DNA from: an uncultured virus (IMG/VR IMGVR_UViG_3300025129_000011)
Taxonomy: Duplodnaviria; Heunggongvirae; Uroviricota; Caudoviricetes
Direction: 5' to 3' (one strand)
DNA: 64,000 bases
IMG/VR virus record: IMGVR_UViG_3300025129_000011
The notes under the pieces were generated by a model. The model did no database searches and was not told the DNA's origin. It saw only the letters and a program-made list of their open reading frames with translations. Of this stretch, positions 1 to 64,000 are shown in pieces (position 1 is the first letter of the stretch; every line of letters begins with the position of its first letter). Made by a program: the position numbers and the translations under genes.

Positions 1-2313
1 ACACTACAAGGTACAAGATTAATATCTACACAAACAACAGGTACTGCACCATTTACAGTTGCTAGTACAACAGTAGTACCTAATCTTAATGCCGATTTGT
101 TAGATGGTGTACAAGGTTCTAGTTTTTTAAGAAGTGATGTGGCTGATACGAAAACATCAGGAAATTTAATATTCAATAATGATATTAGGCTTCAATTTGG
201 TAATACTCCAAATGTTGATTTAAGAAGTTTTTCTGGGGGGGATTTTGGTATTACTACTTATATTAGTACAGGAGACCCTAATATAGTATTTAAAAGGGAT
301 GCATCAATCCAGTTTACATTTAATATGCCATCTGGTAACTTCATAGCAACTGGTGAAATAAGAAATTTAGCAAATAAATTTTATATTGGAAATAGTGATA
401 CAAGAACTATTATAAGAGACAATAATAGTGGAGCTACTATCATATCTCAAAACCAAGTTGGGGGTGGAACTTTATTTTTCAGACCTAATAATGATGTTTC
501 ACCAGTTGGTCAAGCAACTCTTGAACCATCTGGTAACTTCATAGCAACTGGAGCAATATTTTCAAAAAATTCGATGACTATTGATAATGGTTTAGCCGAT
601 GGAGGCTCATTATCATTACGTTCTCTTGGATATAATAGTTGGGAATTTGATAACTTTTCTGGGGCTTTAAGAATGTTTCAAGGTGGAACTGTTAAACAGA
701 CAATATTAGAGAACGGTAATGTCGGTATTGGAACTAGTACACCTGATTATTTATTTGAAGTAGAAAACCCAAGCGGACCTGGTGCTTTTACAACTATAGC
801 TAATTTTAAATCAGGAACAGATGCTGATAATACAGGAGCTCAGATTAATGTTGGTATGAATTCGAGGGGCTGGTTCGTGAGAGCTGGTCGCAATGTTGGG
901 AATGTTGCAATATCAACTATGGGTCAAAGAGAATCTTACGGTTCTTTTGATTATATGACATTTAAAGGAGGTAATATAGGTATCGGTACTGCATCACCTA
1001 ATGAACTTTTAGAAGTTGCTGGTAGTACTGGTGCTACAATTAGAATAACAAGTACCAAAAATGGAACTTGGACAGTTGGTGAAGAATTAGGTGCGTTAGA
1101 GTTTTATGGTTCAGATACATCAGGAGCAGGAGCCAATGTAAAAGCATCTATTAGAGTTTCTGACTTTAACACTTTTGGAGCAGCTCATAATATGACATTC
1201 TATACAAATGGTGGTACTACTGAAGCCGAAAGAATGAGAATTACTGCTACTGGAAACGTAAGTATTGGTAACACAAATGATACTTACAAACTAGATGTAA
1301 GTGGTACTTGTAGGTTTACAGGAGCATTAAGAGCAGAAGGTAATATACAATTAGCTAGTGATGCATCAACAATCGTCAATGGTAATAATGCTAGTATATT
1401 AAGAAATAACGGTTCTTCAACTATTATTTCATCACAGAATAACATTATGTATTTCAGACCAGTTGGTGATGCTAGTACTACGGGTCAAGCAACTCTTGAT
1501 ACAGCAGGTAATTTTATAACAACTGGAGCAATAACTTCAAAAAATTCGATGACTATTGATAATGGTTTAGCTGATGGAGGCTCATTATCATTATTTTCTC
1601 TTGGACATAATAGTTGGCAATTTGATAACTTTTCTGGGGCTTTAAGAATGTTTCAAGGTGGAACTGTTAAACAGACAATATTAGAGAACGGTAATGTAGG
1701 TATTGGTACAACAACACCTCAATCAAGAATACACGTACAAAATAATTCTGACAATGCTAATATAGCGATGTTTAAAGGATTTTCAACAAATATCAATGAC
1801 GTAACTACAATTAGCGTTAATAATGGGTTTTCAACAGAATATGGTAAGCAAGTTAAGATAGGGGCGGTTGCTGAATCAGCAAGTTCTAATGCAACTGGAA
1901 TGGCTTTATTTACTTCACCTAATAGCAGCACAGCGTTAGAAAGAGTAAGAATTTCATCTGATGGTAACGTAGGTATTGGTACAACATCTCCAGCATACAA
2001 ACTAGATGTAACTGGTACAGGTAGGTTTACTGGGGATGTGACTGCCACAAATTTTGTGTTAAGCTCTGATAAAAGATTAAAAACAAAAATTAAAGATTTA
2101 GAAATTGAGCCTATTAATATTAATTGGAAACAATTTGAACTTAAATCAGAAGCTGGTCAAAAAAGGTATGGGGTAATAGCTCAAGAGTTAGAAAAAGACC
2201 ACCCTAGTTTTATTAGAACAAATGCTGAAGGTATGAAGTCTGTAGCATATATAGATTTACTTATTGCCAAGGTAGCTGAATTAGAAGCAAGAATAAATAA
2301 ATTAGAGAAATAA
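1..2313 (+). CDS. Tail fibre/spike with C-terminal peptidase S74 intramolecular chaperone (5'-truncated)
   Basis: Frame is open from base 1 (TLQGTRLISTQTTGTAPFTVAST..NLNADLLDG); repeated GNVGIGT motifs; C-terminal SSDKRLK..I..GVIAQEL..VAYIDL coiled coil typical of S74. Confidence 0.88.
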   Translation, partial: TLQGTRLISTQTTGTAPFTVASTTVVPNLNADLLDGVQGSSFLRSDVADTKTSGNLIFNNDIRLQFGNTPNVDLRSFSGGDFGITTYISTGDPNIVFKRDASIQFTFNMPSGNFIATGEIRNLANKFYIGNSDTRTIIRDNNSGATIISQNQVGGGTLFFRPNNDVSPVGQATLEPSGNFIATGAIFSKNSMTIDNGLADGGSLSLRSLGYNSWEFDNFSGALRMFQGGTVKQTILENGNVGIGTSTPDYLFEVENPSGPGAFTTIANFKSGTDADNTGAQINVGMNSRGWFVRAGRNVGNVAISTMGQRESYGSFDYMTFKGGNIGIGTASPNELLEVAGSTGATIRITSTKNGTWTVGEELGALEFYGSDTSGAGANVKASIRVSDFNTFGAAHNMTFYTNGGTTEAERMRITATGNVSIGNTNDTYKLDVSGTCRFTGALRAEGNIQLASDASTIVNGNNASILRNNGSSTIISSQNNIMYFRPVGDASTTGQATLDTAGNFITTGAITSKNSMTIDNGLADGGSLSLFSLGHNSWQFDNFSGALRMFQGGTVKQTILENGNVGIGTTTPQSRIHVQNNSDNANIAMFKGFSTNINDVTTISVNNGFSTEYGKQVKIGAVAESASSNATGMALFTSPNSSTALERVRISSDGNVGIGTTSPAYKLDVTGTGRFTGDVTATNFVLSSDKRLKTKIKDLEIEPININWKQFELKSEAGQKRYGVIAQELEKDHPSFIRTNAEGMKSVAYIDLLIAKVAELEARINKLEK
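546..1706 (+). repeat. ~185-bp near-identical internal duplication in the tail fibre (546-731 and 1521-1706)
   Basis: Both copies encode TGAI.SKNSMTIDNGLADGGSLSL.SLG.NSW.FDNFSGALRMFQGGTVKQTILENGNVGIG; offset 975 nt; about 8 mismatches. Confidence 0.9.
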
Positions 2314-2318
2314 TTATA

Positions 2319-2939
2319 ATGAAGAAATATCACTACTTATATATAACAGAAAATCTAATAAATAAAAAATTATATATTGGAGTACATTCTACTGATAATA
2401 TAGAAGATGGTTATTTAGGTTCTGGTATGAATATTTTACGAGCTATAAAAAAATATGGAAAAGAAAATTTTGAAAGAGAAATTATTGAGTTTTTTGATTC
2501 TAGGGAAGAGGTAGAAGAAGCAGAAAAATTAATTGTTAATAAATATGTAGTAGATTGTAATCTATTTTATAATTTAAAAGAGGGTGGATGCCTTCCTCCT
2601 ATAATGATAGGGAAAGATAATCCTATGTTTGGTAAAGAAAAAAATAAAGACACTAAATCTAAAATTTCTAATTCATTAAAAATATACCAAAGCAAAAATG
2701 GGTACAATAAACCTAATCTAGGTAAAAATTTTAGTGAAGAGTGGAAAGAAAATATAGGAAAAAGCCTAACTGGTAAAAAGAGACCAGAAATGTCAAGCAA
2801 AGTTTCTAGTCCAGTACAACATACTAAATTAAATATATTTTTTTCAAGCCTAAAAGAAGCTTGTGTAGTAATGGATATAAATTTAAGTACTGAGAGAGGT
2901 AGAATGTGGAGAAACAAATCTGATTTTAAATTTATATAA
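2319..2939 (+). CDS. Free-standing GIY-YIG homing endonuclease with NUMOD3-like motifs
   Basis: YLYITENLINKKLYIGVH..YLGSG..KYGKENF..YNLKEGG; NPMFGK and GKNFSEEWKENI motifs. Confidence 0.88.
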   Translation: MKKYHYLYITENLINKKLYIGVHSTDNIEDGYLGSGMNILRAIKKYGKENFEREIIEFFDSREEVEEAEKLIVNKYVVDCNLFYNLKEGGCLPPIMIGKDNPMFGKEKNKDTKSKISNSLKIYQSKNGYNKPNLGKNFSEEWKENIGKSLTGKKRPEMSSKVSSPVQHTKLNIFFSSLKEACVVMDINLSTERGRMWRNKSDFKFI

Positions 2940-2941
2940 AA

Positions 2942-3769
2942 ATGGTTCCAAATACAAATACATTTTCTTTACAAGATGTGGTAAATGAAATAATACCTAC
3001 TACAAATGATTTAGCTAGTTGTATTGCAGATGCTAATGCAAGTTTTTATGACCCAAGTTATTACACAGCACCGGCAACAAGTTTATTAGAGTTTAGAAAT
3101 TATGGAGCAATTTCAGTATTTCCAACTGTTAGCAACACTTCTGGTGGTATTAATAACGTTGGGGGGTTTGGAGGTTTTGCAGATATAACAATAGGTGCTT
3201 CTGATACAATAGCCATGATATTTATATCTGCATATTCTAATTTAGGCACTGTTAGTGTTACTGATGATAAAGGTGTTACTTGGAGTCTATATGGAACTCC
3301 TTCTAGTAAACAGGCCATTTATTACACTTCGGATTTAGCTACAACGGGTGTTAGAAGGATTACATATAGCCTTTCAGGTACTTTTTATAGTGCACACTTA
3401 GCTGCAACATTTATAAATAGTGCTAATACACCTTCTGGCACTTTTATAACTAACTCAAGTACTTCAAGTACCTCAGTATCTCAATCTTTTACCCCAGTAG
3501 TAGCTACTCCATCTCTTATATTATCTATTTATTTTTCTTATAGAGGTGGAGAAGTGGGCTCAGTATCTGAATTAGACCCAACATCTTATGGTACTGGACA
3601 AGTATTTATAGACTCGGAGGGAGCAGATGGGTCTGGTGGCCCTCCTGATTTTGTTACAACCTTAACTAAAGAAGAAAAGACATCAACATCAGCAGATACA
3701 CAATTATTTACAAATCTTATTACAAATGATAATAAGTTTATTATGTCTGTTGGTCTTAATGGAATTTAA
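2942..3769 (+). CDS. Putative virion/tail-associated protein
   Basis: Ser/Thr-rich, beta-rich; follows the S74 fibre; N-terminal VPNTNTFSLQDV. Confidence 0.5.
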   Translation: MVPNTNTFSLQDVVNEIIPTTNDLASCIADANASFYDPSYYTAPATSLLEFRNYGAISVFPTVSNTSGGINNVGGFGGFADITIGASDTIAMIFISAYSNLGTVSVTDDKGVTWSLYGTPSSKQAIYYTSDLATTGVRRITYSLSGTFYSAHLAATFINSANTPSGTFITNSSTSSTSVSQSFTPVVATPSLILSIYFSYRGGEVGSVSELDPTSYGTGQVFIDSEGADGSGGPPDFVTTLTKEEKTSTSADTQLFTNLITNDNKFIMSVGLNGI

Positions 3770-3849
3770 CATAAAATAAAAAATAAGCTCTTAATTTTCC
3801 GTAAAGGATTTTTAACTATTTTTGTAAATAAATCTAAATCAAATCTAAA

Positions 3850-4083
3850 ATGCAAAAAAACATTAGAAAATTAATAGTTGGGGATAACTACTCTTACAAT
3901 ATTAAATATGTAAAAGGTGCTGAATACAAAGTAGGTACTAAAAAGTGTATAATAACAGACTTCATTATAAATGAAGAAACAAACAGTATAGATATTTACG
4001 TAACTGACGGAGATTCAAAATTCTTATGGAAAACTATCGGCTCAATTCCCTTAGAGGTAGAGTACGATGTAAACTTTTCATAA
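3850..4083 (+). CDS. Small conserved phage protein
   Basis: IRKLIVGDNY..WK..VEYD pattern recalled from Flavobacteria phage ORFs found upstream of a GroES-like gene. Confidence 0.5.
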   Translation: MQKNIRKLIVGDNYSYNIKYVKGAEYKVGTKKCIITDFIINEETNSIDIYVTDGDSKFLWKTIGSIPLEVEYDVNFS

Positions 4084-4084
4084 C

Positions 4085-4317
4085 ATGAAAGCTACATTAT
4101 ATTTTCTTGTAGAAGTAACAAATGATTACAATAACTACGAGACTCTTTCTAATGGATTAGAGGTGATGACTAATAATACAATAGAGAGTGTAGAAAACGT
4201 AAATAGAATAGTATTGGATTACCTGTCAACGCCAATACCAAAAAATTGGTTAAATGGTTATTTCTTAATAACGTTTATTTAGGTTGTGAACCTATCGGGG
4301 CTCAATTCTCATTTTAA
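4085..4317 (+). pseudogene. Chimeric scar: truncated 5' part of a possible GroES-like gene joined to the 3' end of another gene
   Basis: MKATLYFLVEV..YNN..NNTIE..VNRI breaks near 4208; a start-less frame 4207-4317 (SIGLPVNANTKKLVKWLFLNNVYLGCEPIGAQFSF*) follows. Confidence 0.45.
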
Positions 4318-4372
4318 TCAATATATATCGTATTAAAGGTGTAAAGCTCATATTTATATAGAAATAGGGTTT

Positions 4373-5581
4373 ATGGCTTTTGTAACCAAAGTAGACTATT
4401 CCGATAATAGACAAATAAAACAGTATCTTCTTACGGATACACAACTTTCTGGTACAACCACTTTTGGTATTGCCGATGCATTGATACCAATGAATGTTAG
4501 TGGTGATACTATTAATATTGATGCCTTACAATATATTCAAGCTAGAGGTATTATTTTACCAAATTCATTACCCTTATTTACTGGTGCTACATCACAAATA
4601 TTAGGTAGGGATAACGATACTGGTAAAATTGTTGAAATTGAACTCAGTGGGGTTACCTTTACTGGTGGTAGTGATTATGTAGTTTCTAGTTCATTTAATA
4701 TAGGTACTGGTGATTTAACTTTAACTAGAGTTTCAGGTGGGACTGTTATTACAAATTTAGATGGTCGTTATTTAACTGGTACTACTGAAATCGTAGAGTC
4801 AATTGCTAACCCTTTAAATGTTTATTTTGCAAACAGAGTTAAACCTGTTTCAGATAATGAAGGATTTTATGTTAATGCGTCATCAAATAAAGATTCTGGA
4901 TATCTTGTAAATAATACTGACACCGTGGGCAATGCAGCGTTAGCTGGTTTTAGAGCTACAGTTAATGGAGACCCTTTTGGTAATGGTTTTTATTTTGGAG
5001 TTCCAAATACTAATTATTTTGCGCCATGGTTAAGGGAGCATGGAATAATAACGGGTAAAGATTTAAATATAATGGTCGGCACCAACGCTGGTACGATAAG
5101 CTTTTCACAAGGTAATACGAGTACTAACCAAATAACAGAAGCTCAACAAGATAAAGTTTTACTCTTTAATACCGATAGAACCATTGTAGCACCAAGTTTA
5201 AGTAAAACGTTAATTGAGGGTGAGTCAAGTGGTAGAATATTAACTACTAGAGAATTTTTAGAAAGTAATTATGTTAAAATAGGTAAAAGGATTATAGTTA
5301 GTGGTGCAACATCTTATAATTTTGACCATTCACTAGCTACTGATTGGAAATTTTACATGACAGGTGCAACCACATTTTCAGATAGTAATTTACCATCAGG
5401 TGATACTATAATCGAATTTACTGTAAAATTAACTGGTAATTTTACAGTAACTTGGCCAGTATATTGGGATGTTATTGGGGATACATACGATGGTACTATT
5501 TGGAACTTTATAGTGGTACGGGTACATGATGGAAATTCTGGGACTGAAGAGGTTACGGCCTTAATTTCAAATATAGTGTAA
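4373..5581 (+). CDS. Putative virion structural/fibre protein
   Basis: S/G/T-rich; GDLTLTRVSGGTVITNLDGRY fibre-like motif; TATTTATA upstream. Confidence 0.55.
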   Translation: MAFVTKVDYSDNRQIKQYLLTDTQLSGTTTFGIADALIPMNVSGDTINIDALQYIQARGIILPNSLPLFTGATSQILGRDNDTGKIVEIELSGVTFTGGSDYVVSSSFNIGTGDLTLTRVSGGTVITNLDGRYLTGTTEIVESIANPLNVYFANRVKPVSDNEGFYVNASSNKDSGYLVNNTDTVGNAALAGFRATVNGDPFGNGFYFGVPNTNYFAPWLREHGIITGKDLNIMVGTNAGTISFSQGNTSTNQITEAQQDKVLLFNTDRTIVAPSLSKTLIEGESSGRILTTREFLESNYVKIGKRIIVSGATSYNFDHSLATDWKFYMTGATTFSDSNLPSGDTIIEFTVKLTGNFTVTWPVYWDVIGDTYDGTIWNFIVVRVHDGNSGTEEVTALISNIV

Positions 5582-5691
5582 TTGGGAGAACAAGGTTAAT
5601 CATTTATTACATGTGGTATTTAAGTTTTATAATAAAAGCCTATAAAAATGTGTTTTAGAATAAAAAATTAACTATTTATAAAAAAAGATAA

Positions 5692-7422
5692 ATGACTAAT
5701 ATAAAGAATTATAATTTTAGTAGAATTGATTACCGAGTGAGTGATAGTGAATATTATGACTTTTATTTGTGTAGTGATAGTGCAAGTGTGTATATCAGTG
5801 ATTTTGATTTTATATCTGATTTTGACGTTGAAGATTTTTTCTACTCTGATTTTAAATTAGATAATAGCCCTAGTGATTATTTGATTTCTTCATTTAATTT
5901 CAGTTCAGATAACCAATTAATTTCATTAATTAATAGTGCTAACACAAAAAGTAGTGTTTTTATACCTTTAAGTAGTACCTTTACGGCCTCTACATACGGT
6001 TTAACGGGGTTAGATAATGGAAGCATACCTTATACACCAGAAACCGATGATTTCGCTCATAATGAGCTTATAAATACTTTAACGGGTAGTTCATTGGTGA
6101 TTACTGGTGACACTGCATTAAAATTAAATAAAGTTACTGGTTATACAGGTCAATTCGTATACCCAACTGAATTAATAACAACAGGTACCACTGCATACAT
6201 AAATTTTTGTGGGGGATTTTATCAAGGGTTTTATAAATTGGATGGTTATGACTATGAAGTTTTGCCTAATAGATACCAAAAAGGTTGGACTATCGAGACT
6301 TGGTTAAATAAATCAGATAATATATGTAGTGGTACAACAGGTAACACATTAAATGATGAATATCCAGAAAATAAAGGATTTTTTTATTATGTCGGTACAA
6401 GGGCTGAAAATAAATTCTGGAATATATTTACTGGAAACACTCTTTCCGCTTGTACTTCAGGCGCAACGTCTGGGTTCTGTACAGATATTAAAGAAATTGA
6501 TGTTAATATAAATAATGTTACGGTTGATGGTAGTGGTAGTACTTTAAGTGTACCTATAAGCCCACCACCTATTGATATTAAACAAATAAAGAATAATTTC
6601 TTAATATTTGGTAGGTCTGAAGGTACGTTATGTAATAATACCCCATCAAAAGATGGTTATGGGCAAGTAAGAGCTGGTAGAGATTTCGATAAAAATAAAA
6701 TATATTATTCAAGAATTATTAGAGAAGAAACAACCAATTTCTTAAATCCATTTTTAATATTTGGTAGGTCTGAAGGTACATTATGTACTAATCAACCATC
6801 TTCAGATGGTTATGGTCAAGTAAGAGCTGGTAGAGATTTTTCAGGTATGACAACCCCTATATTAGAATTAGATAAAGATACTGATTTAATTGGTAACGCA
6901 CTAGGGTTTAGAATTACTGATGATGGTCGTATTGGTTATAGGTTATTAGCGGTTTCAGCTGATTGTAAATCGGTTGATGTGATTGAGGAATATTCTGCTA
7001 GTGGTACTGTTACTGCGGATAAATGGACACATATCACAGTTAAATGGGTTAATAATGATACTTATAATGCGTGTGATTTAATAAATGCTGGACCTAGAAA
7101 GGGTAAATATAAGTTTTATGTAAACTCTATGTTGGTTTTTATTTCACAAGAATTAGATGAAATAATACCTAAAAGGTTGGCTGATTTAATGGAAAAACAA
7201 CTGGGTGTACCATATAATATAAGTATTGGTGGTGGTTCACAAGGGTTATTAGAAAGTATAACATTCGATGGGCAAGACCCTGATGATTTAGGTTTAATAA
7301 TAGAACAAAATTTTGCTGGAACGTTTATTGGTTCAATTTCAAGTTTTAAGATTTACTATAAAAATTTAAGTTGGTGTGAAATTAAAGAGACGTATAATAG
7401 TAACTTATCTAATTATTTATAA
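5692..7422 (+). CDS. Virion protein with LamG/concanavalin-like features and an internal 30-aa duplication
   Basis: WTIETW, KWTHITV, YVNS, GSISSFKIY motifs; FLIFGRSEGTLC....S.DGYGQVRAGRDF occurs twice. Confidence 0.55.
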   Translation: MTNIKNYNFSRIDYRVSDSEYYDFYLCSDSASVYISDFDFISDFDVEDFFYSDFKLDNSPSDYLISSFNFSSDNQLISLINSANTKSSVFIPLSSTFTASTYGLTGLDNGSIPYTPETDDFAHNELINTLTGSSLVITGDTALKLNKVTGYTGQFVYPTELITTGTTAYINFCGGFYQGFYKLDGYDYEVLPNRYQKGWTIETWLNKSDNICSGTTGNTLNDEYPENKGFFYYVGTRAENKFWNIFTGNTLSACTSGATSGFCTDIKEIDVNINNVTVDGSGSTLSVPISPPPIDIKQIKNNFLIFGRSEGTLCNNTPSKDGYGQVRAGRDFDKNKIYYSRIIREETTNFLNPFLIFGRSEGTLCTNQPSSDGYGQVRAGRDFSGMTTPILELDKDTDLIGNALGFRITDDGRIGYRLLAVSADCKSVDVIEEYSASGTVTADKWTHITVKWVNNDTYNACDLINAGPRKGKYKFYVNSMLVFISQELDEIIPKRLADLMEKQLGVPYNISIGGGSQGLLESITFDGQDPDDLGLIIEQNFAGTFIGSISSFKIYYKNLSWCEIKETYNSNLSNYL

Positions 7423-7460
7423 CGTTAATAGGTTAAAGAGTATATTTATAATAAAAGATT

Positions 7461-8636
7461 ATGGCAGCATTAGATTTATATAAAGATAGAATATTTACAC
7501 AATTTAAACACTCATTAGGGGCACCTATAAGGGATATTGAGTTGTTGGATGAAATGTTATGTACATTTTTAGAGATAGCTACTGAGGACTATTCTATGTA
7601 TGTTCAACAATGGTTAATTGAACATCAATGGCAATCATTGTTAGGTAAGAACGTAGATACTACAGATATGGCATTTGCTTTAAGTGTGCGTGATTTCGAT
7701 TTTGTTACTCAATATACTTATGCCTATTCTAAACAAACTGGGTTACAAGCGAGAGGTCCATGGGAACTTAAGAAAGATTTTATTGAAGTTGAAGCTGGTA
7801 GACAAGTATATGTGATTCCAGCTGGTAGAGAAGTTAATGAAGTGTTATGGATGACTCCACCAACTACTGATGCCGCATTATTTGCCAATTATGGTGGTTT
7901 TGACGCTGGTTATGGTGGTGGTTTTGCACAAATGGGTATTGGTCATGCGGCCAACGGTGCTTCAGGTGCTGGTGCTGGTGGTGGATATTACGTTGCCCCA
8001 GCTTTCGATGTATTATTAACAGCTTCAGATTTCAACTTAAAAAATAGATTACTTAGAAGTGAATTAGCATATAAAATAACCGCTGGCCCTAATGGTACAA
8101 GATTATTACACCTTATGAGTACACCAGGTTCTAGATTATCATTTGGTGGTGCTGGTGTAGGTGCTGGTGCGGGTGCTGGTGCGGGTCCTACAGCTGTAGG
8201 TTTACAAGGTTGTAAAGTTTGGTATCATTATTATGACACTGGTGTTGACCCAGAAGCAATAAAGGAATGTAGAAAACTAAACCCTGATATAATTACATTA
8301 CCAAATGAGGTCCCATTATCTAAATTAGATTTTTCTCAATTTAATGAACCAACTAAAGTATTAGTAAGACAGTTATTCATGGCTGAAGCTAAAAAAGCTT
8401 TAGGTAGAACTAGAGGTAAATTTGGTGGTATTGTTGGACCACCTGAAGCTGAAAGGACTATGGATTATGAAACTCTTATTTCTGAAGGTAACGAAGAAAA
8501 GAGATATACTTTAGAAAGGTTAGATAAGCAACTTGAAAGATTAGGTAGTGAAAAACAACTTGAGAGGGCTGCCAACGAAGCTGAGAATTTAAATAAACAC
8601 CTTCGTTATCGCCCTTTGGGAATTTATTGGCATTAA
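7461..8636 (+). CDS. Neck/head-tail adaptor (T4 gp13-like)
   Basis: LGAPIRDIEL N-terminus; LGRTRGKF..L.SEG..E C-terminus; Gly/Ala-rich inserts. Confidence 0.65.
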   Translation: MAALDLYKDRIFTQFKHSLGAPIRDIELLDEMLCTFLEIATEDYSMYVQQWLIEHQWQSLLGKNVDTTDMAFALSVRDFDFVTQYTYAYSKQTGLQARGPWELKKDFIEVEAGRQVYVIPAGREVNEVLWMTPPTTDAALFANYGGFDAGYGGGFAQMGIGHAANGASGAGAGGGYYVAPAFDVLLTASDFNLKNRLLRSELAYKITAGPNGTRLLHLMSTPGSRLSFGGAGVGAGAGAGAGPTAVGLQGCKVWYHYYDTGVDPEAIKECRKLNPDIITLPNEVPLSKLDFSQFNEPTKVLVRQLFMAEAKKALGRTRGKFGGIVGPPEAERTMDYETLISEGNEEKRYTLERLDKQLERLGSEKQLERAANEAENLNKHLRYRPLGIYWH

Positions 8637-8647
8637 ACAAAAAGAGG

Positions 8648-11600
8648 TCAATTGACCTCTTTTTCTGTTTCTAACGCTACTTTATAGTCTTCTAATACCA
8701 ACTCAACACCAGCTAAATCCAATTCTTTCTTAATCTTAAGAGCTTTTTTATCATCACCCTCTTTTCTAGCCTCAATCCAAAGGTGCGTTAACCAAAATTC
8801 GAAAGTTTTTTCTTTTCTAAGAGTTAGGGTTTGATAAAATTTTTGTCTTTGTGCCGCCCAAGGCTCATATTTTAAAATATCAGTAACACAACATAAATCA
8901 ATTTCCCATTCTTTTGATTTGACATATATATTTGGTTTTCCATTTTCATCATCATGTACTGTAAATTCAGCTAAATTTTCTAAAGCTTTAGGTAATTTAG
9001 TGGTTTTCTTCATTTTTTGAATCTCATCATACTCTAATCGTTTAATGATTTCACGGGTTTTAGATTTCTCAAACTTAATACCTTCAATCCTACGAATCCT
9101 TTCACGCTCATGATAATCTTCTTGAATTTGTTTCCAATCCATGTTTAATTCTTCAAGATTATTTGGTATTTTATTGACTCTAATCCAAAATTGAATTTCC
9201 TTATCTTCCATTTCCATCAATTCAGCTAAAGTATTTTGGTCACCATCTTTGAACGCAGTACCACTATGTAACTCACACTCTTTTTTGGTAAATACTTTCC
9301 TTTCAGTTAACTCCATTTCTTTCGTTTTCTTATTTTTTACCATATCCATTAGAATACCTTCTCTGATTTCAGGTTTAAAACATACTAACAATGGATGAAT
9401 CCTTTTATTGAAGGCATCTAAGTATTTAGGTACGTTATATTCATCAGTTGTTAAATTAGGGTTATTTTCAATTTGCTCAGTTGGAATTAATTTACATTGC
9501 AGATTTATTGTTCTCTCACCAGTTTCTTTATTCGTTACAACTTTAACATCACCATGACTTTTAACCGTACCTGTATTAACGTAATATACTGTATCACCTA
9601 AATTAGCTTTGATATTGTTGGCTATCAATAATTCCATATGAGCTTTTTTAGCTTTTAAATTACCAGCTATTGTAGTTGTTTTCATATCAGTCATATAAGA
9701 AGATATTGAATCTTTAACATTAGCTTTTGAAGCTATTTTAACTAATGGGATTCTAAAATTATAGATATCATCAACCGTTCTGTTGTATAAATCAATAAAA
9801 CTTTCACCATCACCGTTTAAAAGATATTTAATCCCTTCATCTAGGAAATCTTCAATATAACCTGGCATCTTAGACGATTTAATAGTGTTACCAACCAACT
9901 TTGTTTTACCACCAATAAAGTTAGCATAATTTTTTCTAGAGAAATTAATTGTTGATGAACAAATATCATCAATATCTAATCCCATTCTACCAATCATAAA
10001 TAATTCATTGAATTTGGCCACTACAGCGTCTAAACCTACAAGGATTTTACCTTTATCTTTTTCAGTAAATCTATGAGTACCTTTAGGTATGTAAGTATGT
10101 TTACTAACATCTTTTGGAATTGCGAAGTTGAATCCATCGGTATTCTTTAAATTAACACCTCCAATACCACCTATGAAAGTCCCATCCTCAGTTGATATAT
10201 CATAAACGTAATTTTCTTTATCTCTATTTAAAATTTCTTCATTTTTCCAAACCTCATTCGCTTGCATTATCGTTTTATCGGTAAACTCAGAATTATTACG
10301 ATTACTATTTCTTAATTTAAATGATATGAAATTCTCTTTATCTTTACGAAGTTTTAATTTGTATTGAACTCCTAAACAATTCAAAAGATACCCAATACCC
10401 GACATCGCAACTTGTGATTTCATACCAATATCAGAAACCGTTTCCATATCATTACCATACCCATCAGAAGCGCAAACACCATCCATGAAAGCTTTTTTAT
10501 TTTCTAAAGTAGTATTTAAAACAAATGTTGGTACTTTCTTTTCTCTATAACTAGTATAAAAATCCTCACAGAACCTTTGACTAAAATCAGTTTTATACAC
10601 CACAAGGTTATAAACACCACTACTTTTACGATGGTCTTTAATCCTTGGTTTAACATCCCAAAAAGCCCAATTTTCTTCAATAATGGATTTTAATTTCTCA
10701 AGGTTTTCCAAATTATTACTAGATATTTTCCACTCACCTCTCACTCCTTTATTTATATGAGTTTCACCAGTTTTACGAGATTTATAATATTGTTTCCTTG
10801 ACCCATATATCGCAGAACCATCCCCTAAGAAATATCCTAGTAACCAATAAAAATCAGTTCTAGTCTCAGGGAAAGTATCTGTATTATGCTGTGGTAATTG
10901 GTGAACGTCTATTAAATCACCCCTTTTAAGTGAAGATGGTTTAACTTGAATTCCATTTTGGAATAAAGAGTGGTCTTCAGTAACGCAAACTAATCTATCT
11001 TTAGTGGAAACTCTATGAATTTGTTTTTGAGTTTCATGTTTATAAACATAATTAATTTCTTTCCAACCATTAACAGTTAAAACTTCATAAGGTTTAGTCT
11101 CATAATCTCTAATTTCTTCTTCATCAATAGAATTCGAATTAGGGTTATATAAATCACAAATAGGTAAAATATCAATTGCCCCATTATCTTTCCATTTTAT
11201 ATAAATTGGCGTGTTAAAAGTAACAGAATCACCAACCAGAGGTCTAAAATCATAATCCATAAAGAATTTAACCATCAATCTCAAATATTGTCTTCCTCTA
11301 CATGTTGTTTCTTCAGCACAATTAATATCACCCCAGTTAAAGATATTTGGTGCCCCTAGTGAACCAAAGAATGAGTTACCAAGAATTTTAATTGGTAATT
11401 GTTTCTTATCGTACATACTAGCTAAACTACTTTCTTTTTCTATTTGAGATTCTAGTAATTCAAAATCTTCTTTAGGTAATTTATCACCATTAGCTTTCTT
11501 AAAGTCTTTTAATTTAGATAATTCACCTTTATGATGGTTCATTAGATTTTTAAATTTATCCCTTGTTGAAGCGATATAAATTAACATACCTTTCATTACT

Positions 11601-13192
11601 CCCGTAATATCAGTGTCAGGGAAAACATCATGCGTAATCTCAATATTAGGATATAGAGCAGCAAAATCCAGTTTTGCGACGTCTTCAGCATATCCAACCT
11701 CTAGTAATCTAGATAATCCACCAGTAAATGTTTTTCTAGGTTTTAAATCAGGGATAGCCAATCTATTTTCATAAGACCATGCTAACATAATCAATTTCCA
11801 AATACCAGCTGTTCCCATTGTTGTTGAACGCATATAAGATGTAGGAATAATTTTAGATAATAAGAATGAAGCTTGATTATAAACACCATCCACTTGTTCA
11901 GTTTCCCAAAGGTCATCAAGTAAGTATTGTCTAACTATATCAGAACCCTTAGCCTCCTTATAACCTTCTTTTAATGGGTTTTCTTCATTTATCTTATAAT
12001 AAGTGCCATCAGTATTATTATAGGCGTATACGCTATCCTTATCGTTCCAAGTTTCATATATTTTATTACCTTCAACATAAACTCGATTCTCTTTATTTAA
12101 ACCTGAAAATTTGGTAATATATTTTAACCCCGCTTTTTTAATATTCGAGTTGATTGCTTTTGCTCTACGAACTGCATGATAAACATCAACAATATTATAA
12201 CCCCACATTGTGGTTTGTTTATAATATTCACGCTCACCACCTAATTTAAGTGATTTATCAACCCTTCTAATTTTACTATTACCATGTCTATCTAAAGTCT
12301 TAGCGATTAATTCAATATCTAACCCTAAAATATCACATCTAGTAAAAATAAAATGCCAGTCAAAGTTTTCTGAGTTATAACCAGCTATAACATCAGGTTT
12401 TAGTGTATTAATTACATCAAAAAATTTAAGAATTGAATAAGCTTCATAATCCCTTAATTCTTGTTTGGTACCTTCTTGTGGAACTTCTATAATTTCTTCG
12501 TAACCTCTATTATCTCTAATACCAACTTGAAATATTTTATCATCCTTATACCTAATAGGTTCATTGGTACTATCAAATTCATATAATTTGGTTAAATCTT
12601 CACCAGTACCCATCCTCTCTTTAATATCTTCAATATCTTCCTGAGATAATAATCGACCTTTTGGGTTTAATCCTGTTGTTTCTAAGTCAAATTGAAGTCT
12701 ATGGACATCGTTATAATCATCCATCCCTTTAAACAATCGTCTACCAGTGGCAATTAAATATTGTTCAACTGGGTTTATTGTTATAAAATAACTTTTGTGT
12801 GAATCACCATAAACATCAATACCACCATCTTTAAAAAAATTTAATAATTTTGTATAAGGGCCTTTAACTTTGGCAATGTATTTAAAACCATTCTTCATTC
12901 GCCTAGCTTCTTCTTGGTCAGGCATGGAAGTTTTTAGTTTTTTAATAGAAACACCATATTTTTTTGCAGAGGCGGCAATTAAATTTCTTTTACCACCAAA
13001 CATTATTTTAGTAACTTCCTCTTTAAACCATAAAAATGAAATTAATGAGTCTTTTGATATAAATTTACCTCTTTCAGGGTCATTAATTATCAATGAAACA
13101 TCTGGGCTACCATATGGAATTTCTACACCTACAATATATTTCTTTTGGTTTCTACCCTCTAAGAACCTAGCAATAATTTCTTCGTCAACCAT
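8648..13192 (-). CDS. polB: Family B DNA polymerase with an intein
   Basis: ExoI FDLETTG, ExoII GYNSENFD, motif A DFAALYP, motif B KILGNSFFG, motif C GD|TDG split by an intein. Confidence 0.95.
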   Translation of the reverse strand: MVDEEIIARFLEGRNQKKYIVGVEIPYGSPDVSLIINDPERGKFISKDSLISFLWFKEEVTKIMFGGKRNLIAASAKKYGVSIKKLKTSMPDQEEARRMKNGFKYIAKVKGPYTKLLNFFKDGGIDVYGDSHKSYFITINPVEQYLIATGRRLFKGMDDYNDVHRLQFDLETTGLNPKGRLLSQEDIEDIKERMGTGEDLTKLYEFDSTNEPIRYKDDKIFQVGIRDNRGYEEIIEVPQEGTKQELRDYEAYSILKFFDVINTLKPDVIAGYNSENFDWHFIFTRCDILGLDIELIAKTLDRHGNSKIRRVDKSLKLGGEREYYKQTTMWGYNIVDVYHAVRRAKAINSNIKKAGLKYITKFSGLNKENRVYVEGNKIYETWNDKDSVYAYNNTDGTYYKINEENPLKEGYKEAKGSDIVRQYLLDDLWETEQVDGVYNQASFLLSKIIPTSYMRSTTMGTAGIWKLIMLAWSYENRLAIPDLKPRKTFTGGLSRLLEVGYAEDVAKLDFAALYPNIEITHDVFPDTDITGVMKGMLIYIASTRDKFKNLMNHHKGELSKLKDFKKANGDKLPKEDFELLESQIEKESSLASMYDKKQLPIKILGNSFFGSLGAPNIFNWGDINCAEETTCRGRQYLRLMVKFFMDYDFRPLVGDSVTFNTPIYIKWKDNGAIDILPICDLYNPNSNSIDEEEIRDYETKPYEVLTVNGWKEINYVYKHETQKQIHRVSTKDRLVCVTEDHSLFQNGIQVKPSSLKRGDLIDVHQLPQHNTDTFPETRTDFYWLLGYFLGDGSAIYGSRKQYYKSRKTGETHINKGVRGEWKISSNNLENLEKLKSIIEENWAFWDVKPRIKDHRKSSGVYNLVVYKTDFSQRFCEDFYTSYREKKVPTFVLNTTLENKKAFMDGVCASDGYGNDMETVSDIGMKSQVAMSGIGYLLNCLGVQYKLKLRKDKENFISFKLRNSNRNNSEFTDKTIMQANEVWKNEEILNRDKENYVYDISTEDGTFIGGIGGVNLKNTDGFNFAIPKDVSKHTYIPKGTHRFTEKDKGKILVGLDAVVAKFNELFMIGRMGLDIDDICSSTINFSRKNYANFIGGKTKLVGNTIKSSKMPGYIEDFLDEGIKYLLNGDGESFIDLYNRTVDDIYNFRIPLVKIASKANVKDSISSYMTDMKTTTIAGNLKAKKAHMELLIANNIKANLGDTVYYVNTGTVKSHGDVKVVTNKETGERTINLQCKLIPTEQIENNPNLTTDEYNVPKYLDAFNKRIHPLLVCFKPEIREGILMDMVKNKKTKEMELTERKVFTKKECELHSGTAFKDGDQNTLAELMEMEDKEIQFWIRVNKIPNNLEELNMDWKQIQEDYHERERIRRIEGIKFEKSKTREIIKRLEYDEIQKMKKTTKLPKALENLAEFTVHDDENGKPNIYVKSKEWEIDLCCVTDILKYEPWAAQRQKFYQTLTLRKEKTFEFWLTHLWIEARKEGDDKKALKIKKELDLAGVELVLEDYKVALETEKEVN
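10142..11227 (-). mobile_element. PolB cis intein (362 aa) with LAGLIDADG endonuclease
   Basis: VGD/SVTFNTP..VTEDHSL..LLGYFLGDG..FMDGVCASDG..VYDIST..NLKN/TDG. Confidence 0.92.
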
Positions 13193-13365
13193 TTTTGTCT
13201 ATAACTTTGTGCAATAAAACACAATTTTTAGCCAAAAAACAAGTTTTTTTTAAAGATTTTTATCATAATTTGTTACTTACCAGGTTTTTACGATATTCAT
13301 TTGTATGATAAAAGTTTTAAAATGTAATACAAAAATATTCACGAATTTATGGAGATTTAAGAAGT

Positions 13366-13728
13366 TTAATTCTCAAGGATGTGAATATATAATTTATCTC
13401 TAATTGGGACTATTAGAGTACCAGAGCCATCTCTAAATACTATTTTAAATTCGCCAATATAAGTACCAGCTTGTTTAGTTTCTTTTTCTGTAAAGTAGTA
13501 TGCAAGGTAATATTCTTCACCTACACAGTCACTTGAGGATTCTTTTAGTAAGCATAAAGCGTCTTTACCACCAATTCTTTTAACCCCAGTATTTGTATCT
13601 GTCATACAAAATGTTATATCAGAATTTTGTATCATATCATGGAATCTACTATAATCGTTTCGTCCATCGTTAATTAATTCCAATTTTAAAATCGGTAATG
13701 TTGCTTTTTTATTTATGTAAAAATCCAT
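13366..13728 (-). CDS. BppU-like Ig-fold small virion protein
   Basis: FYINKKATLP.L..T..AGTYIGEFKIVF..G.LIVP pattern; TATTTATA upstream on the minus strand. Confidence 0.5.
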   Translation of the reverse strand: MDFYINKKATLPILKLELINDGRNDYSRFHDMIQNSDITFCMTDTNTGVKRIGGKDALCLLKESSSDCVGEEYYLAYYFTEKETKQAGTYIGEFKIVFRDGSGTLIVPIRDKLYIHILEN

Positions 13729-13753
13729 TTGTTCTTTTATTATAAATATATTG

Positions 13754-14008
13754 TTATGTATTTAAAGATTGAATTAATACAATTGCTTGGTCAATTGTTT
13801 GGAAACTCCTATTTGGAACCAATACATGTTTATCAAATATGATGATAGGGATTACAGGTTCACCAACGAAATCAAATAATTTAATGACATGTTCTCTATT
13901 GGAATCATCATCAATATTTATATTGGTGAACTCAAGGTTTAATTTGCTTAACTTTTCTTGTAAATCCTTACAATAAGGGCAATTATTACTTGTATATACT
14001 TTTATCAT
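13754..14008 (-). CDS. Glutaredoxin/NrdH-like redoxin
   Basis: IKVYTSNNCPYC active site; 84 aa. Confidence 0.88.
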   Translation of the reverse strand: MIKVYTSNNCPYCKDLQEKLSKLNLEFTNINIDDDSNREHVIKLFDFVGEPVIPIIIFDKHVLVPNRSFQTIDQAIVLIQSLNT

Positions 14009-16914
14009 AACTCTAATCCGTTTTCTTCTAAATCATTTAATAATCTGGATAATCTATCACTAGTTTTATCACCTCTATTTAATATTTTATCAATATTTTT
14101 TTGTTTATTCATCACAGAATACCACATCACAAAAGATACTGTACCTCTAAATAATTGGTAATAAACTGAAACGTTATTTTTCTGCCCGATTCTGTAACAA
14201 TTATGAACATTATAATTACCAACTACAAATGAGTGGTCATCTTCTACTGATAAATCATAAACCCTTTCCTCACCTCTTTTAGGTTTTGAAATTTTAATTG
14301 ATTTAATCGGGTAAGTAATATAATCACCTACTTGATTAATTCTTTTATTTTCAACTCTATTTAATGAATACTCAATTGAGTAATTATTAACATTTTTATT
14401 AGATAAAGTAACACTCCTACCTAAATTAGCGTTATATCTAACCAATTGTGATATTAATTTTAAAGAAGCGGTAGTAGCTTGTTGAGTATTTTTACGTTGG
14501 TAACCATCACCATGATAATACCCATCTAATAAATGTTTTAATTGTTCATTATTTAAATAATCAACCCAATATGGTAATTGTTTAGAATATACATTTTCAC
14601 CGAACCACATTTTAAATAAATTTGCCATTTCACTAGAATGTATGGTACAAGTTTTTGTATTATTTTTATCAACATAAGATGAATGTTTATCAATTTTAAA
14701 ACCCCTTTTTATTATATCAATAATATATTCTGAAGCGTCATACATTTTAGGGTTAGTTATTTTTTGACATACATTAATTGTATCTGATTTATTATCAGAA
14801 ATACTACACCAACCATCAGCAATGTAAAACCCAAAAGCGTATAATAATTCATTAGTTAATAAAACACTTTTAGGTAAAGTAACTAACCTACCATTGGTTT
14901 GTAAAAGATTGTGATTATTTTTAAAGTACTTACTTTTAAAACTTGGTATTTTTAATTCTTCTAATCTACTTATTGGTTGATGTTCACTTCTAATCGTTAA
15001 AAAATGATTCAAAATATTTAAATCTTTTGCTTCAATCCAAATAAAATCATCTAATATTTTATCATATACATATAATTTATGGTCATGTGTAACTGATAAA
15101 CTGTTATTATATCCAAAAGCATTTATATCATATCTTAATTTTTTACGTTCTAATTTAGAAGTTTTATCAATTACATTTTTAAATTTACCTTTATGTGTAT
15201 AAACTTTATCACCAATTTCAATTTCTTGAATCATTTTATAACCATCGTCAGTCATAACCCATTGGTCACCAAATATACATCTATCTTCCGCTTGTTCATT
15301 ATCCCCTGGCACCCAACTGAATGAATTAAAGATAACCACAGTACCTTCAGTTAACGTAATACCAACACCCGCAGAAGCTATATTTCCAATAAATACCTTA
15401 CATTTCTTATTGGTTTGGAATTTATCCACTGATTTTTGTTTTTCAGTTGAATTCATTCTACCATTATGTATAACGCATTGATTTCCGAAATGTTCAGCTA
15501 ATTCTTCCAATTCATCAGTAAAAGTAGTAAAAATAACGATTTTTTGACCTTGTTCTATGGCATCTTCAGCTAATTCGATTGTTTTTGGTATCACTTCCAT
15601 AGCAATAAACTTTCTTAAAAGACCTAATTCAACCAAATCTTTATTTAAACTAACTCGCTTACCTTCAGCCGCCTTTTTCTCTAAATATTCTTCCCAAAGG
15701 TTTTCATATTCAGCCCAACCACGTTTTGACATATCATGATACATTGTGGTAATGGTTTTATCTGGCATATCCAAAACATCAGTTTTTAATCTTCTTAAAA
15801 GGTTGTTTTTAGTTCTAATTCCTAATTCATCTAAATTAGAAGCACCATCAGTTATCCAAATCTGTCTTTTAACTCCGTTTATTACTTTATAAAATCTTTT
15901 AGCATCACAATATCTTTGAGCAAAGAACTTCCAATTATCAGCCAATGGTGATTTAACCAATTTTAATAAATTGAAGAAATCCATAGGTCTATTAGCAATT
16001 GGTGTACCTGTTAATAACCACACTTTACCGATTTGACCTTTAGAAACAATATCATTGATTAATTTGGTTCTTTGAGCTTTGGGGTTTTTAACCTTATGAG
16101 CTTCATCTAAAATCATCAAATCATAATCTTCATCAATTATATTGGTGTAACAAGGGTCACCTTCTTTTTTAGGTTTACCTATACTGTGAAAGTTTTTAAG
16201 TATTTCATAATTTATAATGGTAAACCTACCAACGTGAGACCACTTACTACCATTAATAATCGTAGCTTTTTGTTTAAAACTTTCTATTTCTCGTTGCCAA
16301 GTAATTTTCATACTCACTGGACAAATTATTAAAACTTTTTTAATATCCATTTCTAATGCAGCGATAATTGATTGATAAGTTTTTCCTAGGCCCATCGAAT
16401 CAGCTAAGATTGCACCATCTCTACACGCTAAGAACTCAATACCACTTTTTTGATGCTCATATGGGTGACGGCCATCAGTGTCTAATTCTTCATATTTACC
16501 CCAATCAATTTCAATTTCACATTCAGTAAAATATGGGTCATCCAAAACCATTGTTTTTGGTAACCAATACATTTTGGATTGTTTTTGTTTTTGTGTTAGC
16601 TTACCATAAACGTGATATGTCTTTTCTTGGTCAGCCAACATTGCTTGAATTAGCATACGCTCAGGTACAAAAGATAAACTGTATTTATCTTTTAATGATT
16701 CACCTAGAAATGGGTTAATCCTAATCACACGATTTAGGACTTGTGGTTCCACATCATGAAATTTATTTATATATTCAACTTGACCTTCAGTTAAAGTTAT
16801 TTTATCATTTTTTCTTAACTTACTTTGCAAGTCTTTTAAGTATGGGTTAATCCCTGTATATGTTTGTAATAAGGTTACTGCACCTCTACTCTTTATGTCT
16901 TCTAAATTTATCAA
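14005..16914 (-). CDS. SNF2/HARP-like helicase with an intein
   Basis: ADSMGLGKT, DEAH, LTGTP, GVGITL; motif VI QAEDR|CYRIGQ interrupted. Confidence 0.93.
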   Translation of the reverse strand: MINLEDIKSRGAVTLLQTYTGINPYLKDLQSKLRKNDKITLTEGQVEYINKFHDVEPQVLNRVIRINPFLGESLKDKYSLSFVPERMLIQAMLADQEKTYHVYGKLTQKQKQSKMYWLPKTMVLDDPYFTECEIEIDWGKYEELDTDGRHPYEHQKSGIEFLACRDGAILADSMGLGKTYQSIIAALEMDIKKVLIICPVSMKITWQREIESFKQKATIINGSKWSHVGRFTIINYEILKNFHSIGKPKKEGDPCYTNIIDEDYDLMILDEAHKVKNPKAQRTKLINDIVSKGQIGKVWLLTGTPIANRPMDFFNLLKLVKSPLADNWKFFAQRYCDAKRFYKVINGVKRQIWITDGASNLDELGIRTKNNLLRRLKTDVLDMPDKTITTMYHDMSKRGWAEYENLWEEYLEKKAAEGKRVSLNKDLVELGLLRKFIAMEVIPKTIELAEDAIEQGQKIVIFTTFTDELEELAEHFGNQCVIHNGRMNSTEKQKSVDKFQTNKKCKVFIGNIASAGVGITLTEGTVVIFNSFSWVPGDNEQAEDRCIFGDQWVMTDDGYKMIQEIEIGDKVYTHKGKFKNVIDKTSKLERKKLRYDINAFGYNNSLSVTHDHKLYVYDKILDDFIWIEAKDLNILNHFLTIRSEHQPISRLEELKIPSFKSKYFKNNHNLLQTNGRLVTLPKSVLLTNELLYAFGFYIADGWCSISDNKSDTINVCQKITNPKMYDASEYIIDIIKRGFKIDKHSSYVDKNNTKTCTIHSSEMANLFKMWFGENVYSKQLPYWVDYLNNEQLKHLLDGYYHGDGYQRKNTQQATTASLKLISQLVRYNANLGRSVTLSNKNVNNYSIEYSLNRVENKRINQVGDYITYPIKSIKISKPKRGEERVYDLSVEDDHSFVVGNYNVHNCYRIGQKNNVSVYYQLFRGTVSFVMWYSVMNKQKNIDKILNRGDKTSDRLSRLLNDLEENGLEL
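14200..15279 (-). mobile_element. SNF2 cis intein (360 aa) with LAGLIDADG endonuclease
   Basis: EDR/CIFGDQ..VTHDHKL..FGFYIADG..LLDGYYHGDG..VYDLSV..VHN/CYR. Confidence 0.93.
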
Positions 16915-17031
16915 ATTAATTATTTTTATAACAATATATTATATTGTTAATATACTAAATTTTAATGAAAAAGTAAATAGTTGGGACTATTTATATAATA
17001 TGAAATATTTATCAATATATGATTAAGAGTT

Positions 17032-17079
17032 ATGGGTGCAAATAGAAATAAAATACCAATTAAAAGAATCAACAAATAA
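17032..17079 (+). pseudogene. Orphaned original 5' end of the downstream neck gene (MGANRNKIPIKRINK*)
   Basis: Shares the 24-nt repeat taccaattaaaagaatcaacaaat (17054-17077) with 17868-17891; TATTTATA at 16988. Confidence 0.7.
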
Positions 17080-17086
17080 GTTTTAT

Positions 17087-17300
17087 AAAACGGAGCGTAA
17101 AACCCATTCATCGCTTTAGCGTGAATGGGATGTAAGCAACAAAAAGATTTGACTTTTAAAAATAAAGTTGTATATTTTTATTAACTCTGGTTTTGGGATG
17201 CAATCGGAGTATAAACAAAAACAAGTGGAGGTGTTGACGTTGGTCGAGTCTATGAAACTTGAAGCCCAACCCATCGGCTCGCCGTGGGTGGGTAGTTCAC
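17087..17300 (+). mobile_element. Non-autonomous IS200/IS605-family mini-element, copy 1 (214 bp)
   Basis: Follows TTTAT; left hairpin cccattca..tgaatggg; TnpB-like C-terminal tail KQKQVEVLTLVESMKLEAQPI; right end gaagccc..gggtagttcac. Confidence 0.8.
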
Positions 17301-17877
17301 TGAAAAACTTAAAAGTAGGAAAAAAGAAATTGGTTATAATATATCAGTTGGTGGTCGAAATGGAGTAACTCTTAACAGAAAACATTCTAAAGAAACAATA
17401 AAGAAAATGAGTGAAACTAGAAAGGGGATTACATTTTCTAAGGAAACTTTAAAAAAAATGAGTGAAGCTAAAAAAGGTAAAAAACACTCTAAGGAAACTA
17501 GAGAAAAGATGAGTAGACTTAAAAAAGATAAAAAAGGTAAAAAACACTCTAAGGAAACTAGAGAAAAGATGAGTAGTCTTAGAAAAGGTAAAAAACATTC
17601 TAAGGAAACTTTAAAAAAAATGAGTGAAGTTAAAAAGGGTGATAATAACCATTTTTTTGGTTTATCTCACACAATGAAAATTAGAAATATCATTTCCAAA
17701 AAAAACTCTAAAAAAGTATTTGAATTTAAAGATGGTGATAAAATTAATGAATGGGATAGTTTAAGTAAATGTGCTTTAGATAATAATATTAATATTGGTT
17801 ACTTATCAAAATGTATAACTAATAATAAAAAATGTAAAAAAAGATATTTTAAATATGAAAAAGTTGGTACCAATTAA
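17301..17877 (+). pseudogene. GIY-YIG endonuclease remnant lacking its N-terminus; NUMOD3 repeats and a NUMOD1-like tail remain (ORF 17407-17877)
   Basis: Upstream in-frame EKLKS..IGYNISVGG is the end of a GIY-YIG domain; KGKKHSKET.EKMS repeats. Confidence 0.75.
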
Positions 17878-18367
17878 AAGAATCAACAAATTTTTTTCTA
17901 AAAGAGATTTTGATTTGGAAATTTCTTTAGGTCGTGAAGCGATAGAAGGTGATGGAAATTTTACTGTAATTTTATATAGAGTTGATAGGAAAACAACCCA
18001 GGTTGATGATTTATATGGTGAAGCAAGTGCTAGTGAAATCAATTTTCTACCTCCCGTTGAGATTTATATAGTTCCGATTATAGATAAAGCTGAAAATAAA
18101 ACATATAATCCAGATTCCATGCGTTATCTTGAAGATGGTAATTTAACTTTCATTGTTTATGTACAACATTTAAACGAATTGGCTGTTGATATAACTGTTG
18201 GTGATTATATAGCGTATCCAATTGATGAATCGGACGTTGTTTATTTTAATGTGACTAATGCTGGTGAAAAGAATTACGACAACGCTCACACAATAATGGG
18301 TTATAAAGGTGCTTATAGAATTATCAATTGTACTTTTGCCAATGAAGATGAATTCAAAGGAATATAA
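17855..18367 (+). CDS. Neck/head-closure protein (gp14-like)
   Basis: VILYRVD..DDLYGEA..F..P.EI; GDYI; position in the head-tail module. Confidence 0.6.
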   Translation: MKKLVPIKRINKFFSKRDFDLEISLGREAIEGDGNFTVILYRVDRKTTQVDDLYGEASASEINFLPPVEIYIVPIIDKAENKTYNPDSMRYLEDGNLTFIVYVQHLNELAVDITVGDYIAYPIDESDVVYFNVTNAGEKNYDNAHTIMGYKGAYRIINCTFANEDEFKGI

Positions 18368-18379
18368 AAAAAATAAATT

Positions 18380-19123
18380 ATGCCACTACCAAAAGGGTTT
18401 ATTAAAAAAGTAAATTTTATACATCAAAATGTCGGACCTGAAAAAAGACAAGACTACCTTGATGATATAGATTATAAAGGTACGTACCTGCCAAAGGGTG
18501 TGAGCTATGAAGATATCGATAAAACATTCATCGATTTTATTGATAAAGAATTATCCCTAGAAATTGATGGTGAATTAGTGCCAGTAAGATTCTTAACCAT
18601 TCAAAGGTTTGCTGAATTCTCTAAAACATGGTCATTTTCAGATAAATTTAAAAACTTAAAAATGCCCTTCATTACCGTAGTTAGACAACCTGATATTCAG
18701 GTAGGTACTAACCAAGCGGGTATATGGAATATTCCAGGCCAACAAGTCTATACATACATGAAAGTACCTACTTTTATTGATGGTAGAAAGGGTATGGACA
18801 CATATAAAATTCCTCAACCAACTTCGGTTGATATTACTTATGATGTTAGATTTTTCTGTAATAGAATGAAAGATTTGAATAAATTACACACAATTGTTCA
18901 AACAACCTTTAACTCTAGACAGTTTTATATTAATGTAAATGCACACCCAATGCCAATTCATTTAGAGAAAATTGGTGATGAGAGTCAAAAAGATGATTTC
19001 GACAAAAGAAGATTCTATGTTCAACATTTTGAAATGAAAGTATTGGGATATATTTTAGATGAAGAAGATTTCGAACATATCCCAACTATTAACAGGGGTA
19101 ATATTCGATTTACGGAAGAATAA
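18380..19123 (+). CDS. Tail completion/terminator protein (gp15-like), copy 1
   Basis: MPFITVVR, PQPTSVDITYDVRFF; lies upstream of the sheath gene. Confidence 0.55.
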   Translation: MPLPKGFIKKVNFIHQNVGPEKRQDYLDDIDYKGTYLPKGVSYEDIDKTFIDFIDKELSLEIDGELVPVRFLTIQRFAEFSKTWSFSDKFKNLKMPFITVVRQPDIQVGTNQAGIWNIPGQQVYTYMKVPTFIDGRKGMDTYKIPQPTSVDITYDVRFFCNRMKDLNKLHTIVQTTFNSRQFYINVNAHPMPIHLEKIGDESQKDDFDKRRFYVQHFEMKVLGYILDEEDFEHIPTINRGNIRFTEE

Positions 19124-19147
19124 AGTGAAGCATTTATATTTATTAGT

Positions 19148-20179
19148 ATGCCACAAGGATATAAAAAAAATATAAAATTTATAAATCAAAATATCGGACC
19201 TGAAAAAAGGCAAGATTATCTTGATAATATAGATTATAAAGGAAGTTATTTACCTAAAAGTATCTATTACGAAGATATCGACCAAACATTTATTAATTTT
19301 GTTGATAAAATTTTAGAAATAGAAATTAATGGGGTAAAGGTCCCTGTTTATTTTTTAACCATCCAAAGATGGGCTGAATTCTATAAAACTTGGGATACAG
19401 CTGATAAATTCAAAAATATTAAAATTCCCTTCATTACTATAGTTAGACAACCTGATATTCAAGTTGGAACAAATCAAAATGGATTATGGAATATTCCAGG
19501 CCATAAACTATACACTTATATGAAAGTACCTACCTATATAGGTGGTAGAAAAGGTGCTGATATGTATAAAATCCCTCAACCAACTTCAGTTGATATAACT
19601 TATGAAGTTAGGTTTTTCTGTAATAGGATGAGAGATTTAAATATGTTTAATAGAAAAACTCAATTTACTTTTCAATCAAGACAATACTACATCAACGTAA
19701 GTGGTCATCCAATGCCAATACATTTAGAGAATATTGGTGATGAAAGTCAGGTTACTGATTTTGATAGACGTAGATTTTATGTTCAAAATTTTGAAATGAA
19801 AGTATTGGGTTATATTTTAGATGAAAATGATTATGAATTTGTACCAACTATCAATAGAATGATAGTGTTTACAGAATTATACGATAAAAAACTTAAACCT
19901 AAAGTAGTTATTAGGTCATTTAAAGATATTGATGAGATAATTTTAAACGTTGTTATTAAAGCGGACCATTATACTGAAGAATTTATAATAGTACCAGAAT
20001 ATGATGCTGAAATAAGGTCAATAACATACGTAACAAACGTTACAAATGTCAATATAGCCATCAATGGAGTTCAACAAACACTTCCATTTAATATTTTAGC
20101 AAACCAAGAAATAACTTTAACTGTTGATAGAGATGTAACTAAAGAAGCTAGATTTGAAATTAAAGGATTAGTTAAATAA
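19148..20179 (+). CDS. Tail completion/terminator protein, copy 2, with ~100-aa C-terminal extension
   Basis: Collinear paralog of 18380-19123 (GPEKRQDYLD.IDYKG..KVLGYILDE). Confidence 0.55.
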   Translation: MPQGYKKNIKFINQNIGPEKRQDYLDNIDYKGSYLPKSIYYEDIDQTFINFVDKILEIEINGVKVPVYFLTIQRWAEFYKTWDTADKFKNIKIPFITIVRQPDIQVGTNQNGLWNIPGHKLYTYMKVPTYIGGRKGADMYKIPQPTSVDITYEVRFFCNRMRDLNMFNRKTQFTFQSRQYYINVSGHPMPIHLENIGDESQVTDFDRRRFYVQNFEMKVLGYILDENDYEFVPTINRMIVFTELYDKKLKPKVVIRSFKDIDEIILNVVIKADHYTEEFIIVPEYDAEIRSITYVTNVTNVNIAINGVQQTLPFNILANQEITLTVDRDVTKEARFEIKGLVK

Positions 20180-20468
20180 TGAGTAATATTAATAGAACAT
20201 ATGTATTTGAAACCGTATTAATTAGCGGTGGGACTAGTGGAACTACTCTTGAGTTCTTCACTGGTGCAACCTTTGATACAGGTACAGGTCATTTAGTGCT
20301 GATACAACAGTGATAGCCGCTGCGGTTTGGGATAAATTAACTGCTGACCATCAAACTGCCGATACATTCGGTAAAATGTTATATGATATATTGGTTGCTA
20401 CTGGACAGATTCAACATACAGGGAATGTCAATACTGAATTACTTAAAAATAAGCCAAATAATCCGTAA
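20179..20468 (+). pseudogene. Fused fragments of structural gene(s); deletion scar
   Basis: 44-aa 5' fragment (20179-20313) and a start-less 3' fragment in another frame (20295-20468, IAAAVWD..DH..DTFGKML). Confidence 0.55.
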
Positions 20469-20508
20469 TTTAATTTTACGAATTTTTTTCCATATTTATA
20501 TATAGAGG

Positions 20509-20658
20509 TTATTCACCATATAAGTCTGCTTGTTTTTTACAAGCATCCTTGATTAACTTCTCAACAAACCCAAACATTTTAAGACCATTGTCTTGACAAT
20601 AATCTTTTAAAATTTTATGTGTTGTTGGTGTGATTTTCAAGTTTTTACTCCTTTTCAT
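20509..20658 (-). CDS. Small ribbon-helix-helix-like DNA-binding protein
   Basis: MKRSKNLKITPTTHKILKDYC..GLKMFGFVEKLI; TATTTATA just upstream supports the ATG at 20658. Confidence 0.55.
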   Translation of the reverse strand: MKRSKNLKITPTTHKILKDYCQDNGLKMFGFVEKLIKDACKKQADLYGE

Positions 20659-20809
20659 AGGGTTTTTATTATAAATATAGAGGAAGTATGATAAAACTAA
20701 GACAAAAATCATACTAATTATTATATATGTAATATATAATAAAACCTTTTGATAAAAATTTATATATTTATTTAAAAATAAGAATTACAAACTTTAAAAT
20801 ATTAATTAC

Positions 20810-23230
20810 ATGAGTTCTAACAACAGAGTATTCGTAAGCCCAGGAGTTTACACTTCAGAGAAAGATTTATCATTTGTAACACGTCAAGTTGGTGTAACAA
20901 CATTAGGTTTGGTAGGTGAGACAACAAAAGGTCCAGCTTTCCAACCAATTTTTGTTTCTGACTTTAACGAGTTCAAAGCGTTTTTCGGTGGTCTTAACGC
21001 AACAAAAGTAGCCAGCACAGGTTACCCAAAATATGAATTGCCATATATCGCAAAATCATATTTCACAAAATCAAACCAACTGTATGTGACTAGAGTTTTA
21101 GGATTTTCAGGCTATGATGCTGGACAATCTTGGGCGATAACAGCTGATAATAACCAAGTGGTTGCGCTTTTAAGAAGTAGAGCCGCTTATGATGGTACTG
21201 AAACATTAACATTCCAAACTACCGCATTAGGAATGGTTGATAGTTTAAGTGCGTTGACTGCTGATGCTAAGGCTGAGTTTACTCTTAGTGGGGCTTCAAC
21301 AACAAGTACTGGATTTACATACAACGTTTCTTTTGATTCAACCAAAAAGAATTTCATTACTAGAGTATTAGGTACTAACGCTGAAACAGGTCAAGCACCT
21401 ATTTATGTTGAGGAAATTTATTCAAAGATGTTAGAAAATTTAATTTCTACTTCAGGTGTGACTGGATTAACTGTTGGGTTAATTGATAATGCGTCTATAT
21501 TTTCAGATTATAAAACTGAATATTTACCAGCTGTAACACCATGGGTAGTTTCAGAGGTTAACGGTAACGTTATTAAAAAATTATTTAGATTAGTTACAAT
21601 ATCTGATGGTAATACTGCAAACTCTGAAATTAAGGTTTCAATTGAAAATATTAAACCTGATGATAGAGAATTCGATGTTAGAATTAGGGCTTTTTATGAT
21701 ACTGATGCAAACCCTGTTACATTAGAAAGATTTTCAAGATGTACTATGGACCCAACTTCAGATAACTTCGTTGCTAGAAGAATTGGTACTTTAGATGGTT
21801 TTTATGCATCTAACTCAAATTATGTATTACTTGAATTGGATGAAGATGAAGATACTACAACTTCTTTCCCAGCTGGTTTTACAGGTGTTCCATCAAGAAT
21901 TTATAGTGGTGTTGATGCACCTTCAATTGGGTATAACCAATCTTACGCTGCATATTCTAAAATTAGAAAAATTTATTTAGGTTTATCTGATACTGTTGGT
22001 ATTGACCAAAATTTCTTTAATTACTTAGGTACTGATTTAACAGTAACAAGTGGTGTTACTGATGGATTCCACATGGATAGCGGTGCAACTAACAGTATGT
22101 TAGCTGGATACACCTTTGTTAATGGTGATTCTGAACTTAGAGATGATGCTGGAATAGTTGGTACTAGCTACGAAAAGATATATTCTCGTAAATTCACAAT
22201 GGCACCTTACGGTGGTTTTGATGGGTGGGATATCTTTAGAAATAGTGAAAGAACAAACACTGACACATTCAAAATTGGTGGAGCTAAAAGTAGTTTAGCT
22301 ATAACAAGTACTGCAATTGAAACTAAAGTTGTGAGTAACGGTGATTTAGGAACAACTTCCGATTATTACGCTTATTTTGAAGCTATAAACACATTCAATA
22401 ACCCTGAAGCTATTAACATTAATGTGTTAGCAACACCAGGTATTGATGTATTTAATCAAACAAATTTAGTTGAAGCTACAATTGAAATGGTTGAAGAGCA
22501 AAGATGTGATTCAATTTATATTGTAACTACACCAGATAGAAATGCTGGTACTGAAGATATCTTAGATGTTGATGATGTAGTTTCTACATTGGATAATACA
22601 GGAATCGATAGTAACTATACTGCAACATACTGGCCTTGGGTGCAAGTATCTGATACAGATAACAACGTATTACTTTACTTACCGCCTACAAGAGATGTGT
22701 GTAGAAATATCGCATTAACTGATAATGTATCATTCCCATGGTTTGCTGTGGCGGGTGTTCAAAGAGGTGTTGTGCAAGCGATTAAAGCAAGAAAAAAATT
22801 AACTCTAGATGAAAGAGATACATTGTATGAAGGTAGAATTAACCCAATTGCAACATTCGCTTCTGAAGGACTTGTTATATTTGGTAATAAAAACTTACAA
22901 ACTAAAGATTCTGCATTAAACAGACTTAACGTAAGAAGGTTATTATTACAAGCAAGAAAATTAATATCTGCTGTATCAATAAGATTATTATTCGAACAAA
23001 ACGATGAAGTAGTAAGAAATCAATTCAAAACATTGGTTAACCCAATTCTTGAAAACATTAGAAGTGAAAGAGGTCTTACAGATTTCCGTGTAGAAGTTGA
23101 TAACACACCTGAATCAATTGATAGAGGTGAATTAAATGGTAGAATTTTAATAAAACCAACTAGAGCTTTAGAGTTCATCACAGTTGAATTTGTGGTAATG
23201 AATACTGGTGCTTCATTCGAGGACATATAA
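20810..23230 (+). CDS. Tail sheath protein (gp18-like)
   Basis: FVSPGVYTSEKD, GETTKGP, PWFAVAGVQRG, RINPI, LNVRRLL, IKPTRALEFI. Confidence 0.96.
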   Translation: MSSNNRVFVSPGVYTSEKDLSFVTRQVGVTTLGLVGETTKGPAFQPIFVSDFNEFKAFFGGLNATKVASTGYPKYELPYIAKSYFTKSNQLYVTRVLGFSGYDAGQSWAITADNNQVVALLRSRAAYDGTETLTFQTTALGMVDSLSALTADAKAEFTLSGASTTSTGFTYNVSFDSTKKNFITRVLGTNAETGQAPIYVEEIYSKMLENLISTSGVTGLTVGLIDNASIFSDYKTEYLPAVTPWVVSEVNGNVIKKLFRLVTISDGNTANSEIKVSIENIKPDDREFDVRIRAFYDTDANPVTLERFSRCTMDPTSDNFVARRIGTLDGFYASNSNYVLLELDEDEDTTTSFPAGFTGVPSRIYSGVDAPSIGYNQSYAAYSKIRKIYLGLSDTVGIDQNFFNYLGTDLTVTSGVTDGFHMDSGATNSMLAGYTFVNGDSELRDDAGIVGTSYEKIYSRKFTMAPYGGFDGWDIFRNSERTNTDTFKIGGAKSSLAITSTAIETKVVSNGDLGTTSDYYAYFEAINTFNNPEAININVLATPGIDVFNQTNLVEATIEMVEEQRCDSIYIVTTPDRNAGTEDILDVDDVVSTLDNTGIDSNYTATYWPWVQVSDTDNNVLLYLPPTRDVCRNIALTDNVSFPWFAVAGVQRGVVQAIKARKKLTLDERDTLYEGRINPIATFASEGLVIFGNKNLQTKDSALNRLNVRRLLLQARKLISAVSIRLLFEQNDEVVRNQFKTLVNPILENIRSERGLTDFRVEVDNTPESIDRGELNGRILIKPTRALEFITVEFVVMNTGASFEDI

Positions 23231-23244
23231 AGTATTAATATAAT

Positions 23245-23280
23245 AAAAAACTCCTTAATGATTTATTAAGGAGTTTTTTT
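23245..23280. terminator. Bidirectional terminator between the sheath gene and the convergent endonuclease gene
   Basis: 15-bp perfect stem aaaaaactccttaat/attaaggagtttttt. Confidence 0.85.
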
Positions 23281-24906
23281 ATATGTAATAGTTCCACAAT
23301 CATAAATTCTATTAAAACCCCTATTACTCATTATCTCACATTCAGTTAGATTTCCATCAAAACCTTCTTTAATTAATTTATCTTTTCTAAAACCAAATCT
23401 ATGTTTACGATTTTTATTAATAACATACCAATAATTAGGTTTGTTGATTCTAATTTCTTCAAAACCTAATGTTTTATATAATCCACCATCACTCCATCTT
23501 CTATCTGCATAACTAACAATTTCTTTCGGCCTATTTTCACGTATGAAATGTTTTAAAAGTTTTGATGCACCACCAATAACATTTGTGTTTAATTTATTAC
23601 AAAATCTAGACAATTCAAAATCATATTTTTGTTGTCCAATACCCAATCTAGGTTTATTAAATAACATAATACTAACCAATTCACCCTTATAACGCAATCC
23701 AATGTGATGCGTTGCATTTATACCACCTTGTAGGTGATTATCATTAAGAAATTTAATACTCTCTGAGTTACTTATATTATCTATAATACACTCTCTACCA
23801 TAAATTCTATTTTCAGTTAGATTTAATAGATTTTTTAATCTTGATTTAACAATTTCTGGTGTGTTAACCCATTCATCTTCAAAAATATGGATTAATTGAA
23901 TACCTTGTTTATCACATAATTGGGTTTTATTTAAATGATAATCTTTATTTAAAAATTCTTCAGAATGCCAATATAATCCATCAAACTCGATTGCTATTTT
24001 CTTAGATGGTATGTATATATCTAATTCTTTACCTAATATTATTGACCTATTAGATGTAATTGTGTCAACACCTAACGAATTAATGAATTTATTAATTTCA
24101 ATTTCTTGGTTGGATATAATTGAGACACATTTAGCACAACCATGTCCACTTAAATGGTCATAAGGTAATTGCTCAAAATCACCATGCTTGGGGCATGTAA
24201 TATTGTATTTATTAACCATATTAACATAATCACCAGACTTGTAAGTGTATTTATTATTATGAACAAGATTAGCTTTTATTATGAATTCTGTGTTTGATAA
24301 AGTTAATTTAACTTTTGTAGATTCAATACCACAACTAGGGCAGCCTTTACCTCTAATATGATTATAAGGTTGTTGTTTAAATTCACCATGAATTGGACAT
24401 ATAATTGTAACTTTTGTTTTTGAATCTACATAATTAACTTTGATGTAATCATATTTATTACCATGGGTATTTTCAGATTTAATTAAAAAATCAGTTAATG
24501 TTTCTTTTATATTTTTACGTTCTAAATGACATTTTTGACAACCCGATTTATAATGACCATTTGGTAATTGTTCAAAATCACCATGTTTGGGGCATGTTAT
24601 TATTAATTTATTTTCAGAACCGTTATACACTGTTTTAGAATAATTATATTTATTACCATGAGTGTTTTTAGCTTTAATTAAAAACTCATCTAAATTAGTA
24701 ACTTTACCACCACATAAAACACATTTTTTATAACCTCTTAAATGTTCAATAGGTGTTTGTTTAAAATAAATTAAATGTTCATTACATAGGATATCTATTG
24801 GTGTTTGACTATCTAGGTAATTCATTTTTGAATAATCGAATTTATTTTTGAATTTATTTTTAACCTTTTCTAAAAATTTATCAACCTTTTTAATATTTTT
24901 TTTCAT
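23266..24906 (-). CDS. Free-standing putative homing endonuclease (CPKHG zinc-finger repeats, Hef/PD-(D/E)XK-like nuclease)
   Basis: Repeated HGNKY.YSK..Y..IICPKHG.F.Q..H..G.GC units; ELDIYIP..AIEFDGLYWH..LIHIFEDEW. Confidence 0.8.
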   Translation of the reverse strand: MKKNIKKVDKFLEKVKNKFKNKFDYSKMNYLDSQTPIDILCNEHLIYFKQTPIEHLRGYKKCVLCGGKVTNLDEFLIKAKNTHGNKYNYSKTVYNGSENKLIITCPKHGDFEQLPNGHYKSGCQKCHLERKNIKETLTDFLIKSENTHGNKYDYIKVNYVDSKTKVTIICPIHGEFKQQPYNHIRGKGCPSCGIESTKVKLTLSNTEFIIKANLVHNNKYTYKSGDYVNMVNKYNITCPKHGDFEQLPYDHLSGHGCAKCVSIISNQEIEINKFINSLGVDTITSNRSIILGKELDIYIPSKKIAIEFDGLYWHSEEFLNKDYHLNKTQLCDKQGIQLIHIFEDEWVNTPEIVKSRLKNLLNLTENRIYGRECIIDNISNSESIKFLNDNHLQGGINATHHIGLRYKGELVSIMLFNKPRLGIGQQKYDFELSRFCNKLNTNVIGGASKLLKHFIRENRPKEIVSYADRRWSDGGLYKTLGFEEIRINKPNYWYVINKNRKHRFGFRKDKLIKEGFDGNLTECEIMSNRGFNRIYDCGTITYKKTP

Positions 24907-24982
24907 TTTTTTTATATTTATTATTAAATAACAATTAGTATTTTACAATGATACTACAAAAAATTTAAAAAAACAAGAAAAT

Positions 24983-25471
24983 ATGTCAGATTTATTGATG
25001 AAAATGCCCGTACCATACGAGCCTAAGAAAAAAAATAGATGGTTAATGAGATTTCCAGCCGAATTAGGTATTCAACAATGGTGGTTGCAATCAGCATCAC
25101 GTCCTTCAATAGAACAAAATGAAGTGGAGATTCCTTTCTTGAATACTTCAACTTGGGTTATTGGTAGATTTACTTGGTCAACAATAGACGTTGTTTTCAG
25201 GGATGCAATTGGACCTTCATCTTCTCAAGCTATTATGGAATGGGTAAGATTACAATCTGAGTCAGTAACTGGAAGACAAGGTTACGCTGCTGGATATAAA
25301 AAAGACGTTGAAATTGAAATGTTAGACCCAACTGGTGTTGTTGTTGAAAAATGGCAATTACAAGGAACGATGTTAACAAATGTTGGTTTTGGTGATTTAG
25401 CAATGGATGATGATGGTATCGCAGATATCACAGCTACATTGAGATTTGACAGAGCAATATTAATATTCTAG
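24983..25471 (+). CDS. Tail tube protein (gp19-like)
   Basis: YEPKKKNRW, ASRPS, GR..W, MEW, EMLDPTG..VEKW.L.G, TLRFD. Confidence 0.92.
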   Translation: MSDLLMKMPVPYEPKKKNRWLMRFPAELGIQQWWLQSASRPSIEQNEVEIPFLNTSTWVIGRFTWSTIDVVFRDAIGPSSSQAIMEWVRLQSESVTGRQGYAAGYKKDVEIEMLDPTGVVVEKWQLQGTMLTNVGFGDLAMDDDGIADITATLRFDRAILIF

Positions 25472-25511
25472 TATCATACTGATTATCAGTTAGTTACAAA
25501 TTAAAAAGTAA

Positions 25512-25663
25512 AATAGCTACGTCAAATATTAGGATTCTAAAATTTCAAATAATGATATACAATATGTCATGTGGTTTGAAATGAAAATAAACGGTTTAGG
25601 ACCGATTATAGTCAAACGGCTATTAAAATCACTTAAGTTTCGCTACCTAAGTGATTTTTTTTT
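25512..25663 (+). ncRNA. Candidate structured RNA ending in an intrinsic terminator
   Basis: Long hairpin 25542-25582, short hairpins 25592-25604 and 25608-25623, terminator 25625-25663. Confidence 0.4.
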
Positions 25664-25685
25664 ATATTTATATTAAACAGATTTT

Positions 25686-26048
25686 ATGAAAATACCAATA
25701 GTTAAATACAGTGATAAATTCTTAGACTCAATTAGTTGGTTTATGAAAATAGGTGGCGTTACTTTATGGCCATATATCGTATTAAGAGAAAGATATAATA
25801 GCTCACAATATTATAAAAATGTGGCTAAAAAAATTATTAATCACGAATCAATTCATATAAAACAACAACAAGAAATGTTAGTGATACCATTTTATTTATG
25901 GTATGGTATTGAATGGTTTATAAAACTTTTTAAATACGGCACAAAGGCGTATAATAACATTTCATTTGAAAGAGAAGCGCATTCTAATGATGATAACCTA
26001 GATTATCTTAATGAAAGAAAATTCTGGGCATGGATTAAATATATATAA
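25686..26048 (+). CDS. Putative zinc metallopeptidase-like protein
   Basis: INHESIH (HExxH) and SFEREA. Confidence 0.6.
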   Translation: MKIPIVKYSDKFLDSISWFMKIGGVTLWPYIVLRERYNSSQYYKNVAKKIINHESIHIKQQQEMLVIPFYLWYGIEWFIKLFKYGTKAYNNISFEREAHSNDDNLDYLNERKFWAWIKYI

Positions 26049-26049
26049 A

Positions 26050-26205
26050 ATGACAAGAAGAAATGATAAAAAATCAGCAATGCGTGAAGCTAATAAGAGG
26101 TTTCAAGAAAGAATGAATGCTCAAAGTTTATATGCTGAAGAAAAAGTAGTTAAATACACTATTGTTCCAGATTTATACCCTCAATTGTCTAAAATCTTAA
26201 AATAA
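26050..26205 (+). CDS. Hypothetical protein
   Basis: ATG follows the preceding stop; TAATG overlap with the next gene. Confidence 0.45.
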   Translation: MTRRNDKKSAMREANKRFQERMNAQSLYAEEKVVKYTIVPDLYPQLSKILK

Positions 26206-26474
26206 TGAAAACAAAATTAAAGATAACCGAAGCACAATTTAAAAGATTAAAAGAAATTTTAATCAAAGAAACTAAATTTAGTTGGGATGGAAGATATGCC
26301 AACGAAGATGTGAACGAAATTATGCTGGGTAATGATATGGAATTACCATTAGAAGAAGATTTAGATGAAACATGTGGTTGTCCACTTAACCAACCAGAAC
26401 CAACAGACGTTAAAAATAGTCAATGGTTTTCAAAAGAAGATGGTGAAAGAACTATCGATAATATCTACAATTAA
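26205..26474 (+). CDS. Hypothetical protein (possible internal head protein)
   Basis: KLKITEAQFKRL N-terminal motif; acidic. Confidence 0.5.
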   Translation: MKTKLKITEAQFKRLKEILIKETKFSWDGRYANEDVNEIMLGNDMELPLEEDLDETCGCPLNQPEPTDVKNSQWFSKEDGERTIDNIYN

Positions 26475-26535
26475 GAAAAAAAACTTTATTTTAAGTATTT
26501 ATAGTATATAATATATTTAAATAAGTTTTTATAAA

Positions 26536-27642
26536 ATGGAAAAACCAAATGTATTCCCAGCATCAAAAATGACTGATGCTATGAAGGAAGCCAATGAAAC
26601 TGGCACAAAAATAGCTCAACAAGCTAAAGAAGAATTAGCTATCATCGAAAAACACAAATCTAAAGGTGAAATGGAGGCTCAAGCTCAAATGAATAAAGAA
26701 AGTCTTGAGCGTTTAGAAGAACAATTAAGATTAAGAGATGAATTAATCGCACAAAGAAAGGCTGAAGCTCAAGGTCTAGAAATTGAAGCACCAATTGATG
26801 TTAAACCTAAAGTAAGTTATTCACAACCTGAAACAAAAGCGCATAAAAAAATTGAATTATCTAATGAAGATAGATATGCGGCTTTAAGTACTCCACAAGA
26901 AGACGTGCCTTATGACCTACTTAAATTACCAAGTGAAGGGTTATTATACAAAAAAGGTAAAAGTGCCTTAAAAGTGGCTTATTTGAATGCTATGGATGAG
27001 AATATCATTACCAACCCAAATCTTTTAAAGTCAGGAAAGTTTTTAGAGATATTAATCAATAGAAAAATATTAGATACTAACATTAGATATAAAGATTTAC
27101 ATGTTGGTGATAGAAATGCAATTATGATTTGGTTACGTTCTACAGGTTTTGGACCAATGTATAAAATTAAATTGAATGACCCTAACGATGATTATAAAGA
27201 ATTTGAGGTTGAACTTGATTTATCTAAATTAGGAATTAAACATTTAGGTGTAAAACCTGATGAAAATGGTCATTTTACATTTAAATTACCTGTTGCTCAA
27301 ACAACAATAAAATTTAGACTATTAAATACTGGTGATGTTGAAGATATTGAAACTCATTTGGATGAAATGTCTAAAGAAATGGGACCTGAATTTACTGACG
27401 CTTCAACATACACACTTTTAAAGCAAGTTGTTGCAGTTGAAGATGATTATGATTCTGAAACAGTTAAAAACTTTGTTGAACAAAAAATGAGACTTGGAGA
27501 TGTGAGAGCATTTAGAAAGTATGTGAACGAAATTGAATCTGGCATTGATATGAATATCACAGTCGAGACTCCTGGGGGTGGGTCCCTTGCCACGTTTCTT
27601 CCCCTTAACTTTTCATTTTTTTGGCCTGACCTTGGAATATAA
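26536..27642 (+). CDS. Baseplate hub assembly/tail chaperone (gp26-like)
   Basis: LPSEG..Y, DENII, GDRNAIMIWLR..GFG..Y, FKLP..IKFRLL, C-terminal FFWP. Confidence 0.75.
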   Translation: MEKPNVFPASKMTDAMKEANETGTKIAQQAKEELAIIEKHKSKGEMEAQAQMNKESLERLEEQLRLRDELIAQRKAEAQGLEIEAPIDVKPKVSYSQPETKAHKKIELSNEDRYAALSTPQEDVPYDLLKLPSEGLLYKKGKSALKVAYLNAMDENIITNPNLLKSGKFLEILINRKILDTNIRYKDLHVGDRNAIMIWLRSTGFGPMYKIKLNDPNDDYKEFEVELDLSKLGIKHLGVKPDENGHFTFKLPVAQTTIKFRLLNTGDVEDIETHLDEMSKEMGPEFTDASTYTLLKQVVAVEDDYDSETVKNFVEQKMRLGDVRAFRKYVNEIESGIDMNITVETPGGGSLATFLPLNFSFFWPDLGI

Positions 27643-27850
27643 GAGGCAGTTATTGGAAGAAATTTATGTTTGTAGACAACATTTAGGGTTTTCTTATGAA
27701 GATTTAATGAGAATGCCAACTTATGAAAGACGATTCTTTATGGTTACGTTACAAAACGAAGCTATTGACGCTGAAGAACGTAGAAGTAGTGGTTCTAGAG
27801 TTACAAAAACAGGTAAATGGTCACAAACTAGGAAATATTCACCTAAATAA
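27616..27850 (+). CDS. Probable frameshift-accessed C-terminal extension of the tail chaperone (gp51/gpT-like)
   Basis: +1 frame ORF (EEIY..HLGFSYEDLMRMPTYERRFF) with no ATG before the conserved part; T7 run at 27616-27622. Confidence 0.6.
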
Positions 27851-27851
27851 G

Positions 27852-27880
27852 AAAAGCCCTTAATTATTAGGGGTTTTTAT
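27852..27880 (+). terminator. Intrinsic terminator
   Basis: aaaagccct..aggggttttt. Confidence 0.6.
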
Positions 27881-28204
27881 AAAACGGAGCATAAAACCCA
27901 CCCACCGTTTTTACGTGGGTGGGATATAAGCGACAAAAAAACTTGACCTTTTAACTATAGAGTTGTATATTTACAAATAATAAGTTATCGATAACCAAGA
28001 TAACCTGTTCTTTGATGTATGATATGTGGTTGGCAAACAAGGTTTTGTTTGCCATAAAATCATGGAAAGCAAATGAAAAGAATTTTCATGTCTGAATGCG
28101 GGACGCATTTCGGACAATAAGCAAAAACAAGTGGAGGTGTTGTCGTTGGGCAAGTCAATGAAACTTGAAGCCCATCCATCACGAAGTGTGGATGGGTAGT
28201 TCAC
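27881..28204 (+). mobile_element. Non-autonomous IS200/IS605-family mini-element, copy 2 (324 bp)
   Basis: Follows TTTAT; same aaaacggagc left end and gggtagttcac right end as copy 1; terminal hairpins differ in sequence but keep pairing. Confidence 0.8.
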
Positions 28205-28231
28205 TAGATATTTATATTAAAACGATTCATT

Positions 28232-29452
28232 ATGAGTGATATGACATACGCATATAAAGTTATGGCTTCATTATTATTAGAAGCTGAACTAAAGGAAGTT
28301 TTACCAAATATACAACAAGAAAGTGTAATTAGATTGGTTTTAAAAGATAAATCTGAAAAAACATTTTTTGTTGAGTCAAATTTAGCTGGTAGAGTTATTA
28401 TGGTTGATAAAAGTGATGGTAAAGAATACACTTTTACCAAAGATGCGATTAGTGATGGTACTTTAACAATTTATAAATATGAAAAAAATTCACCAAGTGG
28501 TGAAGGTGCTAAAATCGTATTGAAAGTTGAAGAGTTTAGTACTGCTAAAAAAGGTGGCGAAATAAAACAAGTAGATATCGTTAAACCTATTGAAGAGAAT
28601 CGTTTAGAGGAAAGAATGAATGAAATGAATGACATTATAAAAACGGCTAAAAAAGGTTCTATAATCAACATTGCTTCAGAAGAAAAAATTGCTGAAAATG
28701 ATGGTATAACAAATAATATTTTTTTAAGAGTTAATGAAATTACCCCTAAAAAATTAAGTTGTACGTTAGAAGATATCAATTCTGATGGTGAAAGTACTAA
28801 AATTAAAACTTTATTAAATACATTTAAAAATAGAAATATATATATCAGCATTAATAGTTTAGTAAAAATTAAAAATAACGATTTAGTGTTAAATCTTTAT
28901 AGGTCAGATAGAATTGTACAAATTACTGGGTTATTAAATATTGAAGTAGGTGGCGGTGGGGTTGATAACGGTGATAGTGATTACACACCAATGAGTAAAC
29001 AAGAATTAATTGATAAAATCAAAAGTAGCCCACATAGTAAAGAATATTTAGAAGCTATGGATAAAACACCTGATTTTTGGGATACATTAATGAATGCATC
29101 ACCAAAAGGTGTTAATCAATTAAACCAAATATTAGATAAAGAGGTAACTAAAAATTCTTATTTAACCGTAGGAAGGCAAATTCAATTCGAAATAATTTCT
29201 GGGTCAGTTATAGTTGACAATAACATTAAATTATTGAATACTGATAAATTTAGAAGTCATAAATACCCTGGTAAAATAGAAAAAGGTAATATTATAATAA
29301 GTGGGCGTAGAAGAAGTACTAATGGACATTGGGAGTTAAAAATTTTAAAAGATTTAGGTGATGGTAATTTTAAAGTTAGGGTAAGTCATTGTGATATGGA
29401 CCTTAATTGTAAAATAGTAGAGGATGAAGGCGCAATAAGAATTGTTGAATAA
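28232..29452 (+). CDS. Hypothetical protein
   Basis: 406-aa ORF with TATTTATA upstream; no recognised motif. Confidence 0.7.
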   Translation: MSDMTYAYKVMASLLLEAELKEVLPNIQQESVIRLVLKDKSEKTFFVESNLAGRVIMVDKSDGKEYTFTKDAISDGTLTIYKYEKNSPSGEGAKIVLKVEEFSTAKKGGEIKQVDIVKPIEENRLEERMNEMNDIIKTAKKGSIINIASEEKIAENDGITNNIFLRVNEITPKKLSCTLEDINSDGESTKIKTLLNTFKNRNIYISINSLVKIKNNDLVLNLYRSDRIVQITGLLNIEVGGGGVDNGDSDYTPMSKQELIDKIKSSPHSKEYLEAMDKTPDFWDTLMNASPKGVNQLNQILDKEVTKNSYLTVGRQIQFEIISGSVIVDNNIKLLNTDKFRSHKYPGKIEKGNIIISGRRRSTNGHWELKILKDLGDGNFKVRVSHCDMDLNCKIVEDEGAIRIVE

Positions 29453-29460
29453 TATAAATA

Positions 29461-32064
29461 ATGGCTAAGAAAAATAAACTACAAGAAGAAGAACTTGCTG
29501 CCCATAAAGAGAGGGTTAGATTGATTAATGAAGCGTCAAAAAGTTTAAATGACTATAATAAGTTATTACACGAAACTGAAAGCCTCAATAAAAATCTATT
29601 ATACATACAAGGTCAACGTGCTAAACTACAAGAAGAAGCTAAAAAGCTTCAAGATGAAATAACTAAACGTGAAGCTAACGGTCTTGCATTAACTGATAAA
29701 GAAATTGATGCCCGTAAGGTTAAAATAGGGTTAATAAATAATGAGGTTAATTCACTTACAAACGTTGAAATTCAAGCTGAGAAAAACCTTAAAATACACC
29801 AAGATGCAGTAAAAAGTGTTAAAGTCCATGCTTTAACTGCAAAAGATATTGTTAGACAAACCAAAGAGTTAGGTAAAATATTATATGACCAACGTCATTA
29901 TTGGTTAAAACAACAAAAATCTGTTAGAGAGACCGAACTTCAAATGGGTATTCTTTCTAACCAAGCTGCTGGATTCAGAGATAACATATATAAATCTTCT
30001 ATTACTACTGCTAAAATTGGTATTAACACTAAAGATTTAGCACAACTTCAAGGTAGATATAGTGACAATATTGGGCGTAGTGTTCAATTATCTGGTGAGC
30101 AATTAGAGGCAATGTCTCAATTAGCTAAAGGTACTGTTTTAGGTGTTGAGGGTGCTGGTGAATTTGCCGCTGAAATGGAAAACTTCAATATTTCAGCAAA
30201 AGGTTCCGTAGCATTCGTTGAAGATATGCTTGCTACATCCACTAAAATGGGTGTTTCAAGTGGTAAAGTTATTAAGAATGTTCAAAATAACATGAAAATA
30301 GCTAACAAATATGCATTTAAAGGTGGTATTAAAGGTTTAGGTGAGATGGCTAACCTAGCTACCAAATTTAAAATTGAAATGCAAACTATTGCTGATTTCG
30401 CTGAAAACTTAATCACACCTGAAGGTGCGGTAGAAGCTGCGGCTAAATTACAAGTTTTAGGTGGTGCTTGGGCTAGATTAGGTGACCCATTCGAGTTGAT
30501 GTATAGAAGTAGAAATGATATGAAAGGGCTAACTCAAGATATTATCAATGCTACTAAAGAAACGGCTAGATTTGATGAAGCTACTGGTGAAGTTACTATT
30601 GACCCAATGGAATTACATAGGTTAAGGGAAGTTGCCAATGCAACAGGAATGTCATTTGATGAATTAGCTAAATCAGCTAGGGAAGCTGCAAAATTTACTA
30701 AAATAGAAAGTGGTATATCTAGTATTTTCAGTGATGAAGATAAATCATTTATATCAAGTCTTGCTCAATTTGATAAAGATAGTGGTGAGTTCAAGGTTAC
30801 CATGCAAGTAGGTAACGAAACGGTAACTGAAAGTGTTGATGCACTTCAAAGAATTACACCTGAAATTGTAAAATCACAACAAGAATACCAGAAAAGTCTT
30901 CAAGGAAGAGCTGAAGAAGCGATGACATTCAATGAAAGATTTGATGCGTTGAAAGATACCTTTAAATCTGGATTATTACCAGCATTTGAAAAGATTTCAG
31001 GTGTGATTGAAAGTTTAATTGCTACTTTCAGTCCTATGGTCACAAATATAGCTGAATTTATGGCTGAATGGCCAAAAACATTTGCAGCTATTGGTGGTGT
31101 AGTTACTGGATTAGCATTGATTGGTAAAGAAGCTTTATGGTTTGCTAGAGGTATTAAATTAGGTTTAGGTTTTAATAGTGTTGCTAATGCTGATGGTGGT
31201 ATTAATAGCCTTTTAGATGATGCTAAAGGTGTTACTTCTAAACAATGGGGTGGTAAATTATTTGGTAATATGGCTAAAGGTGGTGGATTTAAAGGGTTAC
31301 TTAGAAATGTAGGTAAAGGTTCAGTTTCTGGTGGTGCTATTGGTGCTGGTCTTTTAGCTGGTGGTTTAGCTGGTTATAATGAATGGTCTGAAAACAAAGA
31401 AGCTGGTATGGATACTGGTGAAAATATACATCGTACTGCAATGACTGGCCTTGGTGGTGGCCTTGGTGCTTGGGGTGGTGCTGCTGCTGGTGCTGCAATT
31501 GGTTCAATTATTCCTGTAATTGGTACTACTATTGGTGGTATTGTTGGTGGTATTGTTGGTGGTTGGGGTGGTACTAAACTCGGTGATTTGGCTGGTGATG
31601 CTAGATATGGTGGTGAAGGTATGAATTATAGTATGCCACAAAATGATTTCATTGCTAGACCTAATCAAGATGCAATTCCATTTAATTCAAGTGATACATT
31701 GATTGGAGCTAAACCCGATGGACCTATTGATAGAATATTAGATAAAAACGGCATTGCTAAGCCAGGTAAAAATGACGATTCAATTGATAGTTCATCATTA
31801 ATAAAAGCGATTGAAAAAGGTAAGAACATTGAAAGATATATTAGTAAAGAAAAAGCTTATAACCATAGTGGTAGTAAGGTTTTAGTCGAATTTAATAAAC
31901 CTTTAGCGGTTGAAGGAAAGTTAGAATTAACTACTAATGATGGAAGTTTTAAAATTGATTTAAACGACCCATTTTTAATGAGAGAATTGAGTAGGAAGAT
32001 ACAAGAACAATTAACTTCGGCTATTAATGGAGGTAGAATACCTTCTAACCCAATTGTTGCTTAA
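29461..32064 (+). CDS. Tape measure protein
   Basis: Long helical Ala-rich region, glycine-zipper segment, DFIARP..F...D.LIG.K..GP motif; lies between chaperone and baseplate genes. Confidence 0.78.
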   Translation: MAKKNKLQEEELAAHKERVRLINEASKSLNDYNKLLHETESLNKNLLYIQGQRAKLQEEAKKLQDEITKREANGLALTDKEIDARKVKIGLINNEVNSLTNVEIQAEKNLKIHQDAVKSVKVHALTAKDIVRQTKELGKILYDQRHYWLKQQKSVRETELQMGILSNQAAGFRDNIYKSSITTAKIGINTKDLAQLQGRYSDNIGRSVQLSGEQLEAMSQLAKGTVLGVEGAGEFAAEMENFNISAKGSVAFVEDMLATSTKMGVSSGKVIKNVQNNMKIANKYAFKGGIKGLGEMANLATKFKIEMQTIADFAENLITPEGAVEAAAKLQVLGGAWARLGDPFELMYRSRNDMKGLTQDIINATKETARFDEATGEVTIDPMELHRLREVANATGMSFDELAKSAREAAKFTKIESGISSIFSDEDKSFISSLAQFDKDSGEFKVTMQVGNETVTESVDALQRITPEIVKSQQEYQKSLQGRAEEAMTFNERFDALKDTFKSGLLPAFEKISGVIESLIATFSPMVTNIAEFMAEWPKTFAAIGGVVTGLALIGKEALWFARGIKLGLGFNSVANADGGINSLLDDAKGVTSKQWGGKLFGNMAKGGGFKGLLRNVGKGSVSGGAIGAGLLAGGLAGYNEWSENKEAGMDTGENIHRTAMTGLGGGLGAWGGAAAGAAIGSIIPVIGTTIGGIVGGIVGGWGGTKLGDLAGDARYGGEGMNYSMPQNDFIARPNQDAIPFNSSDTLIGAKPDGPIDRILDKNGIAKPGKNDDSIDSSSLIKAIEKGKNIERYISKEKAYNHSGSKVLVEFNKPLAVEGKLELTTNDGSFKIDLNDPFLMRELSRKIQEQLTSAINGGRIPSNPIVA

Positions 32065-32198
32065 TTATTTTATCTCTCAAAACCCTTATAAAATAAGGAA
32101 AAGTAAAATTTTTTAAAAAAAGTTGAGTTTTTCCTTGTATTTTTTTAATTTATTTTGTTTTTTATAAAGTATTAATAGAATATATTATATATTAAAAT

Positions 32199-32238
32199 TA
32201 ATTTAAATACTAATAGTATACTAATTTAAATACTAATA
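32199..32238. repeat. 17-bp direct repeat in an AT-rich intergenic region
   Basis: taatttaaatactaata at 32199 and 32222. Confidence 0.7.
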
Positions 32239-32337
32239 TTGCGTTTTTAAGTTTTCAACTAAACCCTACTGTTTTTAATGAATTAAAATTAAAATATAAA
32301 AAAAGAGTTAAATTAATATTTATAATAAAAGAAAAGC

Positions 32338-35300
32338 ATGGCTAATTCAATAAATTATTTATCTCCCAATTTTAGAGATTTGTTATTAAACAGAAATTTA
32401 ATATTATCTGATACTGTAACTAATAACGGTTTAAGTGTTTCTGCTATTGGTTTAGGTTCTCAAGCGAATATATCCACTAATTTTGATTCCATTCAACCAT
32501 CTGAAAATTTAGAAGATTCAGGTGTTAATTATCGTAATGATGTTATTAGTAGAAATAGATATACTTCAACCGAAGATATGGTTGCCGCAACCATAATAAA
32601 CAATTCTTATAGTTATGCTCAACGTGATGGTGGTTATATTGATGAGAATAAAGATTTAAATCTTGGTGGTTATGGAACCAAAAGTTTGGATGTTTTAGAT
32701 AGTATTCTATCTCAAGAAGGTTTTGGATTAGGAAATGGTAGTTTCACTTCTCAAGGTGACATCAGAACAACATTAGCTGGGAGGGCTCTAGGAGCCACTG
32801 GGGGTATAAATGAGACACCTTTAGGTATAATAGGTGGTCAACAGTTACTTTTAGCTTTGGGTCAAAGAGCGACCTTTAATGCGCAAAGAGAGTTATTCGG
32901 TCAAGTTAATCTTCAACCGTTTAGTTTATTAAGTGGGTCTGACTTTATTGTACCCGATAATAGTATTACTGTTAGAGGTACAACTGCTGGTAGAATTGGT
33001 GATTTAGCTTTAGATATTACAGGATTCAATTTACCAATTGATATTATTGATGAAAACGCTTCAATTTTTACGAATAATGTAGACGTTAATATGAGTGAAG
33101 CTAGTTTATTAAGAAACGTTTCTTTAATCAAATATACAGGTAAAGGACAATTACTTAGATTATTTGATAATCTTAATTTAAATGAATTTAAACCTGCATA
33201 TACTTCAGATGGTGCTGGTAGAAGTAAATTAGGTGTTACTGACCCTCGTGAATATAACGTAAATACTAGTGGTGTAACTTTAAATTCACTTGAGTTTAGT
33301 CCACTTAATGGTTTACCTGTTGCAAGTCAAACAGAATTTAACGGAAGTGATTCAATTTGGAACCCAAATTCAACTTTTAGTGATACTGGTGATTTATTAT
33401 CTAAAACTAAAGATTTATTCAATGATATTGTAAAATATAAAATTAATTTCGATGCTCAAGGTACACCTTTAGTTGATTTCTCACAATTAAACACACCATC
33501 AGGTAATAGATTATCTAAAAGTAGTGGGGTTTTAAGTCAAGATTATCTAATGGGTAGTTCTGATATTGATAATGTGTTTTGTAGAACATGGACATCAACT
33601 AAAACTTATGGTTCAGTTAGTGATTTACAAAAAAATAGCGGGTTATTTAATTATAGAGATAAAATTAGGAATGATATTGAAGATTCTGTATTAGGTAGTA
33701 ATGGTTTTGTTAAAATTTCACCTTATAAAATACCTGATAGCGGTGCTGTTGACCCTTATGAGGCTAAGAAATTCATGTTTTCAATTGAAAACTTAGCTTG
33801 GAATGATTCATTAGAAAACTTACCTAAATTTGAAATTGGTAATGGTGACCCTAAAACAGGAACTAAAGGTAGAATTATGTGGTTTCCACCATATGACATA
33901 AAATTTACTGACACAACAACAATTGATTGGGATTCAACTAAATTCATTGGTAGAGGAGAACCAGTTTATACTTATAATAATACTGAAAGAAGTGGTACTT
34001 TAGCATTTAAAGTAATAATTGATTATCCTGATTATATGAATAATAGTAAAATTATTACTAATGAATTAATGGCTAGTTTAGTTGCTGGTTGCACTGATTA
34101 TAACCAATATTTTTCACAAAATGAATTAGCTCAATTACAAGAAGAAATAAATGCTGATATTAAATTAGAAGAAGAATTTATAGCTACGGACGTTTATTTA
34201 CCAGATAATTTTAACTTTTATTTCCCTAATGACGTTGCTTCGTTATATCCAGATTATGAAGATAACAATGCGATATCCCCACTTATTACATATTCTGAAG
34301 GTTACACATCAAGTGTAGGAACACCTTCCAATAACTGGACTCAATATGGATTAAATACTCGTTGGAATGTAGTAGGGTTTTCAGATTTAATTAAAGAGGC
34401 TGTATTACAAAATAATGGTATAGCTATTAAATTAAGTGGTTATGCAAGTAAAGTTGGGACTGCTGAATCAAATATAAGATTATCTGATGCTAGAATTGCA
34501 ACAGTAAAACAATGGTTTCAAACTAATGTTAAAAGTGATATAAGATTTGTAGAAACAACATCAAGAGGTGATAAAGATGCTACTTCTGATGCTACTTATA
34601 GAGTAGATTCTGAGTTGGTTAAAAAAGAAAGAGCTGTGATAGTCGAATTCATTTATCAACCTGAATACGATGAACAAATATCAAATGTTACGGATATTAA
34701 GACAGAAAAAACAAATTCCGCAGCTAAAGAAATTATACGTAGAGTCACGAATAGATTCCATCGTGAAGATGAATATTTTGAGAAATTAAAGAAAAGTGAT
34801 TCTCAAAGTGATAAAATTATTTATAATAATATTAGGGAGAAAATAAAATTCTTTCACCCAGCATTTCATTCAACAACACCAGAAGGATTTAATTCTAGAT
34901 TAACATTTTTACAACAATGTACTAGGCAAGGCCCAACTAATAAAACTAACAAGAGTAATAATTTAGCTTTTGGAAAACCACCAGTATGTATTTTAAGAAT
35001 TGGTGATTTTTATCACACTAAAATAATAATTAATAGCCTTGGGATAGATTATGAACCATTGGTTTGGGATTTAAATCCAGAAGGTGTTGGAGTTCAACCA
35101 ATGATAGCAAATGTTAATATATCATTTAAATTCATTGGTGGAAGTGCGTTAAATGGGCCTATAAATAAATTACAAAATGCTGTTTCTTTTAATTATTTTG
35201 CCAATTCGGGTGTTTATGACCCTAGAGCTGATAGATGGGTTAGGAAAGAAAAAATAAACCCAACAAAACCAGAATTATTTGACCCTTTAGAAGGTGTTAC

Positions 35301-35805
35301 TAATTTAAGAGAGTTTGCTGAAGAAGCTTATGACCCATTTAAGAAACCAAAAACCTCACTAAAAAATGATGAAAATACTGTAGCTGAAGTTGAAGCTAAA
35401 AAACAAAGTGAAGTAAATGCAACTACCATTTCAGATGAGCAGATATTTAAAAATCTTGGATGGACTGTAAAATTTAATAGTTTTGTAAATTTAGGTACCA
35501 CAAATACTTTTGATTTAACTTATACTAGTGGAGGTAGTTACCCATTAACTAGTCTTTCTAAAAATTATGGCTATAAAATCGAAATTGGAACTTCAAGTGG
35601 GTTTAAAATAATTATGACTGGGCAATTTAATTCTACGTCACCTAACAGTGCGGTTATAAATTCTTCAGCATCAATACCTAATACAACTTGGAATCAATCA
35701 GAGTATGGTACTGGTAATAAATCATTTAAATTTTCTTTAACGAGTGGTGGTCTTACTTATACTGAAACAATAATAGTTGATGTAGAAACTGGTTTAGAGA
35801 TTTAA
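32338..35805 (+). CDS. Baseplate/tail-tube initiator-like protein with an OmpA-like domain
   Basis: WFPPYDIKF...W....IGRGEPVYTY and PPVCILRIGDF motifs; GYAS..G....N.RLS.AR..ERAV OmpA_C signature. Confidence 0.65.
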   Translation: MANSINYLSPNFRDLLLNRNLILSDTVTNNGLSVSAIGLGSQANISTNFDSIQPSENLEDSGVNYRNDVISRNRYTSTEDMVAATIINNSYSYAQRDGGYIDENKDLNLGGYGTKSLDVLDSILSQEGFGLGNGSFTSQGDIRTTLAGRALGATGGINETPLGIIGGQQLLLALGQRATFNAQRELFGQVNLQPFSLLSGSDFIVPDNSITVRGTTAGRIGDLALDITGFNLPIDIIDENASIFTNNVDVNMSEASLLRNVSLIKYTGKGQLLRLFDNLNLNEFKPAYTSDGAGRSKLGVTDPREYNVNTSGVTLNSLEFSPLNGLPVASQTEFNGSDSIWNPNSTFSDTGDLLSKTKDLFNDIVKYKINFDAQGTPLVDFSQLNTPSGNRLSKSSGVLSQDYLMGSSDIDNVFCRTWTSTKTYGSVSDLQKNSGLFNYRDKIRNDIEDSVLGSNGFVKISPYKIPDSGAVDPYEAKKFMFSIENLAWNDSLENLPKFEIGNGDPKTGTKGRIMWFPPYDIKFTDTTTIDWDSTKFIGRGEPVYTYNNTERSGTLAFKVIIDYPDYMNNSKIITNELMASLVAGCTDYNQYFSQNELAQLQEEINADIKLEEEFIATDVYLPDNFNFYFPNDVASLYPDYEDNNAISPLITYSEGYTSSVGTPSNNWTQYGLNTRWNVVGFSDLIKEAVLQNNGIAIKLSGYASKVGTAESNIRLSDARIATVKQWFQTNVKSDIRFVETTSRGDKDATSDATYRVDSELVKKERAVIVEFIYQPEYDEQISNVTDIKTEKTNSAAKEIIRRVTNRFHREDEYFEKLKKSDSQSDKIIYNNIREKIKFFHPAFHSTTPEGFNSRLTFLQQCTRQGPTNKTNKSNNLAFGKPPVCILRIGDFYHTKIIINSLGIDYEPLVWDLNPEGVGVQPMIANVNISFKFIGGSALNGPINKLQNAVSFNYFANSGVYDPRADRWVRKEKINPTKPELFDPLEGVTNLREFAEEAYDPFKKPKTSLKNDENTVAEVEAKKQSEVNATTISDEQIFKNLGWTVKFNSFVNLGTTNTFDLTYTSGGSYPLTSLSKNYGYKIEIGTSSGFKIIMTGQFNSTSPNSAVINSSASIPNTTWNQSEYGTGNKSFKFSLTSGGLTYTETIIVDVETGLEI

Positions 35806-35816
35806 AATTAAAAATT

Positions 35817-36137
35817 ATGGCACAAAAATATTTAGATAGATACGATAGGTTTAGGAGTGACAATGACTATAAACCAATCCCTGGAATTAAGATACCAGAA
35901 AAAAATACAGATAAGTACTTGATTTATAAGGTTGGTAGCACTAGATTTGATGTGTTGAGTCAAAAATATTACGATACACCTTATTATGGGTGGTTAATTA
36001 TGTTAGCAAACCCAGAATTTGGAGGTTTAGAATTCAACATACCAAATAATAAAATAATTAGGGTACCATTCCCTTTCGTTACATCTATTAATGATTATTT
36101 AGATGAAATAGATATATATTTCAAATTGTATGGCTAA
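35817..36137 (+). CDS. Baseplate wedge protein (gp53/LysM-like)
   Basis: RFDVLSQKYY..P.YGWLIMLANP..IRVP. Confidence 0.8.
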   Translation: MAQKYLDRYDRFRSDNDYKPIPGIKIPEKNTDKYLIYKVGSTRFDVLSQKYYDTPYYGWLIMLANPEFGGLEFNIPNNKIIRVPFPFVTSINDYLDEIDIYFKLYG

Positions 36138-39100
36138 TTTAAAGTCGAATGTTAAAGTTACTAAAGTTAAGAATCTTTGGGTTATAGACCCAAATGGTGA
36201 AGACTCTACAGCAGCTAATTTAGAAGATTTAAATATATCTGTTGAGTTAGAAGTTTTAGTAAGAGGTGATGACCCTATAATTTATTCTAAAAATAATATA
36301 AACGCTACTAACCCTACCAGTAATGAAGTAACTAGAATTAGTTTTATTGATGGTTCTGGTAATGAAGAAAAGTATTTAACAACTCACTACACTGAATTAA
36401 ACACTAAATTTAATAGGGATAATAAAGATTTGGGTACATTAGGTATCGAGACAATAGATATTAGTTTTAACACTTCATATGTACCTATTGTAAAAATCAA
36501 ATTCAAAGATATAAGAGGTCAATTATTTGAATTAGGTGAAGAGTCACCATATTCATTTTTATTTAAAATGCCTTACCCAATATTTTATTTAACTGTTAAA
36601 GGTTATTACGGAAAACCCGTTCAATATGCTTTACATATGACTAAATTTAACGGTAATTTAGATAATGAAACGGGTAGTTTTATTATTACATGTGATTTTA
36701 TTGGTTATACATATGCATTTTTATCTGATTTATTAATGGGTATATTAAAAGGAACGCCTTACACACAAAAAGGTATTAATGCTATTAAATCCATTCAAGG
36801 GTTTACAACTTTTGAAGAATTACGAAGTATTGTTAAAAAATTGGAAGATTATATCATTAAATTCAGAGAAGATAATAAACAATTAAAGGCGTTAACCATT
36901 TATGATAAATTAAATACGAAATTACTTTCCATTGAACAATCATTAACAAATGTGTTTCCATTAATATTTGAAGGTTATACTAAACTTACTGACACTGGGG
37001 TAACCACAGCTCAAAACATGGCTGTAGCTATGAATACCAATGTAAATTATTTCACAAATAATCCTGATTATTTAAAACCATATACATTATCTGACACTAC
37101 TAAAAAAGAATATAAAAATTCCACATTAAAATTAGTTGAAGAATATAATGAGTTAAACCAAGTTAAAGGGGATTCAAAAACTTTTAAGTTAAATATTGAA
37201 GATTTTCAATTGGATAGTAATGGAATATTTTATAATAATTTTAAAGTAGCAGATTTTATTCGTAAAAACGAATTTAATATAGCTACTACATCATTTTATT
37301 CATTTGATGAATTTCAAAAAAGTAAGGATATTAAAAAATACCTTAATTTTAAAATAAAAGAACAAAATGACACTTTTATTAAAGAAATGTATGGGTATAC
37401 GCTTGATATAATTAATAAAAAGTATAGAGATAATAATTTAATAACCGACCCTTCAATAAAAAACATGGTTGATATTAGATTTGCATTAAATAAAGTTAGA
37501 TTAACTAGGGAAAAATTACAAGAGGAATTTGATAAAAATAAAAAGTTAGTAACTGAATCTTTCACTCAAGATATTAACAGTTTCTTAAAAAAAGAAGGAA
37601 CTAAATTTGACGCTTCAATAGGGTCTTTATTTAAAATTTTATGTGACCATGTTGATTTATTTATTGATGTTGTTAAAAACCTTGAAGAAGAAATAGAAAA
37701 TGACCGAAAAAATGGTAATAGAAATTTACAAGCAGCTGATAAAAGAAATTTTACTGAATTTATAAGCATTAACGGTTCTAATCAAATTGCGGTTGCACCA
37801 TTTCCAGAATATGTAGAAGATGAAGGTAAAGACACCAACGGTGATGGTACTTTGGTTGAAAAATGGTTAGGTTCTAAGCGTAAATTTAGTGAATATGCTG
37901 AAGTTAAATTTATCAACGATTTATACGATTCTATTAAAATGGCCGCTAAAAAGGATAAAGAAATAATAGAGGGTATTTACGCTGACTCTAAAGCGTGGTT
38001 TCCAATAAACCCATTAGAAACATTAGCGTTTGATGAAAACAATGAAAATCCTTGGAATAGCGTAATCCATTCTAACATACAACCAGCCATGAAATTGATT
38101 GTTCAAAGAATGGCATTATTTTTAGGTTTTTCGCATAAAAATTTAACTATTGAAGAAATTACTGAAGTAGCTAAAATTGAAGCTAATCAAGCCTATAACA
38201 CTCTTATAGATGTTAAAAATGTTATAATAGAACCTAACGGTAATATTGATACACAAATAAAAACATATTTTGGTGATAGTCAAGAAACATTTGGTAAAGT
38301 AGGCACATTTCATGGATTAAGATTATATTATAATAAAAGTTTTTTAGGTGGGGATAAAATTGTTTATCATCACGATAAACCAGATATTGGTAATGGTGGT
38401 TTTAAAAATTTTAATGATGCATTTAATAACAGACCAGAATTTATTCCAATTAACCAAACAACCAAATCTTTAGATAGTAAATTTAATGAATTAAATACAA
38501 ATACTGGTAGAAGTTATTTTAATGGTACGTTTATTAGTAATGTAATATCTAATAGTCAATTGAATGAGGGTACAAATAATGAGATTGAATATGAAAAATT
38601 TATTAAAATAATAGATAAAAGTGATTATACTAAACAATTAATTTACGAAAGTTATGTAACGGGTGGTGACGGTAATGGTGTTGTAAGCGAAATGGCTGAA
38701 AATGAGTTAGTGAGTACACATAATACATTACTTGGTGGTCGATATAGAACACATGAATTCATGACATACAAAACTCCAAAAAGTGAATCACCTTTATTTT
38801 ATGAATTTTATGATATAAGATTAAAAGAAAATCTTATAAGTAGAGCTGGTGATGAAGGTAAAAATTTTATTTTTAATTCAAATTTTAAAAGTAATAAAAA
38901 AATTTATAATTTATTTGGTTCTAGATTTTATTATAATCAAACAGATAATTATAGTAAAGCTTTATTATTTTTACATTCAATACCTTTTGAAGGACTTTTA
39001 TATAAAAATTCTTATGAAATTTTACCTTTAGGGTTATTGAGTAATAAAACTTTAAAATATTTTAATGAAAGGGCTGGGTTTACTTCAATCCCATATTCTT

Positions 39101-41442
39101 GGATTTTGTTTATGGGTGGTTTATTATTTAGAAATTCTAAATCTTCAGATATTCTTAAATATAGTATAACAAAAATTGGTGATGAAAGTTTAATTCCTAA
39201 TATAAATAATGTTGAAATCAATAAAGATGAATACTTAATTTATTCATCAATTAGTAGTACACCAATAAATTTTAATACTGTTAGTATAGGTTCTACTAAG
39301 TACGAACAACTTTCAGATGTAATTAAAAATTTACCAAATAGTGTTAAAGATATTTTCATCAATGAGTTTATTAATTGGGTTGATAGTGAAAATGGTTGGT
39401 TAAATATACAGAATAATTTAGAAATTTTTGATGATACCACATCAGATGACCAAATAATTACAATTTGGAATAACTTAAAAGTCAACCCTAATGATACGAC
39501 AGGATTTAAAACAAATGTTTCAACTAATTATAAAGTTATACCAAATAACGAAAAGGGTTATTTTGATTTAGAAATCATAACCGCTAGTCCAGCGTCAAAT
39601 GATACATTCTTATTTCTTATTGATGAAAAAGTTTTAATAAACGGAACTTATAGAATTTGGGAAGGTAAAACTGATAGAATTAGTAATTTTGAAATTCCAT
39701 CAATTCAACAAAAAGAATATCTTAGTACATTTTTTTCCACATATAAAACCTTAAATGCTACATCAACTAACCCTGATGCAGAAATTAATAAAAATTTATT
39801 TGGCACTGATAAAGTTGATGATATTAAATTAGGGTTATATAAAAATATTAAATCTATTTATAATAAATGGATTCTTGGTGTACATCCAAGTATGGAATCT
39901 ATAATAACTGGTAATTTATACAAAAATTTTAACTTTCTAGATAGGGCTTATATTGATATTAGCGGTAAATTTAAAGTTTCACCTACTGGATTCGTAGATT
40001 ACCTATCAAGTAATTCAAACATTAGTTTTTATAATTTTATTGCTAGAATACTTAGAGATAATAACTTTGATTTTATTCCATTACCAACATTTATTGATTA
40101 TTCTTCTAAAGAAAGTGTTACTAGTATATTTGAACCATATAATTTTAATGATTCAGTTACTGCCACTAACCCACAATTTATTTGTATGTATTTTGGTGAA
40201 CAATCAAATCAATTAAACATTGATAAAAAAAACACAAAAAGACCTAATGATAGTTTTTCATTACCAAGTAAATATGACCCAAAAACTGGTGAATTAATAA
40301 TCACAGATACGGAATTACCAACAGATTTTAAAGATGGTGGTCAAAACATACCTTATTTTTTAGTTAATTATGTAGACCAAAACCAATCAATATTTAAAGA
40401 AATTCATTTAGACCAAAGTGAATTTACTGAAACAAATGAAAGTCTTGAAATTATCGATAGTCTTTCTAAATTGAATAGAAATAACTCAATTGGTCAAAAC
40501 TTATTCGATATTTATAATAATAGAGCATACTCAGTTGAAGTTGAAATGTTAGGTTGTGCACAAATTCAACCATTTATGTTATTCCAAATTAATAATGTCC
40601 CTATTTTTGATGGTGCTTACACTATTATTAATACTAGACATCATATTAAAGCTAATCATATGACAACCACATTTAAAGGGGTTAGAATTAGAAGGATTAA
40701 AACTAAAATGGTTGATGATGAAACACTATATGCACATTTATTAGCTAACTTAGATGAAGTCGATTCTAAGGGGGCTTCATTAAGCGATTTAAGTAATGTT
40801 GGTAGTAATACAAATTATATTTTTACTAAACCTACAACAGCAGAACTCAACCAGAATCAAGTCGCTGTTAAACAATATTTTAAAGATAGAGGGTATAATA
40901 AAGAAATTGTTGCTGGAATCATGGGTAATATGGAGATTGAATCAAGTTTTAATTTATCAGCCGTAAACTCAAGAGATACAAATGAATTAGTATCAATAGG
41001 TTTAATACAATGGAATTTTGGTTCATACCCCGATGTATTTCAATTATATTCAAGTGGTATATTTTCAACTGTTGAACAACAATTAGATTATTTAACAAAA
41101 ATGGAAACGTGGGATAAATTTATAAAAGAAGTAAATATAATCACACCACCTGTAACATATTATGATGAACAATATGTTGCATTTTTATTTGCTCATTATG
41201 TGGAAGTATGTTGTGGTTGCGCTAGAACTAAAGGTTATAACACTTTAAATGAAATTTATAGTGGGCCATATACTAAAGGTTGGGGATGTCCACAAGATGA
41301 CCCAAATGCTACCATATTTTTTCCACATAAACGAAGTCAAGCTGCATCATACTTTATGAAAAGATTTAATAACCCAAAAGATGCATTATATTGGAAAGAA
41401 CCCACTGTAGAAATAAATCATGGATTTATTTCTTCAATTTAA
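36130..41442 (+). CDS. Large baseplate hub protein with C-terminal phage tail lysozyme domain
   Basis: FYLTVKGYYG, VEMLGCAQIQP..P.FDGAY.I..H hub motifs; AGIMGNMEIESSFN..GLIQWN..QQLDY. Confidence 0.75.
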   Translation: MANLKSNVKVTKVKNLWVIDPNGEDSTAANLEDLNISVELEVLVRGDDPIIYSKNNINATNPTSNEVTRISFIDGSGNEEKYLTTHYTELNTKFNRDNKDLGTLGIETIDISFNTSYVPIVKIKFKDIRGQLFELGEESPYSFLFKMPYPIFYLTVKGYYGKPVQYALHMTKFNGNLDNETGSFIITCDFIGYTYAFLSDLLMGILKGTPYTQKGINAIKSIQGFTTFEELRSIVKKLEDYIIKFREDNKQLKALTIYDKLNTKLLSIEQSLTNVFPLIFEGYTKLTDTGVTTAQNMAVAMNTNVNYFTNNPDYLKPYTLSDTTKKEYKNSTLKLVEEYNELNQVKGDSKTFKLNIEDFQLDSNGIFYNNFKVADFIRKNEFNIATTSFYSFDEFQKSKDIKKYLNFKIKEQNDTFIKEMYGYTLDIINKKYRDNNLITDPSIKNMVDIRFALNKVRLTREKLQEEFDKNKKLVTESFTQDINSFLKKEGTKFDASIGSLFKILCDHVDLFIDVVKNLEEEIENDRKNGNRNLQAADKRNFTEFISINGSNQIAVAPFPEYVEDEGKDTNGDGTLVEKWLGSKRKFSEYAEVKFINDLYDSIKMAAKKDKEIIEGIYADSKAWFPINPLETLAFDENNENPWNSVIHSNIQPAMKLIVQRMALFLGFSHKNLTIEEITEVAKIEANQAYNTLIDVKNVIIEPNGNIDTQIKTYFGDSQETFGKVGTFHGLRLYYNKSFLGGDKIVYHHDKPDIGNGGFKNFNDAFNNRPEFIPINQTTKSLDSKFNELNTNTGRSYFNGTFISNVISNSQLNEGTNNEIEYEKFIKIIDKSDYTKQLIYESYVTGGDGNGVVSEMAENELVSTHNTLLGGRYRTHEFMTYKTPKSESPLFYEFYDIRLKENLISRAGDEGKNFIFNSNFKSNKKIYNLFGSRFYYNQTDNYSKALLFLHSIPFEGLLYKNSYEILPLGLLSNKTLKYFNERAGFTSIPYSWILFMGGLLFRNSKSSDILKYSITKIGDESLIPNINNVEINKDEYLIYSSISSTPINFNTVSIGSTKYEQLSDVIKNLPNSVKDIFINEFINWVDSENGWLNIQNNLEIFDDTTSDDQIITIWNNLKVNPNDTTGFKTNVSTNYKVIPNNEKGYFDLEIITASPASNDTFLFLIDEKVLINGTYRIWEGKTDRISNFEIPSIQQKEYLSTFFSTYKTLNATSTNPDAEINKNLFGTDKVDDIKLGLYKNIKSIYNKWILGVHPSMESIITGNLYKNFNFLDRAYIDISGKFKVSPTGFVDYLSSNSNISFYNFIARILRDNNFDFIPLPTFIDYSSKESVTSIFEPYNFNDSVTATNPQFICMYFGEQSNQLNIDKKNTKRPNDSFSLPSKYDPKTGELIITDTELPTDFKDGGQNIPYFLVNYVDQNQSIFKEIHLDQSEFTETNESLEIIDSLSKLNRNNSIGQNLFDIYNNRAYSVEVEMLGCAQIQPFMLFQINNVPIFDGAYTIINTRHHIKANHMTTTFKGVRIRRIKTKMVDDETLYAHLLANLDEVDSKGASLSDLSNVGSNTNYIFTKPTTAELNQNQVAVKQYFKDRGYNKEIVAGIMGNMEIESSFNLSAVNSRDTNELVSIGLIQWNFGSYPDVFQLYSSGIFSTVEQQLDYLTKMETWDKFIKEVNIITPPVTYYDEQYVAFLFAHYVEVCCGCARTKGYNTLNEIYSGPYTKGWGCPQDDPNATIFFPHKRSQAASYFMKRFNNPKDALYWKEPTVEINHGFISSI

Positions 41443-41445
41443 TTA

Positions 41446-41477
41446 TTTGTTTTTTTAATTATTTTTTAGTATCTTTG
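41446..41477 (+). promoter_or_regulatory. Bacteroidetes-type housekeeping promoter
   Basis: TTTG(41446)-N20-TATCTTTG(41470) matches the -33/-7 consensus. Confidence 0.7.
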
Positions 41478-41481
41478 CAAT

Positions 41482-42093
41482 ATGGAAATAGCTAATATTG
41501 TTTGTACTGATGTAATAAATGTTGGCCCAGAGTTTAACGTTGTTAAATCTTTGGACGATATTATATACACCAATTTACCAACTTTAATCATAGGGTATGA
41601 AACAGTGGTGGATTTATATGGTATTGACAATATCAATGTATTAAATAGAAGTATTAATAAAAATATCTTTTGGACATTTAGACGAACTGTTGAACGTAAA
41701 ATATATGAGCCAGACCTTGAGGACTTTATGAGGCATGCATATAAAAAAGCTATTGAAAATATAAACTATGTAGATTTAGATGTAATTCAATTTGATAGAA
41801 GTAAATTATATAAAATTGTTAAAAAAATACTTAAATTAAAAGACCCAATTTCTTATAAAAATGAGAATAATGTAATATATATTTATTCGGGTAATTTAAT
41901 CTTTGGTGTTGACTTGAATTTATTGAATTTTGTAGGGTCTAATATTGAAAAAGCTGAGAAAAAAATAATTAAGAAAAGCAAGGTGTTTCTGGAAGGTAGT
42001 GAGATACTTATTGAATATAATAACCATTTGGAACGATTAAATTACGATTGTAAGTATGTTCCATTGTTATATTCAATTAATCCACATGAATAA
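41482..42093 (+). CDS. Hypothetical protein
   Basis: 203-aa ORF after the promoter. Confidence 0.7.
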   Translation: MEIANIVCTDVINVGPEFNVVKSLDDIIYTNLPTLIIGYETVVDLYGIDNINVLNRSINKNIFWTFRRTVERKIYEPDLEDFMRHAYKKAIENINYVDLDVIQFDRSKLYKIVKKILKLKDPISYKNENNVIYIYSGNLIFGVDLNLLNFVGSNIEKAEKKIIKKSKVFLEGSEILIEYNNHLERLNYDCKYVPLLYSINPHE

Positions 42094-42490
42094 AAAAATA
42101 TTAATAGCCTCTTTTATAGATAAGGAGGTGTTAAAAGAGTTCTTAATATATATTCAAAACACCTTTGAGGTAGATTCAGATAAAGTTTTTATATTTGAAA
42201 GCCTCCAAGATAAATCCCAATATATCTTAACTTTTTTTATAGAATTACCGCTAGGGGGACATATAAACCTTAGAAAACACTTCAAAAACGCCTTAATAGT
42301 TCATAAAAAGAAAAAGACTTTTTATACGATAAATGCGTTAAATACGTTAATAGAAACTGAATTTGATTTACCAAAAGGTAATATCAATTATAAACAGTGG
42401 AAGATTGATTGGAGTAAATATGAAAACCAATTAATAATAAATAGTAACAATAATTTGGTTTTAATAGACTTAAAACGGTTTTTTTGCTAA
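42086..42490 (+). CDS. Conserved hypothetical phage protein
   Basis: VHKKKKTFYTINALN..IDW motif; start taken at MNKK overlapping the upstream stop. Confidence 0.65.
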   Translation: MNKKILIASFIDKEVLKEFLIYIQNTFEVDSDKVFIFESLQDKSQYILTFFIELPLGGHINLRKHFKNALIVHKKKKTFYTINALNTLIETEFDLPKGNINYKQWKIDWSKYENQLIINSNNNLVLIDLKRFFC

Positions 42491-42536
42491 TTTCTCTCTA
42501 TTTATATTAAAATAAGTACTTTAAATATTTAATATT

Positions 42537-42713
42537 ATGGAGAAAAATAAATTAGACGATTTAAATAGGTTTTTGGAAGGTGATAATGAAGAAGGAACTG
42601 TTTGTGATTTAGATGGTAATTGCAGACCTAAACTTATTAAGGTTGATAAGAGTATTGTTGAAAGAGTCAACAAAAAAATAATAATTGAAGACGGAAGACA
42701 ACTTTTAATGTAA
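42537..42713 (+). CDS. Small hypothetical protein (58 aa, not in the ORF track)
   Basis: MEKNKLDDLNRFL..VCDLDGNC..IEDGRQLLM; TATTTATA upstream; TAATG overlap with the next gene. Confidence 0.7.
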   Translation: MEKNKLDDLNRFLEGDNEEGTVCDLDGNCRPKLIKVDKSIVERVNKKIIIEDGRQLLM

Positions 42714-43414
42714 TGAAAAAATATACAAACGAAGATAATAAAAAAGATAGAGATAAATTCAGGTTATTATTTGAATATGATTTCTATGTAGAAGAAGAAG
42801 AGGTTTACGACCCTGAATTGGACAATGAAACTGGCGAAATTATTACCGAAGAGCCACCAGAAGGTGAAGCTCCAGAAGGTGGTGAAGATATGGGTGATGA
42901 AGAATTTCCTGAAGCTGGTAGTGAAGATATGGGTGATGAAGAATTTCCTGAAGCTGGTAGTGAAGAATTACCAGAACCAGAAGCAATGGAAGATGAAGTT
43001 GAATTAGATGTAACTGAATTAGTACAAGGCACGGAAGAAGCAAAAGCGTCTTCTGATAGAGCTAGTCAACAAATTGATATATTAATGGGTAAATTTGAAA
43101 CATTATCTCAATCATTAGAAAAAATGACAGCAATTAATCAAAAAATTGATGATTTGGAACATGAAATTGAAAAAAGAAATCCAACACCACAAGAAAGATT
43201 AGAAATGCAATCATTAAATTCATTTCCATATAGCTTAAAATTAACAGATTATTGGTCAGAAAAAGAAGGTAATTATGACGCAATGGGTGGACAAAAAGAA
43301 GATGAAGAATATGTACTAACTCAAGATGAAGTAGATAGAGATTATAATGCAATTGAAATTAAAGATTCGTTTGTAAATCCAAATGAAGATGAATTTATTA
43401 AAAAGAAATTTTAA
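42713..43414 (+). CDS. Acidic coiled-coil protein (possible head/scaffold-associated)
   Basis: E/D-rich; SLNSFPY..LTDYW motif. Confidence 0.65.
   Translation: MKKYTNEDNKKDRDKFRLLFEYDFYVEEEEVYDPELDNETGEIITEEPPEGEAPEGGEDMGDEEFPEAGSEDMGDEEFPEAGSEELPEPEAMEDEVELDVTELVQGTEEAKASSDRASQQIDILMGKFETLSQSLEKMTAINQKIDDLEHEIEKRNPTPQERLEMQSLNSFPYSLKLTDYWSEKEGNYDAMGGQKEDEEYVLTQDEVDRDYNAIEIKDSFVNPNEDEFIKKKF
42884..42961 (+). repeat. Perfect 39-bp tandem repeat, two copies (EDMGDEEFPEAGS)
   Basis: Read directly from the sequence. Confidence 0.95.
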
Positions 43415-43442
43415 CCTATAAAACATTAAAAAAGAGACTATT

Positions 43443-43476
43443 AAAGTGTGGTATGAAAATATCACACTTTTTTTTT
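43443..43476 (+). terminator. Intrinsic terminator
   Basis: aaagtgtg..cacacttt followed by a T-run. Confidence 0.75.
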
Positions 43477-43495
43477 GAAAAAACTTTAAAAAATA

Positions 43496-43527
43496 CTTGT
43501 AATAATTTCTTTTCTGTAGTATAATTG
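43496..43527 (+). promoter_or_regulatory. Host-RNAP-type promoter for the replication operon
   Basis: TTG-N20-TATAATTG (Bacteroidetes-like), which also reads as TTGTAA-N17-TATAAT. Confidence 0.6.
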
Positions 43528-43658
43528 CATCACGTTACTTAAATTCAGTTTAATTAACTAAAGATTGCCGCTGATGAATTATAACTGGTGGTAATACAAA
43601 TAAAGACCCCGATATTAAAAAACGAAGTCGGGCCATTAAAAACAATTAATAAATTATT

Positions 43659-44591
43659 ATGGAAACACAAAAAAACTCAGTGTTAGACGCAATGCTTTCT
43701 CAGTATGAAAAAGCTACATCATTCTCAAGTGAAAATTCATTTGATATTAAAAACTATTTTACAACTTTCTTACCTGATGGTATTGATAGTAAAATGAAAC
43801 ACATCAGAATTTTACCTGTAAACGGTTCTCCTTTTCAAGAAGTTCACGTTCATAGTGCAAAAGTTGATGGTAAAAATCGTAAATTTACATGTATCGCTAA
43901 ATTAGAAGACGTACCATGTCCTTTCTGCGAAGCAAGAGAGAGACTTATGGCTACTGGCGAAAAAAGTGACGATGAATTAGCGAAAAGCTATAAATCTAGG
44001 TTAATGTATGTTGTTAAAGTAATTGATAGAGAAAATGAGGCTGACGGCCCAAAATTCTGGAGATTCCCAATCAACTATAAGAAAGAAGGTATCATGGACA
44101 AAATCATGGCATCTGTTCAAATGGTTGGTGAAGATATCACTGATGCAGAAACTGGAAGAGATTTAGTTCTTAACGTTGTAAGAGTTAAAAACCCAAGAGG
44201 TGGAACATATCCAGCAGTAAATTCAGTACAAGCAATGGACAGAAAACCATTAAGTTCTGATGCTAAATTATCTAAAAAATGGGTTGAAGACAAAAAAACA
44301 TGGCAAGATGTTTATTCAGTGAAAGATTATGATTATTTAAAATTAATCGTGATGGGAGAAGTTCCAGCTTGGAGTAAAAAACTTGAAAAGTTTGTTGCTA
44401 AATCAAGCTTATCTCCTGAAGACGAACAAGATACCGCTGAAGACTTAGATTCTAAAGTGAGTATGGGTGCAAATGCACAAAAAAAATCTGAAACTCCAAT
44501 TGAAACTGAAGTTCCAGTTGCCTCTAAAGAGACAACATATGTGGCTGATGTTGATATTGATGAAGAAGAAGATGATGATTTACCATTTTAA
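43659..44591 (+). CDS. Single-stranded DNA-binding protein (gp32-like)
   Basis: IRILP, H..C..CPFC, VIDRENEADGPKFW, TGRDL; acidic tail DDDLPF. Confidence 0.88.
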   Translation: METQKNSVLDAMLSQYEKATSFSSENSFDIKNYFTTFLPDGIDSKMKHIRILPVNGSPFQEVHVHSAKVDGKNRKFTCIAKLEDVPCPFCEARERLMATGEKSDDELAKSYKSRLMYVVKVIDRENEADGPKFWRFPINYKKEGIMDKIMASVQMVGEDITDAETGRDLVLNVVRVKNPRGGTYPAVNSVQAMDRKPLSSDAKLSKKWVEDKKTWQDVYSVKDYDYLKLIVMGEVPAWSKKLEKFVAKSSLSPEDEQDTAEDLDSKVSMGANAQKKSETPIETEVPVASKETTYVADVDIDEEEDDDLPF

Positions 44592-44706
44592 TTAACGGTA
44601 AATTAAATAAGAAGTGAAAGGGGGTGAGGTTACCTACCCCCTTATTTTAGCTCTAATAATAACGAAATAGGGTTAAAATTAAATAAACTCAGGGGGCTCA
44701 ATAATT

Positions 44707-45804
44707 ATGGCTAAAAAACCATCAAAAACGACTGTAGCAAAGACCGAATACAGTTTAGAAGATTTTAAAAAATCACAAGGCATTCAAAAAACAATAAAAG
44801 ATAAAGATTTAACTTGGGTTCCATTATCAAAAGCATGGCATGATGCGATTAAATTACCAGGATTTGCTAGAGGTTTTGTAAACTCAGTAAGAGGTTACTC
44901 AAACACTGGTAAATCAACTGCGTTTTATGAGGCAATTGCTGGGGCGCAAAGAATAGGTGACTTACCAGTTATATTTGAAACTGAAGGTAACTTTAATTGG
45001 ACTCACGCTAGGTTATGCGGAATGCAATTTGAGGAAGTAGTGGATGAAGAAACGGGTGAAATCACTTATGGTGGTAATTTCCTGTTTATGGGTAATAAAG
45101 ATTTACTTGATAGGTATCAAAATTATGACCACCAACACAGTAAAGAAGGTAAAACACCATTAAGATATGAACCAGTTTTGGAAGATATCGCTTTATATAT
45201 GACAGAATTATTAGATTTACAAGCTGAAGGAAAATTAAATGAAAACCTATGTTTCTTATGGGATTCCATCGGAACTTTAAATGGTTTTAAATCTGCAATA
45301 TCTAAAACAACTAACAATATGTGGAATGCTGGTTCAATGAAAGTATTTCAAGCAATTGTTAATTTTAGAATACCAACTTCTAGAAGAGAAGATAGTGAAT
45401 TTACAAATACATTTATTTGTGTACAAAAAATTTGGTATGATAGTATGAATATGAAGATTAAACACAGTTGTGGTGAATTTATGTTCTTTAACTCTAGATT
45501 AATAGTTCATATGGGTGGCATTATTTCACATGGCACATCTAAACTTAAAGCAACTGCTTTAGGAAATGAATTTCAATATGGAACTGAAGTAAAAATTTCT
45601 TGTGAAAAGAATCATATTAATGGTATTGAAAAGAAAGGTAGTATTGCTTCAACACCGCATGGTTTCTGGAACCCAGATGAATTAGACGCTTATAAGAAAG
45701 AAAAAAGAGATTTCATACATGAAAATCTAAATGTGTCTTATGATGTTGAAATAGCATATACGACTGAAGAGGGTGAAAAATCTGTTGAAGATTTAGGAGC
45801 TTAA
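44707..45804 (+). CDS. RecA/UvsX-like recombinase
   Basis: Walker A GYSNTGKS, FETEG, Walker B FLWDSIG, KNH. Confidence 0.82.
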   Translation: MAKKPSKTTVAKTEYSLEDFKKSQGIQKTIKDKDLTWVPLSKAWHDAIKLPGFARGFVNSVRGYSNTGKSTAFYEAIAGAQRIGDLPVIFETEGNFNWTHARLCGMQFEEVVDEETGEITYGGNFLFMGNKDLLDRYQNYDHQHSKEGKTPLRYEPVLEDIALYMTELLDLQAEGKLNENLCFLWDSIGTLNGFKSAISKTTNNMWNAGSMKVFQAIVNFRIPTSRREDSEFTNTFICVQKIWYDSMNMKIKHSCGEFMFFNSRLIVHMGGIISHGTSKLKATALGNEFQYGTEVKISCEKNHINGIEKKGSIASTPHGFWNPDELDAYKKEKRDFIHENLNVSYDVEIAYTTEEGEKSVEDLGA

Positions 45805-45826
45805 TATTAACGTTAAAAAAAGGATT

Positions 45827-46900
45827 ATGGCTAATAAGCCGAGAAAATTTAATACTCTTAGTAGTAATACTAAGAATATTTTACTTGTTGATGGAAACGC
45901 CCTATTTAAGTTGGGATTTTTTGGGGCGAAAGATATGTTTACTAGGGATGGTAAACACATAGGTGGACTCTATGCGTTTATTACCATCCTTAGAAAACTT
46001 CTTGAAGAAAAACTGTATCATAGGGTCTTTGTATTTTGGGATGGTAAATTTAGTGGTAAGATGAGATGGCAATTATACTCAGATTACAAAGTAGACCGAA
46101 ATAAAGATTACATCAATGGTACGCACCCAGTTGACATACAAGAGGTAACTGAAAAATTTTTAATAAGACAATATCTAGAAGAATTATGTATTAGACAAAT
46201 GATTGATAATACTAATGCTGGTGTTGAAGCTGATGATTTCATAGCTTATTATTGTAAAATTAAAAGTGCTGATGAAAAAATTACTATTTGTACAACGGAT
46301 AGAGATTTGTGTCAATTAATTAATGAAGATGTTAGGATATATTTGTGTGATAAGAAAGCGTATATCGATACCAAAAATTATCGAGAGCATTTCAAACATC
46401 ACCATAAAAATAGTAAACTGATAAAAATTATTGGTGGTGATAATAGTGATTGTATTAAGGGAATTAGCGGTGTTAAAGAAACTACATTACTAAAATACTT
46501 CCCTCAATTAGCTGAAAGAGAAATATCATTACAAGAAATAATTACTTTAGCTAAGGAATATCAAGAGGAAAGGATTAAAGAAAAGAAAAAACCAATAAAA
46601 GCATTGACAAATATTATTGAATCTAACACTGATGGTGTACAGGGTAAGGATATTTACAAAATCAATGAAGTGATTATTGATTTAAGTAATCCTTTAATTG
46701 ATAAAGTAAATCAACAGTTATTGAAATATAACAAAGGGTCTATGGGTGATTTTGAAGAACGTGGAATTAAAAACGTTTACACATATATGAAACGTGATGG
46801 TGTTGCAAAACAAATTGAATCATTCAGTACCAACTATCTTTTACCTTTTAAACAACTGATAGAAAGAGAGAAAAAAGAAGCGAATTTAATAAATAATTAA
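45827..46900 (+). CDS. 5'-3' exonuclease/RNase H (FEN-like)
   Basis: LLVDGN, WDG, YK..R, EADD, DRDL.QL, GDNSD.I.G. Confidence 0.92.
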   Translation: MANKPRKFNTLSSNTKNILLVDGNALFKLGFFGAKDMFTRDGKHIGGLYAFITILRKLLEEKLYHRVFVFWDGKFSGKMRWQLYSDYKVDRNKDYINGTHPVDIQEVTEKFLIRQYLEELCIRQMIDNTNAGVEADDFIAYYCKIKSADEKITICTTDRDLCQLINEDVRIYLCDKKAYIDTKNYREHFKHHHKNSKLIKIIGGDNSDCIKGISGVKETTLLKYFPQLAEREISLQEIITLAKEYQEERIKEKKKPIKALTNIIESNTDGVQGKDIYKINEVIIDLSNPLIDKVNQQLLKYNKGSMGDFEERGIKNVYTYMKRDGVAKQIESFSTNYLLPFKQLIEREKKEANLINN

Positions 46901-46902
46901 TT

Positions 46903-47463
46903 ATGGAAAAAAGGACAGGCATCGTAAAACCATTTGAGTTTTCATTAAAGATTAATGATAATATCATTTGTCAAAGATTTTTTAGTATCAAAAATTATAA
47001 TAGTGATAGTAGAGAGTCTTTAGAGATTAAAGAAATGATGGATGAAATCATGGGAGTAAATCAAAATTTAACATTAGGCCTTATACCTGAATTTTTCAAG
47101 TACCAATGTATTGATAATTCATATAAACCTTACAATTTACAAAACAACAATTTGTTTAACAAAGATGATTATTTTACATTAGAAGTGTCCAAAAATAATG
47201 TGAATAAATTGAAAAATAAAAACGGTCAGTTTGATATTACGGATTTAAAAAAAGACGTTATAGCTTCAGGAACGTTTGATGGTAATTTATTCCACCCAAA
47301 TGTGAGGTATGAGATTGATATTAGAGGTATTATCCCAGAGATTATTAATATAATCTCAAAGTATTTGAGCCTGAAGGAATATACACATCATTTTGGTAGT
47401 GTTAAATTAACTAGGCTTAATAGACTAAGTGCTTATGATTTAGAGAGAATAAAACAAGATTAA
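46903..47463 (+). CDS. Conserved hypothetical protein
   Basis: NDNIICQRFF and HPNVRY.IDIR motifs. Confidence 0.7.
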   Translation: MEKRTGIVKPFEFSLKINDNIICQRFFSIKNYNSDSRESLEIKEMMDEIMGVNQNLTLGLIPEFFKYQCIDNSYKPYNLQNNNLFNKDDYFTLEVSKNNVNKLKNKNGQFDITDLKKDVIASGTFDGNLFHPNVRYEIDIRGIIPEIINIISKYLSLKEYTHHFGSVKLTRLNRLSAYDLERIKQD

Positions 47464-47464
47464 T

Positions 47465-49915
47465 ATGAGTGACATCAACAAGCAAGATGGTTTTGGATTT
47501 TTAGGAATTCCTTACCAAAGAAGACTTATAACCCAATTAATCACAGACCATAAATTTGCTACAAATATAATGGGGATAGTAGACCCAAACTACTTCACAG
47601 ATTTATATTTGAGAATTATAGCATCTGAAATAAAAAATGCGTTTGAGACTGATGAAGTTATACCAGATATTGAAAGCTTAGAATTTAGGTTAAATGGTAG
47701 AAAAGATAATGAAACTACTAAACTATATATCAAAGCATCAATAGCTGAAATTAAAGATGGTAACCTGAACGATTCAGAATATGTTCAGGATATGGCCATG
47801 AAATTTTGTAAACAACAAGAATTAAAGAAATCAGTTCATGAAATTCAAGAAATAATAGATAAAGGTGATTTAGATTCATATGATGAATGTGAAGAAATAT
47901 TAAAAAGAGCGTTAGAAGTCGGAAGTGATAAAGATTCTGGAATTGATGTTTTTTTTAATATTGAGGCAGTTCTAGAGGATGATTTTAGAAAACCAATACC
48001 TACAGGTATTGCTGGTTTAGATGATAAAATGGGTGGTGGTTTATCAAAAGGTGAATTGGGTGTTATATTAGCACCGTTTGGTGTTGGTAAAGCACAACCA
48101 TTACATTCTAAAATATTAACACCTAATGGTTGGACTACTATGGGTGAGATACAAGTTGGTGATGAAGTTATAAGTAGGGATGGTAAAGCGACTAAAGTCA
48201 CTGGAGTGTTTCCACAAGGCGTTAGACCAATTTATGAGGTTAGATTTAATGATAATACTAAAACTTTATGTGATGCTGAACATTTATGGTCAGTTAATAC
48301 AATCAATCAACGAAATAGAAAAACTAAAAAAAATGGTGTGATGGTTAAATTAGAACCTGATAATTCATTTAAAACTTTAAAAACTATTGATATGGTTGAT
48401 AAAGTTAGGGTTTGGGGTAATAAGCGTTTAAATTATAAAATACCAAATATCTTACCCGTAAATTTTAATAAAAATGAATTAATTATTAACCCATATTTAT
48501 TAGGTGTTATATTAGGTGATGGATGTATAACTGAACATAATCAACCCCATATTACAACTAAAGATGTTGAATTAATAGATGAAATTGAAAAATATCATAA
48601 TAATATTAATATTACTGAGCAAACACGAATGTTTGAAGTTTACAAAAATGGGAAATTTGAAAATGTAGAAAGAACCTTAACAAAAATTTCTTTATTAGGT
48701 ATTAAAGATGATTTAAGTAGTTTAAAATTATATGGTTGTAATTCAGAAACTAAATTTATCCCACATAACTATCTATATTCTTCAGTTGAAGATAGAGTTT
48801 CGTTATTACAAGGATTAGTAGATACTGATGGTTATATTGGTAACAATAGAATTGAGATTTGTACCGTATCAAAAATGATGTCGGAACAAATCAAAGAATT
48901 AGTATTGTCATTAGGTGGTACTTGTAATATAGGTGTAAAAATTGGTAGTTATTTGAAAGAGGGGGTTAAAATTAGATGTAAAAAAGCATATCGAGTTTAT
49001 TTTAGTTTACCAACACAAATAAAATTTAATCCATGTAGACTTGAAAGGAAGTTGAATAATTTAAGTAAAAGGTCTAAATATGCTAATAATAAATTTATTA
49101 CTAGTATTGAATATTCACATGAGGAAGAAGCTCAATGTATTATGGTTGATAATCCAGAACATTTATATATAACTGATGATTATATAGTAACACATAACAC
49201 AACCATGGTCACCAAAATAGCCAACGAAGCTTTTAATCATGGATATAATGTTCTTCAAATATTTTTTGAAGATATTCCTAAAGTGATTCAAAGAAAACAT
49301 TTATCATGTTGGACTGGGATAGCTCAAAACGATTTACCATTAAAAGCAAACAGACCCATCATTGATGAAGTCATGAAAGAAAAAAATGATGGTAAAGGGT
49401 ATTTAGAATTGAAAAAATTTCCTAGTGATGGAACAACAATTCCTATGATTAAAAATTATATTAGAAAACTAGCAGCCGCTGGTAGAAAACCTGATGTAAT
49501 TTTAATTGATTACATTGATTGTGTATCATCAACCAAACATTACGATAAGGGATATGAGGCTGAAGGGCCAATTATGAGACAATTCGAATCATTATTGAGC
49601 GAATTTGATTTGGTTGGATGGACTGCAATTCAAGGTAATCGATGTGTTTCATTAGATACTATTATTGAAGATTCTAAACGTGGTAAAATTGAAATTAGAG
49701 ATGTTAAGTTAGGGGATGAAATTTTAACTCATAAGGGTTACAAAAAAGTTACCCATATATTTCCTATTGCTAAGCAACCAGTTTATAAAATAAAATTAAA
49801 ATCTGGTAAAACCATTAAAGTATCTAAAAAACATAAGTTCCCAACAAAAGATGGTGAAATGTTATCAATTGAAGATGGTTTAAAAGTTGGAAACATACTT
49901 TTAGGTAAAAAATAA
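47465..49915 (+). CDS. dnaB: Replicative DnaB/gp41 helicase, N-terminal fragment (cis intein plus split-intein N half)
   Basis: IPTG..LD..GGL..GELG..APFGVGK|TT, IDYID, WTAIQGNR followed by an intein N-half and a TAA stop. Confidence 0.93.
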   Translation: MSDINKQDGFGFLGIPYQRRLITQLITDHKFATNIMGIVDPNYFTDLYLRIIASEIKNAFETDEVIPDIESLEFRLNGRKDNETTKLYIKASIAEIKDGNLNDSEYVQDMAMKFCKQQELKKSVHEIQEIIDKGDLDSYDECEEILKRALEVGSDKDSGIDVFFNIEAVLEDDFRKPIPTGIAGLDDKMGGGLSKGELGVILAPFGVGKAQPLHSKILTPNGWTTMGEIQVGDEVISRDGKATKVTGVFPQGVRPIYEVRFNDNTKTLCDAEHLWSVNTINQRNRKTKKNGVMVKLEPDNSFKTLKTIDMVDKVRVWGNKRLNYKIPNILPVNFNKNELIINPYLLGVILGDGCITEHNQPHITTKDVELIDEIEKYHNNINITEQTRMFEVYKNGKFENVERTLTKISLLGIKDDLSSLKLYGCNSETKFIPHNYLYSSVEDRVSLLQGLVDTDGYIGNNRIEICTVSKMMSEQIKELVLSLGGTCNIGVKIGSYLKEGVKIRCKKAYRVYFSLPTQIKFNPCRLERKLNNLSKRSKYANNKFITSIEYSHEEEAQCIMVDNPEHLYITDDYIVTHNTTMVTKIANEAFNHGYNVLQIFFEDIPKVIQRKHLSCWTGIAQNDLPLKANRPIIDEVMKEKNDGKGYLELKKFPSDGTTIPMIKNYIRKLAAAGRKPDVILIDYIDCVSSTKHYDKGYEAEGPIMRQFESLLSEFDLVGWTAIQGNRCVSLDTIIEDSKRGKIEIRDVKLGDEILTHKGYKKVTHIFPIAKQPVYKIKLKSGKTIKVSKKHKFPTKDGEMLSIEDGLKVGNILLGKK
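48092..49198 (+). mobile_element. DnaB P-loop cis intein (369 aa), Ala1 class 3, with LAGLIDADG endonuclease
   Basis: GK/AQPL..CDAEHLW..LLGVILGDG..LQGLVDTDG..QCIMVD..VTHN/T; WCT triad. Confidence 0.9.
49643..49912 (+). mobile_element. Split intein N half (90 aa), gp41-8-like
   Basis: GNR/CVSLDT..IEIRDVK.GD..KQPVY.I.LKSGK.I.VS..HKFPTKDG..GLKVG, then stop. Confidence 0.92.
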
Positions 49916-49982
49916 TAATAATCTTTTTTGTATTGCACTTAAACTTTTACATTATCGGTGATATTTATATTAAAATATTATC

Positions 49983-51125
49983 ATGATTAAAATTGACGTA
50001 GAAAATGTAATTAATAGAAAAACCATAAAACCCCTTTATCTAAAAGGGGTTTTAACTCAAAGACATAAAAATGAAATAAATAATATTTGTGATGTATATA
50101 ATAGTGTTACTATAAAAAATAGAATTAAAAATATACACGATTTTATAAAATATGATGTTGACGGTACAATCCCTTGGGTTAAAAGGTTGGAAATTATACA
50201 GAAAGAATTGAATAATGATATTGCTAGTAAGTATGCCTTAGAAATAAGATATGGTAAGTGTAATGTAGATAAAAAGAGGTTTGAATTGGGGGTTAAGTTT
50301 TCTCATACTTTGGAAAAGTATATTGAAAAATATGGTAAAATAATCGGTAATGAAAAGTATGATGAATATTTAAGAAAATCTAAAACACCTTGGGGTTTAA
50401 AAGGTTGTGTGGATAGATATGGTGAAATAGAAGGTAAAAAAAAATGGGTGGAAAGGTTAAATAAAAAAATAAACACTCAAAATGAAAGAAAAAAAATAAA
50501 ACCATATAGGAATGGTAGGACATTGAATGAATATCAAAATAAATATGGTGTAAAACTTGGTTACTTTAAGTGGAAAAAAAGAAATGAAAAGCAGAGTTAT
50601 AGATTCTCAAAAAAATATTATATAAATACTTATGGTAGTGAAAAAGGTAATATTAAATGGGTTGAGTATAAAAAAAGTATGGATAAAACTTCCTTAAAAA
50701 GTTTTATCAATAGGTATGGAGAAAAAGATGGGATTAATAAATATGAATCTTATTTAAGTAAAATTAATGATAGTGGTGTTTTTTATAGTAAAAGTTCACA
50801 AAAGTTATTTTGGTTAATTTATAATCAATTAAGTGACGATAAGAAAAAACTTTGTCGTTTTGCAAAATTAAATGGTGAAGAATATTTCATAGTAAATAAA
50901 TTTGGTTTTAACAATATTTTAGTAGATTTTAAATGTGAGAATAAAATAATCGAATTTGATGGAGATTATTGGCATTTAAATAAAAAACAAATTGAAATTG
51001 ATAAATTGAGGGATGAGTTTTTAACTTCTAAGGGTTATCAGATTTTAAGGGTTAGAGATAGTGAATTTGAGGTTAATAAAGAAAAAGTAATTAAAGAATG
51101 TATAAAATTTATAAAAAATGAATAA
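49983..51125 (+). CDS. Free-standing Vsr-like endonuclease between the dnaB halves
   Basis: Repeated (K/R)YG...G units; VDF..IIEFDGDYWH..D..RD..L..GYQILRV. Confidence 0.85.
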   Translation: MIKIDVENVINRKTIKPLYLKGVLTQRHKNEINNICDVYNSVTIKNRIKNIHDFIKYDVDGTIPWVKRLEIIQKELNNDIASKYALEIRYGKCNVDKKRFELGVKFSHTLEKYIEKYGKIIGNEKYDEYLRKSKTPWGLKGCVDRYGEIEGKKKWVERLNKKINTQNERKKIKPYRNGRTLNEYQNKYGVKLGYFKWKKRNEKQSYRFSKKYYINTYGSEKGNIKWVEYKKSMDKTSLKSFINRYGEKDGINKYESYLSKINDSGVFYSKSSQKLFWLIYNQLSDDKKKLCRFAKLNGEEYFIVNKFGFNNILVDFKCENKIIEFDGDYWHLNKKQIEIDKLRDEFLTSKGYQILRVRDSEFEVNKEKVIKECIKFIKNE

Positions 51126-51633
51126 AAATGAAATTATGAATCTAGAGGGGTTTACTTTAGATGAAATAGAGAGTATTGACTTAATAGGTGAAGAAGATAC
51201 CATAGATATAACTGTGGATGATACCCATATGTTTTTCGCTAATGATATATATACACATAATTCATCGATTAATGCTGAAAATGTTGATTCAAGTATGATT
51301 GGTGGGTCAATCAAAAAAGGTCAAATTGGGCATTTTATTGTTTCAATAGCTAAAGATTTAGACCAAAAAGAGGGTGGTAGAGCTAATATGGCGATATTAA
51401 AATCTAGGTTTGGTGTAGATGGAATTATTTTTACTGATGTAGTATTTGATAACTCCAAAATACAAATAACTATTGATGAAGGTAAAGTATTAAAAGCTTC
51501 AGAAATGGATGACTATAAGAATGAACAAGTTAAAGGAAGAATGAAAGATTTGTTCGAACAATATGAAAAAACTAAAGAAGTTTTAATCACTTCTGAAGTT
51601 GATAAAAAAGAAAAAACAGAGGATGTTAACTAA
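51118..51633 (+). CDS. dnaB: DnaB helicase C-terminal fragment with split-intein C half (51118-51261, 48 aa)
   Basis: DEIESID..G.EDTIDITV..H.FFANDIYTHN/SS, then GGSIKKGQ..ILKSRFG. Confidence 0.92.
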   Translation: MNKNEIMNLEGFTLDEIESIDLIGEEDTIDITVDDTHMFFANDIYTHNSSINAENVDSSMIGGSIKKGQIGHFIVSIAKDLDQKEGGRANMAILKSRFGVDGIIFTDVVFDNSKIQITIDEGKVLKASEMDDYKNEQVKGRMKDLFEQYEKTKEVLITSEVDKKEKTEDVN

Positions 51634-54600
51634 AAAAGAAAAAAGAGTTAAATATTTTAGCGGTGATGATTTAGCCGCAACGGTTTGGAATGATAAATAC
51701 AAACTAGGGGATGAAGGTTCGGAAATTGAAGAATCTACGCCAGCTGATATGCACTTAAGAATGGCAAAAGAATTTGCTAGAGTTGATGGTAAATATCAAG
51801 TAAAAGAATTAAAAAAATTATTGGATAATCCAGAAATTAAACTTAGTGATTATGGATTTAATCGTAAAGATTTAACAGTTAAAGAAATATACGCTTTATT
51901 GGAGAATTTTGGTAAAATAGTTCCACAAGGTTCTGTTATGTCACAGTTAGGTAATGACGAACAAATTGGTTCATTATCTAATTGTTTTGTTATAGGACAA
52001 CCTGAAGATTCTTATGGTGGAATTATGCTTAAAGACCAAGAATTGGTTCAATTGATGAAACGTAGAGGTGGTGTAGGTATCGATATATCGTCATTAAGAC
52101 CTAGTGAAACTCCAACATCAAATGCGGCCAAGAGTTCAACTGGTGCAGTTTCTTTTATGGAAAGATTTAGTAACTCAACTAGAGAAGTTGCTCAAAATGG
52201 TCGTAGAGGTGCACTTATGCTTTCAATTGATGTAAGACATCCAGATGTAGCTGATTTCGTTAAGATTAAGAATGATAGAACCAAAGTTACTGGTGCTAAC
52301 ATATCAGTTTCATTAAGAGATGATTTCATGAAAGCGGTTAAAGCTGATGGGGATTATATTTTAAGATATCCAATTAATGAAGAAATACACCCTGAATGGG
52401 ATGGATTGAATGAATATGAATATAATAAATTATATACGCTAGAAGATGCTAATAACGTTAAAACTTGGGTTAAAAAAATTAAAGCTAAAGAATTATATGA
52501 CCTTATAATTGAGAATGCTTGGGACAACGCTGAACCTGGTCAGATTTTCATTGATAGACACTGGGATTATAGCCCTGATGGTGTTTATCCAGAATATAGA
52601 GGTATAACTACAAACCCTTCATTGCGTCATGATACATTAATACAAACTGATTTAGGGTTATACCCTATAAAGGAATTAGCTGAAAGTGATGGGTTAACAA
52701 TCGTTAAAAATATTAAAAATGAATGGCAAGTTGGTAAAGTGTTTTTATCTGGTAAAGGTAAAGAATTGTATAAAATTACTTTTACTAATGGATATGAAGT
52801 ATATTGCACTGCTGAGCATAAATGGCCGATATTGAATTCACAGAAAAATATTTTTAATAAAGTGAATGGTTCGGTTTTGAAAAAAAGGACTGATGAGTTA
52901 ATGTTTGGACACCCAAAACTTGGTGGTGATAGAACACATTTAGAGTTTAACCCTAATTATGAGGGTAATGTGAGTTGTAAATTAACAAAAAATGATGGAT
53001 TTTTAAGTGGTTATTGGTTAGGTGATGGACACACTTCGATAACAACTGAGGGAGTTAAACAATACGGATTTATAGTATCTGATGATGAATTATTAGATTG
53101 TGGCGATAAATTACTTAATATAATCGGTGAAAATAAAATAAAAAACACTAACAATAATTTTAATAGAGACCATGAAAGTGAAGCATACTCACTATATATT
53201 AGCGAGATTGGATTCAGAGAGTATTGTGATAGATTAAAATTAGGGTATGATAAAATTAATGGGATACCCGAAACAGTTTTCAAAAGTGGTAATAAATTTA
53301 TAAAAGGGTTTATAGATGGATTGTTTTCTGCTGATGGCTCTGTGTGGGCTAATGAAGATTTAGTACATAGTAGAGTTACATTAACAAGTAGTAGATTTAA
53401 CATAGTAAAAGACGTTCAAAAATTATTAAATTTATTTGGAATTTCTAGTAATATACAAGAGCGTAAAGATAAGTTAAATGATAAAACGTTTACTGGGTAT
53501 AATTTAGTTATTAGTGGGGTACACAGTAGGAAATTTGCAACGTGTTTTACTTTAACTTCTAAAGATAAACAAGATAAATTAGATACTATATTAAATTATG
53601 AAAACACATATAAAGATAATAGAGAGTATTTAATTATTAAAAATGTTGAACCAACTGGTATTTTTGAGGATGTGTATGATATAACAGTATTTGATGATAC
53701 ACACACTTTTAAAGGAGAGTTTGGTACGACTGGTAATTGTGGTGAAATATTTATGCAACCATATGATGCTTGTAGATTAATGGCATTGAATTTTTATTCA
53801 TTTGTAGATAACCCATTTACTAAAAACGCTAGAGTCAATTATCAAGCTGTATATGAAGCGGCCTACGAGCAACAAAGATTAGCTGATGATTTAGTTGATT
53901 TAGAATTAGAAAAAATTGATAGAATTATCGCTAAGGTTAAAAATGACCCTGAAAGCGAAATGACAAAAGCTGTTGAATTACAACTTTGGGAAAATATCCG
54001 TAAAGTTGCAGCTTCTGGTAGAAGAACTGGATGTGGTTTTACTGGGTTAGGTGATATGATTGCGGCCACTGGTGTTGATTATGATTCTGAAGAAGGGTTA
54101 GATATCATTGATAAGGTTATGAGGGCTAAAATGAGCGGTGAGTTAGACTGTACTATCGATTTAGCAGCTCTTAGAGGTCATTTCGATGGATATAACAACG
54201 AATTAGAGTATTCTGATGGTGTAGGCACCAATGAGTTCTTTAAGATGCTTAAAACTGAGTTTAAAGAGCAATATGATAGAATGATTATTTATGGAAGAAG
54301 AAACGTATCATTCTCAACGGTTGCACCTACAGGTTGCTTAGTTAAAGAAACTAAACTAAAAACAAATCGAGGTATCATTGAATTGAAAGATTTATTTTTA
54401 ATTAATGGTATTGATATAGATAAATTAAAAAATGAAAAAAATATTTGGTTTGATATTGAAGAAGAAATAATGGTTTATGATATTAATGGTGGTGAACATA
54501 AAATAAATAAATTATATTGGAATGGTTATAGTAAAACTAAAAAAATTAAATTGGGTAATAATGAAAGTGTTGAATCTAGTACCGAACATAAGTGGTTGGT

Positions 54601-54679
54601 TAGGGTTTCTGAAACTGAGGCTAAATGGGTTAGAGCTGACGAATTGAAAATTTCTGATAAAATTATTAAAATAAATTAA
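51623..54679 (+). CDS. nrdJ: Class II (B12) ribonucleotide reductase, N-terminal fragment
   Basis: SLSNCFV, RGGVG.D.S.LRP, GRRGALM, AEPG, TNP|CGE, RRTG.G..G, TVAPTG followed by an intein N-half; ATG at 51623 preferred. Confidence 0.93.
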   Translation: MLTKKEKRVKYFSGDDLAATVWNDKYKLGDEGSEIEESTPADMHLRMAKEFARVDGKYQVKELKKLLDNPEIKLSDYGFNRKDLTVKEIYALLENFGKIVPQGSVMSQLGNDEQIGSLSNCFVIGQPEDSYGGIMLKDQELVQLMKRRGGVGIDISSLRPSETPTSNAAKSSTGAVSFMERFSNSTREVAQNGRRGALMLSIDVRHPDVADFVKIKNDRTKVTGANISVSLRDDFMKAVKADGDYILRYPINEEIHPEWDGLNEYEYNKLYTLEDANNVKTWVKKIKAKELYDLIIENAWDNAEPGQIFIDRHWDYSPDGVYPEYRGITTNPSLRHDTLIQTDLGLYPIKELAESDGLTIVKNIKNEWQVGKVFLSGKGKELYKITFTNGYEVYCTAEHKWPILNSQKNIFNKVNGSVLKKRTDELMFGHPKLGGDRTHLEFNPNYEGNVSCKLTKNDGFLSGYWLGDGHTSITTEGVKQYGFIVSDDELLDCGDKLLNIIGENKIKNTNNNFNRDHESEAYSLYISEIGFREYCDRLKLGYDKINGIPETVFKSGNKFIKGFIDGLFSADGSVWANEDLVHSRVTLTSSRFNIVKDVQKLLNLFGISSNIQERKDKLNDKTFTGYNLVISGVHSRKFATCFTLTSKDKQDKLDTILNYENTYKDNREYLIIKNVEPTGIFEDVYDITVFDDTHTFKGEFGTTGNCGEIFMQPYDACRLMALNFYSFVDNPFTKNARVNYQAVYEAAYEQQRLADDLVDLELEKIDRIIAKVKNDPESEMTKAVELQLWENIRKVAASGRRTGCGFTGLGDMIAATGVDYDSEEGLDIIDKVMRAKMSGELDCTIDLAALRGHFDGYNNELEYSDGVGTNEFFKMLKTEFKEQYDRMIIYGRRNVSFSTVAPTGCLVKETKLKTNRGIIELKDLFLINGIDIDKLKNEKNIWFDIEEEIMVYDINGGEHKINKLYWNGYSKTKKIKLGNNESVESSTEHKWLVRVSETEAKWVRADELKISDKIIKIN
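52619..53737 (+). mobile_element. NrdJ cis intein (373 aa) at the catalytic NP|CGE site, with LAGLIDADG endonuclease
   Basis: NP/SLRHDT..CTAEHKW..SGYWLGDG..FIDGLFSADG..VYDITV..TTGN/CGE. Confidence 0.92.
54335..54676 (+). mobile_element. Split intein N half (114 aa) of NrdJ
   Basis: APTG/CLVKETKL..SSTEHKW..WVRADELK..DKI, then stop. Confidence 0.9.
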
Positions 54680-54726
54680 CTAAAACGCCCTTTGTTTTAT
54701 ACTTATTACAAAGGGCGTTAGTTATG
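54677..54726 (+). promoter_or_regulatory. Hairpin over the endonuclease start region with a promoter-like motif in its loop
   Basis: 12-bp stem aacgccctttgt/acaaagggcgtt, extendable to the A of the ATG; loop contains TACTTAT. Confidence 0.7.
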
Positions 54727-55836
54727 AAAATAAAATATGTAGAATATTATAATGAATTGGTTAGTAAATATGGTGAAGAAGATGGGTTAAAAAAATATAA
54801 ATCATTTTTGAGGTCATCAACATTAGAAACTTATATTATTAAATTTGGTGAAAAGCGTGGTACAGATAAATTCAATAATAAGAAAAAGTCAGGAATATCA
54901 CTAGAAAAAATGATTGAGAAATATGGTGAAAAAGACGGTACTAATAGATATAATAATTGGTTATCTAAAATTAGGCAAGATTTACCAAATTTTATTAAGA
55001 GATATGGTGAAAAAGACGGATTAAAAAAATATAATGAATTTAAAGATAATTGTATTGTTAAAACAAAAATAAAAGAAAACCCCAACTCAAAATATAATAA
55101 TAGGTTACATAATACTAGATATGAATTTTTTTTAGAAGAAAATAATGGTGATATTAATAAAGCTAAAAAACAATTAATTAAAAGACAAAGAACGAGTGAT
55201 TTAAAATCTTTCATTAAAAAACACGGCTTAATAGAGGGTGAAAAAAAATATAAATTAGCTAATAAAAAAAAATCTAATAATATTAAGAATTTTATTAGAT
55301 TATATGGTGATGTTGAAGGTAATAGACGATATTTTAATTATATTAAAAAACTAAAATATATTCATAGTGAAAAATATTATTTAGATAAGTATGGTGAAAT
55401 AGAAGGTAAAGTTAGGTGGGTAGAATTGATTAATAAAAAAACTAATAATTTTATTAATGGTCAATCTAAAATTGGTGATGAATTTTGTAATAATTTATTT
55501 AATGAAATAAAAAAAGATGTTGATGATAAATATTATTTTTCTGAAAATGAATATAAATTCTTTATTCATGATGAAGAATATAAAATAATTCAGCCAGATT
55601 TTTTAATTAAAGAAAGTAAAATAGTTGTTGAATTTTATGGTGATTACTGGCATAGAAATCCAGAAATATATAATGATGATATTTCAAAAATAATTAGGGA
55701 AAAAGATGAAGAAAGGATAAAAAAAATAGAATCTTTAGGGTATATCATATATATTATATGGGAAAAGGAATATCGTTTAAATAAAATTGGAGTAATAAAA
55801 AATTTAAGTAATAAAATAATTAATAAAATAAAATAA
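54724..55836 (+). CDS. Free-standing Vsr-like endonuclease between the nrdJ halves
   Basis: KYGE..G repeats; PDF..VVEFYGDYWH..D.ER..GY.IYIIWE. Confidence 0.85.
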   Translation: MKIKYVEYYNELVSKYGEEDGLKKYKSFLRSSTLETYIIKFGEKRGTDKFNNKKKSGISLEKMIEKYGEKDGTNRYNNWLSKIRQDLPNFIKRYGEKDGLKKYNEFKDNCIVKTKIKENPNSKYNNRLHNTRYEFFLEENNGDINKAKKQLIKRQRTSDLKSFIKKHGLIEGEKKYKLANKKKSNNIKNFIRLYGDVEGNRRYFNYIKKLKYIHSEKYYLDKYGEIEGKVRWVELINKKTNNFINGQSKIGDEFCNNLFNEIKKDVDDKYYFSENEYKFFIHDEEYKIIQPDFLIKESKIVVEFYGDYWHRNPEIYNDDISKIIREKDEERIKKIESLGYIIYIIWEKEYRLNKIGVIKNLSNKIINKIK

Positions 55837-57047
55837 TGAAGGAAAATAACGAAATAATTGATATTAGTAATGTTAATTACAGTGAATGTGAAATATTAGA
55901 TATTGTAGATGGATATGATTATACTATGGATTTTGAGGTGGGTGATACACATTACTATACATTAGAAAATGGTTTAGTGAGTCATAATAGTGTGAGTATT
56001 CTTACTCAAACTACTTCGGGGTTAGAGCCAGTATTTTCCGTATTCCCTTATTTAAGACGTAAAAAGTTAAACCCTAACGATAAAAACGCTAGAGTAGATT
56101 TTACTGATGATAATGGTGACCAATGGCAAGAGTTTTCAGTAACTCATAAACCGCTTATGGATTATATCAAAATCAATAAATTGGATGAAGCAATCACTGA
56201 ATTAAATGATAAAATGAATAAAACCAAAGCTGAAGAAGAAGATTTAGTTTCTAAAGTGGTGATGTTCATAACCAATAACCCTAATCCGTATAGCAATAGT
56301 AGTGCTAATGACATTGATTGGATTGAAAGGGTTAAAATTCAATCAATAATTCAGAAATATACAACCCATTCAATTAGTTCAACAATTAATTTACCTACTG
56401 ATGTAACTAAAGAGGAAGTTTCTGAAATTTACATCAAAGCTTGGGATATGAATTTGAAGGGTGTTACTATTTATCGTGATGGTTGTAGAACTGGAGTTTT
56501 AGTTACTAAAACTGACCCTAAAGAAGATGAAATTGTTTATACAGACGCACCAAAAAGACCTGAAAAATTAGAATGTGAAATTTATCATTCTAAAGTAAAA
56601 GGTAAAATTTATACAGTAATAATTGGATTATTAAAAGGTAAAGTTTATGAAGTATTTGCTAGTGATGAAGAAATTGGTAAAGGTTATACTGAAGCTTATA
56701 ATAAGAAAATTAAATCTGGTCATTATAGTCTTATAACTAGAGGTACTGAAGAAATGATTTATGATAATATCGGTAGCAATATGACTGATGAAGAAGAGAT
56801 GTTCACAAGAGGGTTATCAGCTGCATTAAGACATGGTATGCATGTTAAATTCGCTGTTGAAATGTGTAACAATGGGAAGGGTGATATCACTTCATTTACA
56901 AAGGTTATTGCTAGAACTCTTAAGAGATATATTGAGGATGGAACTTCTTCATCTAAAAAATGTCTTGATTGCGGTGCAGAAAATAGTATTATTTATGAAG
57001 AAGGTTGTCAGCGATGTAAAATCTGTGGTAGTTCTAAATGTGGTTAA
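55836..57047 (+). CDS. nrdJ: NrdJ C-terminal fragment with split-intein C half (55836-55988, 51 aa)
   Basis: TMDFEV..H.Y.LENGLVSHN/SVS..TSGLEP, SISSTINLP, KGVTIYRDG, C-terminal zinc ribbon and Cys pair. Confidence 0.92.
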   Translation: MKENNEIIDISNVNYSECEILDIVDGYDYTMDFEVGDTHYYTLENGLVSHNSVSILTQTTSGLEPVFSVFPYLRRKKLNPNDKNARVDFTDDNGDQWQEFSVTHKPLMDYIKINKLDEAITELNDKMNKTKAEEEDLVSKVVMFITNNPNPYSNSSANDIDWIERVKIQSIIQKYTTHSISSTINLPTDVTKEEVSEIYIKAWDMNLKGVTIYRDGCRTGVLVTKTDPKEDEIVYTDAPKRPEKLECEIYHSKVKGKIYTVIIGLLKGKVYEVFASDEEIGKGYTEAYNKKIKSGHYSLITRGTEEMIYDNIGSNMTDEEEMFTRGLSAALRHGMHVKFAVEMCNNGKGDITSFTKVIARTLKRYIEDGTSSSKKCLDCGAENSIIYEEGCQRCKICGSSKCG

Positions 57048-57083
57048 TTTTTAACAGCTTCCCTTATCATTTATGTTAAGGCC

Positions 57084-57128
57084 AAGAGGTGTAAGTCATA
57101 TAGAATTAGACTTACACCTCTTTTTTTT
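57084..57128 (+). terminator. Strong intrinsic terminator after nrdJ
   Basis: aagaggtgtaagtc/gacttacacctctt stem followed by a T-run. Confidence 0.88.
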
Positions 57129-57170
57129 GTTTAAAACTTTACTTTTAGATATTTATTAGTAAATAAAGTC

Positions 57171-57554
57171 ATGGCAAATAAGAGTATTAATATTAACTTC
57201 CCCTTTAAAGATAGTCCAAAAGGGTTCTTTTTAGATTTAAATACCGTTGATAATAAAGCAATCAAGGCTGATTTATTACATTTAATTCTAACCAATAAGG
57301 GTGAACGTTTATATTTACCTGATTTTGGAACCAATTTAAGAAAATATTTATTTAATCCTTATGATGGAATTACTGAAAGTGAGATAAAATCTGAAATTAG
57401 TGAAGCCATTAAAAAATACATTCCTAATTTGAAAGTAAATTCAATAACTTTCGAAGAAGCACCTCAAAGTCAATATGGTGCTGTAGTTAAATTAGAGTAC
57501 ACTATCACTGAAGATGTATTCGAAACTCGTGACATGATTATTATTCAGTTATAA
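57171..57554 (+). CDS. Baseplate wedge protein (gp25-like)
   Basis: LILTNKGER..PDFGT.L..YLF.P. Confidence 0.9.
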   Translation: MANKSININFPFKDSPKGFFLDLNTVDNKAIKADLLHLILTNKGERLYLPDFGTNLRKYLFNPYDGITESEIKSEISEAIKKYIPNLKVNSITFEEAPQSQYGAVVKLEYTITEDVFETRDMIIIQL

Positions 57555-59166
57555 TTTCATATTTTAAATTACCAGAATCGTAAATCCTATATAAACCTAA
57601 TTTTTGTGTAATCTCATTTTCTGTTAAGTTTGAATCATAACCCATTTTAACTAATTTATGTTTTTGATATTTAAATCTATTCTCTCTTATTTTTAAAACA
57701 TCATTAAATAATGTGTAATTAGGTAACGAAGCATGTTTAAATTCAAACCCTAAATTTTTATATAAATTACCAGAACTCCACCTTCTATCAGCATAGGATA
57801 TAATTGATTTGGGTTTATAAGTTTTAACAAAGTATTTAAATAACTTACTAGCACCACCAATGACTGTAGTATCTAATTTATTACAAAATCTAATTAATTC
57901 CCACTCAGAGTTACCAAATATTTTTCTTTTACCAAAAGTCATTAGACTAATTAACTCATCATCATAATATAACCCTAATTTAATTTTAGAATTAACATTA
58001 CCTTGAATATGGTTATTATCTAAAAATATCTTACTTGTTTTACTATCTATTAATTTTACAATAGTGTTTCTACCATAAATTCTATTCTTACTTAATCCCA
58101 ATAAATTTTTCAATCTTGATTTAACAATTTCTTTTTTATAAACCCATTCATCTTCGAATAGGTGAATTAATTGAATACCTTTAGATTCACATAATTTAGT
58201 TTTATTTAAGTGATATTTTTTATCTTTATATATTTCTGAATGCCAATACAACCCATTAATTTCAATACCTATTTTTTTAGATGGTATGTAAATATCTAAT
58301 TCTTTACCACCCAATACAGACCTATCATTTTTAATAAAATTTAAATCAATTGATTTAATAAAATCAATAACTTCCATTTCAATTATTGATGTTGAATTGG
58401 TACACTTTTTACAACCATAGTTATTTATATGGTATAAGGGTGTTTCTTTTACTAATCCGTGAGTTTTACAAATAATATCAACTTCAGTGGTCAAATCAAT
58501 ATATTTTACTTTAGAATAATCATATTTATTACCATGAATTTTTTTAGCTTTAGTTATAAATGATTTAGTGTCAAATACTCTACCTAAACAACTTAAACAA
58601 CCTTGACCTTTTGATAAATGATTATTCGGTAATATATCAAACTCACCATGTTTAGGGCAAATAATTGTTATATTAGTTTTAGTGTCAACATATTTTACTT
58701 TAGAATAATCATATCTATCACCATGAATTTTTTTAGCTTTAGTTATAAAAATTTTGGTATCTAATTTAGCAGTTCCACCACAATATTTACACCCTTTACC
58801 TTTTATATGATTATCAGGTATTTGTTGAAATTCACCATGTTTAGGACAAATTATTATAACTTTATTCTTATTTCCAGAGTATTTTACTTTAGAATAATTA
58901 TATCTATCACCATGAATTTTTTTAGATTCATTTATAAATTCTTCATTTGTTTTTAATTGAGATAACCCAAATTCTATATTTTTACATTTTGGACAACCTT
59001 GATTTCTATTTAAATGGTGCACTGGGGTTTTATAAAATTCACCATGTTTAGGGCAAACTATAATAACTTTATCATTATTTCTAACATACACTACTTTAGA
59101 ATAATCATATCTATCACCATGAATTTTTTTAGATTCATTTATAAATTTTTTAGTTGTTTTTTTCAT
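57541..59166 (-). CDS. Free-standing putative homing endonuclease, paralog of 23266-24906
   Basis: HGDRYDYSKV.Y..CPKHGEF repeats; ELDIYIPSKKI.IE.NGLYWH..LIHLFEDEW..RIYDSG. Confidence 0.8.
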   Translation of the reverse strand: MKKTTKKFINESKKIHGDRYDYSKVVYVRNNDKVIIVCPKHGEFYKTPVHHLNRNQGCPKCKNIEFGLSQLKTNEEFINESKKIHGDRYNYSKVKYSGNKNKVIIICPKHGEFQQIPDNHIKGKGCKYCGGTAKLDTKIFITKAKKIHGDRYDYSKVKYVDTKTNITIICPKHGEFDILPNNHLSKGQGCLSCLGRVFDTKSFITKAKKIHGNKYDYSKVKYIDLTTEVDIICKTHGLVKETPLYHINNYGCKKCTNSTSIIEMEVIDFIKSIDLNFIKNDRSVLGGKELDIYIPSKKIGIEINGLYWHSEIYKDKKYHLNKTKLCESKGIQLIHLFEDEWVYKKEIVKSRLKNLLGLSKNRIYGRNTIVKLIDSKTSKIFLDNNHIQGNVNSKIKLGLYYDDELISLMTFGKRKIFGNSEWELIRFCNKLDTTVIGGASKLFKYFVKTYKPKSIISYADRRWSSGNLYKNLGFEFKHASLPNYTLFNDVLKIRENRFKYQKHKLVKMGYDSNLTENEITQKLGLYRIYDSGNLKYEIITE

Positions 59167-59270
59167 ACCTATTTAAATATACCATAAATATACTAAAAAA
59201 TAATTAAAAAACCTAATTTACTTTATTTTTTATAAAAATTATTTATCTTATATTTATAATAAAACAAATT

Positions 59271-61088
59271 ATGAGTAAAGGAATTGCATATTCAAGTAGA
59301 AATTTTGCTGATGTAAGAACAGAATTAATAGATTTTGTAAAACAATATTACCCTGATATTTTATCGGATTTCAATGATGCATCTATTGGTATGCTTTTAA
59401 TTGAGTTAAATGCTGCGGTTAGTGACATGCTTTCAGTAAACACTGATAGAATGTTTCAGGAAACTCAAATTGACTACGCACAACAAAGAAGTTCAGTATT
59501 ATCAATGGCTAGAACTTTTGGTCTTAAAATTCCAGCTAAAAGGCCATCTATAAGTATCGTAGATTTTTCAGTTACTGTTCCAGTACTTGGAGATTCATTT
59601 GATGTTAGATATGCGCCTTTAGTTAGAGTTGGCGCACAAGTAGCTGGTGGTGGTAAAGTGTTTGAAACGATAGATGATATTGATTTCTCAAATCCTTTTA
59701 CTACAGGTGGTTTACCTAATAGGTTAATAATACCTAATTTAGATAGCAACAATAACATCACCAACTATACATTAACAAAAAGAGAAATAGTTTTAAATGG
59801 TATTACTAAAACATTTAAGAAAACAATTTCAACTTCGGATGTAGTACCTTTTTATGAATTGGTATTACCAGATAACGATATTTTATCAATTACTTCAATT
59901 ATAACGAAAAATGGCACTTCATATTCAACTGAACCAACCATTGATGAATTTTTAAATTTTGATAATAGATGGTTTGAAGTTGATGCTTTAGCTGAAGACA
60001 CTAAATTTATTGAAGATGTAAATGCTAGTTCAGATAATGCTGGTATTCGACCAGGTAAATGGGTTAGAATTACTAGAAAATTTATAAAAGAATATACAGA
60101 CAATGGCTTTATAAAAATAATTTTTGGTGGTGGCAGTTCAGATGTGACATCCTTATCAGAATTTAATGTTAATGGTTCATTAACAGATAGAATAGGTGAT
60201 TTCATCAATAACTTATCATTGGGTGAAACTCTTAAAGCTGGAACAACATTATTTGTGCAGTATAGAGTCGGTGGTGGCTCAAACACAAATTTAGGTTCTA
60301 ACACAATCACTACAACTAATTTGATTAATATGTTTATTAATGGGCCAATCGATGCAACCAACAATTCAGTTAGGCAATCATTAACAGTTAATAATCCAGT
60401 TCCAGCATTAGGTGGTAGAGATGAACCTACAGTTGATGAAATTAGAAATTTAGTTAGATATAATTTCGCTTCACAAAATAGAGCGGTAACAATTAAAGAT
60501 TATCAAGCTAGAGTTAGTCTTATGCCTGGTGAATTTGGTGTTCCTTTTAGAACTGGTGTCTTTGAAGAACAAAACAAGATATTAATTTATATTCTAGGTT
60601 TAGATGGTAGTAGTAAATTAACCAATTCATCAACTAGCACGTTAAAACAAAATATTTCCAATTATTTAGCTGATTATCGAATGTTGAATGATTATGTAGC
60701 CATTGCTGATGGCCAAATCGTTAATCTAGGGTTTGAATTTGATTTATTGGTAGAAAAAGATTACCCACAATCACAAATCATTTCAAATGTAATTAATAAT
60801 GTAAAAGATTTCATGGATATTAATAAACATCATATGGGTGAAAATATCTATTTGGGTCAATTGATTGAAAATGTAAATAATGTTGGTGGGGTAACCAACG
60901 TAATAGATATTAGAGTTTTTAACAAAGTAGGTGAAGGAAAATATTCAATGAATGAAATTGAACAACCTTATGTAGATACTACCACAAGACAAATTATGGT
61001 TTCAGATGAATACACATTATTCGGAAATCCTAAAAGTATGTTTGAAGTCCGTTTCCCAGAGAAAGATATCCGCATCCGTGTGAAGTAA
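59271..61088 (+). CDS. Baseplate wedge protein (gp6/J-like)
   Basis: RNFADVRTEL, DFNDASIG, YRVGGG..N, ASQNRAVT..DY. Confidence 0.9.
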   Translation: MSKGIAYSSRNFADVRTELIDFVKQYYPDILSDFNDASIGMLLIELNAAVSDMLSVNTDRMFQETQIDYAQQRSSVLSMARTFGLKIPAKRPSISIVDFSVTVPVLGDSFDVRYAPLVRVGAQVAGGGKVFETIDDIDFSNPFTTGGLPNRLIIPNLDSNNNITNYTLTKREIVLNGITKTFKKTISTSDVVPFYELVLPDNDILSITSIITKNGTSYSTEPTIDEFLNFDNRWFEVDALAEDTKFIEDVNASSDNAGIRPGKWVRITRKFIKEYTDNGFIKIIFGGGSSDVTSLSEFNVNGSLTDRIGDFINNLSLGETLKAGTTLFVQYRVGGGSNTNLGSNTITTTNLINMFINGPIDATNNSVRQSLTVNNPVPALGGRDEPTVDEIRNLVRYNFASQNRAVTIKDYQARVSLMPGEFGVPFRTGVFEEQNKILIYILGLDGSSKLTNSSTSTLKQNISNYLADYRMLNDYVAIADGQIVNLGFEFDLLVEKDYPQSQIISNVINNVKDFMDINKHHMGENIYLGQLIENVNNVGGVTNVIDIRVFNKVGEGKYSMNEIEQPYVDTTTRQIMVSDEYTLFGNPKSMFEVRFPEKDIRIRVK

Positions 61089-61149
61089 TTTATTTCACAC
61101 ATGATAATTGTTTTTTATAAATTTTTGATATTTATTAATAAATAAAAAA

Positions 61150-62046
61150 ATGAAGTGTAGTGAATGTAGTAATAAAGTGCAAAAATTTGGCAAAGTTAAT
61201 AATGAACAAAGATATTTTTGTGTTAAATGTAATAAAACATTTTCAAAAAAATCAATTAAAAGGGAAGTAGAACGTAAAGAAAAATATGAAAGAATTAAAA
61301 AAATGTATATAGAAGATAATTTATCTACAATTGAAATTGCTAAAATATTAGGTGTTAGTTCCACAGTACCACAGAGAATTATTAAAAAAATGGGAATATC
61401 TAAAACAATAAGTGAAGCTAAAAAAGGTAAGGTTAGAATAAGTAAATTACCAGCACAAAAAATAATCAATTTTTATTTAGATGGTGATTCATCAATAGAA
61501 ATAAGTGAAAAATTAAATATATCTAAAAGGTCAGTATTAAATATTTTAGAAAAACATGGAATTGAAAGAAATAATATTTATGAATATAAACATGATAAGA
61601 TTGATGAAATTAAAAAATTATATTTAAATGGAAATTCAATGAATAAGGTTAGTGAAAAATTAAATATACCTTATACTACAATTAACACTAATTTACATAA
61701 ATTGGGTATTGTAAGAACCGAGGATAAATTTAGAATTGGTATTAATTATGAAGAATATTTAGAAGTATTACCAGCTTTTAAAAAATATAGAAGTGATGTT
61801 ATGAAAATTACAAATAAACAAAAAATATATAAATTGGTTAATTTTGATAGAAGGGGTTTATGCGGTGTTGATGGTGTGTACCAATTAGACCATAAATTTT
61901 CAATTTTAGAAGGTTTTAAACAAGGTATTGAACCAGAAATTATTGGTGATATTAAAAATTTAGAATTTATTCCTTGGGAAGAAAATTTAAACAAAGGGTC
62001 AAAATGTTCAATAACGGAAAAAGAATTAAGAAAGGGAGTAAAATAA
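61150..62046 (+). CDS. HNH-like endonuclease with zinc ribbon and HTH repeats
   Basis: CSEC..QRYFCVKC; three S..EI...L.IS-type HTH units; LDHKFS..NL.FIPW.EN..K. Confidence 0.78.
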   Translation: MKCSECSNKVQKFGKVNNEQRYFCVKCNKTFSKKSIKREVERKEKYERIKKMYIEDNLSTIEIAKILGVSSTVPQRIIKKMGISKTISEAKKGKVRISKLPAQKIINFYLDGDSSIEISEKLNISKRSVLNILEKHGIERNNIYEYKHDKIDEIKKLYLNGNSMNKVSEKLNIPYTTINTNLHKLGIVRTEDKFRIGINYEEYLEVLPAFKKYRSDVMKITNKQKIYKLVNFDRRGLCGVDGVYQLDHKFSILEGFKQGIEPEIIGDIKNLEFIPWEENLNKGSKCSITEKELRKGVK

Positions 62047-62052
62047 AAAGTT

Positions 62053-62379
62053 ATGGGATGTGGATGTAAAGGTGATAAAGTTTCACCACAAATAGAAAAC
62101 GAAGAAAAAACTAAATTAACATTAGGTGGTCAATTATTAAAAATACTAACCATAATTTTATTAAGTATTTTGATAATTGTGTTATCACCAATATTACTTA
62201 TTATTTCTTGGTATATTGCATTTAGAGCGGTATTTAGTGATAATTTTAATATTGTAAATTTCATATTAAAGCATTTTACAATTCTCTATTCTGATAAAGA
62301 ATTTAATAAAGATGATTTTAATGAGCAAGAATTTAATGAAGACAATTATGAAATTGTTGGTGTAGATGTAATAAAATAA
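62053..62379 (+). CDS. Small membrane protein
   Basis: MGCGCK N-terminus; long hydrophobic segment. Confidence 0.7.
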   Translation: MGCGCKGDKVSPQIENEEKTKLTLGGQLLKILTIILLSILIIVLSPILLIISWYIAFRAVFSDNFNIVNFILKHFTILYSDKEFNKDDFNEQEFNEDNYEIVGVDVIK

Positions 62380-62383
62380 ATAA

Positions 62384-64000
62384 ATGTCAAAAAATATAAG
62401 AATACGTACAACCCCTAATGGTGGTGATAACCATGTAAAAATTCAATTAAATCAAGATTTTGATTTTCTTGAAATTTTATCTTTAAAAATATCACAAGAA
62501 GATGTATACCGTAGTTTTTACTCAGACTATGGTGTTGTTGTTGGGCGTGTTATTATGAATAGTGGTGTTGGTGTACCTAATGCTAGAATTTCGATATTCA
62601 TCCCACTTACAGATGATGATGCAGCCAACGAGCAAATAGCTCAATTATATCCATATAAAGATTTACAAGATGTTAATTCTGATGGTATTAGATATAACAC
62701 TTTACCTAAAGATGCTCAAGGTGAATGTCACGTACCTATTGGTACATTCCCAACAAAAAGAGAATTAGTTGATAATGAAGAGCTAATGTCTATTTATGAA
62801 AAATATTATAAATACACTACTACAACAAATGATGCTGGTGATTTTATGTTATTTGGAGTTCCAGTTGGAAATCATATTGTGAATGTTGATGTGGATTTAT
62901 CTGATATTGGTATATTTTCTCAAAGACCTTATGATTTTATAGAGCAAGGAAATCCTGAACGTTTGTTTGATTCCCCAACTAAATTTAGAACTAATACAAA
63001 TTTAAATAATTTAACGCAAATTAAAAATAGACAAGTAGGTATTAATGTAATACCATTTTGGGGTGAAAAGGAAAGTAATGAAGTTGGAATATCAAGAATT
63101 GATGTTGATTTAAATTATAATATTAAACCTAAAGCTATTTTTATGGGCTCTATTTTTGGGGATAATGAAAAAAATAGTGTTAATAAAACTTGTACCCCTA
63201 GAAAAAAATTAGGTAGAATTTGTGAAATTAATGAAGGTGAAGGTTCAATTCAAATGTTAAGAAAAAATTTATTTGGACTTAATGAAAGATTTGATGTTGA
63301 TGGCGGTAGGGTTATAAATGAAAATGGTAGTTGGGCTTATCAAATACCCATGAATTTAGATTATGTGGTTACCAATGAATTTGGTGATTTAGTAAAAACT
63401 GAAGATACAACTAGGGGAATTGCGACTAGAGCTAGTGTTCGTTTTAAAATAAATATGGATGAAACTGGTGACGAAGGGCGATTAAGGAGTAGGGCCAAAT
63501 TTTTAGTACCTCACAACCCATCGACTACAAACGAAATTGATTATTCTTTTGATGAATCAACTCCCGATACGCAATTTACTGATATATATTGGAATAAAAT
63601 TTATACTGTTAAAAACTTCGTTTCTAGATTTCAAAGCAACGATAATAAACAAAATAGAAATTTTGTTGGTTTTAAAGATGTTGATAATTGTGTTGGGTCT
63701 AAATCACCATTACCATTTAATACAATAGATGGGGATTGGAACCCATTGTTTGTTGTGTTATGTATTATTATTGAAATAATCGTAACTTTAGCTAGAATTC
63801 TAGCTATTGTTAAAAAAGTTAGGCTACCATGTGACGGCACTAACATTAGAATTAGGGCGAGCTCATCAAAGGGGGCTAGGCAATGGACAAAATGTACGAA
63901 ATTAAACTTAGCTGAATCATTAAATGTTTATGAAATGGATTTTTATAATGATTGGTTAAATGGGTCGTTATACGCCTATTTATTCAAATATAAACGTAAA
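62384..64000 (+). CDS. Large virion/baseplate-associated protein (3'-truncated, not in the ORF track)
   Basis: Open frame MSKNIRIRTTP..DFLEILSL..YGVVVGRV..GVGVPNARISIFIP running to the window end. Confidence 0.75.
   Translation, partial: MSKNIRIRTTPNGGDNHVKIQLNQDFDFLEILSLKISQEDVYRSFYSDYGVVVGRVIMNSGVGVPNARISIFIPLTDDDAANEQIAQLYPYKDLQDVNSDGIRYNTLPKDAQGECHVPIGTFPTKRELVDNEELMSIYEKYYKYTTTTNDAGDFMLFGVPVGNHIVNVDVDLSDIGIFSQRPYDFIEQGNPERLFDSPTKFRTNTNLNNLTQIKNRQVGINVIPFWGEKESNEVGISRIDVDLNYNIKPKAIFMGSIFGDNEKNSVNKTCTPRKKLGRICEINEGEGSIQMLRKNLFGLNERFDVDGGRVINENGSWAYQIPMNLDYVVTNEFGDLVKTEDTTRGIATRASVRFKINMDETGDEGRLRSRAKFLVPHNPSTTNEIDYSFDESTPDTQFTDIYWNKIYTVKNFVSRFQSNDNKQNRNFVGFKDVDNCVGSKSPLPFNTIDGDWNPLFVVLCIIIEIIVTLARILAIVKKVRLPCDGTNIRIRASSSKGARQWTKCTKLNLAESLNVYEMDFYNDWLNGSLYAYLFKYKRK

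Follow-up and report, generated by a model that had tools for sequence, protein, structure and literature searches.

Two neighboring genes of a large uncultured Caudoviricetes phage, dnaB and nrdJ, are each interrupted by a cassette made of an N-terminal intein half (IntN), a free-standing Vsr-like endonuclease, and a C-terminal intein half (IntC), and each gene also carries one cis intein. Both lie in the window, the 64,000-nucleotide stretch of DNA analyzed here, and their sequences make it most likely that the helicase and reductase halves need joining as proteins through the self-splicing intein halves. The fractured layout has been known since 2009 from genes with a Vsr-like or GIY-YIG free-standing endonuclease, as described in the available part of Dassa et al. 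2009 (PMC2677866), and the sequence-only reading had rightly assigned the present loci to that type. Here, however, several split-intein genes are co-resident in one genome, and no report of this was found in the literature searched.

The six open reading frames follow one another on the same strand in the order first proposed, the dnaB trio and then the nrdJ trio (Table 1). The overlap of dnaB-C with the nrdJ start was likewise borne out: it measures 11 nucleotides, or 35 if the possible alternative start TTG 51599 is used, and the reductase of L005, an intein-free relative in which the dnaB and reductase genes also adjoin, begins at the equivalent of ATG-51623. EN1 and the dnaB IntC overlap, stop to start, by 8 nucleotides. 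The reading frames of each locus occupy three different frames with stops between them, so a single sequencing error explains neither. The best profile match of nrdJ-N is TIGR02504 and the catalytic cysteines are present, indicating a class II reductase, whose C-terminal extein part holds the barrel end, a TSCPD-like domain, and a cysteine tail. The partner subunit gene nrdB (PF00268) was not found in five partial records, each 7 to 25% complete. Comparison of dnaB-C with GenBank phages yielded no match.

Table 1. Positions of genes, intein parts, and hairpins of the two interrupted loci within the window.
Feature	Position	Strand	Description
dnaB-N	47465-49915	+	first 357 extein residues of a DnaB/gp41-type helicase plus cis intein, IntN at end
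dnaB cis intein	48092-49198	+	Walker A GVGK|T, 369 aa, LAGLIDADG
DnaB IntN	49643-49912	+	90 aa, Cys1, block-B His, net charge +10
Hairpin across EN1 start codon	49955-49985	+	ATATTTAT at 49961; candidate late promoter
EN1, free-standing Vsr-like (EDxHD-type) endonuclease	49983-51125	+	380 aa; PF18741, PF04480, phrog_22677
Second EN1 hairpin	50026-50054	+	inside EN1 gene; terminator-like hairpin with T run given at 50032-50049
IntC-dnaB-C	51118-51633	+	48-aa IntC, then last 123 helicase residues; TIGR01443
DnaB IntC	51118-51261	+	48 aa, His-Asn, Ser+1, net charge -12
nrdJ-N	51623-54679	+	first 531 extein residues of class II ribonucleotide reductase plus cis intein, IntN at end
nrdJ cis intein	52619-53737	+	TTNP|C, 373 aa, Ser1, LAGLIDADG, Gly-Asn end
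NrdJ IntN	54335-54676	+	114 aa, Cys1, block-B His, net charge +1
Hairpin immediately 5' of EN2 start	54677-54723	+	ATACTTAT at 54699 in loop region
EN2, free-standing Vsr-like endonuclease	54724-55836	+	370 aa; TIGR00632, E 2e-4
IntC-nrdJ-C	55836-57047	+	51-aa IntC, then last 352 reductase residues
NrdJ IntC	55836-55988	+	51 aa, His-Asn, Ser+1, net charge -11

Both split inteins have the class 1 residues (Cys1, block-B His, block-F Asp, terminal His-Asn, and a +1 nucleophile). Matches to Pfam Intein_splicing, all under the curated cut-off, were obtained for both IntN (E 2e-6 and 3e-5) and for the DnaB IntC (E 3.5e-4); the NrdJ IntC is the one part without a Pfam match, yet it scores above the cut-off of the intein C-terminal profile TIGR01443 (18.7 versus 15.6 bits). 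The DnaB IntN matches the gp41-1 structure (E 2e-14), and relative to it the NrdJ IntN has an insertion of about 19 residues. The dnaB cis intein combines Ala1 with Trp (B12), Cys (F4), and Thr (G5), which we take to be the class 3 motif, and the +1 residue of the nrdJ cis intein is the thiyl cysteine. The junctions predicted earlier, QGNR|SSINAE and APTG|SVSILT, proved correct, the joined exteins fitting intein-free L005: aligned to this intact homologue, as had been suggested, the products are gap-free at all four junctions, with 376 of 480 residues identical in DnaB and 722 of 883 in NrdJ. The expectation that each enzyme would require one cis and one trans splice is thereby supported.

The DnaB split pair, judged by its residues, belongs with gp41-8-like inteins. 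By eye, about 47 of the 90 IntN residues match gp41-8 as given in the part of the source available, the range within the family here being 38 to 84%; the two pairs have a common polarity (basic IntN, acidic IntC). Going by its flanking residues, gp41-8 may use the same helicase site. Also by eye, 33 of the last 35 residues of the DnaB IntC, with its +1 residue, match the "unknown host" C-intein of Figure S1 in PMC2677866, an entry that stands there, in the part available, without IntN or host and that obtains both from the DnaB family described here. That locus lies just upstream of nrdB, a position that dnaB-C also has in 12 or more of the 42 relatives. Further likenesses to the loci in the accessible part of PMC2677866 are the gene order, the short noncoding spacer with a hairpin and a promoter-like motif, the overlap of nuclease stop and IntC start, the break separating motif N4 from motif C2, and host genes from DNA metabolism. 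However, those loci have one split pair each, whereas here two adjoin and a third is found in an overlapping record, with an additional cis intein in each host. The NrdJ split differs further: its site, APTG|S, lies 199 residues beyond the thiyl-cysteine site used by the NrdA/NrdJ inteins of PMC2677866, its family is absent from the available part of that paper, and its IntN of 114 residues exceeds the 88 to 105 stated there. By insertion site the split does not belong to the NrdJ-1 and NrdA-2 allele families; their thiyl site is here occupied by the cis intein. The APTG family gives weak profile matches to solved inteins (E 0.01 to 0.02), and no experimentally tested member was found in the literature.

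With several split genes in one genome, the halves must find the right partners. Natural orthogonality of the DnaB and NrdJ pairs, as the sequence-only reading anticipated, is plausible from their identities of 24% (IntN) and 33% (IntC), which fall within the inter-family range. Laboratory orthogonal sets (gp41-1, gp41-8, NrdJ-1, and IMPDH-1; PMC7090010, PMC11766414) are of the same class, fast and phage derived, with gp41-8 and NrdJ-1 splicing rapidly and mutually orthogonal, but they were drawn from separate metagenomic contigs, whereas the present pairs are co-resident. It is rather unlikely, though a serious alternative, that both pairs splice while the isolated inteins cross-bind or cross-splice, with extein fit favoring the right products and chimeric waste tolerated. 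Consistent with it, electrostatic capture cannot sort the pairs by itself, both IntC being acidic and the DnaB IntN basic. Charge reversal was rejected as an explanation of orthogonality for DnaB and NrdJ-APTG, though it fits DnaB together with the thiyl-site or PTAS-site pairs of relatives. Furthermore, no extra divergence of co-resident pairs over random inter-family pairs was seen (mean percentile 0.66 for IntN and 0.53 for IntC, over 20 nonindependent pairs). The gp41-8 IntC also gave a reporter signal at the cognate level with an unrelated IntN in vitro, but such noncognate signals were ascribed to nonspecific electrostatic binding without splicing, and different families of such inteins splice orthogonally (PMC7090010). 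In addition to the inter-family identities, cross-splicing is opposed by the three-piece reductases found in five relatives, which would lose or circularize their catalytic middle piece. Complex prediction of the NrdJ IntC together with both IntN scored 0.79, against 0.65 for a control with the cognate chain replaced, a result counted neither for nor against orthogonality.

Cognate trans-splicing also has to be weighed against docking without splicing, in which the intein halves would serve as docking domains, much as the tails do in fragmented Aeh1 NrdA. A fragmented phage reductase does function without splicing, according to the available part of PMC3045599, but docking is improbable here, given that both breaks fall within conserved core motifs and that the alignments show no variation at Cys1 (partly owing to how rows were cut), block-B His, or His-Asn. 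Moreover, 119 of the best 120 dnaB-C homologues are stand-alone proteins that open with an IntC and keep His-Asn-Ser; for nrdJ-C, 10 of the best 120 open with an IntC, the window's own counted.

The two nucleases carry N-terminal YGxxxG helical repeats, five in EN1 and seven in EN2, for which no Pfam match was obtained, NUMOD2 and NUMOD3 included, followed by a C-terminal Vsr-like domain with the EDxHD residues, EN2 having Tyr for the second acidic residue. They resemble I-Bth0305I (Taylor et al. 2011, PMC3239194; PDB 3r3p) in this C-terminal domain, in E-x-x-G-D-Y-W-H, and in a downstream Asp; unlike that intron-encoded enzyme, they are free-standing and have the five to seven repeats in place of NUMOD2/NUMOD3. 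The EN2 model (pTM 0.37) matched 3r3p weakly, with probability 0.97, TM 0.66 on the target, and E 0.56, and Foldseek gave nothing at E <= 0.001. A tree of 53 nuclease domains places 18 of the 19 NrdJ-site enzymes in one starred clade and 28 of the 29 DnaB-site enzymes in a second (89/97); this clustering by host site points to two separate elements. EN2 carries a one-base insertion in L002, so this nuclease may be dispensable or in decay. In L131, the closest dnaB relative, the nuclease is frameshifted and the IntN retains 82% identity, more than the 68 to 74% of the flanking exteins.

Each nuclease gene is preceded by a hairpin and a late-promoter-like element whose promoter role is putative. 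The hairpin at the EN1 start is weak by itself (-8.5 kcal/mol, z -1.1), and that of EN2 is strong (-23.2 kcal/mol, z -6.8, 0 of 200 shuffles). The motif ATATTTAT, for which the accessible part of PMC2677866 gives TATAAATA, lies upstream of 8 of the 16 virion-module genes but of none of the 10 replication genes, and 1.6% of random windows have it; it also stands upstream of both nucleases, the EN2 copy with one mismatch. A scan for sigma-70-like promoters returned 77 sites versus 90 expected. Both loci may form one operon, as first supposed, but a terminator-like hairpin with a T run lies on the + strand inside EN1; one RNA run contained 7% of the words and yielded five short contigs, too little to judge expression. 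Removal of the nuclease genes as RNA (group I intron), or their bypass by ribosomes, would restore a contiguous intein, and group I introns do carry Vsr-like reading frames as well, as the available part of PMC2677866 describes. This is very improbable, since Rfam gives no match within the window, the noncoding bases per cassette are just 67 and 44, 12 of 42 DnaB-site relatives without a nuclease retain a stop and new start, and IntC start and nuclease stop overlap in 21 of 30 and 17 of 21 loci.

Over the 9,583 bases, L001 and L003 are 100% identical to the window and L002 is 99.77% identical, and the whole stretch was recovered in one indel-free contig at a depth of 63 to 78 in two of three DNA runs examined, runs that may themselves be the source of the window. 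L195, a contig of 314,960 bases, shares the nrdJ-C start. The source is metagenomic and most identical records may share one sampling campaign, but an artefact of assembly or sequencing, or dead genes, can practically be dismissed, as the same or nearly the same sequence occurs in IMG/VR records and Logan contigs, the 21 substitutions of L002 give just three amino-acid changes, and the layout is found again in dozens of diverged phages.

This recurrence runs against the uniqueness implied at first. Double or triple fracture recurs, multiple split inteins occurring in 17 of 87 locus groups of relatives, in pair counts that omit two wrong pairings (ARYVDQ and DHSISS) and atypical splits such as the dnaB of L013/L014. 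A three-piece polB in L009 was rejected, one split pair being found there. The two split loci first recognized are both present, but a third split gene of the same phage had been overlooked: the overlapping record G002 holds an atypically split sbcC with a 29-residue IntN and a 128-residue IntC, its host an SbcC/gp46-like ATPase broken at Walker A (GGK|TT). Its short IntN and long IntC resemble the atypically split TerL-type inteins ("Terminase" in the available part of Dassa et al., and AceL-TerL), although the host differs; no paper on a split SbcC/gp46-like host with a Walker A break was found in the literature. The DnaB site displays all the stages of the Dassa model: no intein (L005), a contiguous mini-intein (L034, L046), and a split with (30 of 42 representatives) or without (12 of 42) a nuclease.

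We infer that two separate mobile cassettes inserted in two already neighboring jumbo-phage genes. Each enzyme would be made as two precursors, the N-precursor excising its own cis intein, and IntN would capture the cognate IntC for class 1 protein trans-splicing through Cys1, block-B His, His-Asn, and Ser+1, to give a 480-residue helicase and an 883-residue class II reductase. The hairpin would silence the nuclease genes in long early transcripts, late expression would start from the promoter within it, and EN1 and EN2 would then act in homing to carry the cassettes into empty alleles. The choice of partner would stem from the old divergence of site-specific intein families, aided by extein fit, rather than from charge reversal or special co-adaptation within the genome. 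Taken as a whole, we hold this account to be probable.

Protein ligation makes wide use of split inteins, and screens are run for new pairs that are mutually compatible. Those sharing a genome had to work side by side and are thus preselected candidates for orthogonality, and with four small proteins they make split-intein specificity directly testable. The DnaB site fills in, at a single site, the gene-breaking model set out in the available part of PMC2677866, and its family supplies a host for the orphan "unknown host" intein there. The reductases of relatives indicate that essential phage enzymes can exist as three pieces. More tentatively, and with somewhat more doubt than confidence, we suggest a lineage of large phages with parallel trans-splicing of replication enzymes, natural sets of orthogonal inteins vetted in vivo, shape-based specificity, and perhaps clustered fracture. 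If so, at least three trans-splicing reactions (DnaB, NrdJ, and SbcC) would take place per infected cell here, the DnaB/NrdJ-APTG pair with its two acidic IntC would show that specificity can lie in shape (the LYWNG strand, invariant within the family, and the NrdJ IntN insertion of 19 residues) and not in charge, and a phage with one split gene would more often have another.

All six open reading frames of the dnaB-nrdJ region, together with its pair of cis inteins and its four split halves, lie where the sequence-only reading had placed them. At each of the two loci the three open reading frames are in different frames, with stops in between. The split junctions predicted there, QGNR|SS and APTG|SV, were also correct, as the joined exteins align gap-free to the intact homologs of L005, a relative with about 80% DNA identity to the window that lacks both cassettes and both cis inteins and in which dnaB abuts nrdJ. 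The cis-intein junctions, GVGK|TT and TTNP|CG, are likewise gap-free against this relative, giving predicted spliced products of 480 (helicase) and 883 (reductase) residues. The DnaB +1 position is Gly in L005 but Ser in 45 of 48 intein-free clusters. Because the helicase KSRFG motif, the reductase YRDG motif and the cysteine tail sit in the C-parts, no half is a whole enzyme. Ala1 together with Trp-Cys-Thr gives the DnaB cis intein a class 3 signature; in NrdJ, the thiyl cysteine is freed only if the cis intein splices.

The 9,583-base stretch is 100% identical in two IMG/VR records, and a third, from a near-identical strain (L002), differs by 21 substitutions (three amino acid changes) and by one base in EN2, the endonuclease gene of the nrdJ cassette. 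Thirteen of the 21 substitutions are crowded together immediately upstream of the NrdJ cis intein, the pattern expected where a homing site has undergone recombination or co-conversion. A single contig without indels spans the stretch in two of the three DNA runs examined. Since 23 of 24 listed runs are flagged as possible sources (21 labeled aquifer and 2 hot springs), matching runs testify to correct assembly and not to spread. With genes for sheath, tube, baseplate gp25, a gp32-like SSB, a UvsX-like recombinase and a family B polymerase, the window belongs to a large tailed phage, and a 314,960-base contig shares its dnaB-C protein and the start of its nrdJ-C. The 64 kb hold six inteins, the studied locus included; inteins resembling the DnaB cis intein were also seen on Logan contigs at the phage's depth.

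Split inteins of the DnaB type are common: of the best 120 dnaB-C homologs (374 in all), 119 open with an IntC ending in His-Asn-Ser. Among 42 representatives (<90% identity to one another), 30 have a gap of >600 bases, with a Vsr-like gene in 28 of them, and 12 have lost the nuclease gene. The site also occurs empty or with a contiguous mini-intein (L034, L046), and the whole series of stages of the Dassa model, as set out in PMC2677866, is present at this single site. Compared by eye with Figure S1 of that paper, about 47 of the 90 DnaB IntN residues agree with gp41-8, and 33 of the last 35 IntC residues agree with the "unknown host" entry, an orphan C-intein. That locus is described there as just upstream of nrdB, and the gene after dnaB-C is nrdB-like in at least 12 of the 42 relatives (by a crude pattern; one confirmed). 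Given this match and this neighbor, the orphan intein very probably belongs to this helicase.

The NrdJ APTG|S/T family (23 representatives) is rarer, its IntC standing at the start of only 10 of the 120 best nrdJ-C homologs, and it is missing from Figure S1 of PMC2677866. It differs from NrdJ-1, which has a thiyl-adjacent site, in splitting the protein elsewhere. In class I reductases a related family, opposite in charge, splits the homologous position, PTA|S; L131, the closest dnaB relative, carries class I nrdAB in place of nrdJ, its reductase split at PTA|S. On long contigs, numerous NrdJ C-parts (P0025, P0046, P0054, P0072, P0117 and others) begin right after APTG without an IntC, which hints at introns or intein-free breaks at that site.

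The Vsr-like endonucleases of the dnaB and nrdJ cassettes (EN1 and EN2) share 28% identity, and both match phrog_22677. In a tree of 53 nuclease domains, EN1 and EN2 fall into separate host-site groups (4 changes; shuffled mean, 20), so the cassettes are two separate elements and not a duplication of one. Both N-terminal regions carry a repeated helical module, (K)YGxxxGxxKY, which had no Pfam match, recurs in 26 of 30 DnaB-site and 19 of 21 NrdJ-site nucleases and is probably DNA binding. In L131, EN1 is frameshifted beside a better-conserved IntN. A hairpin holding ATATTTAT or ATACTTAT stands at the start of both genes. Of 16 virion-module genes, 8 have the motif upstream, against none of 10 replication genes; among the cassettes, 16 of 30 at the DnaB site but just 4 of 21 at the NrdJ site contain it within their first 130 bases. 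Lying ~20 nt ahead of virion genes and of some free-standing nuclease genes, ATATTTAT is a candidate for the late promoter in this group of phages. By analogy with the model in PMC2677866, EN1 and EN2 would be expressed late, gated by the hairpin.

The DnaB and NrdJ pairs share 22 of 90 IntN and 16 of 48 IntC residues, with net charges (IntN/IntC) of +10/-12 and +1/-11, respectively; most DnaB-plus-reductase pairs of relatives have opposite polarity, but the window's pair does not. Coresident pairs diverge no further than pairs drawn at random from the same families, which gives no hint of selection on top of the divergence between families. According to PMC7090010, related split inteins are mutually orthogonal for splicing, but noncognate halves, including gp41-8 IntC, can yield strong association signals. 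Provided that the pairs splice, low intrinsic cross-splicing is likely. Cotranscription of the cassettes is less than certain, given a terminator-like hairpin near the start of EN1, and of little importance, because all the pieces would be needed in the same cell during replication.

Positions of features in the window and in related loci
Feature	Sequence	Position	Strand
Family B polymerase with cis intein	window	8648-13192	-
SNF2-like helicase with cis intein	window	14005-16914	-
Helical module, 5 copies (EN1)	window	49983-50760	
Helical module, 7 copies (EN2)	window	54724-55430	
Substitution cluster versus L002	window	52501-52609	
Further free-standing nuclease-like genes	window	2319, 17407, 23266, 57541, 61150	
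ATATTTAT sites (examples)	window	4350, 7442, 20764, 32316, 57149, 59250, 61128	
Third fractured gene (sbcC/gp46-like ATPase), same phage	L257 (G002)	8356-12253 (44356-48253)	
Exonuclease-like gene with a further LAGLIDADG cis intein, same phage	L257	3748-5517	
Three-gene reductase large subunit	L015	5762-11149	
Three-gene reductase large subunit	L022 (L022/L140)	11505-14747	
Three-gene reductase large subunit	L023	8048-11571	
Three-gene reductase large subunit	L103		
Three-gene reductase large subunit, cut by locus end	L055		
recA, dnaB and nrdJ broken consecutively	L013	1125-11215	
Atypical dnaB IntC as in L013	L014	2568-3659	
Split-intein-like pair at ARYVDQ	L021	3527-6201	

The third fractured gene lies on a record that overlaps the window (G002; 9,242 bases at 100%); in all, the analysis covered about 150 kb of a roughly 315-kb genome. 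The intein that breaks this sbcC-like gene, at GGK|TT in Walker A, is atypical, with an IntN of 29 aa and an IntC of 128 aa. Between the halves stands a Vsr-like gene that shares its PHROG with EN1 and EN2 and has a strong hairpin in front. The ATPase gene is also split in L263-L266 and L268 and intact in L269-L276, the intact alleles being continuous through the break site.

Two or three pairs occur within 20 kb in 17 of 87 split-pair locus groups, themselves chosen for containing one split intein (15 after near-copy merging, window included). In the three-gene reductases the two breaks have different split inteins, and the central gene reads IntC-reductase-IntN; the dnaB break of L013 lies in Walker A, with a ~34-aa IntN and a long IntC; and GenBank LR756500.1 carries split nrdJ and split polB. 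The pair in L021, with a short ORF and a C-half followed by Gly and no nucleophile, is possibly broken. A reductase was visible in 39 of 87 clusters (from 159 loci) and was split in 6 of 14 split-dnaB versus 2 of 25 intact-dnaB clusters (Fisher p 0.016) or, without the window, in 5 of 13 split-dnaB clusters (p 0.034), with kinship ignored, mixed clusters scored as split, one intact row mis-parsed and the intact-dnaB set drawn from the best 80 of 591 matches.

A cultured jumbo phage has one split PolB intein, according to PMC6892783. In the literature within reach, neither the presence of several split inteins in one phage nor the APTG family nor a split SbcC is the subject of any paper that we found, with subscription journals, patents, InBase and bioRxiv supplements lying outside it and perhaps holding such a report; the word "intein" is absent from PMC12619734 and PMC7162821. 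The dnaB and nrdJ genes are real fractured genes of a known type, as originally proposed, and members of the class described in 2009. What is new is one intein family not found in print, a very probable host for the orphan intein and the co-residence of at least three split pairs in one phage, which recurs across a lineage.
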